Shown: positions 1-64,000 of the stretch, in pieces
Position numbering within the stretch: position 1 is the first letter of the stretch
Layout of the letters: each line of letters begins with the position of its first letter
Assembly: GCA_964187785.1 (NCBI GenBank)
Contig: OZ076409.1
Coordinates: 47,184,001 to 47,248,000, forward strand
DNA from: Amphiscolops sp. MND2022
Taxonomy: Eukaryota
Direction of reading: 5' to 3'
Length of the DNA stretch: 64,000 nucleotides
Translations under genes and position numbers: made by a program
Notes under the pieces: generated by a model
What the model saw: the letters and a program-made list of their open reading frames with translations, nothing else
What the model was told of the DNA's origin: nothing
Databases searched by the model: none

Positions 1-729
1 AACTACCTTTTGACCTCCCTAAAATCAATTAATTGCACCCTAATAATTGCAAATAAATAGTTGCCAGTTAATAAAACGATGAGATAATCAAAGAAGAATT
101 GAAATGTTTTATGATGAAGGAAATTATATTCTTGAAAAGTTGATTCTGCTGTACAGTGTATTGGCGATCGAATGAATTAGATGTACGATGAGAGAAATGA
201 AATGCTAATTATGAAGGAAATGATGCTGCTGAAAAGATGATTCTGCTGTACAGTGCATTGGCGATCGAATGAATTAGAATGTAAGAATGAAGTACATATA
301 AGAATGTGATTAGAATTTCGTAATTCTGTTTGCGAACCATGCCGGGACTGAACGAAATTTTGTGACGTCATCGTTAAAACGGTTAATTCTTTTTCGATTC
401 AAAATGGTGATAAATGCAAGAAACTTTGCTAAAGCTATATAATAGAGTGTGTGCATGCATAAATCTATTGGAAGATCAATAAATTATTGCAAAAAATAAT
501 TCCATAGAAAGCTTTTGACTTTGAATATTTTATTGGCAGAAAGCAATAAAATAATTTATCATACCATGTAAATACTTTCTCCATTTTGAGACGTTCTGTT
601 TACTGCTATTAAATAAACTGAAGGAAAGAGCAACGACCGGTGCTGAGAACACTGCTAATAAACAGCGTCCGGTTGATATATATGATGCAAAACTCAAAAA
701 TTATATTCATATTATTTGTGCGGGGGGAT

Positions 730-1500
730 CCACATACTTTTTCCATTCTCAAGCCCTTGAAAAAATGATTGGACTAATTCCAAAAAAATAAACTGAATAA
801 AATTAGTTAGACTTTCAGTTTATTTTTTAGGTTATTATTTTTTCGTTTCATTTTACGTTTTGGCTTGGGGGGGGGGCTTGGTGTAAGAATAATACTTTAT
901 GAATGCATTAAACTGCTAAAGCATACATATTTCCTCCATTCTCAAGCCTTTCTAAAATTGATTGGACTTATTCCAAAAAGAATAAACTGAATAAAATTAG
1001 TTAGACTTCCAGTTTATTGTGTTAGGTATTTTTTTTCGTTTCATTTTCTTTTTTGGCATGGGGGGGGGGTTCGTGTAAATATAATACTTCAAGAATGCAG
1101 TAAACTGCTAAAGCCTACATTTTTCCTCCATTCTCAAGCCTTTGTAAAATTGATTGGACATATTCCAAAAAGTAAATTAAATAAATTATTGAGAGTTTCA
1201 TGAGTTTAATTTTATTGTGTTAGGTAATTTCTTTTTCGTTTCATTTTATTTTTTTTTGGCCTCGCGGGGGGGGGGGGGTGGGGTGGTTGTTGTGTTGAAT
1301 AAATTACTTTATAACTGCATAAAAATTCGCCAATGCATATACAATTTTTCCATTCTAAAATTTTCTTGAAATTGGTTGAATTTATTCCAAAAAACTATGT
1401 GAAATATCAAGACTTCAAGTTAATCATGTTCACTAATTTCCATTTTTTTCGTTTTATCCATGTTGCGTGTGGGGGGGGGGATTCGTTGATAAAATAATGC
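730..1500. repeat. Degenerate ~190-220 bp tandem repeat with G-runs (about 4 units)
   Basis: ccattctcaagcc...attggac..attccaaaaa...ttttcgtttcatttt...poly-G recurs near 743, 936, 1128 and 1350. Confidence 0.85.
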
Positions 1501-2194
1501 GTGAAAATTACTTAAAAAACTTTTACTACAAAAGGTAGAACATTGTGTGAAAATTCTTCATTAATACTCGTGGATGGTTCACAGTGATATCTGATACGCG
1601 TCGTACGTTCAATTTATCTAGTGACGTCATTTTGAACTATTTGGAATGCTTTCCAACGGTATTCGCTTCGCGAGTTAATACATTGTTCCTTTGTCGAAAG
1701 AAGCACTGATGACACACTCGCTCACCGCGACAAGGTCGGACATAGAATTGACCTCGGAATTGACCAATCAGAGAGCAGCATCACTTTTCGCTCACTTGGT
1801 CGAACTTACACTGGAATTCGTTCAACCAATCAAAAACGCCGGATTCGTGACACTCTTTCGCCGCTGGTCGGCGCTATGAAAATGTATAAAATCTAACATT
1901 TTGTCACTTGGTAGGACAAAGTCTTAAAATAATCCTGAGGCCATTTGAAGCATTTTCCACTATTCAGAATAGCGTGTTCGACCAATTATGACCGACGAAG
2001 TGCGGGTTCGACCAAGTGCTAGGCAAAAAACGGGCCAATGTCCGACCAAGTGCGGATTCTCAAACGCACACACACACACACACATGTGTACGAAGTAGCA
2101 CTTGGTGGGTCCGTACACGAAACGGGCATAAGGTGGGACGTACACACTTCTCCCTTGGTGGGACATACACAAAATCTTTAACTTGGCTATTAAT

Positions 2195-2762
2195 AATACT
2201 TATTGACATGCATTGGTGGGACCTTAACACAAAATCTTTTTGGCGATTTTCAGCTATCAAGAATACTTATTGACATGCATTGGTGGGACCTTAACACAAA
2301 ATATTTTCAGCGATTTTCAGCTATCAAGAATACTTATTGACATGCATTGGTGGGACCTTAACACAAAATCTTTTCAGCGATTTTCAGCTATCAAGAATAC
2401 TTATTGACATGCATTGGTGGGACCTTAACACAAAATCTTTTCAGCGATTTTCAGCTATCAAGAATACTTATTGACATGCATTGGTGGGACCTTAACACAA
2501 AATCTTTTCAGCGATTTTCAGCTATCAAGAAAACTTATTGACATGCATTGGTGGGACTTAAACACAAAATCTTTTTGGCGATTTTCAGCTATCAAGAATA
2601 CTTTTTGACATGCATTGGTGGGACCTTAACACAAAATCTTTTCAGCGATTTTCAGCTATCAAGAATACTTATTGACATGCATTGGTGGGACCTTAACACA
2701 AAATCTTTTCAGCGATTTTCAGCTATCAAGAATACTTATTGACATGCATTGGTGGGACCTCA
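2195..2762 (+). repeat. 67-bp tandem array (~8.5 units), each unit carrying TTGGTGGGAC
   Basis: The unit tattgacatgcattggtgggaccttaacacaaaatcttttcagcgattttcagctatcaagaatact starts at 2201, 2268, 2335 and onward; units are near-identical with no unique spacers. Confidence 0.95.
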
Positions 2763-3265
2763 AAACATAATTCTGTTTTCCGAATGTTATTCTTTACGAA
2801 TGAAACTCTGTCATTGGAGAGAGCAAAGACACAACGAAATTGGCTGGAAATTTATTGCAGTCATTATATTGACTTTAATTATTAATTGTTCACGCATTTA
2901 ATATTTTTCAATCCCTGGTGACCAGTCTTTGGGCAATTTTCAAATGGACTCAAGGTACTGATAATCATTGGTTTTAGTCAAAGTGACAGATAAAATTTTC
3001 TCGGTAACCCCATATTTTTTGTACACCTTCTGAATAATTTTCATATACTTTACTCTTGACAGTACACAGTTAGCTAGTAACAAGTTGACTGGTAAATTAA
3101 AAATCCAAGTCATTGCAAATCTTTTATTCAGCCCAAACAACGTTGTTACAACTCAAGTCAAGTATCGTAAAACCTGGATTTGTTTGAAAAGGTAAGTTTC
3201 ATACTCGAGTGAAAGTTCATATGACTTTATCCTTCAATTATTGTTATCCTGTCACTGATAACTGA

Positions 3266-3682
3266 TCATTTTCTTGCGTCACTGATGGTCATGTTCCGTA
3301 TTTTATCTTTGATATCCTGCCACTTTGAAGCATGGGGATATTTTTTCATTGCCTCCAAACAAACTGCTCGGCCAGGCAGTCGTCCTTGCTTCATCTCTTC
3401 TCGGAATTGTTTCCTCAGCCTTTTTTCTTGATCCAGCGGCCATGTTCGTCGTGTAGTACCACCAGGCTTAGGCTTTTTCTTACCACCAGTAGTTTTCTTT
3501 CGATTCCTTTTGATTGTTGTATTAAATTCATCCGTAATGTCACCCGTGTCACCATCGCCTGTTCCAAGTGAGAGACTGTTTTTGCTTCCCGAGGTTGAGG
3601 CATTGGACCTTCTCAGTGAATTTTCTGCGCCGTCACCGGATCTCGCATGATTGGTATCGTCTTGGACTTCGGTTTCGTTATC
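3266..3682 (-). CDS. Exon 5 (not in ORF track): low-complexity linker, basic stretch and Myb/SANT-like helical C-terminus
   Basis: Acceptor ttttcaag|GAT, then 138 open codons ending ...RRTWPLDQEKRLRKQFREEMKQGRLPGRAVCLEAMKKYPHASKWQDIKDKIRNMTISDARK*. The spaced Trp pattern is Myb/SANT-like. Confidence 0.75.
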   Translation of the reverse strand, partial: DNETEVQDDTNHARSGDGAENSLRRSNASTSGSKNSLSLGTGDGDTGDITDEFNTTIKRNRKKTTGGKKKPKPGGTTRRTWPLDQEKRLRKQFREEMKQGRLPGRAVCLEAMKKYPHASKWQDIKDKIRNMTISDARK

Positions 3683-6600
3683 CTTGAAAAAACAAATTCC
3701 AATTACTCAAATGAAGTCAACCTGTTTCTAACTAAACGACTTTGTTTTGGCTAAGTTACTATTTTATAATTTTAAATTCAAAAGTTTTATAGTTTAAAAG
3801 TTACAATACTCTTTGATGTTTTGAAAAGAGAGTTTTGAAAAGAAACGCGACGTGATAGAGAATAGGCCTGCATTGCCTAGATGCATGTGTATTATGCACA
3901 ATTAAGATGTGTATTGTTTCGTTGGGAGTATGATCCAAAAGAAACGCAATGTGAAGAAGAGGTTTGTATTGCTTCAGTAGAAACTTTATACGAAAATAAA
4001 CGAAGATCCGAATTATCCGGTTACGAATTAAATGAAATTGATTGTACTGTTATCTGAAGTAATCAGAAGAATCAATGGTTGGCTTTATAAAAAAATAGGT
4101 AAGAAAAAATCTATTCTTTCCAGTTGATGACAGTTCCTGAATAGGTTTGAATTTCTTTTCCGCGTGCTATGTTAAAACTGGACACGAAGTTACTGATCTC
4201 TTGAAAATCAATGTTTTCCAGATTTGCCAGATGGAGCAAATAATATTGAGTTCATTGACTTTGGACGACCAAGTTCTGAAGCAATCGACTTTAGATCACA
4301 TTGCGTTTCTTTTTAACCAATTCCCAATCAAATATCTTCATCTTCACAAACTAGCGTTGGATTGCATGTTATGATTATACTTATGATAATTATAACTGAA
4401 ATTGAATTCCAGCATGTAATGTTTCAGTGGGTTTTTGTTTTTTTCGATAGATTATTCCCGGACCCGTAGGGGATTTTCTTTATTGCAATAGTACAAATAT
4501 CAAAACCTATTTTTTTTATTTAATCCGGACTGATATTTTCAAAAACTACAAAACTAACCGAGTCGTCCAACTCGCCATCCTCCAGTGTTGGTTGAATTGT
4601 GTCAAGGTCTTTCGAATAGGCTTCCTCGAGTTTACCGCTGTCGACCATATACAACAATTTTGTAACTTTTGCTAGATTTACGGCATCAGTGTGCATCCTG
4701 TAATACTTGTCGTGAACCCTTAAGTCATGACCCAGAAAATCAGCAACCCAAGTCCTCTGGTGCTGTGGTAAGTTCAAAAACTGTGCTGCTGTCGCCATAT
4801 ACTTTCGAAGCTTCGTTGACCTGAACAAAGGTTTGTTCTCCAGCTCAAAGTCTTTAGCGAACTTGTTCAGGGCCTCAGCGCTCCGGTAATGCAGTTTTCC
4901 ACCTTCTGTTTGGAAGAAGTACGTTTCATTTTTCAAGTTGTCATCATTTATCATGATATCAATAAGTTTGAGTGTGTCCGGTGGCACCAGCACAGGGACA
5001 ACTTTTCCTCCCTTACCAGGAAGTCGGAGGAGTGTGTAGACTTCTGCGAACTTTTCCTCTAGTTTTGTAAGCTTCACGAGCTCGTTATCCGCTGTCTTTG
5101 CTCGTTCACTGGCAAGACTCCGTTGTAGTATCATATCTCTTCTTTTGATTCCAGAAACTTCACGATCACGCTTCTTGTTGAAACTAACAAGATCAGCTAT
5201 CACAGTTAGTTTGAGTTCGGCATAGTTATACTTAGTCAGTTCGAGGAGTTCTCGCACTTTTTTTCCAATGCTTTGCCGGAATTTAATGATGTCCGTAGTG
5301 GGAATAACCAGATGTATGCTCTCATTTTGCTTCTTGACCAACCTAGAAAAACACAAGGTGATTAGATTTGGGAAAGAAAAGGCTGAAAACGTTTATCAGC
5401 TAGTTTTAGGGGGCCTAAATAAAACGTGTGGAGCAACTTTTTACATTGTGGCTTCTTTTACTTGAATTGTTGAGCAAACCAGACTTAGTGGGACATAAAC
5501 CCGCTCTTTTACTTGGCCTTGGTGGGACGCACACTAAGTGAGACATAAAAGGTGGGCCCGCTATAAGGACTAGAGCAAAACGACTGAAATTGGCTAAGTA
5601 ACTATTTTAGACAAAGTTCCACTACGTTTCTCACACTCCGAAACTACAATTTTTTTTCAAATTTTTGCCAAAATTCGATACTTTTTGTAAATATTTGCCT
5701 CAATAGTTTTTGAATGGTTCCAACTTACTCGTATTTAGCAGGTGCGGATATTTGAGCCCATTCAGTGTCAATAATTTTCTGAAACTGTTTAGCTTGTTGA
5801 GATATCTCCTTCTTCTCCCACACGAAAGCTTGATTTTGCAGAAATGCAGCAGCTGTTTTCAGAATCGATCCCATTTTCACTTGGTAGGATTTTGCAAAAT
5901 TTTTTGACACCGCTTCTTTCACTTTTGACCACATGTCTGGTCTGATTAGTTCAATCAAATATGAGCATTCCAGTTGGAGAACAAGTTTGGCCATTACTCG
6001 CATTCTGTCCCTGATCTGATTGTAGCCTTCGTCTGATTTTCGCTTGTTGAAATAATATTCCCCAACATACTTTATAAGGGGGTCATTTCGTATTAGTTCT
6101 GCAACTGGATCGTTTCTTAAATTGTTATAAAGGAATTCCTGGAATGGTGTGTTATGATTTGCTTTGATTTCAAGCATCAACGCAAAGATGGCAGCTTTGA
6201 TGTTTTTGTTTTTTCCTTCCTTATGGCTAGACTTGGTAACTGCCGGGCAGTCTAGTTTGTGCCGGTACATGGTTTTTCTCATGAAGAAGCCAAGACAATC
6301 AGGACAAGGAGCATAGTTATCAGCTGTTGGATTCTCCGTTTCCGTTGGGTCCCTGACTACGATCAGTTTGTCAGTGAATCTGTTCGTATCTATGCATTTT
6401 TTGAAAACCGCGATGTTATATTTGTACTGGCCTTCATATGTGATCAAGCGGTATGTTTGCTCTTTCTCTTTATGAAGTTTCCTCAAATCGCGTTCAGTTG
6501 TCGCGATTTCCTTACTTCCTTCTAATTCTTCTATTTCTAGATTTATTCGCCTAAGGTTACTGACGCGGAGCTCTCTTTGATGGAATGATTGCAAATGGCG

Positions 6601-9600
6601 ATGTAATTTGGCGACCATTGTCGCATCTTTGATATCTTCGAAAGGACAGTAAGGACAACATTTCTTCTTTTTGTATTTACCTTCAGAGACAACAATCTGG
6701 ATCTTCTTGAGATACTTTGAGTTGAATCTCCATTTTCCGGAACAATTAGCGTTGACATATTGTTGCATGTCGTCTTCAATGTTATCATAGCCGTCCATAG
6801 TGTTTGCAACATCATCTGGTCTTGTAGACGACGTTGACGCTAGTGCGGTCTGATAACTACTCTCACTGATCTGAGAAATGCCTTCTCCCAATACCACTGT
6901 CTGATTTGATGAAACTTTATTGGGTGTACTTGGCGCTCTTTCAGCTGTTGATGCAGTTTCTGTTTCTTCTTCTGAAGACAGTTCCTCGCTACCTTCATCC
7001 TCATCAACAATGTAACTTTCACCTGAAGATTCAGATGTTTCCGACGACGAATCGTCGCTGGAACTCTCGCTTGATTGTTCAGGTATGTTGCTGTGTTCTT
7101 CGGCTGAGTCAGAATCCAAATCTTCCTCAGGCTTCGGCGTTAAGTATTCGCGTCCTTTGTTGAGAATTCTCAAAGCCCTTGATGTTCCCTCAGAGAGCTC
7201 CAACTGCTTAAAAAGGGAGAATCTTATTCTTTCGGGAACAACACAGTTCCGAAAAAAATATTTCGCTCTAAAACCACAGTGGCTTCCTTTTGGACTAAAA
7301 TTGTATTGAGGTTATTTCCAGATGATGAAGCATTATAATCTACATTCGTTCACAATGCGTTTGTTTTTACATGCAAAATTCTTTTCACATGATTAAACTT
7401 AACAATTAAAAAAAAAACTTTTACCAGCATGATTTTAAAATCCTGTGGCACTTCAATGAATGAGGTGCATGAAAGCCATCAAATTGTTTTCACTTTGAGG
7501 TGCAAACGCAACCAAAAAAAGATTTTTCAAAAAGTCAGTAATTTCAAATCTTAAACGGGTAATTAATGAAATTGTGCTTACCTTCTGAGGTATTATACAT
7601 TCGTTTTTGGCTCCAAAAGGTGTTTTTGGTTTTCTTCCTTCTAGTTCAGTCATTTTGGCATACGATGCTTCAATGCTTCTAGTTACATTCTTCGGTTTCC
7701 GTGGTTGTTTAGAAGCTTTCGCTTCTGTGTCAGTAGTTTTGTTTTTCTCAACATTGCTAGATTGGTTTTGCGATGATTTTGTTGAGATCCTCGGTTCCGT
7801 GTCCCCGTCTTTGCGTAACGGGTTAGGAGCCTTCTCTTCTGTGTCAGTAGTTTTGTTTTTCTCATTTTTGCTAGATTTGTTTTGCGATGATTTTGTTGAG
7901 ATCCTCGGTTCCGTGTCCCCGTCTTTGCGTAACGGGTTAGGAGCCTTCTCTTCTGTGTCAGTAGTTTTGTTTTTCTCAACTTTGCTAGATTGGTTTTGCG
8001 ATGATTTTGTTGAGATCCTCGGTTCCGTGTCCCCGTCTTTGCGTAACGGGTTAGGAGCTTTCTCTTCTGTGTCAGTAGTTTTGTTTTTCTCAACTTTGCT
8101 AGATTGGTTTTGCGATGATTTTGTTGAGATCCTCGGTTCCGTGTCCCCGTCTTTGCGTAACGGGTTAGGAGCCTTCTCTTCTGTGTCAGTAGTTTTGTTT
8201 TTCTCAACTTTGCTAGATTGGTTTTGCGATGATTTTGTTGAGATCCTCGGTTCCGTGTCCCCGTCTTTGCGTAACGGGTTAGGAGCCTTCTCTTCTGTGT
8301 CAGTAGTTTTGTTTTTCTCAACTTTGCTAGATTGGTTTTGCGATGATTTTGTTGAGATCCTCGGTTCCGTGTCCCCGTCTTTGCGTAACGGGTTAGGAGC
8401 TTTCTCTTCTGTGTCAGTAGTTTTGTTTTTCTCAACTTTGCTAGATTGGTTTTGCGATGATTTTGTTGAGATCCTCGGTTCCGTGTCCCCGTCTTTGCGT
8501 AACGGGTTAGGAGCTTTCTCTTCTGTGTCAGTAGTTTTGTTTTTCTCAACTTTGCTAGACTGGTTTTGCGATGATTTTGTTGAGATCCTCGGTTCCGTGG
8601 CCCCCCGTCTCTCTTCTGTGTCAGTAGTTTTGTTTTTCTCAACTTTGCTAGACTGGTTTTGCGATGATTTTGTTGAGATCCTCGGTTCCGTGGCCCCCCG
8701 TCTCTCTTCTGTGTCAGTAGTTTTGTTTTTCTCAACTTTGCTAGATTGGTTTTGCGATGATTTTGTTGAGATCCTCAGTTCCGTGTCCCCTTCTTTGCGT
8801 AACGGGTTAAGAGTCTTCTCTTCTGTGTCAGTAGTTTTGCTTTTCTCAACTTTGCTAGATTGGTTTTGCGATGACTTTGTTGAGATCCTCTGTTCCGTGT
8901 CCCCCGCATTGTTGTGTAATGTGTTAGGAGGTTTTTCTACTGTGTCCGCTGCGTTTTGTATCTCAATGTTGTTAGATTCGTTGCATGATTGCAATGGCAC
9001 AGGCTGAAGTGGAATTGTGAGGTTCTTCGCACTAAGATTGGGATACAAATTGGAAACCTCTTTCACTGGAACTTCAGATTCTTTTCCTTTTCTTTGCGTT
9101 GTTGATGAAATTCTTTTTTCGGAATCACCGGGTTTTTCTTTTTCAGGTCCAGATTGTTTGAAGAGAGTTTCCAGTTTCTTCTTCCTTGTCACTGTTATGA
9201 AGGGCTCGTCCACATTACGAGATATTTTGTTTTTGGAATCAGCGGCTTCTATATTATCTATATTACTTTTGGTTCCCGGAGCTTGAGGATTTCGTCTCCA
9301 TTCTGCATGAGGAAAACCATAATCATAGCGCAACTCCTCACCTGTGAATATGAACGGATAAACAAGAATGATCAATTGAGAATTGTTTCTTTTAATTGTC
9401 TCACAAAAGTGATTCGGTGGAAACTTCGGCAATAGGCAGTGTTTTTCAATTTTCAGATGTCCCGTTAAGGCCGTGCAAAAATAAGGCCGTTTACGATACC
9501 AGAATTGGTGGGACATAGATTCCGTTTTTTACTCAGCCTTGGTGGTACCTCATACGAAACATAGTGCAAAATGCCTGGAATTTGCTACGAAAGCGTTAAG

Positions 9601-10171
9601 GCAGTGTAAAATAATAGCCTGGTACTTCCAAGTGTGTATTACTGCAAAACCGTTCAATGTATCGTTACGCTTTGATCAACACTTGCTGGGACACTGATAC
9701 CTTTTTCACTGGAACTTGGTGGGACTCACACTCAGTGCCTTAAATGGCCTTCTGTCTTGTAAAAAAAACAAACTAACCAGACTGAATCGGGCGAGTTGCC
9801 AGGAAGATGCAATGGTTTCTACCTTGGTCATCAGTGACCTTCTTCATCCGACAGTTAGCAGCCACTGCTCTGTCCTTGTCGTTGATGAATCGAGCCATTC
9901 CTGAATTCTTTTCGTCAGAAGTGTCAATGAATACCGCTTGTTTCCCTTCTTGCAGTTCCATCACATAGTCGAAGTTGGACGTTTTTGTTGTACTTCTCGG
10001 TCCCCAGTAAGTGAGCAAAAATTCTTTGTCGTCAAAACTTCTGTTAGCGAAAAGCCCTCGCCCCGTGGCCCCGTTTGCAAACTGTACAGTTTTCACTTGG
10101 AAGCCTTCTGGGTCTGAGTAAAGAAAAGAGCTCCAGGGCTCTGCTTTCCGGGCAGCACTTCTTGTTGACAT
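3266..10171 (-). CDS. Spliced SET domain - tandem repeat - Zn-binding - tyrosine recombinase - Myb/SANT-like fusion protein (~1609 aa), Crypton-like YR element protein
   Basis: Exons 10171-9778, 9341-7582, 7203-5729, 5342-4559, 3682-3266 total 4830 nt = 1610 codons. Donors are GTTAGT, GTAAGC, GTAAGT, GTTAGT, each with an AG acceptor, and phases 1,0,2,0 all keep the frame. SET motifs GRGLFA, ARFIND and GEELRYDYG are joined across intron 1. YR motifs are FNKKR, GKGGK, TKLRK and LGHDLRVHDKYY. Confidence 0.85.
4559..5342 (-). CDS. Exon 4: tyrosine recombinase catalytic domain
   Basis: R (FNKKRDREV), K (LPGKGGKVVPVL), K-x-R (RSTKLRKYMAT), H (FLGHD) and nucleophile Y (HDKYY) occur in the order expected for the phage-integrase/YR fold. 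Confidence 0.9.
5729..7203 (-). CDS. Exon 3: acidic region, two Zn-binding motifs and helical pre-recombinase region
   Basis: 492-codon open frame with CPYC...LHRHLQSFH and CPDCLGFFMRKTMYRHKLDC. The tandem NAGNAG acceptor (exon start 7206 or 7203) is in frame either way; the donor is GA|GTAAGT. Confidence 0.85.
7715..8905 (-). repeat. Coding tandem repeat, 11 units of 114 bp (two of 93 bp), encoding TEPRISTKSSQNQSSKVEKNKTTDTEEKAPNPLRKDGD
   Basis: The gagatcctc anchor recurs at 7784, 7898, 8012, 8126, 8240, 8354, 8468, 8582, 8675, 8768 and 8882; all spacings are multiples of 3. Confidence 0.95.
9778..10171 (-). CDS. Exon 1: SET-domain lysine methyltransferase (N-terminal part)
   Basis: GRGLFANRSF, LLTYWG, FIDTS, GMARFIND, ANC and IFLATRPIQSG; the domain is completed by GEELRYDYG at the start of exon 2 (9341). 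Confidence 0.88.
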
Positions 10172-10536
10172 TCAAGTCCTAGAAAGTTACGTTTAAAGAA
10201 GTCCTGACAGACAAGAAATCGTTTCTAACCCCATCTCACTAGTGAACTCGATGTACATTTGTAAGCTTACAAAACATTGAATTAAAAAACCACTCCGAAG
10301 AAATGCTTTAATTACGAAAGACCATTAGTACAACTGATACTTCCAGATTCTGTAAGGTAGTAACAATTGATTTAAGCAAAAACAAAGTTACACGTAGCCT
10401 ACAAGTCGGAAGAATCATTGAGCAAATTCAGAGTTGAGGCTGAATTTTTGCCTCAATTGTTCTCTTGAATTCTCAAAATCCACAACATTTGTACATTCAT
10501 CATAAGAAACTTTCGATTTTTTCTATACCTTGTATA

Positions 10537-10935
10537 CAGAGGTATGACAGCGATAGCGACAATTCAGCATGAATTAGCGATAGCGATAGTTAGCGACAAA
10601 TTAAAGCGTTAGCGAACATGTTTTCAACTAGAAATTCAAAATTAACTAATGCAAAAAATTATTGCGAATAACTTGACACATCATTTTGGCTTTTTCCTTT
10701 CGAACAGTTATTCGATGAGCCCGGCTTTGTAGGCGAAGTACAATTTGCCCAAAACTTCAAAATTTATTAATTTTAAAGTACATTCTGAAATTTTCATATG
10801 ATCTTTCTGAAAATCAGGTTTTTAAAATAGTGATAGCGTTAGCGAACCACCCATTTTGTTGTAGCGATAGCGATGAAATCAAGCCATTAGCGATGTTAGC
10901 GATTTGCGATAAAATTGTTAGCGATCACACCTCTG
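10537..10935. mobile_element. hAT-type MITE between the JmjC and SET-YR genes
   Basis: TIR cagaggtatga / tcacacctctg; 8-bp flanks cttgtata / ctggtata (7/8); internal tagcga subterminal repeats. Confidence 0.75.
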
Positions 10936-11125
10936 CTGGTATAGTATTTACTACGTAAGTAAAAAAAGTAAGCAAAAGTGCTCAGTAAGTAAAAAACACA
11001 TGACACTAAATAAAGAAAGCAAACTGTTTGCATGTTCATCAGTCAATAAAGATCCGAAAATCAAGTTTTGAAACTGAAAATGAAGACTTCCTCAAGCTGC
11101 ACTTTCTGGACTCTGTTGTTTCTCC

Positions 11126-11582
11126 TCAACGTTGTAGCCACTCCTCAATTACATCCCAATGCAAGTCGCTGACAGTTGCTGCATAGCGATACAAGAACTC
11201 TGCCCAGGGATTTTCCAGCGGAAATTCTTTACCAGTTGGTCGCTCATCAGCTTTTATGATCTGCAGCATCTCACGCATGGCGGCTTTCGTGATAGGACTC
11301 ACGCGGTTTTTATTAGCCCATTCCATGTAGAGCTGCATCACTATCAAACCTGGGAAGTTTGGGAACAAGAAACGTCTTGCCAAACCTGCGTCTAGCTCCT
11401 TCTTGAAGGCTAGGGCACTCTGGTGGAGGTGGGTTTCCATAATGAAGTTACACGCATAAGCAATGCTATCAACAGGGGTGTGAACAAAGTGAATCCACTG
11501 GCTTGGTAAGAAGATAGCGTCTCCTTCTTCTACCACAATATGATAGCATGTGACATCTCGATGGAAACCGAAGAAAGTGGAG
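11126..11582 (-). CDS. JmjC gene exon 4: JmjC C-terminal half with the third Fe ligand His
   Basis: Acceptor gttttcag|C; WIHFVHTP and ACNF motifs match the KDM2/KDM7 consensus WIHAVxTP...GGNF. Confidence 0.88.
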
Positions 11583-14500
11583 CTGAAAACAACATTAATC
11601 AAAGTTGAGAGAACTAACTTCTACTTTAAACATCGGAAATTTTCTAAGAAGTTTCAGCCCCTTGAAGGTATCTTGTAACTCGTGAAAAGCAAACCCTTTT
11701 TTGGAAATATCTTCAGTCATAACCTTCAGCTTTTAACAGTTGTTGACAACAATCACATAACCAATTACAACTTAACAATAAGGAAAAAGATCACAATTAT
11801 TAATCTAAACTGAAGTAAAAACTGAGTTTTCCTTTTTACAAACCTTTTCCATTCACTCTCTCGCCATTCGTCAAAACGCTGTTGGGCTTTCTGGGTTGGC
11901 TCCACGATGAAAAATTCTTTCCTTCCCTTCAACAAAAAGTAAAAAACAGAAGTTCCGGTGAAATCCTGATGCCAATCCGTCTGTGCTTCCTGTTCAGTCA
12001 TCAAGAGGTAATTGCTGATGCCAGCAGTGAAGTCAAACTCTTCTCGGATTGAGGGATCCATTCTTGAGGTGTAAGTATGACCCAGAGAATATTCTTTTAT
12101 CAAGTTTGGAATCGAAAATGTGTGTTTCATTGTCCTCTGATGCGGACCAATGTCAAGGTCGATGATGTTCATTGGATGAAGATCTCGCTCGCGGAATGGG
12201 TCTTCATGATGCCCCAAAAAACTTGCCAAGGTCATATTGTTCTCCACTTCCTGGAGTGCTGAAAAACACACATTTACTTTCCTGCTGCAAGGGATTCCCT
12301 CAGTTATTTTACGGAAGGTACCGTGTATGGCACTAGGAACAACAAGACCAGCAAGTTTGCCCCTAGCTTGTCTCAAAACTACAGGACATGGTGTACTTCT
12401 CGTCATTCGGTTCTTGAAATCCTGGCGGTTGTTGACAGTGAAACTTTGGGTGACTGGTACTTTCCCTCGAATTAAATCCAAAAACTTTTTTGACCCAACT
12501 TTGGAACGATTGTGTGAACCCCATTTGAAGGAATCTAAATACGGCAGTTCAATTTCCGGTATCTTTTGTTTTTCTTTCAGAGCAGTCTCTTCTTCAAGAG
12601 CAATCTCTCCTCCGGGAGCAGTCTCTTCTTCAGGAGCAGTCTCTTCTTCAGGAGCAGTCTCTTCTTCAGGAGCAGTCTCTTCTTCAGGAGCAGTCTCTTC
12701 TTCAGGAGCAGTCTCTTCTTCAGTAGCAGTCTCTTCTTCACGAGCAGTCTCTTCACGAGCAGTCACTTCACGAGCAGTCTCTCTTTCTCTAGGAGGGGTT
12801 ATTAATTCGGGGGGAAACACTTCACCAGAAGCAATTACTTCTTCAAAAGTAACTGTTTCACCGAAAAGTTCTCCTAGGGGAGGAACAGACTGTTGCCTTT
12901 CAGGGCTAACTCTGGGTGTCCTGTCGAGAGAAGTTGTTGCAGCATCGGGTTCGGGAGAAGGTACATCATCTCCGGTTACATCAACAGGAACATCTACTGG
13001 AGTTGTAATACACGATGTGGTTCTAGCTTGCAGACCTCTACATTGTTTATTTGTTTGTCGATGACGGAGCAAATCGAAATGTCTCGTTAGTATCTTCCCA
13101 CAAGAATTGCATTCGAATGAGCCCTTCTGACGTTCTGAAACAAGTTTTAGTTGATACGTTATTAAAGACTTTCATCTATATATTTATCTGAATTTGTTTT
13201 CCCGTAGAATTTTTTAGGTTTGTGATTTGTTTATATCACTTTAAATGTGTTTGATTCTTTCATTGGTATGAGTCTTCAATGTAGTCAATTCATCAATATC
13301 TTGATAATTCTGGCATGACTGGGTGTTAGGCCGTGCTTCAATAGTTACAATACCGTGGGGACCAAAACGCACTTGGTGGGACATGGACCTGCTTTTTTAC
13401 AACATGTCACTCAATCAACCATCAGTACAAAAAACCTATAAACGGTAATCAGTGAATACCAATAAGACTTTTTGTTCTGGTGATCATTATAAATACATAT
13501 CATTTCCAGGAAACTTCTTCACTTGTTTATGCAAAGCCGGCTTAGTGGGACATAGACCCCTTTTTTAAAAGGCCTTGGTGGGACATAAAAGTTGAGAGCC
13601 GCTATGAAACATTTTTACGCCATTATAAACAGCCCCGTTATAAACAGCTGACCGTGTTTGTTCACTAAACTGTTTGAGTCGAAAAATAATTATATCTGTT
13701 TAAAAATATTTATTTAAAAATACTTATTTTTACAACCTTGCATAGACCCCACTTTTCACTAGGCCTTGGAGGGACATAAAATGTATATTCATGTACTTCT
13801 TTATTGGATTTATTATATGATTATCAATTGTAAGTGTTTTCCACGTATTGAATGATTTTGTACTCATGTTTTTTATTTCAAACACTTTATCAGGATCTTT
13901 TCTGTTTACCAAAGCCAATCCCCCTCACAGTAAGAGCGAAAATTGTAATTTTCCCCAGAATCAACGATGAGTTTTATTCAGGTGCAGTTAGAGTTACAAT
14001 AGTGTAAGAAAAGAACTGAACCCTTATTTGTGAGAAATAATTTGGACTGCATGTAAACATAGCAAGGATAAATTGAATGTCTAAGATAATGGGCATAATC
14101 GCCTTAGTTAGCAGATTCTCGTGATTATAATTTTATCGGTTAAAAATCTAAAACCGAAAGCATAATTCCCAATCTTTGCGAAAAATAGCTGTGTCCCACG
14201 TATTAAGATAGTAAATAAAATGTAATAGAAGAGAACCCCTTTCAAAAACTATAAAATACCAATTACCTTAATGTAAAAAAAATGAATGGCTTCAGTAAAT
14301 GAAGAAGTGTCTGCCAAATAAATAAAAGTTCCAAATTAGGTGCCAAATGTTACAAAATTGTCCAAAATGATGTCCCCTATGCCAATTCAGTAGTAAATAC
14401 AATCAATCAAAAATGAAATTAAGAAGTTTCTTCATTATTTGCAAACTTACATTTCAAGTGCGCAACAAAATTTCAGAATGTTTGTTTATTTGATTTTCAA

Positions 14501-17500
14501 ATAACTTGGATGATAGCAGAAATCAGAGCTAGTTTTGTTTTGGTCCAATTCTTTTTTTACAAATAAGGGTTCAGTTTATTTCTTACACTATTGTATAAAT
14601 ATTTTTTTATTACAAATATTATTATTAATACTACTATTTCAATGATAATTTCACTTGACCTCTTAACTGGGGGTATTAAATTGGTGGGGGAACCAGGGGT
14701 TGGTAATTTTGTATTGCAATGCAATACAAGCCTACCAATTATTAATTTTTGTGCTAACAGAAAAGATCCCTTCATCATTTTCAAATGTCAATTATCACGT
14801 TCAAGCGCCACTTCATTCGTAACAGTGTGGTATGAGGCGCGGCGCGGAATGTATACATGTACTGTGTATATATATTCCAATTACTTTACTGTGAATAGGG
14901 GACTATGGCTCAGAGCAACAGCTTCCGCTTGTCAGATCACCAAAGTTAAACACTTGGCAGGCGGAGGCGTTTGATATGTGTAACATATCTGTAGATATCT
15001 CTGGATAGGTCTCAGATATCAACTATATCAACTGCTGGCTCTGAGCAAATGTCCCCATTTTGAAAAATGTTGAAAATCATTTTTGAAATGAAACACTGTA
15101 CTATTTCAATAAGCGCCAAGAATGACCAAGAATGGTTCATTCTGTAACCGAGAAAGTGTGCAAAAAGTGCTCAACGGCGAGAAAAAAATGAAAACTCGGC
15201 AATTTATTGTACAATAAATGTATTAATTAATGTTGTTTGAAAGTTAGAGTATTTAATGAAAATGCCAGTCAAAGTAATGCATTTATTGAATGTAGGATAT
15301 CCATTAATAATGTATTCTTTTAATGCAAATCCCTGATCGCAACTCCATTGCTCAAAATAGCGAATTTAAAACTCAAATATCTTTAAAATTGTCAGCTACA
15401 AAAGTTTCTTAGACTTTTATCTAATTTACAAAAATGTTTGTTTGAAAATTCTGCGAGAAAAATTACAAAAGTTAGAAATACGAAAATTTGACAAAATTTC
15501 AGGATCTTTACTGGTAATCCCCCCACCACGTTAAGCGGCCAAGAGAAATTATCATTGAATAAATATTAACAACCAATGGAATTGCAGTATTTTATAGCTC
15601 TAACTGCAACTGAAACTCATCACTGATAGTGGTGGGGAATTAAACTTCCGAGCTTACTTTGGGGGAGGGGGGAATAACAGAAAAGATACAATTTTCATCA
15701 AATTTGCACTTTTTCTTGATTTTCACAAAGTTAAAAATATTTTTGGAAAATTTTCTATCCATCGTTTGCCCCCAAGTCTCCTGCGGATGCTGATATGGTT
15801 TCATTGAAAATTTTTTCTATTTAAAATAAAAATCGGTACTTTCCTAATGGACCGGACAATTGAAAAACCATTCCTAATAGACCGGACGCACTATATAGAG
15901 ACCGTACAATCAGTTCATTGACTTAAAGACTCCGGTTTCAGGAAAGTACCTAAAAATCATCAATTCTCTAAATACAATTCAAACTTTCATTGAAATAGCA
16001 ACGCGGTGTGATTTTGTGTAATTTCTTGTGAAATAGCAACGCAGTGTGATTTTGAGCAGTTTCTTATGAAATAGCAACGCGGTGTGATTTTGAGTAATTT
16101 CATCTGAAATAGCAACGCGGTGTGATTTTCGAGTAACTTCGGTGAAATAGCAACGCAATGTGATTTTCGAGTAACTTCGGTGAAATAGCAACGCGATGTG
16201 ATTTTCGACTACCTTCGGTGAAATAGCAACGCGATGTGATTTTCGAGTAACTTATTGAAATAGCAACGCGATGTGATTTTCGAGTAACTTTGTTGACAAG
16301 CAATAAGATTAAAAGCAAATTTTAGTTGTTCATTTTCAAGGCGCTATGGCCAAATAGTTAGTGCGCTAGCTTTCGAACCATAAGGTCTTGGGTGCGATTC
16401 CCGGACAGGTAAAATATTTCCTATTTCGGAAATAAGATCTAAATATTTTTCTTGATTTCAGTAAAATAACTTCGAGAAAAGGCCTTGCTATTTGTGTTAC
16501 TGTTGTTTGCAATTAATTGTTGTCAAATATTATTTAATTATTTCGTTCTTTTTGCCGCTTTACATTTAATAATTTGATTGCTTTGTCATCATTGTGGGTT
16601 CGAAACTTGGCCTCGAATAATCAAGTATTTACTGCTTCTATTTTTGACTCTCAAAACGATCTATAGAGCAGCTTTTCCTATAGCTAATTTCAAACTTCGG
16701 TGAAATAGCAACGCGATGTGATTTTCGAGTAACTTCGGTGAAATAGCAACGCGATGTGATTTTCGAGTAACTTCATTGAAATAGCAACGCGATGTGGTTT
16801 TCCCCAGTGAATTTCATTGAAATAGTAATGCGGCGTGATTTTCAGTCAATTAAAGTGAAATAGCAACGCGATGTGATTTCGAGTTTTTTCTAATGGGGGC
16901 CTATTCATACAGCAGAAAATAAAGCAGCATAAAGAAGCATCCTGATGGGAATGAATATAAAAACTATTGTTGCGTTTGCAATACGATTGAAATAATCTAG
17001 AAGGGGAGACATTTTTGTGTTGTCTTTTGTTGTTTAAGGGTTCAAAGACGCCACCAAAGACGCCACTGTACTGTATTATATTGATTTATAACATCGATAT
17101 TTTAACAAGATAACAAGATATATTGAAGAAAAAGGAACTATTTTTAGCTCAACGTAGATCATCTAGACACCATCATGAGTCTTATATGTACTGCATTTTA
17201 TATAAACCTCAGGAAAGTGCTAGTCGAAATATGTCAAATCAAGTTTAATTTGGATATTGTTTGCTAATGGCTCCCGCGAACTTATTTCCCTTTTCCCACT
17301 TAAAAGTTTTGGATTTTCAGCGTAGTCGTTTTTTCACTGTTTTGTCAGAGGAATTATCCCAGCTTACTGATAAAGGGCCACAGTATCCCATTTAGTTTTG
17401 GTAATGGTCACGAGTTTGCTTAAATTCATTTTGGATAGAGCCATTTTACGTGTTGACCGGGATCTTAGAAGTGAAAGTCAAGTTGTTCATGCAGCGTGAC

Positions 17501-18724
17501 AACCTTCATTTTCCAATCAATGATCACCTTTTCTTGTTCACACAAGCGTGGAACGAACCTGACTTCATAGTTTTTGTTTGAAACATTCGAAAGCTTAGAT
17601 TCAATAATTGATTAATTTCCGTGAAGGTGGCAATTTTCTGCAAACACTCTGGGGACAGATAAATTTTCCTGTGAGTGGGGTGGGGGTGGGTATTAGCAAA
17701 CAAGATCCGTTAATTTATATCAATAATCAGAAATTCTTCAATTGTAACACGACGAATTTCGTCTCGGTGCAAAACTGGGGCTATACTGTAGTGTTCATAT
17801 CGTTTTCATATAGTACCAGTGCGGCGCCGAGCAACATCATCGTCCAAGTTAATAAACCACTTGACTTGAAATATTTCACTTGAAAGGAAAGTATTCGATG
17901 CCTATTCTGATTGAGTGAGACAGTACCAAGTTCATTCAGTTTTATACTGTTATGTTTTATTTTCTTTTTCAAATATTACATTATTTTCTCACTCAAAATG
18001 CTCCTGATTTTAATTTACCCAACGTTTACGAAACCAGAGTTGGTGGGACATAGACCCCACTTTTTACTAGGCCTTGGTGGGACGGAAATAAGGTAAAGTC
18101 ACTAGTTAAAAAAATAAACTAGTAAAAATTACATTGTCAAGAATTCACAAGAGAAGAACTCACTGGGTTCTGGTGAATACAAGTCGGATGCCTCAATTCC
18201 TCGCTCTCTGATTTCTTGCTGACGTCTCAAACAAGTGTTTTTTGACAGGTGTTGCTTGAGTTTTCCAGTGCTGGCGCAAATCAGACCGCATTCAGGACAA
18301 GTACAGCGATGAATACTCAAAGTTTTCCGTTGTTGATGAGCTAAAACAGAATGAAGTTAATATCTCTAGATCTTCAAATAACATAAGATCAAAGAGCATA
18401 AAATGGAATTAGTTCAAATTTTAAATGGCAAAGCATGAGTTACATAGAAAACACTACTTTGAGCCTCACCTATGATAGCATGAAAAAGGAAAACAATAGT
18501 CAACAAATATTCGTTTTCTTTTTGTTTGTTTCATTCGGGGTTTAAACTAAAACTTTTCCCCAAAACTTGGCTTCAAAAAAATTTCGAAATTTCTCATTTT
18601 GAAAATATTTTTCAAATCCAACATAATATCTGAACTCACCAAGGCATGTAGATTGATGACGCGTGTAGAACCATTGCTTGTTGGAATCAAACTCTTTGAA
18701 GCAGTGGATACAAGTGAAGGTCAT
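11126..18724 (-). CDS. Spliced 3x C2HC zinc finger + JmjC (KDM2/KDM7-like) histone demethylase-like protein (~669 aa)
   Basis: Exons 18724-18640, 18340-18164, 13134-11844, 11582-11126 total 2010 nt. Donors GTGAGT, GTGAGT, GTTTGT with phases 1,1,2 keep the frame. Fingers: CIHC..RHQSTC, CPEC..QHLSKNTC, CNSC..RHRQTNKQC. JmjC: TDWHQDFTGTSVFYFLLKGRKEFF...GDAIFLPSQWIHFVHTPVDSIAYACNF. Confidence 0.82.
11844..13134 (-). CDS. JmjC gene exon 3: third Zn finger, acidic EETAP repeat, JmjC N-terminal half with HxD
   Basis: Acceptor tttcag|AA; open frame through TDWHQD and the 2-oxoglutarate-binding Lys (KGRK); donor AG|GTTTGT. Confidence 0.88.
12580..12785 (-). repeat. Coding 18-bp/15-bp repeat (EEETAP)n
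   Basis: gagcagtctcttcttcag is repeated within JmjC exon 3. Confidence 0.9.
14835..15060 (+). repeat. Dispersed repeat with a 5S-rRNA-like core inside an imperfect inverted repeat (other copies, reversed, at ~43003-43143, 50105-50230, 56117-56278)
   Basis: The core cttgtcagatcaccaaagttaaaca / ctcgttagatcaccgaagttaaaca resembles the 5S internal box A region. It is bracketed by ggggactatggctcagagc ... gctctgagcaaatgtcccc. Confidence 0.65.
15985..16290. repeat. ~31-32 bp minisatellite (gaaatagcaacgcgatgtgattttcgagtaacttc); also at 16695-16885, 48175-48395, 57825-58000 and 63705-63852 (reverse)
   Basis: Directly visible tandem units with nearly constant content. Confidence 0.92.
16340..16410 (+). 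pseudogene. tRNA-derived fragment / SINE-head-like
   Basis: ggcgctatggccaaatagttag (A-box-like), ctttcgaa loop and gggtgcgattccc (B-box-like); the acceptor stem does not close. Confidence 0.45.
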
Positions 18725-18854
18725 TCTGGAATCTGCAATCTAGGTCTTTTATTGAAGGTGGTAGAAAGTTTACCAAATGTCTACTACTGCACGGGACAAA
18801 TGTTCAACACAAACTGAACCTGAAACTGTAACTTGACTTCGTCTCAGCAGCTCA

Positions 18855-18930
18855 AGATCGACCAATCACGTTAGCCGGATTTTGGTTGATCAACCAATCA
18901 CAATAGCCGAAATTTGGCAGATTGGAAAAA
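18855..18930 (-). promoter_or_regulatory. Possible promoter of the ZnF-JmjC gene (clustered CCAAT boxes)
   Basis: gaccaatcac, aaccaatcac and gattgg lie within ~70 bp, 130-200 bp upstream of the ATG at 18724. Confidence 0.4.
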
Positions 18931-19938
18931 GATGATGTATGCTGGTGTTTGATGAGCAGGGCGAACAAATAATAACGTAAAAATTACAAAAGTTGATTTG
19001 ACGATTTGTAGAAAAAAAGACTTTATATTGACTTTGTGAAAAACATTTGTCGAATCATGCGGTCGCAGGGGGGATAAGACAAATACCATTGTCGACATCG
19101 TTTGCGTTGAAACTTTGATCAAGAAAACAATTGATGTCGACATAATTGTATACATTACATTGATTGTCAAAATAATGATTTAAAATAATTTTTGCCTAAA
19201 TAATTCCAATAAATACAAACAAAGTATTTTAATGGAACGCGAAAAAAAATACAAATAACTTACTTTCTCTCTGATAAAATACAAATAATTTATTTTTAGT
19301 GTCAAATAATTTTACCAGAAGAACAGTGTGCATAGGAAATATTTTTTGGCATCCCTCGGAGTTAAACAGATGGTCCCATTTGACTATGAGCCAAAAATCA
19401 TTTACTGAGTACAATGATTAAACATAGGATTGAAATAGTTAGAGAGATTTTCAGGCGAAAAGTTTCAATCATTTGCCAAGAGAGGGTGGGTTTATCTTTT
19501 AATTCCTTAGAATGTTTGTCACACTCATAATTCCCGTTTTTTACTTGATGATACTTCAAATTGATTTCAAAGATAATTTATTGAGGGAATGTATTTCATT
19601 GATATATTCAAACTTCTAATGAATACAAGACGATTTCAATTCTTGAGCTGTTTTGATGAATGAACTGGGTTTCAATTTTGAAAACACATATTATAAAGAT
19701 ATTGACAGTCGCGAGGATCGGTTAAAGGAGATAGGGCAAGAATGTATTGTAATTTGCAATTTTTAGTCCCAATAAATGATTATAGCATATTCAAAATCAT
19801 AGCAACATCGACTGAAAAAAAGATCAACTTTAATTATTAAAAACAAATAGCTATATACAAAGTTTTGAAAACGAAGTGTTCTTTTGAATAATGTTTGCAA
19901 AAGTGCATGTATAACCAATTGGTGTTTTTGCAAAGATC

Positions 19939-20011
19939 GACTAATACCGAGTTTCGAACCCTTGACCTTGCGTTTATAATTCAAGCACTGTACCGATTAG
20001 GCTATAGTGTC
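19939..20011 (-). pseudogene. tRNA-derived fragment
   Basis: Minus strand reads gacactatagcctaatcggtacagtgc...agggttcgaaactcggtattagtc, with A/B-box-like motifs and poorly paired stems. Confidence 0.45.
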
Positions 20012-21264
20012 TGAAATAATGTACAATTTAAGTTTCATTTATTTGCTACGCAACAAATAGGGACATCAATAAAATTCAATAAATTCCATTTGAATACAAT
20101 ACAAGATTATTTATTGTAGAGGATAATTGTTATTCGTGTTAATCAAGGTTAATTTTACGAATCAAATACCAGAACTCCTGTAAACTCCAGCTGTTTGCGC
20201 CATGAGAAAATTTGAGCCATCAATAGCCATTATGGCCATTATTGATGTAAACATTTGTAAACTTTATGGATTTTCTGTTTCGAACAATTAAAAAATAATA
20301 GTTTCCATTAATTTTTGAGCACCTCTGTTACCACCACTTTGTCATTGACGAACCCCCACTTCGTCATTGCGTTGCTTGTTTTTTATCTTACTTCCATTAT
20401 GGAAATAAGATAAAAAAGCAACGCAATGAGATTTGCGCGCTGACAAGTCGTCAACGCACAATCACATTGCGTTGCTTTTTTTATTTTATTTCCATTATGG
20501 AAGTAAAATAAAAAAGCAACGCAATGTGATTCTGAGAAAATCCATGCCCCCCCCATGGCCAAGCTAGAGTATTTTTTCAATTCTCACCAAGTATGTATAG
20601 TACAAAAAAGGTCTAAGTCCCGCTGAGTGCGGATTCGTCAACGGACAAACACTCAGTCACATCGTTTCTTTACATCTTTTATTCAGTCACATCTTTTATT
20701 CTCTTGCCATATACTATAGTTTCATTTGGTGGATTACCAAATAACAAGAGCAAATGAGGTGGATTGATAATGCAGGGTTGTCAAAAAATTCGCACCAATT
20801 TAAATCGCAATTCAATTCGGGAATTAGTTCGCCGGTTTTTTCATTGATATTTTTTGTCGAAGGCCGCGTGTTGAATTGTACAAATTGTCTCACGAGAAAG
20901 CTCAAAAACGTGAGCTTATGCCAAAAAAGGCTGAAAAATTGAAATTTTTGATGCGTTTTGTTGAAATATTTAACATCCCTCGTTTTGAAAGAAATTTTCG
21001 AGAAACGGTTTTGGAAAAAAATCGATTTAAATCGCTATTTTGATTGAAAAAAAAACATTAAAAACGACGTTTTTCTAGAAAGAACGTTTTTTTAACCATG
21101 TGATTATTTAATAATACTAGTATTCTCGAAAGTATGCTCCAAAAAATTCAATAAAAAATTCATTGTAAAAATTTTTGACGCAGTGGGACAATCCTTTAAA
21201 TTTACCAATTACAGCAGGAGAGTCATCCACTTCGGTCATCCACCCATGTCAGTCATCCCGGTTT

Positions 21265-21897
21265 TGGGTGGTGAATGAACCAAGTTGAGAGCTTGACATA
21301 CAAGCTGTTGGTTTGGATTCAATCAAGAGGGGGCAATCACTAATTTACTTGGTGAATAGAAACAAACAAGATTGCGGTAAAAGTCCCATCAATGCTTAGT
21401 AAATTACAGTTTCAGGTCCCACCAAGTGCATTTTCGAAAACGTCCTATTTGTTTTTCAAACATTAACAACAGAAGCGTCAAGAAACCCTGCCAGCCCCAT
21501 GAGGTGTTTGGTGGTGAATGAACCAAGTTGAGAGCTTGGCATCCAAGCTGGCAATCAAGAGAGAGCAATCACTAATTTACATGGTAAATGGAAGCAAACA
21601 CGACTGTGTTAAAAAGTCCCATCAATGCTTAATAAATTAAAGTATCAGGTCCCACCAAGTGCTTTTTCGAAAACGTCCTATTTGTTTTTCAAACATTAAC
21701 AACAGAAGCGTCAAGAAACCCCGCCAGTCCCATAAGGTGTTTGGTGGTGAATGAACCAAGTTGAAAGCTTGGCATCCAAGCTGGCAATCAAGAGAGAGAG
21801 AGCAATCACTGATTTACTTGGTGAATGAAAACAAACAACTGCGTTAAAATGTCCCATCAATGCTTAGTAAAGTAGTGACAGGTCCCACCAAGTGCAA
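21265..21897. repeat. ~235-240 bp tandem repeat (about 3 units), each with gtcccatcaa and gtcccaccaagtgc
   Basis: ggtggtgaatgaaccaagttga recurs near 21267, 21509 and 21743. Confidence 0.9.
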
Positions 21898-22191
21898 CAA
21901 CCAATCAAATTCAAACTTTTATCCAATTTTTTTTCAACGTCATTTCTCATTCCATGAGTTAGTATTGCGTTGTTTTGTCGCCTAAGAAGGAAGAAGATTT
22001 CCAAGGCTTACAAAATACAATCAAATTCATAAGTTCATAGCAACACAAAAGTATTGATATAGCTAGTTCAAACGACACTAGCGTTGCAGATTATACTGCA
22101 TAGAGCTGAAAGGATTCCAAGGAAGTCTACATTCATCAGCTGGTCAAAGAGCACATAGCAAGCCCAGTTCCGAGCTGACATCAACCCTATC

Positions 22192-22596
22192 ATGTTCAAT
22201 CCCTCAGCAATGCCAATCAGGTCGTGTATTCGTCCGATAGATGAACTGCTCTCAAATTATGGACCACCACACAGAAAAAACGTGCATTTTGCCGACTCAA
22301 CCACCAATCAAACCTCTCCGACACATCCGAGAGCTTGGAGGATCAAAAGAAGCAAACCCATTCCTGAGACAACCCCAACAACCTCGCTCACTCTAATCTC
22401 TTCTCTACGGAGTGAAAATACAAAAAGGAACAAAAAACCAGTAACAGTCAAGTTCTCTTTCATTGAAAGAGCTATACTACCAAATGGACAAGTAATGGAG
22501 TCCGTGATATGTTTCAATGCACCCAATGAATACTGGAAACCTGGGGCTCTGGACGACGAGCCGTGTTATATATTGAACTGCCGAACAACAAGATAG
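22192..22596 (+). CDS. Orphan 134-aa ORF with RVxF-like PP1-docking motif (RKNVHFADS)
   Basis: ATG-started, more GC-rich than its flanks, non-repetitive, and followed by a T-rich 3' region. Confidence 0.5.
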   Translation: MFNPSAMPIRSCIRPIDELLSNYGPPHRKNVHFADSTTNQTSPTHPRAWRIKRSKPIPETTPTTSLTLISSLRSENTKRNKKPVTVKFSFIERAILPNGQVMESVICFNAPNEYWKPGALDDEPCYILNCRTTR

Positions 22597-22862
22597 TATT
22601 TCATGTTACTATTTGTCGTTTTTTGTTTACATTTTTCAAAATCAATTGACCTTTTTCATCTGATTCTCCATTTCATGTTTTAAAAGCAAGCTATCTTGGA
22701 AAGGTAGAAAGAAGAGTGGCCACAAACAAAAATTGGAAAACGGATGTTCTGCGCTCACATTTTAAAATAATTTTTGTTCCCGTTTTCTTGATTTCGGAAA
22801 AATGATGTCAATAATCTGTAATAAAGGGGGAAACCTCCTAGGGCTACGCCCTAAAGTCTATT

Positions 22863-22863
<1 letters not shown>

Positions 22864-22917
<54 letters not shown>
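22864..22917. repeat. (TAC)18 microsatellite
   Basis: Direct reading. Confidence 0.97.
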
Positions 22918-22919
<2 letters not shown>

Positions 22920-23379
22920 GATCGCAATGACAAAACAAAGCAAAATCCGTTGGCAGCATGACATTTCAAAGCGTCCTCATTGGCCGCAGTGACAACATAA
23001 AAAGCCTTTACTACCCGGTAGTAACGTTTAAGTTGTCATTGTCTTGTTACTACCGCACTTGATATTGAAGACATTTTAAAGAATTTCTACATAAACATGT
23101 GCATTTCACGCCAGATGACAAAAGGGTTCCCAGATATATTCTCGTTCAACCTGTATTAACTCTAAATGGACCATTGGTACGATTTCGTACCTCTTAGTTT
23201 CTGCCAACTTTCAAACGCACCAGCTGACCGTATGTTGAAGAAAACTCTTGAATTAGGCTTTCAGGCATTATTACCCATTTTACATAGCATTACAGGCCTT
23301 TTTACGTAATAATGACATGATGTCTCCGAAATCCGGAGCCAGTGTGAAAATAGTTTAGACACTGCGATTTAAGTCCTAA

Positions 23380-24272
23380 ATTTTGTTTGATCCGGAGTTT
23401 AAAAACATGTATTTCATATTGTTTTGATTGAGTTTCATGTCGAAAATAGTACCTAATTTTTCGAACTGTTTTAGCATATCCTCAAAATCGGTCCAGAATT
23501 GCTACTGACACCGTAGGGGGGACATAGTGAGTGTATCTGAGGCAAAAAAACTATAGTGGATTAGTTTTGTTTGATCCGGAATATAAAAACCTGTATTTCA
23601 CATTGTTTTGATTAAGTTTCATATCAAAAATATTACCTACATTTTCGATTTTTTTTCTTACATATGATCAAAACAGGTCCAGAATTGCTAATGTTACCCT
23701 TGGGGGACCTAGAGCGTGGATCTAAGGCATCAAAATTATAGTGGATTAGTTTTGTTTGATCCGGAATTTAAAAACATGTATTTCACAATGTTTTGACTGA
23801 GTTTCATGTCGAAATAAGTACGTATTTTTTCGATTTTCTTACATGTCCTCAAAATCGTTCTAGAATTGCTACTGACACCCTTGGGGGACATTAGGAGTGT
23901 ATCTAAGGCATCAAAACCACAGTGGATTAGTTTTGTTTGATCCGAAATTTAAAAACATGTATTTCACATTGTTTTGATTGAGTTTCATGTCGAAAATAGT
24001 ACCTAATTTTTCGAATTTTTTACAAATCCTCAAAATCGGTCCAGAATTAGTACTGACACCCTTGGGGGGACATAATGAGTGTATCTAAGGCATAAAAACT
24101 ATAGTGGAATAACTTTGTTTCATCCGGAATTTAAAAGCATGTATTTCACATAGTTTTGATTGAGTTTCATGTCGAAAATTTTACCTACATTTTCGATGTT
24201 TTGCATATGATCAAAACAGGTCCAGAATTGCTACTGATACCCTTGGGGGAAAATAGGAAGTGTATCTAAGCC
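23380..24272. repeat. ~183-bp satellite, about 5 units
   Basis: tgtttgatccgga..taaaaacatgtatttcac recurs near 23384, 23568, 23753, 23934 and 24117. Confidence 0.92.
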
Positions 24273-24349
24273 ACAAAAGGTTTTGATTTGAGAAATTACA
24301 AGTGTTTACAATTTGTAACATTGATTGCTCTCGTGTTTTTTTTTACTTT

Positions 24350-26000
24350 GGAGAAAATATGTGACTTTGAAACTTCAAAAAACTCTCCCAACAAACCCAC
24401 TCGGAAATTTACCTTCAAAATTTGCACAGGATGTCTTAGTACCCTCAAAAACAGACGTTTGGTTTTAGATTTGAGAGAATACAAGTGTATGTAGAGAATT
24501 CAACAAAAATATTTCGAAAAAAAATTCAGAGAAAACGAAGCTTTTATGTTATTTTCGAACGAACATCAAATAAAACTATTAAATCAAATTTACCAGGTTC
24601 TTATTTACCTGGGGGTTCTTATTTTCAGGTACTGTATGCATTGGCGAATGTATTGGTACCTACCCCCTATCTGTATTTTTTGTTTGAAGAGAATTTAACA
24701 AAAAAAATTCGAAAAAGATTCAGAAAAAGGACATTTCAATGTTATTTTTGAAAAAACATCAAAAAAACTATTGAAACAAAATTCCCAGGTCGGGGTGTTC
24801 TGATTGCCAGGTACTGCATTCAATGACGAAAGAAGTGGTACCTACCCACCACCTGTATCTTTTTTGTATGTAGAGAATTTAACGAAAATTTCGAAAAAAG
24901 ATTCAGAAAAAGGACATTTCAATGTGTTTTTAAAAAAACATCTAAAAAGCTACTAAAACAAAATTCCCTGGTTAAGGAGTTCTTACTTCCACGTACTGCA
25001 TTCAATGACAAATTGAATGGTACCTACCCCTCAACTGTATCTTTCTTGTATGTAGAGAATTTAACAAAAAAAATCAAAAAATGGTTCTGCTCGTACTAAG
25101 ATTCCTAGGACTCCCATGCATGGCGATGCCTGGACCACCCATGGGCCATCCATGGGTAAAGTTTGGATCCAAAAAAAGCTGGAGAAGATCAAGAAAAATG
25201 GAACAAAAACTGACTTGTCTGAAAAATTCGAATTGCGCCGGAAGCTTGGGTGATTTTCTATAATCGTGTCTCTATAATCTTTGGTCGTTTTACCTGAACA
25301 ACCCGGATATCATTAAGATTTTTGAGCTCTCAAAATGTCAAATATTTGTCAGCAAACATTTCAAAACAACTTCTTACGGTGAATTTTAGCTTGTTGTTCA
25401 TTCACAGTACTAAGTGAACCAAAAAAACGGAACGTACAAAATTTTTGAGTTCTCAAAGTTCCAAATATTTGTGAACATTTTAAAAATTTCAAAAAACTCT
25501 CCCAACAAAACTACTCGGAGGATTACATTCAAAATTTGCATAGGATGTTTTACAAACATCAAAAACAAACGTTTGGTTTTTGATTTGAGAGAATACAAGT
25601 GTATGTAGAGAATTTAAGAAAATTATTTCAAAAAAAAATTCAGAAATTAGGATTTCTTAATGTTATTTCTGAAAGAACATCAAATAAAGATTTTAAAACA
25701 AAATTCCCAGCTAAGGATTCTCCCTCCCAGGTATTGTTTTCAATGACAATTCGAATGGTACCTGCCCCCCATCTGTATCTTTTTTGTATGTAGAGAATAT
25801 AACAAAAAATTCCAAAAAAGACTCCGAAAAAAGGACAATTCAATGTTATTTTTCAAAAAAAGATCCTAAAAACTTTTAAAACAACTTTCCCAGGTTGGGG
25901 GGTTCTTGTTTCCACGTACGGCATTCAATGACGAATAGAATGGTACCTACCCCCTGTCTGTATCTCTTTTGTATGTAAAGAATTTAACAAAAGAATGTAA
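24350..26000 (+). repeat. ~185-bp satellite family B, forward orientation
   Basis: ggtacctacccc..ctgtatcttt..gtatgtagagaatttaac recurs near 24487, 24684, 24866, 25048, 25601, 25786 and 25971. Confidence 0.88.
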
Positions 26001-26211
26001 AAAAAATTGATAAAATGATATAGTATTTATGATATAATGGATCGAGTCATCCATTTCCACACCCCAAATTTTAATATAATAGTATACTATAGTATTTTAG
26101 ATATAGTATAATATTGAATAAACTTCAAACAAATATGTTTTAAATATAAAAATATTAAATCAGAAACTAAGAGAGTTAGACAATTTTTAATGGCATATTC
26201 GGACTCGTATA

Positions 26212-26383
26212 GAAGTGGGACCAGAGCGGTCTCAGATGCACAATCTCCACTTGGTTGAACCTTGGTGACCCTCGTGGCAGAACTGCATGGAATCACTACT
26301 GTATTCCATGCAGTTCTGCCTCGAGGGTAATCAGGTTGAGCCAAGTGGAGATTGTGCATCTGAGACCGCTCTGGTCCCACTTC
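26212..26383. other. 172-bp GC-rich near-perfect hairpin/palindrome
   Basis: The ~82-nt arms (gaagtgggaccagagcggtctcagatgcacaatctccacttgg...gcagaactgcatggaat) are reverse complements with a few mismatches; the loop is about 9 nt. Confidence 0.97.
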
Positions 26384-28114
26384 ACTCTATTACGTCACTC
26401 ATCGTTCACAGCCGCCACGTGTTGGTACACACAGTGCTGCTCAGATAATCTGCTAAATGAACGTAATACATGTACTACAATTCGCACTTGTTCATACACT
26501 AGATCACATGTATTACTCACCGTCGCGTGTGTTGGTAATCGTTCACACGTACAATTCAATTAAGTTCACATTCACTGTTACGTTATACATGATGTACACA
26601 GATGACTGCAGTACATATGTCAGTATATCTGTACAGAATAAGTTCGACATTATATTACCTTTCTTACAAGTAACACACATTCTGAAATCGACATTTTGCT
26701 GTCAATTCATTCCAATGGCGTTCATTTAAACCATGTTATCACGTTGAAATTTTACCCAACTTCATATACTGATAATTTACCCAACTTGGTATATTATCAG
26801 TATATTATCAAATTTTAACTTTCTTACATCATTAACTTTCAACTATGTGGAATCATGTGCAGTGGAAGCAGTGTGGGCCGGAATTTTGGAATATAAATCA
26901 AGACCAGGTAACTTTTTTGAATTTCCTAATTTTTTTAAAAATTATTTTGTTAATTTTTCCACACACAGGAAATATACAGATAGGGTGTAGGTACCATTCG
27001 ATTTGCCATTGAATGCACTACCTGAGAAAAAGAACCCCCCAAATTGGGAATTTTGTTTTTATAACTTTTTTTAATGTTATTTCAAAAAGAACCTAAAATT
27101 GTCCTTTTTTGTGAAAAAGTTTTGAAATTGTTTTGTTAAATTCTCTACATACAAGAAAGATACAGATGGGGGGTTGGTAACATTCAATTTGCCATTGAAT
27201 GCACTATTTGGGAAGTAGAACCCCCCAACTTGGGAATTTTGTTTTAATCACATTTATTGACGTTTTTTCGGAAGGCACATGAAAATTTCATAATTTCTGA
27301 TTTTTTTTCGAAATTATTTTGTTCATTTCTTTACACACAGAAAAGATACAGATGGGGGGTTGGTACCATTCGATTTGTTATTGAATTCAATATCTGGGAA
27401 TGAGAAACCCCCAACCTGAGAATTTTGTTTTAATCACATTTACTGACGTTTTTTCGGAAGGCACATGAAAATTTCATACTTTCTGATTTTTTTTACGAAA
27501 TTATTTTGTTAATTTCTTTACACACAGAAAAGATACAGATGGGGGGTTGGTACCATTCGATTTGTCATTGATTTCAGTATCTGGGAATGAGGAACTCCCA
27601 ACCTGAGAATTTTGTTTTAATCACATTTACTGACGTTTTTTCGGAAGGCACATGAAAATTTCATACTTTCTGATTTTTTTTTTCGAAATTATTTTGTTAA
27701 TTTCTTTACACACAGAAAAGATACAGATGGGGGGTTGGTACCATTCGATTTGTCATTGAATTCAGTATCTGGGAATGAGAAACCCCCAACCTGAGAATTT
27801 TGTTTGAATCACATTTACTGACGTTTTTTCGGAAGGCACATGAAACTTTCATATTCTGTTTTTTTTTTTCGAAATTGTGTTGTTAATTTCTTTACACACA
27901 GAAAAGATACAGATGGGGGTTGGTACCATTCATTTTTTCAATGAATTTAGTGTCTGGGAAAGAGAAACCCCCAACCTGGGAATTTTGTTTTAATAAATTT
28001 TATTGATGTTTTTTCAGAAGGCACATGAAAATTTCATTTTTCTGATTTTTTTTCGAAATATTTTTGTTAATATCCTTATACACCGAAAAGATACAGATGG
28101 GGGGGGGGGTGGGT

Positions 28115-28642
28115 TGGCACCACGACAATTCGTACAAACGACATTCCGTACAATAGCCAAAAACCCGACATTTCGTACACGGACAATTGGTACAAAAATG
28201 AAACCGGGCATTTCGTACAAAATTATAGTGAATAGATTTGCAAAATAGATCTCAAACAACAGAATTACTAGCTTTCAGTGCTGTTACAGCCAATATGTAT
28301 GAAACTTGATTCATTTAAAGAGGTTAGCATAAATGTTGTATGGCTCGGTCGTTTCGCTCCCTTCGCCAAGTAGCAACATTGAGGCATGGCCAAATGGCGC
28401 GTCGCTTCGCTTCGCTCCTGCATTTAGGGCACTAGGGGTATGTGAACATAGCTGACTACGTTATAATATTAAGTTGTATAATATAAATTGCACGAAATGT
28501 GGGGTTTCATTTTTGTACGAAATGTCAGGTTTCGTTTTTGTACGAAATGTCTGGTTTCGCTTTTGTACGAAATGTCTGGTTTTGGTTTTTGTACGAGATG
28601 TCGTGTGTACGAAATGTCGTGTCTACGAATTGTCGTGCCCCC
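28115..28642. mobile_element. MITE-like insertion with long repetitive inverted ends, nested in the satellite
   Basis: cacgacaattcgtacaaacgacattccgtac ... gtacgaaatgtcgtgtctacgaattgtcgtg; gacatttcgtaca subrepeats occur in opposite orientation at the two ends. Confidence 0.7.
28340..28463 (+). repeat. Dispersed ~125-135 bp repeat with gcttcgct motifs and CACTAG (Helitron-end-like); copies at 43802-43938, 58570-58700, and reversed partials near 48045, 57025, 61340, 61660
   Basis: tatggctcggtcgcttcgctcccttcgccaagtagcaacattgaggcat...gcttcgctcctgcatttagggcactag is nearly identical across copies. Confidence 0.75.
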
Positions 28643-31600
28643 AGATGGGGATTGGTAAAATTCGATTTGTCATTGAATTTAGTATCTGGGAAAGAGAAAC
28701 CACCAACCTGGAAACTTTGTTTTTATAAATTTTATTGATGTTTTTTTTCAGATTTTCTGATTTTTTCGAAGTTATTTTGTTATTTTCTCTGCATATAAAA
28801 AAGATACAGATAGGAGGTAGGTACCATTCTATGATCTTGGCAAGGATACCATGGACATGCAAGTTCGTGTAAAAGCTAGCCATGATCTTGGCAAGGAAGC
28901 CAAGGTTAACCATGTTCTTCACAACGGTTTCATGGAAGCAAATCAGTTTTTTTGTACCGCTTATTTTCTAAGTCTGTCCATTTTTATTGCACTAGTTTCC
29001 ATTGCATTTTCGAACATCAGTAATAACAACACGTTACCTCAATAGGTGAGGTATTAGCAAGATCATTCGTAGAAAAGATTGTTTTCACACCAAAATTGCA
29101 AATCCGCAAGTTGCAAAACTTTGATTTGGAGTTTGCTTTGTATGATAAGATATTAAAAACAATGCCGTGCTCTCAAGTACCAAAACTTGATCAATAGGTA
29201 CAAAGTATTGAGAAGTGTTGAATACTCTTGAGTTAAAACACTTTTTCCGATAAATAAAGGTTATGTCCTAAGTTATCACAACGGCCTATTCAGAAATTGG
29301 GAAGGACAAGAAATTTTTGTGGAAAGAATAATTTATACAATTAAAAGCAACTCACATGGCTGACCATGGTTATCTTGCCATGATCTTGACAAGCGTTCCA
29401 TGTATCATGATTTGCCATAATCTTGACAAGTGTACCATGGTTAACCATGATTTAGCAAGATTAACCATTATCATGGCAAGCGTTCCATGGCTTCGAACAC
29501 TGGGAATCCACAACAAACTAGCATCTCGAATATCTCGAACACCTGAAAATCTTACCTATCAAACGGCTTCTGGGAACCTGGTGCCGAAAATCGTCCTTAA
29601 TGCTTCCCGGGTCATTAAGGTAACCCAAACAACCAAAAAACATGAAAGAGAAACGATTATAGAAAATCAACCAAGCTTCCGGTGCATTTTGAAAATAATC
29701 GCAAGCACTTATATTTTCTCGAATCGAACACCAAACGGTTGTTTCTAAGCGTTTTAAAACCTTATTTGCAAGTTTTGAAAACGATCCTCTGAGTAATTTT
29801 GTTGGGAGAGATTTTAGAAGTTCTAGCTTGGTTCATAATCTCGAAATGAAAAAAAATCTTATGGGTGAAATATTTTTATGGGCAACCTTCTGGGTTGGTA
29901 GATGTGTTGATAAAGTGTTGTTGTTGTAATATTTCGGGAACACGGTTTGTTGGAGTATTTTTAATTTCTGGTAAATCGGAATACGTTATAGTAATTTACT
30001 GAAAATTGTTTGGATCTGTGAAGATCTGTAAAGATCTGCAAAACTCTACAGATCTGTACAGATTGCTGCAGAAAAATGTTCCATCATTATGACTTAAATG
30101 AGACTTCTCTCAAGTTTTAAACACTTTTATTATTCGTTTGACATCGCTGTTTGGTTTTTAGTGTGTTTCTGATAAGGTCATTTTTCTTCGAATCTGCACA
30201 TATCTGCAAAGATCTGCAAAAATCCTGCAAAGATTCGGAAAGATCGAAAACCTGGGCATGGCCTACAGACCTTCCATGCAATTCCATGCATGGAATCATA
30301 TGATTCCATACATGGAAGTGCATGGAACCATATGATTTCATGCATGGAAAGGTATGGAACGAAAAGCGAAAATTCGAAATTCTCAAATTTTCAAACTTTC
30401 GTCCTACTAGCGTGTCACTTTCCGGAATCAACTGGAAAACAACTGGATTTGATTTGACTTGCACTGGAAAACGGAAAATGATACAATAAAACCGAAAAGA
30501 CGGAGTGCTTCCAAACTGTTAGGTATAAGGACTTAGATTTTCAGCTATGTTTGCAGTTTGAAACCGAGTCCGACATTTTCTGATGTGATATCGGTTTTTC
30601 TCTCAGATCTTGTTACACTGGTTCTTTCAGTATTTCTAGATCTCATTCTCGAGGTTCTTACTGTTGTTTTAGATCTTATTGTAATGTTTTCGATATTTTC
30701 GGATGTTATTACTGTGGTTTCCTTTGTGGTACTCTATGTTTCGTTGAATGACTATTATACCATTTTTTTGTTCATTTTGTGAGTTGCATCTCTAAGGTTG
30801 CATGTTCTCTCCAAAAAATCAACAACGCAAAAAATCTTGAAAATATTCGCAAGCAATTGTATTTTCTCAAATCGAAAACCAAACTTTTGTTTCTAAGTTT
30901 TTAAAAACCTTATTTGCAAATTTGGAAAATGATCCTCTGAGTAATTTCGTTAAAATAAGGTGTTTTCACCGAAATTAATGAGAACAGTCGATGTTCTCAG
31001 AATCTTCTCAGTTGCTAAAAACTTTGAACGAAATTTTCATTTTCAAAAATTTCGAACTTTCCACTGATTGTAGGTTTGTTTTTCCTTGTAGTTTTGATGG
31101 GAGAGTGTTTTCCAGTTCTAGCCCTCTTTTATAAGGTATTACGACATCATCTGCAAATTTGAGCTTATTTCTAATGGAACCCTGCAGAGGCCACGTTTTC
31201 GACGTGGGTTTCGTTATGGGTGACACATTGTGATCCCCATACAGATAGGATACAGATAGGAGGTATGCACCATTCAATTTGTCATTGAATGCAGTACCTG
31301 GGAATGACAGGGAATGGCCCCATGGATAATCTTCTATCATTTTGACCGATGATTCAATCTGATGAGCCGTGTTGAAAATTTCGTTCAAAGTCGAATATTT
31401 TTTCTTACTGTGTCAGTTTTCGTCTCTTGTTCTGTCTCTTGACTCTGAGGGGTACCGTAATGGCCCAGGTAGCATCAAATACCGAACGTTGTTTTTTGAG
31501 GGTATCAGGGAATCCTCTGCAAGTTTTGAAGCTGATCCAGTGGGTAGTTTTGCTGGGAGAGTTTGTTGAAATTCTAAGTTTGCCTTTTTTTTCCAAAACA

Positions 31601-32576
31601 CATTTGTATTTTCTCAAATCCAAAACCATACGTTTGTTTCTAGATGTTTTAAAACCCTTTTTGCAAGTTTTGAAAATGATTCTCCTATTAATTTTGTTGG
31701 GAGAGTTTTTTGAAGTTGTTTGTTCTTTGTTCATTTTCTCGAAATAAAAAAATAACAAGAGCGGGATCAAGATTCGATGCCAAATGTTGAAATTAATTGG
31801 TTGAACTCTCGGCCAATAAGGAAGCGCAATAACTACTAGCAATTCACAAAATCAGAGTTTTTCTGGAATCAGAAATTAAGATCCAATAAAATAACTGATG
31901 TCGACATAATCATATCCAATACATCGACTGTCAGTTAAAAGTTGCTCATCAGATTTTATCTTGGAGGAGACAATTTGCGTTGAAATAGGGGCCTTGAAAT
32001 AGGGATTGTAGGTTTTGTTTTTCCTTGCAGTTTTGTTCGGAGAGTTTTTTTCAGTTTTATTGTTGTTGTTGTTGTCCAAAGTTGAGCTCATTTCTTATGA
32101 AACCCTGCAGAGGCCACCTTCTCGACGTGGGTTTCGTTATGGGTGACACATTGTGATCCCCGAACAGAGAGCCTCTTTAAAAATACAAAATACTGGGAGA
32201 AAAGATTTTACGTTGTGATTTTCTATCATAGCTATCATTTTTGCCCGACATTTCATCTTACTACTAACATTGTTTGCAGTACCAATTTAAAATTTTTCCT
32301 AATTTTTTTTTGGACATCAGACCAATAAAATCTTCAAATTGTAACAAAAAAAATGAAGAAACTACTTCGAAAAAAAATTATCACAGAACTTCGAAAAACC
32401 CATCACGGGTCCTTTTTTGGTTTTCTTTTTCACTGCAACATGATTTTGAACCAATATGTGATCTCAAAAATTTTTAAATGGCTTATCCAAAATAAAATGA
32501 CAATTAACAGTCCTTGTTACTTCAAACTGTCAAACTAACAACTACCTCAAGGACTTCATTTTGTCACCACGATCTA

Positions 32577-32941
<365 letters not shown>

Positions 32942-33743
32942 GTTCGCGGTGACATTTTGCACCACAATTCCAAAATCGTGTACCACTTTGCATGACCTCG
33001 AAAAATCGCAAGACCGAAATGCACCTACTACTACCAAGAGCAAAATGGTATCAGATTTACTACTAAAACTATGTCCAAGTAGCATGTGATTTTTTATTTA
33101 GGTTGAAAGGAGGTGTTGAGAGAGAGGTGTTAATTCTAAATGAGTGAAAATGAGTCTAACAGGTGAAAGACATCTAAACCTTTGATAATTATCTGAGGTA
33201 ATGTGAGGAAAGAAAAATAAGCAGCCAACCCCATCCCCCCACCTCAACCCATCACCCCAACCCATCAGCCCAACCCATCACCCCAACCCCTCTCCATGAT
33301 TGTTTATTAAAAGTCTAGTTAAAAGTTCAGTAGAGGAAGTTTATTTTTAGAGTTTAATTTTTTTAAATTTTAGAGTTTTAATTAGTTTAAAAAGCAGAAA
33401 TTAATGAATTATTGATTAAGATGAAAATCAAAATATCTTAGATAAATCAAAATTTTTTAGAGTTTTAATTATTTTAATTAGTTTAAAAGGTAAAAATTAA
33501 TGAATTATTGATAAAATCATAATGAGGACACTTTTCAAGAAGTAAATTACTTTGTGACAATTTTATGCAGAAAAATCAAACATGACCATTGGTTATTCAT
33601 CAGAATAAGAATTAAAGTATGATATAAATTAAATTAAAGTTCCGAGGAAACTTCGATCAAATAGATTTAAATAAAATTGAAGTACGAATGAAACTTCGAT
33701 CAAAGCTGATCAAATATATAAACAACTGAAATCGAAATGAAAA

Positions 33744-33830
33744 CGGGGACGGTGGTTCAGTGGTTAAGTGGGCTGGTTGTTCGGGCTTGTTCATCGCAAA
33801 CCGGGGTTCGAATCCCAGACTGGGCGGGTT
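33744..33830 (+). pseudogene. tRNA-derived/SINE-head-like sequence with Pol III A and B boxes
   Basis: tggttcagtggttaag (A box) and ggttcgaatccc (B box); no proper cloverleaf. Confidence 0.55.
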
Positions 33831-33959
33831 TGGAATGCGAATTTTTATTGCTGTTTTGATCTTTTAAGTGTTTGACTGGAAACACCCTTTTGACTGGAAA
33901 CACTGAGTCACTGTCCTTTTTTTGAGGAAACAAGGGAGGGAGGAGAGTCACAGTACTAA

Positions 33960-34688
33960 AATAATATAAATAATCTAATAATAATCTAAGGACCAGATTT
34001 CTTTGCCCCCCTTTTTTTCTTCAGAAGATATTGCTTTTTTGATGTTCTTTGAAAAAAACACGAAAAGTTCTGAATATCTGAATTATTCGTTACTATTGCG
34101 CTTTCTTATTGGCCGAGAATTCAACCAATTAGGCATCTGAATCAAAAGTACAAAGTTTCACACTTTTGAATGATGATTTAAGTTGATTCAAATATTATTT
34201 ATTTTCACAGTATTATATAATTATTATATAACAAATATCATTTTAAAATATTTTTAAAAAGTGTGGGGGGAAAGGAAAAAGTTCCGTTACTATAATCAAT
34301 TGCATAAACAACATTTTGAAAAGTGTGGGGGGGAGGACAAAGTTCCGTTACTATAATTAATTGCAAAAACAACAATTTACCCCCACACTTTTTAAAATTA
34401 TTTTAAAATGATATTTGTTATATAATAATTATATAATACTGTGAAATTATATAATATTTGAATCAACTTAAATCATCATTCAAAAGTGTGAAACTTTGTA
34501 CTTTTGATTCAGATGCCTAATTGGTTGAATTCTCGGCCAATAAGAAAGCGCAATAGTAACGAATAATTCAGATATTCAGAACTTTTCGTGTTTTTTCAAA
34601 GAACATCAAAAAAGCAATATCTTATGAAGAAAAAAAGGGGGGCAAAGAAATCTGGTCCTTAGATTATTATTAGATTATTTATATTATT
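33960..34688. repeat. ~730-bp foldback: ~310-bp near-perfect inverted arms, ~110-bp spacer
   Basis: 33960-34268 is the reverse complement of 34381-34688; the spacer contains a short direct duplication (aagtgtgggggg...aagttccgttactataat). Confidence 0.95.
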
Positions 34689-34909
34689 AGATTATTAGAT
34701 TTAATGCATCCGGCTGCAGCTCAAGCGGTCACTGGTTAGAACCCGGGTGCAACCTAACTTTTTTCATTTGATATTCTCCCAAGAGATTTTTGTATTATTC
34801 GAATTTGAAGCTTGTTTTGAAACTAAAACGGGTACACAACTGCTTTTAAAAAACGGATGCAGAGTGGTCAACTAATTTTTTCACGAGGTTCCAGGTGTCA
34901 AGATGCAAG

Positions 34910-35119
34910 ATGAGACCCAAAAACTTGAGGCCAACAAAACTTTATAGTAGATGTATTATTTGTTTAGAGGACTTTAGATCAGTAGAATTACAGAGCTTTC
35001 ATAGAAAACATTCCTTACATTTAGCATGTAGAGACTGTTTAGATTCCCTTTTTGTATATTCAGATGTATTTAAATGTCCATTATGTAGAATACCTGTAGA
35101 TAACATTGTATATTCTTAG
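34910..35119 (+). CDS. 69-aa RING-finger micro-protein (paralog 1)
   Basis: CIIC...FHRKHSLHLACRDC...CPLCRIPV; an acceptor-like ttccag lies at 34889-34894 upstream of the ATG. Confidence 0.72.
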   Translation: MRPKNLRPTKLYSRCIICLEDFRSVELQSFHRKHSLHLACRDCLDSLFVYSDVFKCPLCRIPVDNIVYS

Positions 35120-35161
35120 TTTTGTAAATTTTGTAGTTTATTTTATTAGTTAATTTACGGA

Positions 35162-35495
35162 CAGGGGTGTTAAAAGTCTCCCTTTTTTGTTATTTAGGAC
35201 AACATTAGGTCATTACTGCCATTTAGTCCATTCACCCATCTGGGTTCAATCTTTCAGTGCATTTCTTTTTGGTTCATTGGATTTTGCATGTGGTGTTAAA
35301 AGTCTCCCTTTTTTGTTATTTAAATCAATCTTAAGTCATTACTGCCATTTAGTCCATTCACCCATCTGGTTTCAATCTTTCAGTGCATTTCTTTTTGGTT
35401 CATTTTGTCATTTGGTTCATTTTTGGTTCGTCATTTTGGTTTGTCATTTTGGTTCATTTTGTCATTTGACTAAACGATAATTTTTAACACCCCTG
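35162..35495. mobile_element. MITE-like segment with 14-bp TIR CAGGGGTGTTAAAA
   Basis: caggggtgttaaaa ... ttttaacacccctg; no matching TSD. Confidence 0.6.
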
Positions 35496-35496
35496 T

Positions 35497-35660
35497 TTGA
35501 GACCTTACAGAGGCCACGTTCTCGTCGTGGGTCTTGTTAAAGGGTGACACTATGTGATCCCCGAACTGAGAGCCTCTTTAAAATTACAAAATTTTGGGCT
35601 AGTGTTATTGTATGTTGTAATTTCTGATCAGAACATTAACAAAGGCCCAACATTTCGAAA
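35497..35660 (+). repeat. Conserved GC-rich box (gagaccc..cagaggccacgttctcg.cgtgggtcttgttatgggcgacactatgtgatcccc..actgagagcctctttaaaa); copies at ~31177, 32099, 55682 and reversed at ~47285, 57350, 62420
   Basis: Seven recognisable copies; four lie downstream of RING loci. Confidence 0.85.
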
Positions 35661-37875
35661 ATGTGTCATTGTGAAAATCAGTAGCAGTGCTGAAATCTAA
35701 ATACCATATTACATCAATTGAGAATGCATTATGGGTTCGCGGCGTTGTACCATCTGCAACTTGGAAGCAAAAAATTGAAAAATCATTTTTTTTCAAAGTT
35801 GTGGAAAATTACTTTTTAATCATTTTCCTGAAAGAGTTTGAGTTCTTTTTATGCTCTACAGATTTTTTTTGGTTTACTTGGTCTCAGAATTTTTTTTGAG
35901 GGTCGGAAAATTAACTTTCAATATATGTACGTCAGACAATTCTGTAAAGTTTTAAATAATTCATTTTTTAAATCATAAATGATTTCATGTTTAACGCGTT
36001 TCCTCTCCTCTTGAACTGGGAAGAACAGACAAAATGCCCCTCTTGGTGACCCACGGTTGAATCTTTTAGGTAATATGTCTAACAAAACAATACACATCAA
36101 ATCTCAACCCAATCACATTGCGTTTCCTTCGCTCAGTCCTTTTCCAATTTTTGTCAATTTTCACTGTCTCATAGGAGTTCCCACCTTTCATGTCCCACCT
36201 TTTGCCCGTTCCACCAAAGTTTATTTAAAAAGGGGTCAATGTCCCACTAAGTCTGCTTTCCTCAAATCACACAATCCTCTAAGAATTTTCACTCAGATTC
36301 AATTGGTCGTGTACGAAATAGACCCCACTTTTTACTAGGCCTTGGTGGGACGTGCACAAGGTGGGACATAATAAGTGGGACGCCATTTCACACATAGTGT
36401 TTTCGTTCAAAAACATTTCTCAGGAACCCTGATCACATTGTAATTCTTTTAGAACATTTTTCTAAGGAAACGATACAAAGATAGCCGGCATTTGAAACCA
36501 TACTGCATTTATTGCGACAACATTCAATTGGCTGACGACGCAATTCATTATAGCGGAATGTTTTTGGCTGGTGAAAACTTGTATTTCGAGATTCGAAAAG
36601 AAAATATTATTCCATCGTTCTAAAAATAAATCGTTTCATTTAACATTTACATAATAGCCTCTTACAATGGAACAAAATGAGGACAGTTTCTCAGCCAGCA
36701 GTTGTTACGCCAAGACCCACCAGGGCCAAGTAAAAAATATCCTGAAATTAACCTTTATATTAATATCTTATATATTATATTTATTTTTCATTATATTGTT
36801 ACACACGTGGTACCCTTAGTCTCTCACTGCGCGTGAGCGTCGTATTTTAAATACTCAATGGGTTCGACATGCATTGGAAAGTTTTTATCAACCGCATTAT
36901 TGACAGACGATTCAACGATTTTTTTCTAAAAACGGGCTGTCACTTTCTAGTTTGGCCTCGGTGGTGTCCTTAAAATGTTCCTAATTTTTTTACTTTCTGA
37001 GGCTGGTGTTCTTATTAAGGTAATCTTACAAAAACTGGGTGTAGTCTATTCATTGTAGTCTATGCTATAATCAATCAATAACAGTATTTTAAAATAGCTT
37101 TATTAAAACAAAATATATGTAGAATTGAATAAATAGTTTTGAAAAAAAACACAAATAGTTAATAAATAATTTCTACTCGTATTTTAGAACGCAGTTCTAC
37201 AACATTTCCATGACACATGCTTCTTTATTTCTACTACATACATAGACTTTTTACCAAATTGACCCACTATAAGAATTATTCATAACAAAAACAACAACAT
37301 GTTAGAATGACGCACTATGGACAAAACGAGGTCAATCACCAAAGAAATATACCTTTCTTAGTGGGACATACAACGATAACAGCGACTTCTCCGTCTCATT
37401 CCGAGGATGCGGTTCATACCTGATCAAAAACCTGTTCAAATCATGGTACTTGGTGGAGCATAAGGTGGGGATATGCAGTAGTTATTCTAGAAGAAGCAAC
37501 ATAGCACGCGAAAGAAAGCAAATGAACAAATCTCATTGGCCGATCAAGGTCTCACGCGCTCATTTCATTGGTTGAGAGCAACGTGCAAAACATCAGGTTT
37601 TAGTTTTTTGAATTTTTGACCCACTTACAATTTTTTGATTTCAAATCGTTTCCGACATTGCTGTTCCTAATTACTTGATTATCTATAGCCGGTTAGATTA
37701 CCAAAGTAATTCACTTTGAACTATATCACAACTGAACACCGAATAATTACTCGCGAATAATTTTGAGACAATTGTGGCTAGGACGTTTTTGGAAGGGGTA
37801 CTGTGGAACTCCAGTTCTTTCTCAGTCTCTTTGAACTCAGTCTGTTTAGTCTAGTCTGTAACACCTAATCTACTG

Positions 37876-38217
37876 ATGCCTTGCCACAAACTATTTTTGA
37901 ACTTACAGTGGGTAGTTCCACAAGAGCTCAAAAACCTCGATATTGAGGTAGTTACAATCACAAAAATATATTGGACCTTCAGAGGAAAAGTCATCAGAGT
38001 TTGTTTCTTTGGAATTCAATTCAACCGCTCTCATCCGCTACCCGTGAAAAAGACCCCAACCAAATTCAACATACACCTTCACCCTCAGTCAAAAAGTTTC
38101 AAGGACTTGTACGAAGTGCTGTGCTACCATGCTCTGGACAACAAGGATCCACTACTGGAAGAACTGCTGTGCTTTATGTCCAGCAAGGAGATTTCTTTCG
38201 AAAAACTATTTGACTAG
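37876..38217 (+). CDS. Orphan 113-aa ORF, unknown function
   Basis: ATG-started, non-repetitive, protein-like composition; upstream ATTGG boxes (37535-37572) and GTGGGA motifs; AT-rich downstream. Confidence 0.45.
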   Translation: MPCHKLFLNLQWVVPQELKNLDIEVVTITKIYWTFRGKVIRVCFFGIQFNRSHPLPVKKTPTKFNIHLHPQSKSFKDLYEVLCYHALDNKDPLLEELLCFMSSKEISFEKLFD

Positions 38218-38556
38218 TCTTTGGACAAATCATTCTTTAACATAAAACTCTAATTGCACGCACTTATTGTGTTTTTTGTTTCCATTTGTATCAGCCTATT
38301 CATTTATAAAAAAATAGTTGTTTGTGTAATTGTTTCAAATATTTGTTCAGTTGATTTTCTGTTTTAGTAGAAACTTTTTGAAAAAATTGTTATTGATTAT
38401 TTGAATATTGACATTTAAACATGATTACAAGGTAATGGACCATGTCATCAATCCCCCCCCAAACTGTAGAAAAATAAGACACAAGGTTCAAATACCATTA
38501 TGTCGACATCGTTTGCGTTGAAATTTTTAGAATTAGTGAATATTCTGCTTCGTGAC

Positions 38557-38982
38557 CAGGGATACGCAATAAATAATTAACTGCAAAATAACTGCAATAT
38601 TTCTTCAAAATAATTTATTCCTTGACGTAAATATTATTTAAAATTAATTTTCAGGAGTTAGCTATAAAAATAACTGCGGAAAAACTGGGTCAAACTTCTA
38701 AATTATTTAATATTAATATTTCTGTGGAGTAAGGCGTAAACAGGCGTTGAAAACTGCATATACAAACCTCATTATTCTGCATTAAAAAATAGTCAAACTG
38801 TTCAAAGTTTGTTGATTCCTGATGATAATTAACATTCTGAATATTGCGTTTTGACAAAAAAAATTTGCAATTAATAATTTTTCAAAACCAAAAATTGTAA
38901 TAATTTATTCAGCAGCCCAAAAAATATTAAGTTTTTGCTGCGTAAAAGCAATAGTATTGCAATATTTTATTGCATATCCCTG
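38557..38982. mobile_element. hAT-type MITE
   Basis: TIR cagggatacgcaata / tattgcatatccctg; perfect 8-bp TSD ttcgtgac. Confidence 0.9.
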
Positions 38983-41900
38983 TTCGTGACACCCTACCAT
39001 ATGGTCCAAGGTAATTTAAGTTTTGAAACCAAAATATGTTCTTTTCTGTTACTTCCCCCATAGTAAGCGCAAAAATTTTAATTCAATTTTTAAAGAGATG
39101 CGGTTACTAGATATATACCTACCTCATGAACCTCCATTACCTATAAAACTGGACCCTATCCGAACGCAGCAGCAAAACAACATTTTGTGGTAGTTATAAT
39201 CAGATCCAGAAAAGAAATTATAAAGAAACGCAATGTGGTTGAGCATGAAAAGGTGTTATATTGACCACGAAAAGCACGCCTATTTTGATTCTCAAGCTAG
39301 CTTGTTGCATAGCTGGAGAATTGAAGTTCATTGAACGACGGAAAGAAGCGCAATGAGATTGAGCATACGTGCAACGGGTCTGCCAAGTTGCCTTTGTTTA
39401 TTTAATTTACATGTACATGTTGCTCCTAAAACTATAGCTTACATGTACAAGCTAATACAGTCCTGTGATAAAAGAATGGAACCACAAATTGGTAATAATA
39501 TTTGGAACACCTAATTTTTCTGCCCATATCTCTGAAACTATTGATATTCAAGAAAAATGTCTCAAATAAAAGTTTCTCAAAATTTAACCTAGTTTATATT
39601 TGTTTTTTTGAAACTTCTATGGCAAATATTGGGGGAAACTAGCTCCCAATACCTCTCTATGTAAAAGTTGGTTTGTCAACCAAGTTTTGAACCTTTTCTG
39701 TTTATTCCCTACCAGTTAAGCGGACAAATGAAATTTTGATTGAATTAATAGTAACAAACAATCAAATTGCAGTATTTTATAACTCTAACTGCAACTGAAA
39801 CTCATCGCTGATAGTGGTGGGGAATTAAAGTTTCCGCGCTTACTGTGCGGGGGGGGGGGAAGGGGGGTATGAACAAAAAAGATCCGAAGTTTTTAATTTT
39901 TGCCAAACAGTTTTGATTAGTTTTTGTTTATCTACCGGTTATTAGACGAGTGGAAACTAGACAAAAATCCAAGAAACTTTTGTTTTTAACATATTTCGGA
40001 AAATTCGACAGTTTTTGAGAAATTTGCAATCTCATTTGGTGTTCCCCCCACAACACGAAAGCACTTTTTGTTCTCTAATAAAACAATTTCACTAATAAGA
40101 CAAAATTATCGATAATCAATAAAAACGGCACGAACGGAGCTAAATAGTCGCTCAGGCAGGTTGGATGTTGACTTAATCCTTGGGCTAAAATAAATAATTT
40201 TTTTGTATTTATTGAAAATTATGTATCAATAAACTATTTATTTTGCACCCCTGGGTACAGTTAGTTCTAAAATATCGCAACTCCTTTGCTTAAAATTTCT
40301 TAGAATTTTATCTAGTTTACAAAAATGTTTTGGAATTTAAAAAGAGTATTTCATTTCAAAAAAGAACTAATTCCGTTTCTATCTTATACAAAAATCTCCC
40401 AAAAGCTATTCAAGTGAAAGTTTCTCAATTTTTCAATAAGAGTTGAGGCGTTGAGGCAACTAGCGTTGGTGGGACATAGACACCTTTTTACTAGGCTTTG
40501 GTGGGACATGCATTAGGTGGGACATAAAAGGTTCGCCATATGAATGAGTTAAAGTAAACAAATAAGAATTAAAAGCCGAATGGTTAGAGCAATAGATTCG
40601 GAGTCTGATGAAGAAGCTGAAAGTATCTATCGATGTCTTGAATTCTATTTCTGTAGCTTGTTAACCCTAACTGGACCAAGAAAATTCCGGATCCACCCAA
40701 AACTCTGGTGCTAAAATATTGAGGCCTTTTTGAAATGATCTAGAACAAAATATTTTTGCAGTTTTGCGGGAGGTATAATACTCGGTCACTTGGATTTGTA
40801 CGTAAACTCTAATATGCTACGGCAACTTAATTCCAATTCGTTCAATCATATTTTGTATATCACTGTAGTTCAAATGTGATAGTATCACAAATATTTCTCA
40901 AGTTGAACAAAGCAGACTTAGTGGGACATAGACCGCCTTTTTACAAAGCCTTGGTGGGATGGCCACTTCTTTTGAAAAAAAATATAGGGCCATTGCTTAA
41001 AGAGGTGAGCCTTCTCGATTCCAGTATGAATTTTTTTATGTAAGAAAAAGACGCTTCTTGTAAAAAGTCGGCGCCAAAAAAGGCGCATAGTGCTGAAAAA
41101 ACCCTAAGGGCGGACACTTTAGTCACCCCTCTACTTCTGGAAGCATAAGAAAACTTTGTGGTTTAGTGCCAGAGATCGACAAACCTTTGCAAAACCATGG
41201 GACCCAAATAATCGAGTACGAAATGACAGCCATGATAATTCGAGCATTGTTTCGATCAATTTGTTTTGGATATTTCCGTCATTTTCTCCCAAAGCCATTG
41301 TCTATCAAATTGCAACTGTTAAATGAACGTAAAAACCTATAGGGTTGTCTTTACAGCTCTTTTGACATTAGCAGCAAACAAGGCTACTAAATTTATCGCT
41401 ATGTACCAAACTTTATCAGTTGAAGACAGGAAATGGAAAATATCAATTGCAATTTAATTGATATTCAAAAATGGCACAAAAAATTAATTGCACTTTTCGA
41501 AAAACTCCAATTCAATTGATCAATTATTTGGCAATTAATTTCAACGAAAAACATTTAAAATTTCATTCATACTATCACAATCAAAAATGATGTTCGGAAT
41601 AAGCTTTTTACGAAATTTGCAACAAATTAGCGCCTGGAATTACGTTAATATTTGCCAAGTATGCACTCAATTCATTTAGCTATGTTTGGCTATACAAATA
41701 TGCCCGAGAAATAGGCTAAGAGAATTGCAATGTATTGGTTTTCATTGCCTACTTTCCAATCAATTCTTTGACGTCTTAAAATTACCCAATAAAAATATTT
41801 TCATTGAAAAATTGCAATTTATTGTTCATCAATCAAAATTTTCCAATTCCTGGTTAAAGATTCTTTTCAAATTCTTTCTACCTGGGGGGGGGTGGAATAA

Positions 41901-43234
41901 ATGACATGGTCTTAAAGTTGTTCACTTGATAAAAATGATTACGTACCAAACAACATACAAGGTTACCGAAAAAATCATTTCAATGAAAATAACTGCAATC
42001 AAGCAATAACAATAATTTATTTTTGAGATCATGGAATAAAAATCATTCGCTTCTCGATTAGAAGCCACATTAAGCACATGGGCTCCCAAAAAGTAATTTC
42101 TCATCGAAATTATTTTAATTAATTTTTTATTTTTTTGATTTTTCCATAAAAATTATTTATTTTTTGATATTAGAAATAAAATTTATTTTTTTTCAGATCC
42201 ATTATTGAAAAATTATTTTTGTGACCACCGCCATTTGAGTGCCGCCATTGTGTCTGTGACCGCGAAGAGGACGAATTAACGCGCGAAAGACTTTTCAGCC
42301 GATCAAAACTGACGCAGGGGTATCTGAGACAAAACATGACCCCCATGCATCTTGAAGGATCTGTTTTTCTATTTGTAAATAGATCATTCTGGGATGTGCA
42401 AACTGTCGAAAAAATATTTTTTGCTTTTTGCCATAATGGCCATTATTTATTTTTATTGCTGAGAAATCAAAATAATTCATTTTTCTGTACGAGAAATAAA
42501 AATTTTTTATTTTTGGAGTGCCATAATATGGCCATTATTTTTTCGGAGCCCCTGATTAAGCATGAAAAGTTTATCATAAAAGCCATATCTTACTGTATTT
42601 CTTCGAATATAAGCAGCGAAATCACTGCAGAAAAAGGTAAAAGAAACTCGGTAATGATAATTTGGTTCGTTGTGATGGGAATTGAACTGATAAAGAAACG
42701 CCATGTGACTGAGCATGAAAATTTCTTTCATTCATTCTCAACCTAGAGCTAGCTTGTAGCAAAGCTGGAGGATTGAACGACTGAAAAGAAACGCAATGTG
42801 ATTGAGCATGTTTTTGTGATTAGCGTACGTGTAACGTGTCTGCCTTGTTTTATTTGTTTAATTTATTTACTTCTAATTTTGAACTGACGAGTTGCATCAA
42901 AGTCTAGCTGCTTCTAAAACTGAACACGCCTGATTTGGTGGAATAAGTCACATGGTCCTAAAATTTAACATTTTAAGTTTTTGTTTCAATGTTATACCAA
43001 AAGGGGACATTGGCTCAGATATCTACAGATAGACGACAGGAGATACCTACCTCATGAACTTATATTTTATTGAACAATTCTGCCAGAGTGTTTAACTTTG
43101 GTGATCTGACAAGCGGAAGCTGTTGCACTGAACCATATTCCCCTACATAAGGTAAACTAAATTCGATATTAATAGCTTAGCTCATACCATACTGTTATAT
43201 TGATGATGTAGTACAGTAGTGTTCTATGATGTAG

Positions 43235-43610
43235 TACAATAGCGTTCTAAAATATCGCAGCTCCAATGCTTAAAATTGCAAATTTCAAATCCAACTTTCT
43301 TGAAAATTGTCACAAATACGAAAAAGTGTCAGCTAGGAAAGTTTCTTAGAATTTTATCTAGTTTACGAAAAAGTTTGTTTGAAATTTTTGCGACAAAAAT
43401 TACAAAAGTTAGAAAATGGAAATTTTGACAAAATTTAATCAAATTTGTACTTTTTCTGTACAAAGTTTGTATACAAAATGAAAAATATATTTTTGCAAAA
43501 TTTTCAGTCAATCATTTGCAGATTCAGATCACTTTTTCTCGCAGACCTTTCAAACAAACATTTTTGTAAACTAGATAAAATTCTAACAAACTTTCCTAGC
43601 TGGCAAAATT
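43235..43610. mobile_element. Abundant DNA-transposon-derived repeat beginning TA|CAGTAGCGTTCTAAAATATCGCAAC (Tc1/mariner-like end); fragments also at ~15335, 40257, 45775, 46120, 48396, 49050, 58000, 58993, 60130-60370, 63852
   Basis: The shared block tcagctaggaaagtttcttagaattttatctagtttacaaaaatgtttgtttgaaa occurs in both orientations. Confidence 0.65.
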
Positions 43611-46600
43611 TCGGTGCCGTTGTAAGTTCGCCAGATTTAAGTTCGCCACGTATAAGTTAGCCCCTACAATTTAGCCACATTTAAGTTAGCCACCATATAA
43701 GATCGCCACGTTTGTTTTCGCCACATTTCAGCTAATGAAAGAATTCCATATCAGCGAATATTTTCATTTGGTTATGATTAGTGGCGATTAGCATACTTGT
43801 TGTATGGCTCGGTCGCTTCGCTCCCTTCGCCAAGTAGCAACATTGAGGCATAGCCATTTGGCACGTCGCTCCGCTTCGCTTCGCTTCGCTCCTGCATTTA
43901 GGGCACTAGGGGTATGTGAACATATCTGACTACGTTATCCTAATTTTGAATGATCGAATTTGATTGGCCGAAAATGTGGTGAACTTGTATGTGGCGAACA
44001 TATAAGGTGGCTAAATTAAATATGGCTAAGATTTACGGGCTAACTTATATGTCAACACAAACCACAAATAACTAAACAGAAAAGTAAAATCTTCACATGA
44101 ACAAAAATTTTCCGAATAGTAATTTTTGGACTTTGTTTACCCTGGAAGTCAGTTTTGTTTTTATGTTTATATTTATTTGAATCAAATTTCATTTTCCAAA
44201 TGCTAATTGGGACTAATTTCAATCTAATTTGATTCGAGATTAATAGTTCGAAAAATTCTTTTCGTAACAATTCTCAATTTTTGTCGCAGAGAATTTTTAA
44301 AACACTAATAAAAACTAGATGAAAGTCTAAGAAACTTTCACTTATGATGTAATTCAAAATTTCGAAAAATCAGAACCTAAAGTCGCTTGTGGGACGATTT
44401 CTTAATCACAATACTGTACATGTATTGGCAAATCATCAGCTTATCGGACAGAATACGAATCTATTTTCTATCACATTCCGCTTCTTTTTGAAACTATCTT
44501 TCCTCAACTACACTGCGTTTCTTTTCTATTGAACTTATACTTTCTTTTATTGTTCTTGATTTAGGGGGGGGCTTATATGACGAACATACCGTAGATCAAC
44601 ATTTTCCCTTTCACAATTGGCGAGGGGGGCTTATTTGCCGGGATATACGGTATGATCTAAAAGAAACGCAAGGTGATTGATATCGAATGCAAACTTTTGG
44701 GATAACAAAAATGTTGCGTCTCTGTGCCAATATTTTTATTTTGTGAAAATTAGATTAACTTCGTCATTCAAAAAATTTCTTTGAGGTGAAAATGTGATAG
44801 AGAATTGATTTGTATTGTTTCACTAGAAGTTCTAGTGAAACAATACAAATCAAATATATCACATTGCGTTTCTTTTAGATCATACGTCTAGTGAAACAAT
44901 ACAATACACTTCTAATCTCAATCATATTGCGTTTCTCTCTCTACGTTAACTCAAACAAGATCCCACCTTTTATGTCCCACCAAATGCCCGTCCCACCAAG
45001 GCATAATAAAAAGGGTCTATGTCCCACTAAATCTGGTTTCCTCAACACAATCCACTAAATATATACAACAGTGTTGGCATGTTTTAAAACAGACTGTTTT
45101 GAAACAGTTTTGAAACACTGTTTTAAAACGTTTGAAGCGTATAAAAATACTTTTAAACGTTTTTTATCCAACCCTGATTTACAATCATGTAATAGTCCCT
45201 TTTATGTCAAATAACTTGACCAATAAGGGACCTTTATATGAATGAGTTTTCTTGTTTGGGGAAAAATTTTCTTCAAAGAAATCAAGTTCCATACATATTG
45301 GCTGTAACAGCACTAAAAGTTGGTAGTTTGAATTCTGCTGTATGAGACTCAGGTATGAAAGTGTATGAGTAGGTTGTACTTCCAAAAAGCCTGGTTGGAG
45401 TAATCATACTACGCGAGGAAGTGGAAAGGAACATTGCTCTCAACACCGCTGCATTATTTCCACTGTGGAGGCGATTGAAACATCAACAATCACAGTGGTA
45501 TCTATTCCATGAACCATGTCGGTTGCTCCTACCGTGGTTCGAACCACCATTTCACTATGCAGCTAGTGTGAGAGCAATCTTTCGCGCAACCGACTACTCC
45601 AACAAGACCTTGAATTGTCTGCTCGTGTTGCAGCTCATATAGCAATTTTATTGCGAAATAATAAAGATATAAGAACGCTGCAGCCAACAGCATTTTGTGG
45701 TAGTTCTAATCAGGGGTGCGCAATTTTGCGTTTATATTCTTCATATTGCATTGTTTCTTTTAGATCATATTTCCACAGTAGCGTTCTAACGTTCTAAAAT
45801 ATCGCAACTTTAATGCTTATAATGTCAAAAGTCAAACCCAAATATCTGGTAAACTGTCACGAAAATTAAGTAACGTAGAATCAAAGTTTTTAGACTTTTT
45901 TTCATCCGGACACTCGCTATATTTTCCCCAACCTACTGATGTTTTCATCGAGAATTTGTTTCGAAATACAATATATTTTGTGTCTATGAGCACTGAAGTA
46001 CATGTATTAAGATAGGGTATAAGAATTGTTTTTAGAAAGCTGACAATTATAATTTGAAATCGAAAAAGCTTTTCAATCCAACTATATCAGCATCCTGACG
46101 ATACTTGGCGGCAATTCATCCACAAAAAATTTGCAAATTTTTTTTCGCAGAAAATTCAGATAATTTTGTAAACTAGATAAAATTCAAAGAAACTTTCCTT
46201 GCTGACATTTTTTGTATTTGTGGCAATTTTCAAGAAATTAGCCTTTCATTTTTAACAACCGTGACTTACATTTATATAGATCATAATTCTAGTGAAACAA
46301 TAAACTCGGACCATGTCATCTCTCCCCCCCCCATGTACACCTTGGTACGAATTTCCCACCCAACACGAAAGCACATTTTCTTCTGGAATAAAAATATTTC
46401 ACTGATAAGAGAATATTATTCTTTTACTTAAAGGATTGTCTCTACAACTGTTTGGACACTTCAGGTAAAAAATCCATAATTTTTTGATATTATTGTCCAA
46501 AATAGCATAAATTCACGCTTGGAACAAGATACATTAATTGAAATTTAGTTCTCTTTGTTTATTTGCTCTTTGCAAATCCACCTTTATTTGGACAATTAGA

Positions 46601-47291
46601 AAATAATTCAGCAGATAATTTGAAATAAAAATACAAACAGTGCTGTGGAAATTTGAAAGATTTTAATCAAAAAACTAACTAACCAACAGAAAACGATTTA
46701 GGTCACCTGTAGGTTAGGCTTTGTATGACATATTAAGAAAGAGAGCTGGAGAAACAAGATAAAAGTGATTCCAGGTATCCTCGAAACTCTTCAAAGTAAT
46801 TTGTACTGATACTTGGACTTAGAACGGCTTGAAAATCAGAGGAATTATGCGGGAGAACAAAAATTATAACAAATGCCGGAAATAAGTTCATCAAAACTGA
46901 ATTTTAACTCAATTCAGTATTATAGCCGCAACGTGCTAATTAAAGAAGTCACTGTGGCAACTAAGGTCATTGACAGTTCGGGGAAGGTGCGAATTTGTTT
47001 AAGCAAAAGTTGTGACGTTATGCTCGGCTGCTATCACACGGCCATCGCACGTTAAACACTACTGTAGGAAAGGCAATGGGATGACTCATCATTGATGAGC
47101 ATGCTATTGAGCCTGCTGCTAGCAAGCAACTTCACAACTCTGAAAAACAAGCGCCGTGTGATGGGCATGTGAAGTTCAGTTGCAGTTGGAGATAAGTTTC
47201 ACGTGAATGAGAACATCTTTTGTCGGGCACAAATAACAGCTGAGATTACAAATCTCAACGGTTATTTTTGCCCAGTATAATTTAGTTTTAA

Positions 47292-47956
47292 GGAGGCTCT
47301 CAGTTAGGGGATCACATAGTGTCGCCCATAACAAGACCCACGGCGAGAACGTGGCCTCTGAAGGGTCTCAAAAATCTAAGTTTACAAATTCTAGTACAAA
47401 AATATGCTAACTACCAGAGCTTCCGAAATTTTATTTGGGATCAAATAATTCAAATAATTTGAACCAAAATCAGTTATTTGAATAATAGAAACTTGCAAGC
47501 TTTTGATCATTTAATTGGCAATAGTTGAAGCATTATTTTCGGTAATAATATTCTTAAGACTTTCATCCCAAGATAGTCTATTCATCTTCAAAAATTTCAA
47601 GGGTTCATTGGAAAAATACTTATCTGAAACCGTATAAGGGCTAATCCGCGGTAGTAAAGAACCTTTCCATATAATTAGAGTTCGGCACTATGAAATCAAT
47701 ATCAAACTAATCAGACATGCTTTGTGTTTTCCATTTTTTCATTAATAATTTCTAGTGTGCGTCACATTTCAATGCATCATTCCAGGCAAAAAAATCACAA
47801 TTACTTGTTAAACAAGCGGAAGCCCTAATAACTACACTTTTACAAAATTTTAATTGTACAAAATACCTTTTAACGGGTATTTACCTAGAAACTCGAAACT
47901 AATAAACATTGTGCACGGACATACAAAGGTTTTGCGACGGCGTTCTTCATTTACAG
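47292..47956 (-). pseudogene. Copy of the 62.4-63.3 kb RING cassette with the RING coding region deleted
   Basis: Colinear with 62422-63345; only the acceptor ttctag and the last codons (..GILYN*) remain at 47850-47886. Confidence 0.8.
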
Positions 47957-50900
47957 TGGGGGAAATTTTGTATTAGAGGGCAGGAATGTTCAAAATGAGA
48001 AAGGTACTAATAACTGATCTTGATTTTCAGTTACTAGTATAATTACTAGTGCCCTAAATGCAGGAGCGGAGCGAGGTGCCATATGGTCATGCCTCAATGT
48101 TCACGGCCCCTAGAAAGTTGCGGAATTGAAATTAAACAAATCGTGAGAACATTTGCGTTAAAAAGTCTTGAACTACTTCGATGAAAGAGCAACGCGATGT
48201 GATTTCGAGTACTTCGATGAAATAGCAACGCGATGTGATTTTGAGTAATTTCATCTGAAATAGCAACGCGATGTGATTTCGAGCACTTCGATGAAATAGC
48301 AACGCGATGTGATTTCGAGTAACTTCGGTGAAATAGCAACGCGATGTGATTTTCGAGTACCTTCTTTGAAATAGCATCGCGATGTGGTTTTCGAGTACAA
48401 TTCTAAAATATCGCAACCTCATAGCATAAAATGGCAAAATTCAAAACCAAATATCAGGAGATTTGGTGGCAATTGATTGACTGAAATTTTTTCAAAAATA
48501 TATTTTCAATTTTGTGAAGATCCGGAAAAAGTACAAACTTGAATGAATTTTGTCAAAATTTCAAATTACTAATTCTTGAAATTTTTGTCGCAGAAAATTC
48601 AAACAAACATTTTTGTAAACTACATAAAATTTTAAGAAACTTTCCTAGCTGACACGTTTTCGTATCTGTGACAGTTTTCAAGAAATTTCGATTTGAAATT
48701 TGCAATTTTGAGCATTTGAGTTTTAATGAAAAAGCAACGCGGTGTGATCAGGGTTACCGAAAATGTTATTTTGATAATATTTTAGCCAAAAATACAGTTA
48801 TTTTATTTCTATTCTCAAAAATAAATAATTGCAAAACTTTTGTGTTGAATAAATGATGAATGTGAGTGAAACTGATTAAGTTTAATTGGAGAAGAATTCT
48901 GAGAAATCTGAGAAGTCTCAAGTGTCAACGAAGTTGAAATTTTGTAAATCCGTTACGAACCATGCGGAGACTGAACGGAATTTTCACCGAGTGTCAGGAC
49001 TGCTGTGACGTCATAATTAATATGATAGTAGCGTTCAGTAAATGTAGCTTTCTAAAATATCGCAACTCCGCTGCTTAAAATTGCAAATTTCAAATCCAAA
49101 TTTGTTGGAAACTGTCACAAATACGAAAAATTGTCAGCTATGGAAGTTTTTAAGAATTTGATCTAGTTCACAAAAATGTTTAATGGAAATTTCTACGACC
49201 CTTTTTGAAAAAGTTAAAAATACAAAATACTTTACCGTATATTCCGGCAGGGGTATTCAAAAAATAATTTCGGGGAAATTTATCGCGAAAAATAAAACAG
49301 AAGAAAATTCAACTCAAAACAGAAAGTCGTTGAATTTCTTGTGACTGCACAAAATAGTGTCAACAAATTTGTATCTTAATTCTAAACTGTCACCATGGAA
49401 ATAAAGATAGAATTAAAGGTTTATGGTTTATAATTTATGTTTTGTGATATTTTTTACTAATTTCTCAAAAACAATCGGCGGTGGGGGGGGGGATGGTTTT
49501 AACAGCAAAGAGCCAAAATGTGGGATGTTGATTAGATTTCTTTATAATATTGAGTTTTGAAACTTGAATCTTTTTCGTGGCAAGTATTTACGTGACAGAA
49601 TATGGAAATTGATAATTCACATAATTTCCACAATATTTGGGTTTTAATGTAATTATTGCAATTTATTATGGCTGATGTTATAGAGGCAGTCTTACATTCG
49701 CCATACCGTATTAGGAAAACCTGACGTGTAGGTAAACTTATTTCATAATTAAACAGTTTTTTTCACACTCTAAAAAATAAATTGGACCACTGATTGTGAA
49801 AATGATTTGGACTGAACAAAAGGTACCGATATCTCCGCAACTATTTTCTGCTAAAAACTATTCAAGTGAAAGTTTCTCAATTTATCAATACGAGTTGAGG
49901 CGTTGAGGCAACTAGCGTTGGTGGGACATAGACACCTTTTTACTAGGCCTTGGTGGGACGGGCATTAGGTGGGACATACAGATTTTGGCAACCGAATTGG
50001 ATTTCTGTACACATCATCAGCCAAAATAAACTTTTATATCATATTTTAAAAAAAGTGTATTTTATTTCAAAAATTGAAACTTTCGTTTCAATCTTTCACA
50101 AAATGGGGACAGGTGCTCAGATATCTAAAGATAGGCCACACTATTCTGTCACGGTGGAGCCTCAAGTTGTCAGAGTGTTTAACCTCGGTGATCTAAGAAG
50201 CGGATGCTGAAGCTCTGAGCCATAGTCCCCTATATACGGTAAACTAACTTGAGTATATACAGTATACGCAAAACATGTAAATACTCCATGCCGTGTTCAT
50301 TCACATTCTTTCAGCTCTTATTCCTAGTGAACCAAAACCAATCTAATTCCAATCACATTGCGTTTCTTTTAGATGGTGGATTCCCAAATAACATAAGAGT
50401 AAATATTTTTCAAACAACAAAAATGGAAAAGTATGAAAATTACAGAGAAAAACTCTTAAGTTCAAAAGTTTAATCGGGTATTCAGCTATATTTTTGTTAT
50501 ATGAAATTAACTTTCCTCTTTATGTTTTTTATGTGACTAATCTATTATTATTAATATTATTGAGTAATTCGGTGATGTCCGTTTTTATTCTTAATTTGAA
50601 TGGAATATAAAATATTGATTTTATTTAAAATAACCATATCTACTACAATATAAATTATTGGGAACCTCCAAACCAAGAGCCTCTTTAAAACTTAATTACA
50701 ACAAGTTTTTTTGGAAAGCAACAATCATAGGGCTCTAGGCTCAGCGTGGCTTAGCTGAAGTGGCCGATTTGAACGTAACGGTTGCTTAAAAGTTGCTTAA
50801 ATGTGGTGGAAGAAGCGGGCCTATACCCAGGTTCGATGAAGAATTCAGTGACACTTTGTCATCCAGACGTAGGGCGAAAAATCAAAGCTTTGTACGAGAA

Positions 50901-51844
50901 TGGGTGACATATTGGAGTAGTAATGTACTGCAGTATTACCCTTGGAGAGTTCAAAATAGACTATCAAGATGTGCCAGGGTTGATCAAATTATGATTTTTA
51001 TTTATTTTAAACAGACAAATAGGATTTAAAATATCTTAATCCGGATTCGTGATTTAAACCATCTTCCCGACTTTAAAAAAATCTGTGGTGGACCCCAGAC
51101 GTCTTACCCCCCCCCCCACTTAGAGCTGCGGTGGAACAAAATGGACGATTTGGCCCAGAGTTATCCAAAAAATGTTCAAAATTAAATTCAATTTAAATCA
51201 AATTTATTTAAAAGGTGTTTTTAAGAACTGTTTAGAACTTTAAAACAGAAGAGAAGCTCTCAGGTGATATCGCTGCTTGCTGTGAATCAAACAATACCAA
51301 TCAGCTTGGTAATTAGCGCTGGTTTGAACGGTGTGGTTTAACACCATTTTGATTTAAAACCTAAAATTTTCATTTAAATTTTCTTTCAAAATACGTATTT
51401 TCCTTGTGATTCTTTATTCACTGTATTTCGAAACTTAAATTGAGAGCAGTTTTGGCATATCATCTTTTATTTCAAAACTGGGTGGTAATTTACTTGATTC
51501 TCTAATATCACTAACTTAGAAAATTGTTATTACTGACTTAGTTTATTTAAAAGTAAGGTTAATTGGTCAAGTGCAAGACGTTATTTCAATTATTTAATTA
51601 GTTGGTTACTTGAGTGAAAGGACAAAACAAACTTCTGAAAACAAAGCAAGTTACGAGTAAAAGACAGAGTAAAGTAACGATGTGTTTTGTCAATGATCTG
51701 GCTCCATTGATCATTCAATCTCCAAACACTAAAACGATCGCTTCCTTCAAAACACTGACAATCAGACTTTCAAAACGCAATACACTATCAAAAATATACC
51801 TGAACATCAGAATACCTTAACGCAATACCATACGAAGTCTCAGA

Positions 51845-52454
51845 ATGCTGATCTGCGCCGTTTGTGGGGAGGAACTGTACAACTTCATTTGGTCGCTTGA
51901 TGAGAACCACGCGATCTGCAGTGAGTGCCGCGATGCTTGGATCAAAGTCCTCGAGAGGCAAGTTTCACAACTTTTCTGATTTTGAAATTTGTAGTTGAAG
52001 ATGACAAATTTTTCACTTCAAAATTTTCCCATATTATCACTGACGAATATCGAAAAGAACCCGACATTTCACCGATTTGTTTTTTGATGCTATGAAACTA
52101 TTACTCTTCTGTTTTTCTTAGTGGGACTTAGTGGGACTCAGACCCCCTCTTTTTCACTCTGCCTTGAAGGGACGGGCATTAGGTGGGACATAAAAGGTGG
52201 GACCTCCTATGAGGCGTAGTCAAAAGTGACTGAAAGTGGCTAAAGTTCGACCGAGTGCTTAATACTGGCACATTGGCTTCGTTTTCAGAAAAAACCAACA
52301 ATGAGGAAAACGGAACTAGAAGCTTGATATAAAACAAACTTATTCATGATATTCAAAAATCATCCATATTGTGAGTTACAGGCAAACGACCACTGACAGC
52401 ATCATTTGGGTGAAGTGCCCTCTGTGTAGGAAAGAATCCCTACTGAAAGCTTGA
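51845..52454 (+). CDS. 61-aa spliced RING-like micro-protein with a GC-AG intron (not in ORF track)
   Basis: Exon 51845-51957, donor AG|GCAAGT, acceptor ttacag|G, exon 52382-52454. The spliced product is MLICAVCGEELYNFIWSLDENHAICSECRDAWIKVLERQTTTDSIIWVKCPLCRKESLLKA*. Confidence 0.68.
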
Positions 52455-52462
52455 TCAAGCGT

Positions 52463-52551
52463 GATCGACCTGCAGATTTGAGAGCCTGATCGACCTGCAG
52501 AAATGAGAGCTCGATCGACCTGCAGAAATGAGAGCTCGATCCACCTGCAGA
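52463..52551 (+). repeat. ~25-bp tandem repeat (gatcgacctgcagaaatgagagctc, about 4 units)
   Basis: Directly follows the stop codon of the spliced RING gene. Confidence 0.85.
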
Positions 52552-54601
52552 AGACCCTATAAAACTTTTTCAAATGAACAAATTTTATTTATTTTTCAAT
52601 TGTATATATTTTGTTATTGTATAAAAAAAAAGTTTTACTTTCATTCTTTGTAATATTTCCCAGAACATATGGAAAGAAAAAAGACTTGCATTTTGAATTC
52701 TGACTGAAACTAAATATAAACTGATATACAATTTCTACAGCAATAAAAAATGCAAAATTTTTTCTCAACGGGGAGGCGGAGTTTCTTAACAGGGGGGGTC
52801 GTTAAAAACATGGCTAAAAACATGCGGGCAAACATGGGTGAAAACCTAGAAAGGGGACCTTTTGGTACTTTTAAGGGTACAATTCTGAACGGGGGGCGTC
52901 TAATATCTTCGTTTGCATTTTCATTTTGATCGCTATTGCTAATTGTTTGAATTTTTTGCAGATTAATTGCAAGTTTGAATCAAAAACACTTGGAAAGGAT
53001 TGTTTCTATTTATATTTTCGGGGATTTAATAGCCATAGAGAGATGTCTTTGAGAGGGCAGTTATTTTGCCATGAACTACGTTTTTACATCCCTTCCACTA
53101 ATACCCCAAATCAAATGATGGTAAATTTATGTGACACTAGACTTGCATTTTTTTTAAATGTTATTTTCAATAAAACGAAATGCTGAGCATTTTCCATTCT
53201 GATGCTTGGAAAAGATTTGCTTGTCAAGATTCTAAAATGCCGCTTTGGTTTAAAATTTGTGGAAATTTTGAGTTATTTTGATAAATGAGAAATTTTTGAA
53301 TTTGAATATTCACACCAATTTTAAAAGTATGACCATTGCTCTCAAGTTATTTGTGAATCTACAATTTTCAATTTTATTATTTTAGACAATAGGGATACTT
53401 CAGAAACATAGAGAAACCAACTAATTAGGAGCAAACAAGTACTCAATTTCAATTTTCTACGTTAATCACAGCGCGTACAAAAATTGTGAATATTTCGTTC
53501 AGTCCCGGCATGGTTCGTAAACGGATTTCCAATTTCTTCGTTCGCCTTGCAGTTGTCTGAATAGCAAATAGCAAACACCTTCAAAGCAAACGCCAATTCG
53601 AATTTAAAATTATCTCCACTATTGAATTATCTACATTTTCTATGATGACCAAATAGCAAAAGCGAACACAATTCAGTGAACAAGTTTAAATCTCAGGTTT
53701 TGTGAAACTCATTTCAGTTAATTGAAACAAATTCACAATTCCGAAACGAATTTAGTTTTATAAAATATTGGTTTTCTGAAAAGAGTTTCACAGATCCTAA
53801 AAATTAACTTGTCCTTAAATGAAAAGTCCTTTGAAGATGAAATCAACTGTCATTTGTCAATGAATTTGTCATTAAATGAAATGTCATTTGAAAATGAAAT
53901 CCATTGTCATTCGTCAAGGAAACTGTCATAAAATGAATGTCATTAAATGAAAAGTCTTTAAATCTTGTCATTAAATTAAATTATAAATTGCCCTTATGTT
54001 ATTTGGTCTACATTTGCGTGAAACAGAATTTTTTCAATTCTTATCAGAATAACCAGTCAGAATTGCGTTTCTGAAATTTTATTTACTTGGTTATATTGAA
54101 TTTTATTCTGTTGATATTCTGTTCAACAGGTAAGAACGTTAAAATGGTAACTGTGATAAAGATGTTGCAATTGTTGAAAATTGTATTGTCGAAGATTTCC
54201 GGGGTGGGGAATAATCGGTAGGGGTAAGAGGGCGATAAACGTTACAGGAAAATTAATTTCAAGTAACTACTACTTGAATTTCAATATTTTAAGATACTTC
54301 GATCAATATATTACCAATATATCAAGATACGTCGACGAATTGAATACTACTACATTAGTGATATTAGCTAAAGCAACAAAACATATAATATATATAATTA
54401 AAGTAGTATTATCATTAAAATATAATCTAAGAAATAGTAATAATACTATTATATTATCTAAGAATAAAAAATATTTAATAATTTAATAATTATTATTTTT
54501 TAGGAAGAAATATTTATAAACATATACTATAAGTATAAAAAACGGATGTTCGATACAGAGTGCTCAACTAATTTTTTCACGAGGTTTCAGGAGTCAAGAG
54601 C

Positions 54602-54811
54602 ATGAGGGTCAAGCGAACGCCCCAGAAGAATTACAGTAGTTGTTTAATTTGCTTAGATGAATATAGATCAGTAGAATTACAGAGTTTGCATGAAAAACAT
54701 AGATTACATTTAGTATGTAGAGACTGTTTAGATACCCTTTTAGTTAGTTTTGTAAATGTACTTAAATGTCCTTTATGTAGATTACCTGTAGATAATGTTT
54801 TATATTCTTAG
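54602..54811 (+). CDS. 69-aa RING-finger micro-protein (paralog 2)
   Basis: CLIC...LHEKHRLHLVCRDC...CPLCRLPV; shares the upstream caactaattttttcacgaggtt.cag with paralog 1. Confidence 0.75.
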   Translation: MRVKRTPQKNYSSCLICLDEYRSVELQSLHEKHRLHLVCRDCLDTLLVSFVNVLKCPLCRLPVDNVLYS

Positions 54812-54863
54812 TTCTGTAAATTTTGTAGATTTTGTAAATTCATTGTACTAATTCGTTTACGGA

Positions 54864-55679
54864 CAGTGGTGTTAAAAGAAAAAAATTATCTCATTTTAAC
54901 GAAAATACTCATTGGCGAATGCGACAGCCAATCAAATGTGAGCAAAAATTTTTTGTGTTACAAGTTTTAAAAAAATTGAAATGAAATTGAAACATGTTAT
55001 AACAAACATATTATAAAAAAATTGTTATAACATGGGCCAATCAGATGCAAATACAAACGAAATGTTATCCAGTTAATGAGGGATGTTGCGATTTGTTCGG
55101 ACTTTTACCCTTCCCCATTTTTGCTGAATTTGCATTTTCATAATGAACAGAATTAATAACAGAATTGAACGGTGAGTGTGAATAAAAGAATTCAGCGTCA
55201 GGGGCTGTCAAAAATTAATTGGAGAAAAATCAAATGCATATAATTGCAATCATTTAATTGATTGCAGACTTCCAGCAATTGCAATTAATTTCCGCCAAAA
55301 TATGACACCTATGAACTGAGAAAGGTAGCTGTTCTTGAAAACAAACAAAAATTTTGGGACGAAGAACTTGTTTCAAAATGCTGTGCATAACAACGATTAA
55401 TTGCAATTAATTGCAACTAAAGGATTTATTTTTTCTAAAATTAAATTAATTGATTGCAATCTTTGATAATTGATTGTTTCCCAAAAATTAATTTTTGACA
55501 ACCCCTGTTGAGCGTCCCATTTTACATGTATCAGCAGTTTTCACAACAAATGTACATACAAATTTGCGTCTACCATTTTCACGGGCCTTGCCGTCTTCGA
55601 GATAACTGTGATTATTCATACGTTTATATTGTGAAAAATAATTGTAAAAGTTGGCAACTAATCGATTTTAACACCACTG
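54864..55679. mobile_element. MITE-like segment with TIR CAGTGGTGTTAAAA
   Basis: cagtggtgttaaaa ... ttttaacaccactg, with the same flanks as the 35162-35495 segment. Confidence 0.6.
55199..55507. mobile_element. Nested hAT-type MITE
   Basis: TIR caggggctgtcaaaaattaatt / aattaatttttgacaacccctg; TSD ttcagcgt / ttgagcgt. Confidence 0.82.
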
Positions 55680-58600
55680 TTTGAGACCCTTCAGAGGCCA
55701 CGTTCTCGGCGTGGGTCTTGTTATGGGCGACACTATGTGATCCCCTAACTGAGAGCCTCTTTAAAATCACAGAATACTGGGCTAGCGTGACTATATGTTG
55801 TGATTTCTGATCACAACATTAACAAAAGCCCGACATTTTTGAAAAGATGTTTTTGTTGAATTCAGTAGTAAAGCAGAAATCTAAACGATCCAGCTTAGAT
55901 GGCATGAACTTGCATTTCAGGTTCCCCTCCAACACCAGCTACTCTCTGGCTACTATTGATTCAATCTATTTTAATTGGTGATTGGAGAAACGTTAAAGCA
56001 TAATAAAAATGATAATATTAAACAAATACCGTACATGTATAACAGTAGTAAGGTAAGCGAACCATTCTCATCATACAGCGTTTCTTTTCTAAAATAGTTT
56101 CAATCTTCTACAAAATGGGGACAGGTGCTCAGATATCTAGAGATAGGCGACAACAGATACTTACTTGATGAATCTGGACTTCATGGAGCAAGTCTCTTAT
56201 TCTGCCCCGGTGGAGCATCAGAGTGTTTAACTTCGGTGATCTAACGAGCGCATGCTGTTGCTCTGAGCCATAGTCCCCTATTTACGATAAATTAACTTGA
56301 ATATATATATACGCAATACATGTAAATACTCCACGCCGCGTTCCATCAAACTTCGTTTGTTTTAGCTTAACCATACTGTTATAAACAAAAATACAGTATA
56401 TGGAATTTGTTTTTTTTTATGCTAAATGAATTCATTTTCATATTGTAAATGGTAAGTGGGACTAATTTTGTTGTGTTGAGAACTGAACTGATAAAGAAAC
56501 TCAATGTGATTGAGCCTGAAAAAAGGCTTTTATATCGAGCATGAAAAGCACGCCTTATTTTCACCTCAAACAAAATTTTTTGATGGCAAAGTTAAACTCT
56601 TTTTCGCAAAATAAAAATATTGGCACAGAGACGCAACATGTTTGATATCCCAAAGTGTTTGCAATCAATATCAATCACATTGCGTTTCTTTTACATCATA
56701 CTTCTAGTGAAACAATAGAAAAGAAATATCTATCACATTGCGTTTCTTTTAGATAATACGCCTAGTGAAACAATACAAATCCAATATCTATCACATTGCG
56801 TTTCTTTTAGATCATACTTCTAGTGAAACAATACACATCTAATCTCAATCATATTGCGTTTCTCTCTCTACATTAACTCAAACAATATCCCACCTTTTAT
56901 GTCCCACCAAATGCCCGTCCCACCAAGGCATAGTAGAAAAGGGTCTATGCTTCGCATTTTAGCAGCCGAGCATAACGTCACAACTTTTGCTCAAACAAAT
57001 TCGCACCTTCCCTGAACTGTCGCTTCAAGCGACCGAGCCATACTACAAGTTTGCTAACCTTCCAAATAAATCAAGTTCCATGCATATTAGCTGTAACAGC
57101 ACTAAAAGCTAATTTGATTTTCTGCTGTATTTGAATCCTGCTGTATTGGACCAAATTTTCATTTTCTGCTGCTCCCACACGACACGTTGTTAAACATTAC
57201 GTTGTATAACTAGTTAAAAACTGTAGTTAACCGGTATAACTGTAGTAAACGCAAAGTTTCACGTGAATGAGAACATTTTTGTCGGGCACAAATAACAGCT
57301 GAGATTACAAATCTAAACGAAAAGTTACTTTTGCCCAGTAAAATTAAGTTTTAAAGAGGCTCTCAGTTAGGGGATCACATAGTGTCGCCCATAACAAGAC
57401 CCACGCCGAGAAAGTTCTGGCCTCTAAAGGGTTTCAAAAATCTAAGTTTAAATATTCTAGTACAAAAATATGCTAAGTACACTTTTAAAAGTAGGAAATG
57501 CTAAAAGGAATAGATTTTAACCAAAATCAATTAATTGATGAATAGAAACTCACAAATTACTTATCCAATAATCAAAATACATCAATTAATTGCCAAAACA
57601 AGAGTGGATAAAGCGGTCAAAAATTTAAAAAAAAAATTAAAAATTTCAAAATAGATGTGAACTACATGAAATTCTAAAGAGCTTTTTTTCTCTGATGTTT
57701 TTAAAAATCTTTGACCGATTTCGAGAACATCGAGCCTGAAATCGCCCGGGGGACGTTTTCCTAATCACGGTATTGTATTGTTCGCTTACGAGAAGCCAGC
57801 AATAAGCGCTCTGATTGGTTGAAAAAAGCAACGCGGAGTGATTTGAGGGAATAATAGCAATGAAATAGCAACGCGATGTGATTTCGAGTAATTCCAGTGA
57901 AATAGCAACGCGATGTGACTTCGGTCAACTCTAAGTGGAATAGCAACGCGATGTGATTTCGAGCAACTCCAAGTGGAATAGCAACGCGATGTGATTTCGA
58001 GTACAGTAGTGTTCTGAAGTATCGCAACTCCATTTCTTGAAATTGCGAGTTTCAAATCCAAATATCTTTGAGACTGTCACAAATACAAAAAACTGTCAGC
58101 TACAAAAGTTTCTTAGAATTTTATTTAGTTTACAAAATTGTTTGTTTGAAATTTCTGCGACGAAAATTACGAAAGTTAGAAATCGGAATTTTTGACAAAA
58201 TTTCATCAAATTTCCACATTTTCTTGGTTTTCACGAATTTGAAAAAATTTTTATAATTCTGTAAAAGAATTAAGGTAATAATAATGATAACGAGTCTACT
58301 TCAACTGGCCGACTGATCAACTGAACGAAAGCGCAACTGACCGACTGATTGAATGATGAAATTGAATTTGATTGGTTATTGGAAATACGAGACGGTTTCG
58401 GTAATTTCATCATCTTGTCGGAGAATTTGATTGGTTAATGGAAATACGAGACGGTTTCGGAAATTTCATCATCTTGTCGGAAAATAAACAACGTTCGAAA
58501 AACGCGTCGAAAAATTCCATATCAGCGATTATTTTCAGATTGTTATTTGAAGTGGTTAGCATATTTGTTGTATGGCTCGGTCGCTTCGCTCCCTTCGCCA

Positions 58601-59287
58601 AGTAGCAACATTGAGGCATGGCCGTATGGCACGTCGCTCCGCTTCGCTTCGCTCCTGCATTTAGGGCACTAGGAGTATGTGAACATATCTGACTACGTTA
58701 TCGTAATTTTCTATTCACGCATTCGGCTAGTTGCACATTCTTCCAATTGAACAGTCGGCCAGTTGCACGGTACCCAATGATAACGTTCCAACTAACATAA
58801 TTTAGTTCGTTGTGATGGGAATTGAACTGATAAAGAAACGCAATGTGATTGAGCATGAAAATTGCATTCATCATTCACAACCTACAGCTAGCTTGTTGCA
58901 TAGACTGGAGTTCATTGAACGACGGACGGAAAAGAAACGCAATGTGATTGAGCATGCTTTTGTGATTAGCGTACATGTAACGAGGAACGTTCTACAGTAG
59001 CCTTCTAACATATCGCAACTCAATTGTGCAAAAATGCAAGTTTCAAATCAAACTATCTTAAAAACTATCAGAAATACGAAAAATTGTCAGTTAAGAAAGT
59101 TTCTAAGAAATTTATCTAGTTTACAAAAATGTCAATTTGAAATTTCTGTGACAAAAAATACATTAGTTAGAAATATCAATTTTGACAAAATTTAATCAAA
59201 TTTGTATTTTTTTTTCTGGATTTCCATAAAGTTGAAAGAATTATTTGAAAAACTCAGTCAATCATTTGCCCCCAAACCTCCTGAGGA

Positions 59288-59721
59288 CAGGGGTTGGCAA
59301 TAAATAATTATTGAAAAAAAATTGTCAATAAATAAATAAGAATTATTTATTTCGAGATCGAAGAAATAAAAATAAATTATTTTCCTTGGTAAATAAATTT
59401 TACAGTAAACTGAAACGTATTGTTGCGGGATAATTGAATTGTTAGTAGAATTTGAGTGGACGCCGAGAGCTGTGATTTGCTAACCGAGCAGTATTCACAA
59501 ATTATAGAAAGGAGACATCTCCAATCAAACCTAGAGGCGCAGATATTCCTCCAGTTCAATAAAGAATACATATTGGAATGTCAGGACTGTAGCAGATTTG
59601 ATTGAGTTTTTTTATTGATTTTATTTTAAATAAGTTCAATAATTTATTTTTTCCCAAGCACAATAAAAATTATTTATTGCTAGGCTTGTATTGTATTGCA
59701 ATACATTATTACCAACCCCTG
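59288..59721. mobile_element. hAT-type MITE
   Basis: TIR caggggttggcaataa / ttattaccaacccctg; perfect TSD cctgagga. An uninterrupted version of the host repeat is present at ~15770-15800. Confidence 0.9.
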
Positions 59722-60746
59722 CCTGAGGATGCTGATATAAGTTTATCGGAACACTTTTTTGATTTCAAAGAAAAATCATCAATTTTCTAAATACAATTCT
59801 TATAACCAATCTTAATACAGGTCCCACCTTTTATGTCCCACTTAATGCCCGTCCCACCAAGGCCTAGTAAAAAAGGGGGTCTATGTCCCACCAACTCTGG
59901 TTTGGTACACGTAGTTCAGTGCTCATAGACACAAAATATAGTGTATTTTTTTCGAACAAATTTCTCAATCAAAACAATTCAGTAGGTTCGGGAGATTAAA
60001 GAAAGTCTCCGAATCAAATAAAAGAATATGTTAAAAAAATCAATTCTAAGCTACTCAATTTTCGAAAAACTCCAATTTTAACTAAAATTTTCTAAATATT
60101 GCAATTTTCAACTTTTTTGGTAACGGTTGTAGAATTTTCAAACAAACATTTTTGTAAACTAGATAAAGTTTTCAGAAACTTTCCTAGCTGGCAAAAGTTT
60201 GTATTTGTGACAGTTTGAGAAATTTGGTTTTGAATTTTGCCATTTTATACTATGAGGTTGCGATATTAACAGAGAACGCTACTGTACAGTATATCTAAAT
60301 CTTAATATCTTGAAAACTGTCACAAATTCAAAAAACTGTCAGCTGAGAAAGTTTGAGAATTTAATCTAGTATAAAATACTTGCCAAAATTGCATTTGTTT
60401 TTTTAAGTTACAGAAAATTAAATGCATTCAGTTTGGTTTCGTAAGCGTTGGTGGGACATGTACACTTTTTTGCATGCCCTTGTTGGGACAGGCATTAGGT
60501 GGGACATCGCAAGATGGATGAGTTTTAAACTGAAAAAATTTATAACGAGTTCAATTTAGCAAAAATGAAATTCATTTTACTAAACATAAATAGGAACCGG
60601 AAAATAGTTGATTTTTTGGGGGGCAAAATAGTTGATAAAATAGTTGGTAAAAAAACGGAATTGGTAAAAAAAAATTGAATTTGTCATGTCTTACAAATGG
60701 AAAACTCTACAAACTACAGAAAGTTTTAGTTGGCAAAATCCACCAC

Positions 60747-61203
60747 CAGGTATTGGTAAAGATTAATTGCATTGCAAATAATTGCATTCATCTCTCACAA
60801 TTGATTGATTGTCAGCCGTCGATAAAACCAATTCATCGATTGCAAAACATGCAATTAACTGCAATTATAGACTATACTTTTCGTTTCAATTCACTTTATA
60901 TTTTGCCTACATCGAATCTAGCCGTTTTTTTCAGCATGGCGGGATTTGTCTGATAAGATTTGTGTCAGAGAATAATCCCACGTAAACTGGAATCTCAATT
61001 ATTTCTCAAAGTGAACTTTCATTTGTGGAGTTAATACACTTGTGGAGACAGCTATCTTTTAAAAAGTTAAACTTTGTCTAGCTGCTTTTTTGTTTGAATT
61101 TTGCAATTAATTTCAGTGATTGATTGCAAAAACGACCAATTGAAATTAATTGTTTCCAAAAAACAGCTACCATATAATTTCAATTAACTTTTACCAACCC
61201 CTG
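60747..61203. mobile_element. hAT-type MITE
   Basis: Ends caggtattggtaaa / tttaccaacccctg; flanks tccaccac / tcaaccac. Confidence 0.72.
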
Positions 61204-63042
61204 TCAACCACTATTTGGTTAAGTAAAATTTAAGGTGGTTTCCCAAAAGACATAAATGCAAATAACAAAAATAAATTTATTCCCAGAGAACATAAAAGTA
61301 CATTGAATTCCCATTTAACATGAAAATTAAATATTATTATAACGTAGTCAGATATGTTCACATACCCCTAGTGCCATTTAAAACAATGCTGTGGAAATGT
61401 GAATGATTTTAATCAAAAAACCAACTAACCAACATGAAACGAGTTAGGTCACCAATAAGTTAGGCTTTGTATAACATAGTAAAACAGAACTAAAGGAAAA
61501 AGATAGAAGTAGTTCCAGGAATCCTCGAAACTCTTCACGGTAATCTGTAAGCTAAGATTGAAACCGACAAAAGTTTTGAGATAATTGGTCTTGGAAAGAC
61601 AAGAAAATCAGAGGAATTAGGCGGGGGGAAATAAGTTCATCAAAACTGAATTTTAACTCAAATCAATGTTGCTACTTGGCGAAGGGAGCGTATGCAAACC
61701 TTTTCAAATAAATCAAGTTCCAACATATTGGCTGTAACAGCACTAAAAGCTAGTATTTTGAATACTGCTGTATGGGTCCAAGTTTTCATTTTCTGCTGTA
61801 TGAATAGGCACCTTACAATACCTTCACAGTACATGTATTCAGAGCAGCAACGTTCTACTTAAAGGGCATTGACAATTCGGGCAAGGTGCGAATTTGCTGT
61901 AGGAAACGAAATGTGATGATTCATAAGAGATGAGCATGCTATTGTGCCTGCTGCTAGCAAGCAACTTCACAACTCTGAAAAAGAAGCACCGTGTAATGAG
62001 CATGTAAAGTTGATGAATTCCCAAATAACATTTGAACTTATGTTCGTTTACGAAACCAGAGTTGGTGGGACATTTATAATATAAATAATAAAATATAAAT
62101 GCAATAATCTTTGGACGAATCATTCTTTGGCATGAAAATATAATGAAAATATAATTGCACTCAGACTTTGTATTATTTCGTTTCAAAGTTCTACCCATTC
62201 ATTTGAAAAAGAATATTTGAATTGATCTCAATTGAACTCAATGATTGTAATCAAAATGACAAAACTCAACCTAAAGTAAACCGCTAAACTTTTGTGTGCA
62301 TGTTCTACCAATGCTCGTATTCAGAAACTTTGATTGTCAGAAAAAATGTCGGGCTGAAGTGAAAGTTATGATCAAAAATCACAACCTTGAAACACTGACA
62401 CCCATTATCATGTATTTTCAAAGAGGCTCTCAGTTAGGGGATCACACGGTGTCGCCCATAACAAGACCCACGCCGAGAACGTGGCCTCTAAGGGGTCTCA
62501 AAAATCTAAGTTTACAAATTCTAGTACAAAAATATGCTAACTGCCAGAGCTTCGGAAATTTTATTTGGGATCAAATATTTCAAACAAATTGAACCAAAAT
62601 CAATGAATTGATAAGAGAAACTTGCAAATTCTTCATCACTTTTTCGCAAGAGCTGAAGCATTAATTTCGGTAATAAGACTTTCATGCCAAGATAGTCTAT
62701 TCATCTTCGAAAATTTCACGGGTTCATTTGAAAATAACTCATCTAAAACCATCTAAGGCCTAATCCGCGGTAGTAAAGAAGTTTTTCATATAATTAGAGG
62801 TCTATGAAATCAAAATCAATATAATTAGGCATTTTTGTGTTTTCCGTTTTTTCATCATTATTTCTAGTGTGCGTCACATTTTATTGCTTCATTCCAGGCA
62901 AAAAATCACAATTAATTGTAAAAGTTTCAGTCAATTGATTGCCATTGACCTGTCTAAATCAATTAATTGCATCCTAATAATTACAGTTGAATAACTGCGA
63001 GTTAAAACTCGGAAGCCCTGCTAACTACACCTTTACAAAATT

Positions 63043-63261
63043 TTAATTGTACAAAATACAATTTACAGGTAATCTACAGTAAGGACATGTAACAACTGCA
63101 CTTGCGAAACTATCTAAATAATGTTTTATACAATCTCTACAGGCTAAATGTAGACTATGTTCTAGATGGAAGCTTTGAAGGTCTTCTACTCTAAAGTTTT
63201 CGAAGCAGATGAGGCAATCTTTTGTGCATTTTATAGCTTGAGGCTTCTTTTTCACCCTCAT
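63043..63261 (-). CDS. 72-aa RING-finger micro-protein (paralog 3)
   Basis: MRVKKKPQAIKCTKDCLIC...FHLEHSLHLACRDC...CPYCRLPVNCILYN*; an acceptor-like tttctag lies 11 nt upstream of the ATG. Confidence 0.75.
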   Translation of the reverse strand: MRVKKKPQAIKCTKDCLICFENFRVEDLQSFHLEHSLHLACRDCIKHYLDSFASAVVTCPYCRLPVNCILYN

Positions 63262-64000
63262 CGTTGTGACACCTAGAAACTCGAAACTAATAAACATGGT
63301 GCACGGACATACAAAGGATTTGCGACGGGGGTCCTTCATTTACAGGGTGAGGTGTCACGAAGCAGAATATTCACTAAGCCGAAAAATGAAATTTTGCGAA
63401 AGTGAATTGGTTTCCTCAAGCCTTCGAACAATAAACCTACAATAACTTAAATTATTTATTTTCTTGATTATTCCCTTGGCCATACATTAATGGGAAACAT
63501 ATGTGTTCCATACATTAATGGAAAATAAAATAAACCATTAATGGCCATTATTTAAACATTATTAACCGGTCAAAATTAAAGCATTGTGTGCAAAATACTT
63601 ACAAATTCGTACATCAAATGCGATTTACATTAATTAAACCACGTTCCATTAATTTTTGATAGTCCCTGCGAACCTTACACCCTTGGCTGGAATTAATTAA
63701 CTGAACATCACACCGCGTAGTTAATTCATATAATATTACCTGGAAATCACACCGCGTTGCTATTTCATTGAATATTACTCAAAATCACACCGCGTTGCTA
63801 TTTTATTGAATATTACTCAAAATCACACCGCGTTGCTATTTCATTGAATATTACAGTAGCGTTCTAAAATATCGCAACCTCATTGCATAAAATAGCAAAT
63901 TTCAAATCCAAATATCTCGTAAACTGTCACAAATACGAAAAACTGTCAGCTAGGAAAGTTTCTTAGAATTCTATCTAGTTTACAAAATTGTTTGTTTGAA

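What the first reader, a model, noticed from the sequence alone, without database searches (positions are those of the whole stretch)
3266..18724. Tyrosine-recombinase element carrying its own chromatin writer (SET fused to the recombinase) and eraser (ZnF-JmjC demethylase)
Seen: two adjacent, co-oriented, fully spliceable genes, a SET-repeat-Zn-YR-Myb-like fusion and a 3xC2HC-JmjC protein, with catalytic residues retained and no frameshifts. Known: YRs mobilise Crypton/DIRS-type eukaryotic elements; SET domains methylate lysines; KDM2/KDM7-type JmjC enzymes remove H3K36, H3K9, H3K27 or H4K20 methyl marks; host KDM2/7 proteins carry CXXC/PHD modules rather than C2HC triplets. Inference: this is a self-contained mobile unit that rewrites its own chromatin to escape silencing or license excision/integration. 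It may be the engine of a much larger cargo-carrying element, a metazoan analogue of fungal Starships. SET-associated YRs are not new to me, but I do not recognise the pairing with a dedicated JmjC gene as described.
Basis: partly seen in the sequence, partly recalled or inferred. Interest (0 to 1): 0.92.

Follow-up and report, generated by a model that had tools for sequence, protein, structure and literature searches.

The report
Giant transposon carrying histone-modifying enzymes
The two genes are the coding core of a roughly 57-kb, recently active jumping element present in over a hundred near-identical copies, which carries, besides its cut-and-join enzyme, a likely histone methyl writer and a likely histone methyl eraser, and so may protect itself from silencing by the host.

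Summary
Observation confirmed and extended. Both genes splice at GT-AG sites into stop-free proteins (SET-YR-fusion, 1610 aa; ZnF-JmjC, 669 aa) with catalytic residues intact. They are the core of a giant DNA transposon: 114 of 146 listed recombinase hits have a JmjC hit just upstream (chance ~0.1); the 30 best copies are 98.5-100% identical; 14 copies read at both ends measure 48.6-76.0 kb (median 57.4). Ends are ~24-bp imperfect inverted repeats joined to CA-rich targets, without a fixed target duplication, as reported for CryptonV. A ~33-kb sister family keeps the same JmjC + SET-YR cassette at 47-75% identity, and SET and JmjC show purifying selection, so JmjC is no chance passenger or host ortholog. 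A 7-mer occurs 67 times in 57.8 kb of element, never in 41.7 kb outside. SET-YR fusions are common in animals; a transposon-borne JmjC demethylase and this size were not found in ten literature searches (Repbase not seen). Not shown: expression, enzyme activity, a clean two-flank empty site, self-targeting of chromatin. The long arm is mostly non-coding, unlike Starship gene cargo.

The parts
1100..2064 (.). Right end of a sister element family ('X') stacked head-to-tail on the same CA target; not part of this element
   Evidence: 40 of 40 scored loci match up to window 2064-2066; 68% to this element's right end
2067..2084 (.). (CA)9 run: target/crossover spacer at the left junction
2085..2110 (+). 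Left terminus, imperfect inverted repeat of the right terminus (TGTGTACGAA-7 nt-TTGGTGGG)
   Evidence: same boundary in 19 of 20 fetched copies and 7 of 7 further ones
2186..2771 (.). Subterminal 67-bp tandem array (8.7 units), one GTGGGAC motif per unit
3266..3682 (-). Gene A exon 5: acidic linker and C-terminal Trp-spaced (Myb-like, unconfirmed) domain
   Evidence: no Pfam hit
4559..5342 (-). Gene A exon 4: tyrosine-recombinase catalytic domain (R1269, K1321, R1390, H1416, Y1425)
5729..7206 (-). Gene A exon 3: acidic region, Cys/His clusters and N-terminal part of the recombinase
7582..9341 (-). Gene A exon 2: end of SET domain, then 38-aa tandem repeats (114-bp units)
9778..10171 (-). Gene A exon 1: SET domain (family is SETD8/KMT5A-like)
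11126..11582 (-). Gene B exon 4: second half of JmjC (distal His) and helical C-terminus
11844..13134 (-). Gene B exon 3: third C2HC finger, acidic 6-aa repeats, first half of JmjC (HxD)
18164..18340 (-). Gene B exon 2 (predicted): second C2HC finger
18640..18724 (-). Gene B exon 1 (predicted): first C2HC finger
18028..18049 (+). Internal copy of the right terminal repeat (reverse orientation); another at 62050-62071
22863..22919 (.). Internal (CTA)n array, a hot spot for nested insertions
22920..32576 (.). 9657-bp nested insertion private to this copy, with its own imperfect inverted ends, inside the CTA array
   Evidence: 15 of 20 copies lack it; ends
32942..64000 (.). Long, mostly non-coding arm of the element, continuing past the window end
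   Evidence: 99.3-99.4% colinear in 3 of 3 copies over 33097-44132; 40 of 40 scored loci at 99-100% for 60450-62450

Best explanation
A recently active, ~57-kb Crypton-type (CryptonV-like) DNA transposon of a probably invertebrate animal genome. Shown: a discrete multicopy unit with fixed ends, CA-rich junctions, an intact recombinase gene, and a JmjC gene kept beside it under selection in two diverged families. Inferred: the SET-YR protein binds the inverted arms, recombines them across a CA spacer (by the Crypton model, via a circle) and inserts at CAC/CACAC sites, often microsatellites or the end of another family member. Inferred, less securely: the two chromatin enzymes serve the element. 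The KDM7/PHF8-like JmjC removes repressive methyl marks (H3K9me2/H3K27me2; H4K20me1 is also possible) from copies so that they stay transcribed and accessible, and the SETD8-like domain, tethered by the recombinase, monomethylates nucleosomes (H4K20 by family) at ends or targets. The GTGGGAC motif spread through the non-coding DNA is the likely address, read by the recombinase or by the C2HC fingers.
For: Pairing 114 of 146 YR hits, 58 of the best 62, 117 of 150 JmjC hits, on all 13 large contigs, chance ~0.1. 98.5-100% nucleotide identity in 30 best loci. Shared left end 19/20 and 7/7, right end 14/14, lengths 48,557-75,977. Element-free versions of three junction flanks share only CAC/CACAC or a CA run with the filled site. 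YR fold and residues. Sister family with same gene order, strand and splice positions: YR 69%, SET 75%, JmjC 47-56% identity, YR dS saturated, dN 0.20. dN/dS JmjC 0.46 and 0.48 (Fisher p 5e-4, 8e-4), SET 0.12 (p 6e-6). Motif 67 in 57.8 kb of element (expected ~2.3), 0 in 41.7 kb outside, 0 in 6852 nt of exons, 2 in 22 kb of sister family.
Against: No locus was found where both flanks of one copy rejoin; the C216 copy's two flanks map to different places, and 9 of 15 fetched candidate empty sites were uninformative. No test of activity or substrate; the window's SET is divergent (PDB hits only E >= 0.06) with a short insert region and N-D in place of the usual N-H motif (shared with relatives). 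JmjC dN/dS near 0.5 is only moderate constraint, from two related copies. The finger exons 1-2 had no match in the 10 kb read around the sister's JmjC. The motif is partly explained by copies of the terminal repeat, so it may be only a recombinase site. 32 of 146 YR hits had no listed JmjC partner (lists were capped).
Confidence: 0.6

Rival explanations
1. Same transposon, but SET and JmjC form a methylation switch on a non-histone target (the recombinase itself or a host factor) or act genome-wide without targeting; the motif is only a recombinase arm site or debris of captured ends.
For: The motif lies inside the terminal repeat and two internal sites are copies of the right end; fingers are sub-threshold and unmatched in the sister copy; SET and JmjC families suggest opposite activities on one lysine, which fits a switch; SETD8 and PHF8 have non-histone substrates (recalled).
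Against: Nearest solved relatives are all histone enzymes; the motif is spread along the whole element, not only near the ends.
Confidence: 0.28
2. JmjC is a passively captured host KDM2/KDM7 fragment with no role for the element.
For: The element clearly accumulates foreign DNA (nested insertions in 6 of 21 copies); dN/dS is only ~0.5.
Against: Kept in the same position in a sister family at 47-56% identity with catalytic residues; selection significant; groups with short stand-alone JmjC proteins apart from host-type rows and 5 of 5 scanned clade members lack the JHD hit that 4 of 4 scanned host-type rows have.
Confidence: 0.06
3. The unit is an endogenous virus or virus-like element using a YR as integrase, as with KDM4-like genes in Amoebidium giant-virus insertions.
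For: Size; giant-virus insertions carry JmjC genes (PMC11244446 passages); a few short unexplained ORFs.
Against: Intron-rich genes; no ORF of capsid, polymerase or packaging size in the 54 kb of element inside the window; no relative of the JmjC clade in viral contigs (one pattern only).
Confidence: 0.04
4. Segmental duplication or assembly artefact.
For: 58 of 146 YR hits are on small contigs that may be haplotigs; flank pairs can be chimeric.
Against: 71 gene pairs on the 13 large contigs, base-precise shared ends with unrelated flanks, inverted termini, graded divergence from 100% to 71%.
Confidence: 0.02

Closest known systems
CryptonV (Kapitonov and Jurka 2012, Repbase Reports; seen only as cited in PMC8869645)
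   Same: Animal YR-encoding DNA transposon; some families insert specifically in microsatellites (passage). Related YR proteins are widespread in fish, echinoderms, molluscs, a nemertean and a hemichordate, many with SET fused.
   Different: No reference CryptonV sequence was available to compare. Size (~57 kb), a second gene for a JmjC enzyme and ~24-bp inverted termini are not in the passages seen; Cryptons in general are described as lacking TIRs (PMC3212892, PMC13465315 passages).
Starships (fungal DUF3435 YR giants)
   Same: Giant, YR-mobilised, carries extra genes, microhomology at junctions (PMC13465315 passages).
   Different: No DUF3435 hit; content nearly fixed across copies; arm mostly non-coding; high copy number; recombinase reads towards the near end.
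VANDAL/VANC anti-silencing system of Arabidopsis
   Same: TE-encoded factor plus family-specific motifs in non-coding DNA and tandem repeats (PMC5735166 abstract and section titles); here 67 motif copies incl. a 67-bp array.
   Different: VANDAL is a MuDR element acting on DNA methylation through VANC; here the candidate effectors are histone enzymes and binding is untested.
Transposon-borne chromatin enzymes: SET in HarbingerS/MuDR of Phytophthora, TET/JBP in fungal DNA transposons
   Same: TE carries an enzyme for epigenetic marks (PMC12730594 passages).
   Different: DDE or other transposases; no JmjC mentioned (0 occurrences in that text); no writer-eraser pair.
KDM4-like JmjC genes in Amoebidium giant endogenous viruses
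   Same: A selfish element carrying a stripped-down histone demethylase (PMC11244446 passages).
   Different: Virus, KDM4 subfamily, no fixed link to a recombinase; here KDM7/PHF8-like.
Host KDM7A/PHF8/KDM2A and SETD8/KMT5A
   Same: Best solved relatives: KDM7A E 8e-12, PHF8 E 7e-24 for relative P0008, KMT5A E 4e-26 for the loach family member.
   Different: No PHD/CXXC; multicopy; separate fast-evolving clade.

Membership tests
Crypton superfamily | Tyrosine recombinase as the mobilising enzyme, catalytic residues kept | tested here: met
Crypton superfamily | No reverse transcriptase or DDE transposase (DNA element) | tested here: met
   no such long ORF in the element part of the window; the last ~6 kb read from another copy
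Crypton superfamily | Short 4-6 bp direct repeats / microhomology at the ends | tested here: met
   CAC/CACAC shared with element-free flanks; CA-rich on both sides in 14 of 14; not a strict duplication
Crypton superfamily | No terminal inverted repeats (as described in PMC3212892, PMC13465315) | tested here: not met
   ~24-bp imperfect inverted termini in 14 of 14 copies; they fit the inverted arms of a YR site described in the same paper
Crypton superfamily | Circular excision intermediate | not testable with these tools
   needs reads or PCR across the joined ends
CryptonV | YR belongs to the CryptonV clade | not testable with these tools
   no Repbase sequences at hand; assignment recalled from family features
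CryptonV | Microsatellite target preference | tested here: met
   CA-rich junctions in 26 of 26 left and 14 of 14 right ends read; one target had only CAC
Starship | DUF3435 captain recombinase | tested here: not met
   no PF11917 hit on the YR exons
Starship | Variable protein-coding cargo | tested here: not met
   arm 99.3-99.4% colinear in 3 of 3 copies; no ORF above a Pfam cut-off among 10 candidates outside the two genes, plus none by Atlas for one; small spliced genes could be missed
Host KDM2/KDM7 ortholog | Single copy, syntenic | tested here: not met
   151 matches among 150 scored of 1292 candidates
Host KDM2/KDM7 ortholog | PHD or CXXC module and JHD domain | tested here: not met
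   none on the window exons or P0008
JmjC Fe(II)/2-oxoglutarate demethylase (KDM2/7 type) | HxD...H triad and cofactor Thr/Tyr/Lys | tested here: met
JmjC Fe(II)/2-oxoglutarate demethylase (KDM2/7 type) | Histone demethylase activity | not testable with these tools
   needs assay
SETD8/KMT5A-like methyltransferase | Closest to KMT5A, both active-site Tyr kept | tested here: inconclusive
   met for the loach relative; window SET keeps Y55 and the ELxYDYG motif but matches KMT2A and KMT5A equally weakly
VANDAL/VANC-type anti-silencing | Element-specific motifs in non-coding DNA | tested here: met
VANDAL/VANC-type anti-silencing | Element-encoded protein binds the motif and removes silencing marks | not testable with these tools
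   needs EMSA/ChIP

The most novel reading that the evidence does not exclude
A group of 30-60 kb animal tyrosine-recombinase transposons encodes a complete, sequence-addressed chromatin kit: a recombinase-tethered methyl writer, a zinc-finger-guided histone demethylase, and a family-specific DNA motif painted along the element, so that each family de-silences only its own copies. This would be the first animal transposon with its own histone demethylase and an enzymatic counterpart of plant VANC.
Probability: 0.3. Interest if true: 0.92.

Novelty: new variant of a known kind. Interest (0 to 1): 0.78.

Why it matters
How animal transposons resist host silencing is an open question; known anti-silencing factors come mostly from plants, fungi and viruses. 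Here a demethylase and a methyltransferase ride on an element that is visibly young and abundant (at least 71 gene pairs on the large contigs), with two diverged families and distinct motifs as natural controls, so the idea is directly testable. The element also shows that an animal YR can move ~57 kb into CA repeats, which bears on large-cargo integration tools and suggests such giants are fragmented and overlooked in repeat libraries.

Tried and rejected
Single-sequence fold of JmjC relative P0008 failed (pLDDT 34) and was not searched. YR by Pfam/PDB sequence search: nothing. First guess that the element ends at the CTA array was wrong: it is a nested insertion. Strict target-site duplication: rejected, the 4-8 bp on either side differ in most of 14 pairs. 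Empty-site tests on C741 (4 paralogs), C476 (3) and C56 (2) were uninformative; the C2 continuation of the C216 left flank occurs nowhere else. The window copy's right end was not found in 20 kb past the window. JmjC neighbourhoods in other organisms: none found in metagenome or viral contigs, so co-occurrence outside this genome is open; whether P0008 comes from another species is unknown, and P0041/43/45 look like the sister family here (79-92%). The host's own KDM2/KDM7 genes were not located. No tRNA or Rfam match. Earlier findings: none for this genome or sequence; eight listed under looser words concern other systems. No complex prediction was sent.
Full report
Setting. The window is G000:C1:47184001-47248000 of a 1.07-Gb assembly. 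Spliceosomal introns and the all-animal named relatives of the recombinase suggest an animal, probably an invertebrate; this is inference.

1. The genes. Splicing at GT-AG sites gives gene A, 1610 aa, and gene B, 669 aa, both on the minus strand, stop-free, 954 bp apart. A starts with a SET domain (PF00856, E 7.4e-8), then 38-aa repeats, Cys/His clusters, a recombinase domain and a Trp-spaced tail. It aligns along its length with loach and sea-urchin SET fusions (24-26% over ~750 aa, E 1e-44 and 8e-56), so the fusion itself is an ordinary family feature: PF00856 is listed on several of the 120 shown relatives of P0004, PF00589 on 2. The recombinase has no Pfam or PDB sequence hit, but an AlphaFold model from 127 rows (pLDDT 84.6) matches XerH, XerA and Cre first (probability 1.00; E no better than 1.1e-3) and a phage integrase at E 5.5e-5; R1269, K1321, R1390, H1416 and Y1425 are conserved. 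B has three C2HC fingers (sub-threshold hits), acidic repeats and a JmjC domain closest to KDM7A/PHF8 with the metal triad and cofactor residues. The family's SET is closest to KMT5A/SETD8 (loach member E 4e-26 against 8e-14 for EZH2), but the window's own SET matches solved SETs only at E >= 0.06. Substrates named in this report are recalled from those families.

2. Copy number and pairing. The YR exon gave 146 matches (146 scored of 662 candidates; 24 with the top score), the JmjC exon 151 (150 scored of 1292, 150 listed). 114 of 146 YR hits have a listed JmjC hit 4-14 kb upstream on the same strand (107 at 6-8 kb; chance ~0.1), 58 of the best 62; 117 of 150 JmjC hits have a YR; 71 pairs lie on the 13 large contigs. 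Both lists are capped, so the 32 unpaired hits are not all true losses; the 58 hits on small contigs may include haplotigs. The 30 best loci (one is the window) are 98.5-100% identical over up to 3.5 kb: a recent burst.

3. Extent and ends. The left boundary is window 2085 in 19 of 20 fetched copies (one fetch missed the anchor) and 7 of 7 more. After the CTA array at 22863, 15 of 20 copies continue with what the window has at 32942; the 9657 bp between are a private nested insertion, and the other 5 copies hold different insertions there. 7 of the 15 carry a further ~1.7 kb at 33096 (my arithmetic). Three copies stay 99.3-99.4% colinear over 33097-44132; 40 of 40 scored loci match 60450-62450 at 99-100%, and 35 of them lie 37-64 kb from a listed YR. 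The right end was found in the C8 copy and in 13 more; lengths are 48,557-75,977 bp, median 57.4 kb. The window copy follows the C8 copy for over 3 kb past the window and then departs; its right end was not found. The termini are imperfect inverted repeats (GTGTACGAA-7 nt-TTGGTGGG), each abutting CA-rich sequence, without a strict duplication. This fits a YR site of two inverted arms around a 6-8 bp spacer (PMC3212892 passage) and the microsatellite targeting reported for CryptonV (PMC8869645 passage).

4. Empty sites. Of 15 candidate element-free stretches fetched, 6 were informative: the C216 left flank runs into a CA run and unrelated DNA on C2; the C216 right flank occurs element-free at two loci sharing CACAC; 3 of 3 paralogs of the C1651 left flank share only CAC. 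Against a clean result: the two C216 flanks do not rejoin at one locus, probably because assembly across 57-kb repeats mis-pairs flanks; 9 stretches were uninformative.

5. A sister family. Window 1100-2064 is the sharp right end of a related element (40 of 40 loci), stacked on the same CA sites: 3 of 14 right flanks begin with its left end. In a ~33-kb copy on C4, of which 20 kb were read, lie a YR (69% and 61% identity in exons 4 and 3), a SET exon (75%) and a JmjC gene (47% and 56%) in the same order, strand and splice positions, catalytic triad intact; the copy is frameshifted and no match to finger exons 1-2 was seen. YR synonymous sites are saturated with dN 0.20. The pairing is therefore old.

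6. Selection and origin of JmjC. Against two copies of an ~80% subfamily, JmjC dN/dS is 0.46 and 0.48 (p 5e-4, 8e-4; 0.27 in exon 4, 0.6 in exon 3); SET is 0.12 against one (p 6e-6), the other being frameshifted. In a 46-row tree (45 of 151 hits long enough to span the domain, plus the window) B groups with P0008 (99/97) inside 15 short stand-alone JmjC proteins, apart from 31 longer rows (100/100); branches are long and the join may be an artefact. 5 of 5 scanned clade members lack and 4 of 4 scanned others have the JHD domain. The clade members looked up carry no informative names.

7. A family motif. GTGGGAC occurs 67 times in 57.8 kb of element DNA (expected ~2.3), 0 in 41.7 kb outside, 0 in 6852 nt of exons, 2 in the nested insert and 2 in 22 kb of the sister, which instead has TTGGTCG 10 times, unevenly. 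It recalls VANC targets (PMC5735166 abstract), but it is also part of the terminal repeat, so recombinase binding or captured ends explain it equally.

8. Mechanism. Shown: unit, ends, target bias, copy burst, conserved cassette. Inferred (about 0.95): YR-driven mobility. Inferred (about 0.6): both enzymes are active and help the element through histone marks. Speculative (about 0.3): finger-guided, family-specific targeting.

9. Literature. Ten full-text searches (listings and abstract starts seen) found no report of a JmjC gene on a Crypton or other DNA transposon, nor of a giant animal Crypton. Passages were read from PMC11244446, PMC8869645, PMC5753468, PMC13465315, PMC3212892, PMC6431247 and PMC12730594, and the abstract and outline of PMC5735166; no supplements. 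Repbase Reports and one key review were not available, and Repbase entries may already note SET, size or JmjC in CryptonV, which would lower novelty.

Verdict. Real, and larger than reported: a new variant of a known kind, a giant CryptonV-like transposon with a conserved writer-eraser pair. Interest 0.78.

Noticed in passing
window 22920-32576: 9.66-kb apparently non-coding element with its own imperfect inverted ends inserted in the (CTA)n array; five other copies hold different insertions at the same array, one ending in a reading frame that resembles the recombinase's Trp-spaced tail (L069), suggesting further microsatellite-targeting YR families.
   Followed up: partly
window 32942 onward: The sequence right after the CTA array resembles the ends of the nested CTA-targeting elements, so the long arm may itself be an old captured element.
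   Followed up: no
window 51845-51979 (+): 44-aa ORF with CxxC...CxxC; weak RING-like Pfam hits below cut-off (E 4.6e-4).
   Followed up: partly
window 22159-22593 (+), 37306-37572 (+), 37855-38214 (+): Exon-like open frames of higher GC in the element's arm; no Pfam or Atlas assignment.
   Followed up: partly
L075 454-834 and 1155-1535; window 33960-34688: Two long near-perfect internal inverted duplications (about 0.9 kb and 0.3 kb arms); the first holds a duplicated 127-aa open frame with CxxC.
   Followed up: no
window 18028-18049 and 62050-62071: Internal copies of the right terminal repeat in reverse orientation; could act as alternative ends.
   Followed up: no
L102/L116 (C5:34.10 Mb): A subfamily with JmjC at ~81% and SET at 95% protein identity but a YR exon at 98%: modules appear to be exchanged between subfamilies.
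   Followed up: partly
small contigs C56, C1411, C291, C226, C912: Several small contigs consist mostly of one element copy and end near its termini, as expected when a long young repeat breaks an assembly.
   Followed up: no
P0063, P0070, P0085, P0088, P0091, P0095, P0101, P0129, P0150, P0174, P0179: An unnamed clade of short KDM2/7-related JmjC proteins from public assemblies; candidates for further mobile-element or virus-borne demethylases.
   Followed up: partly
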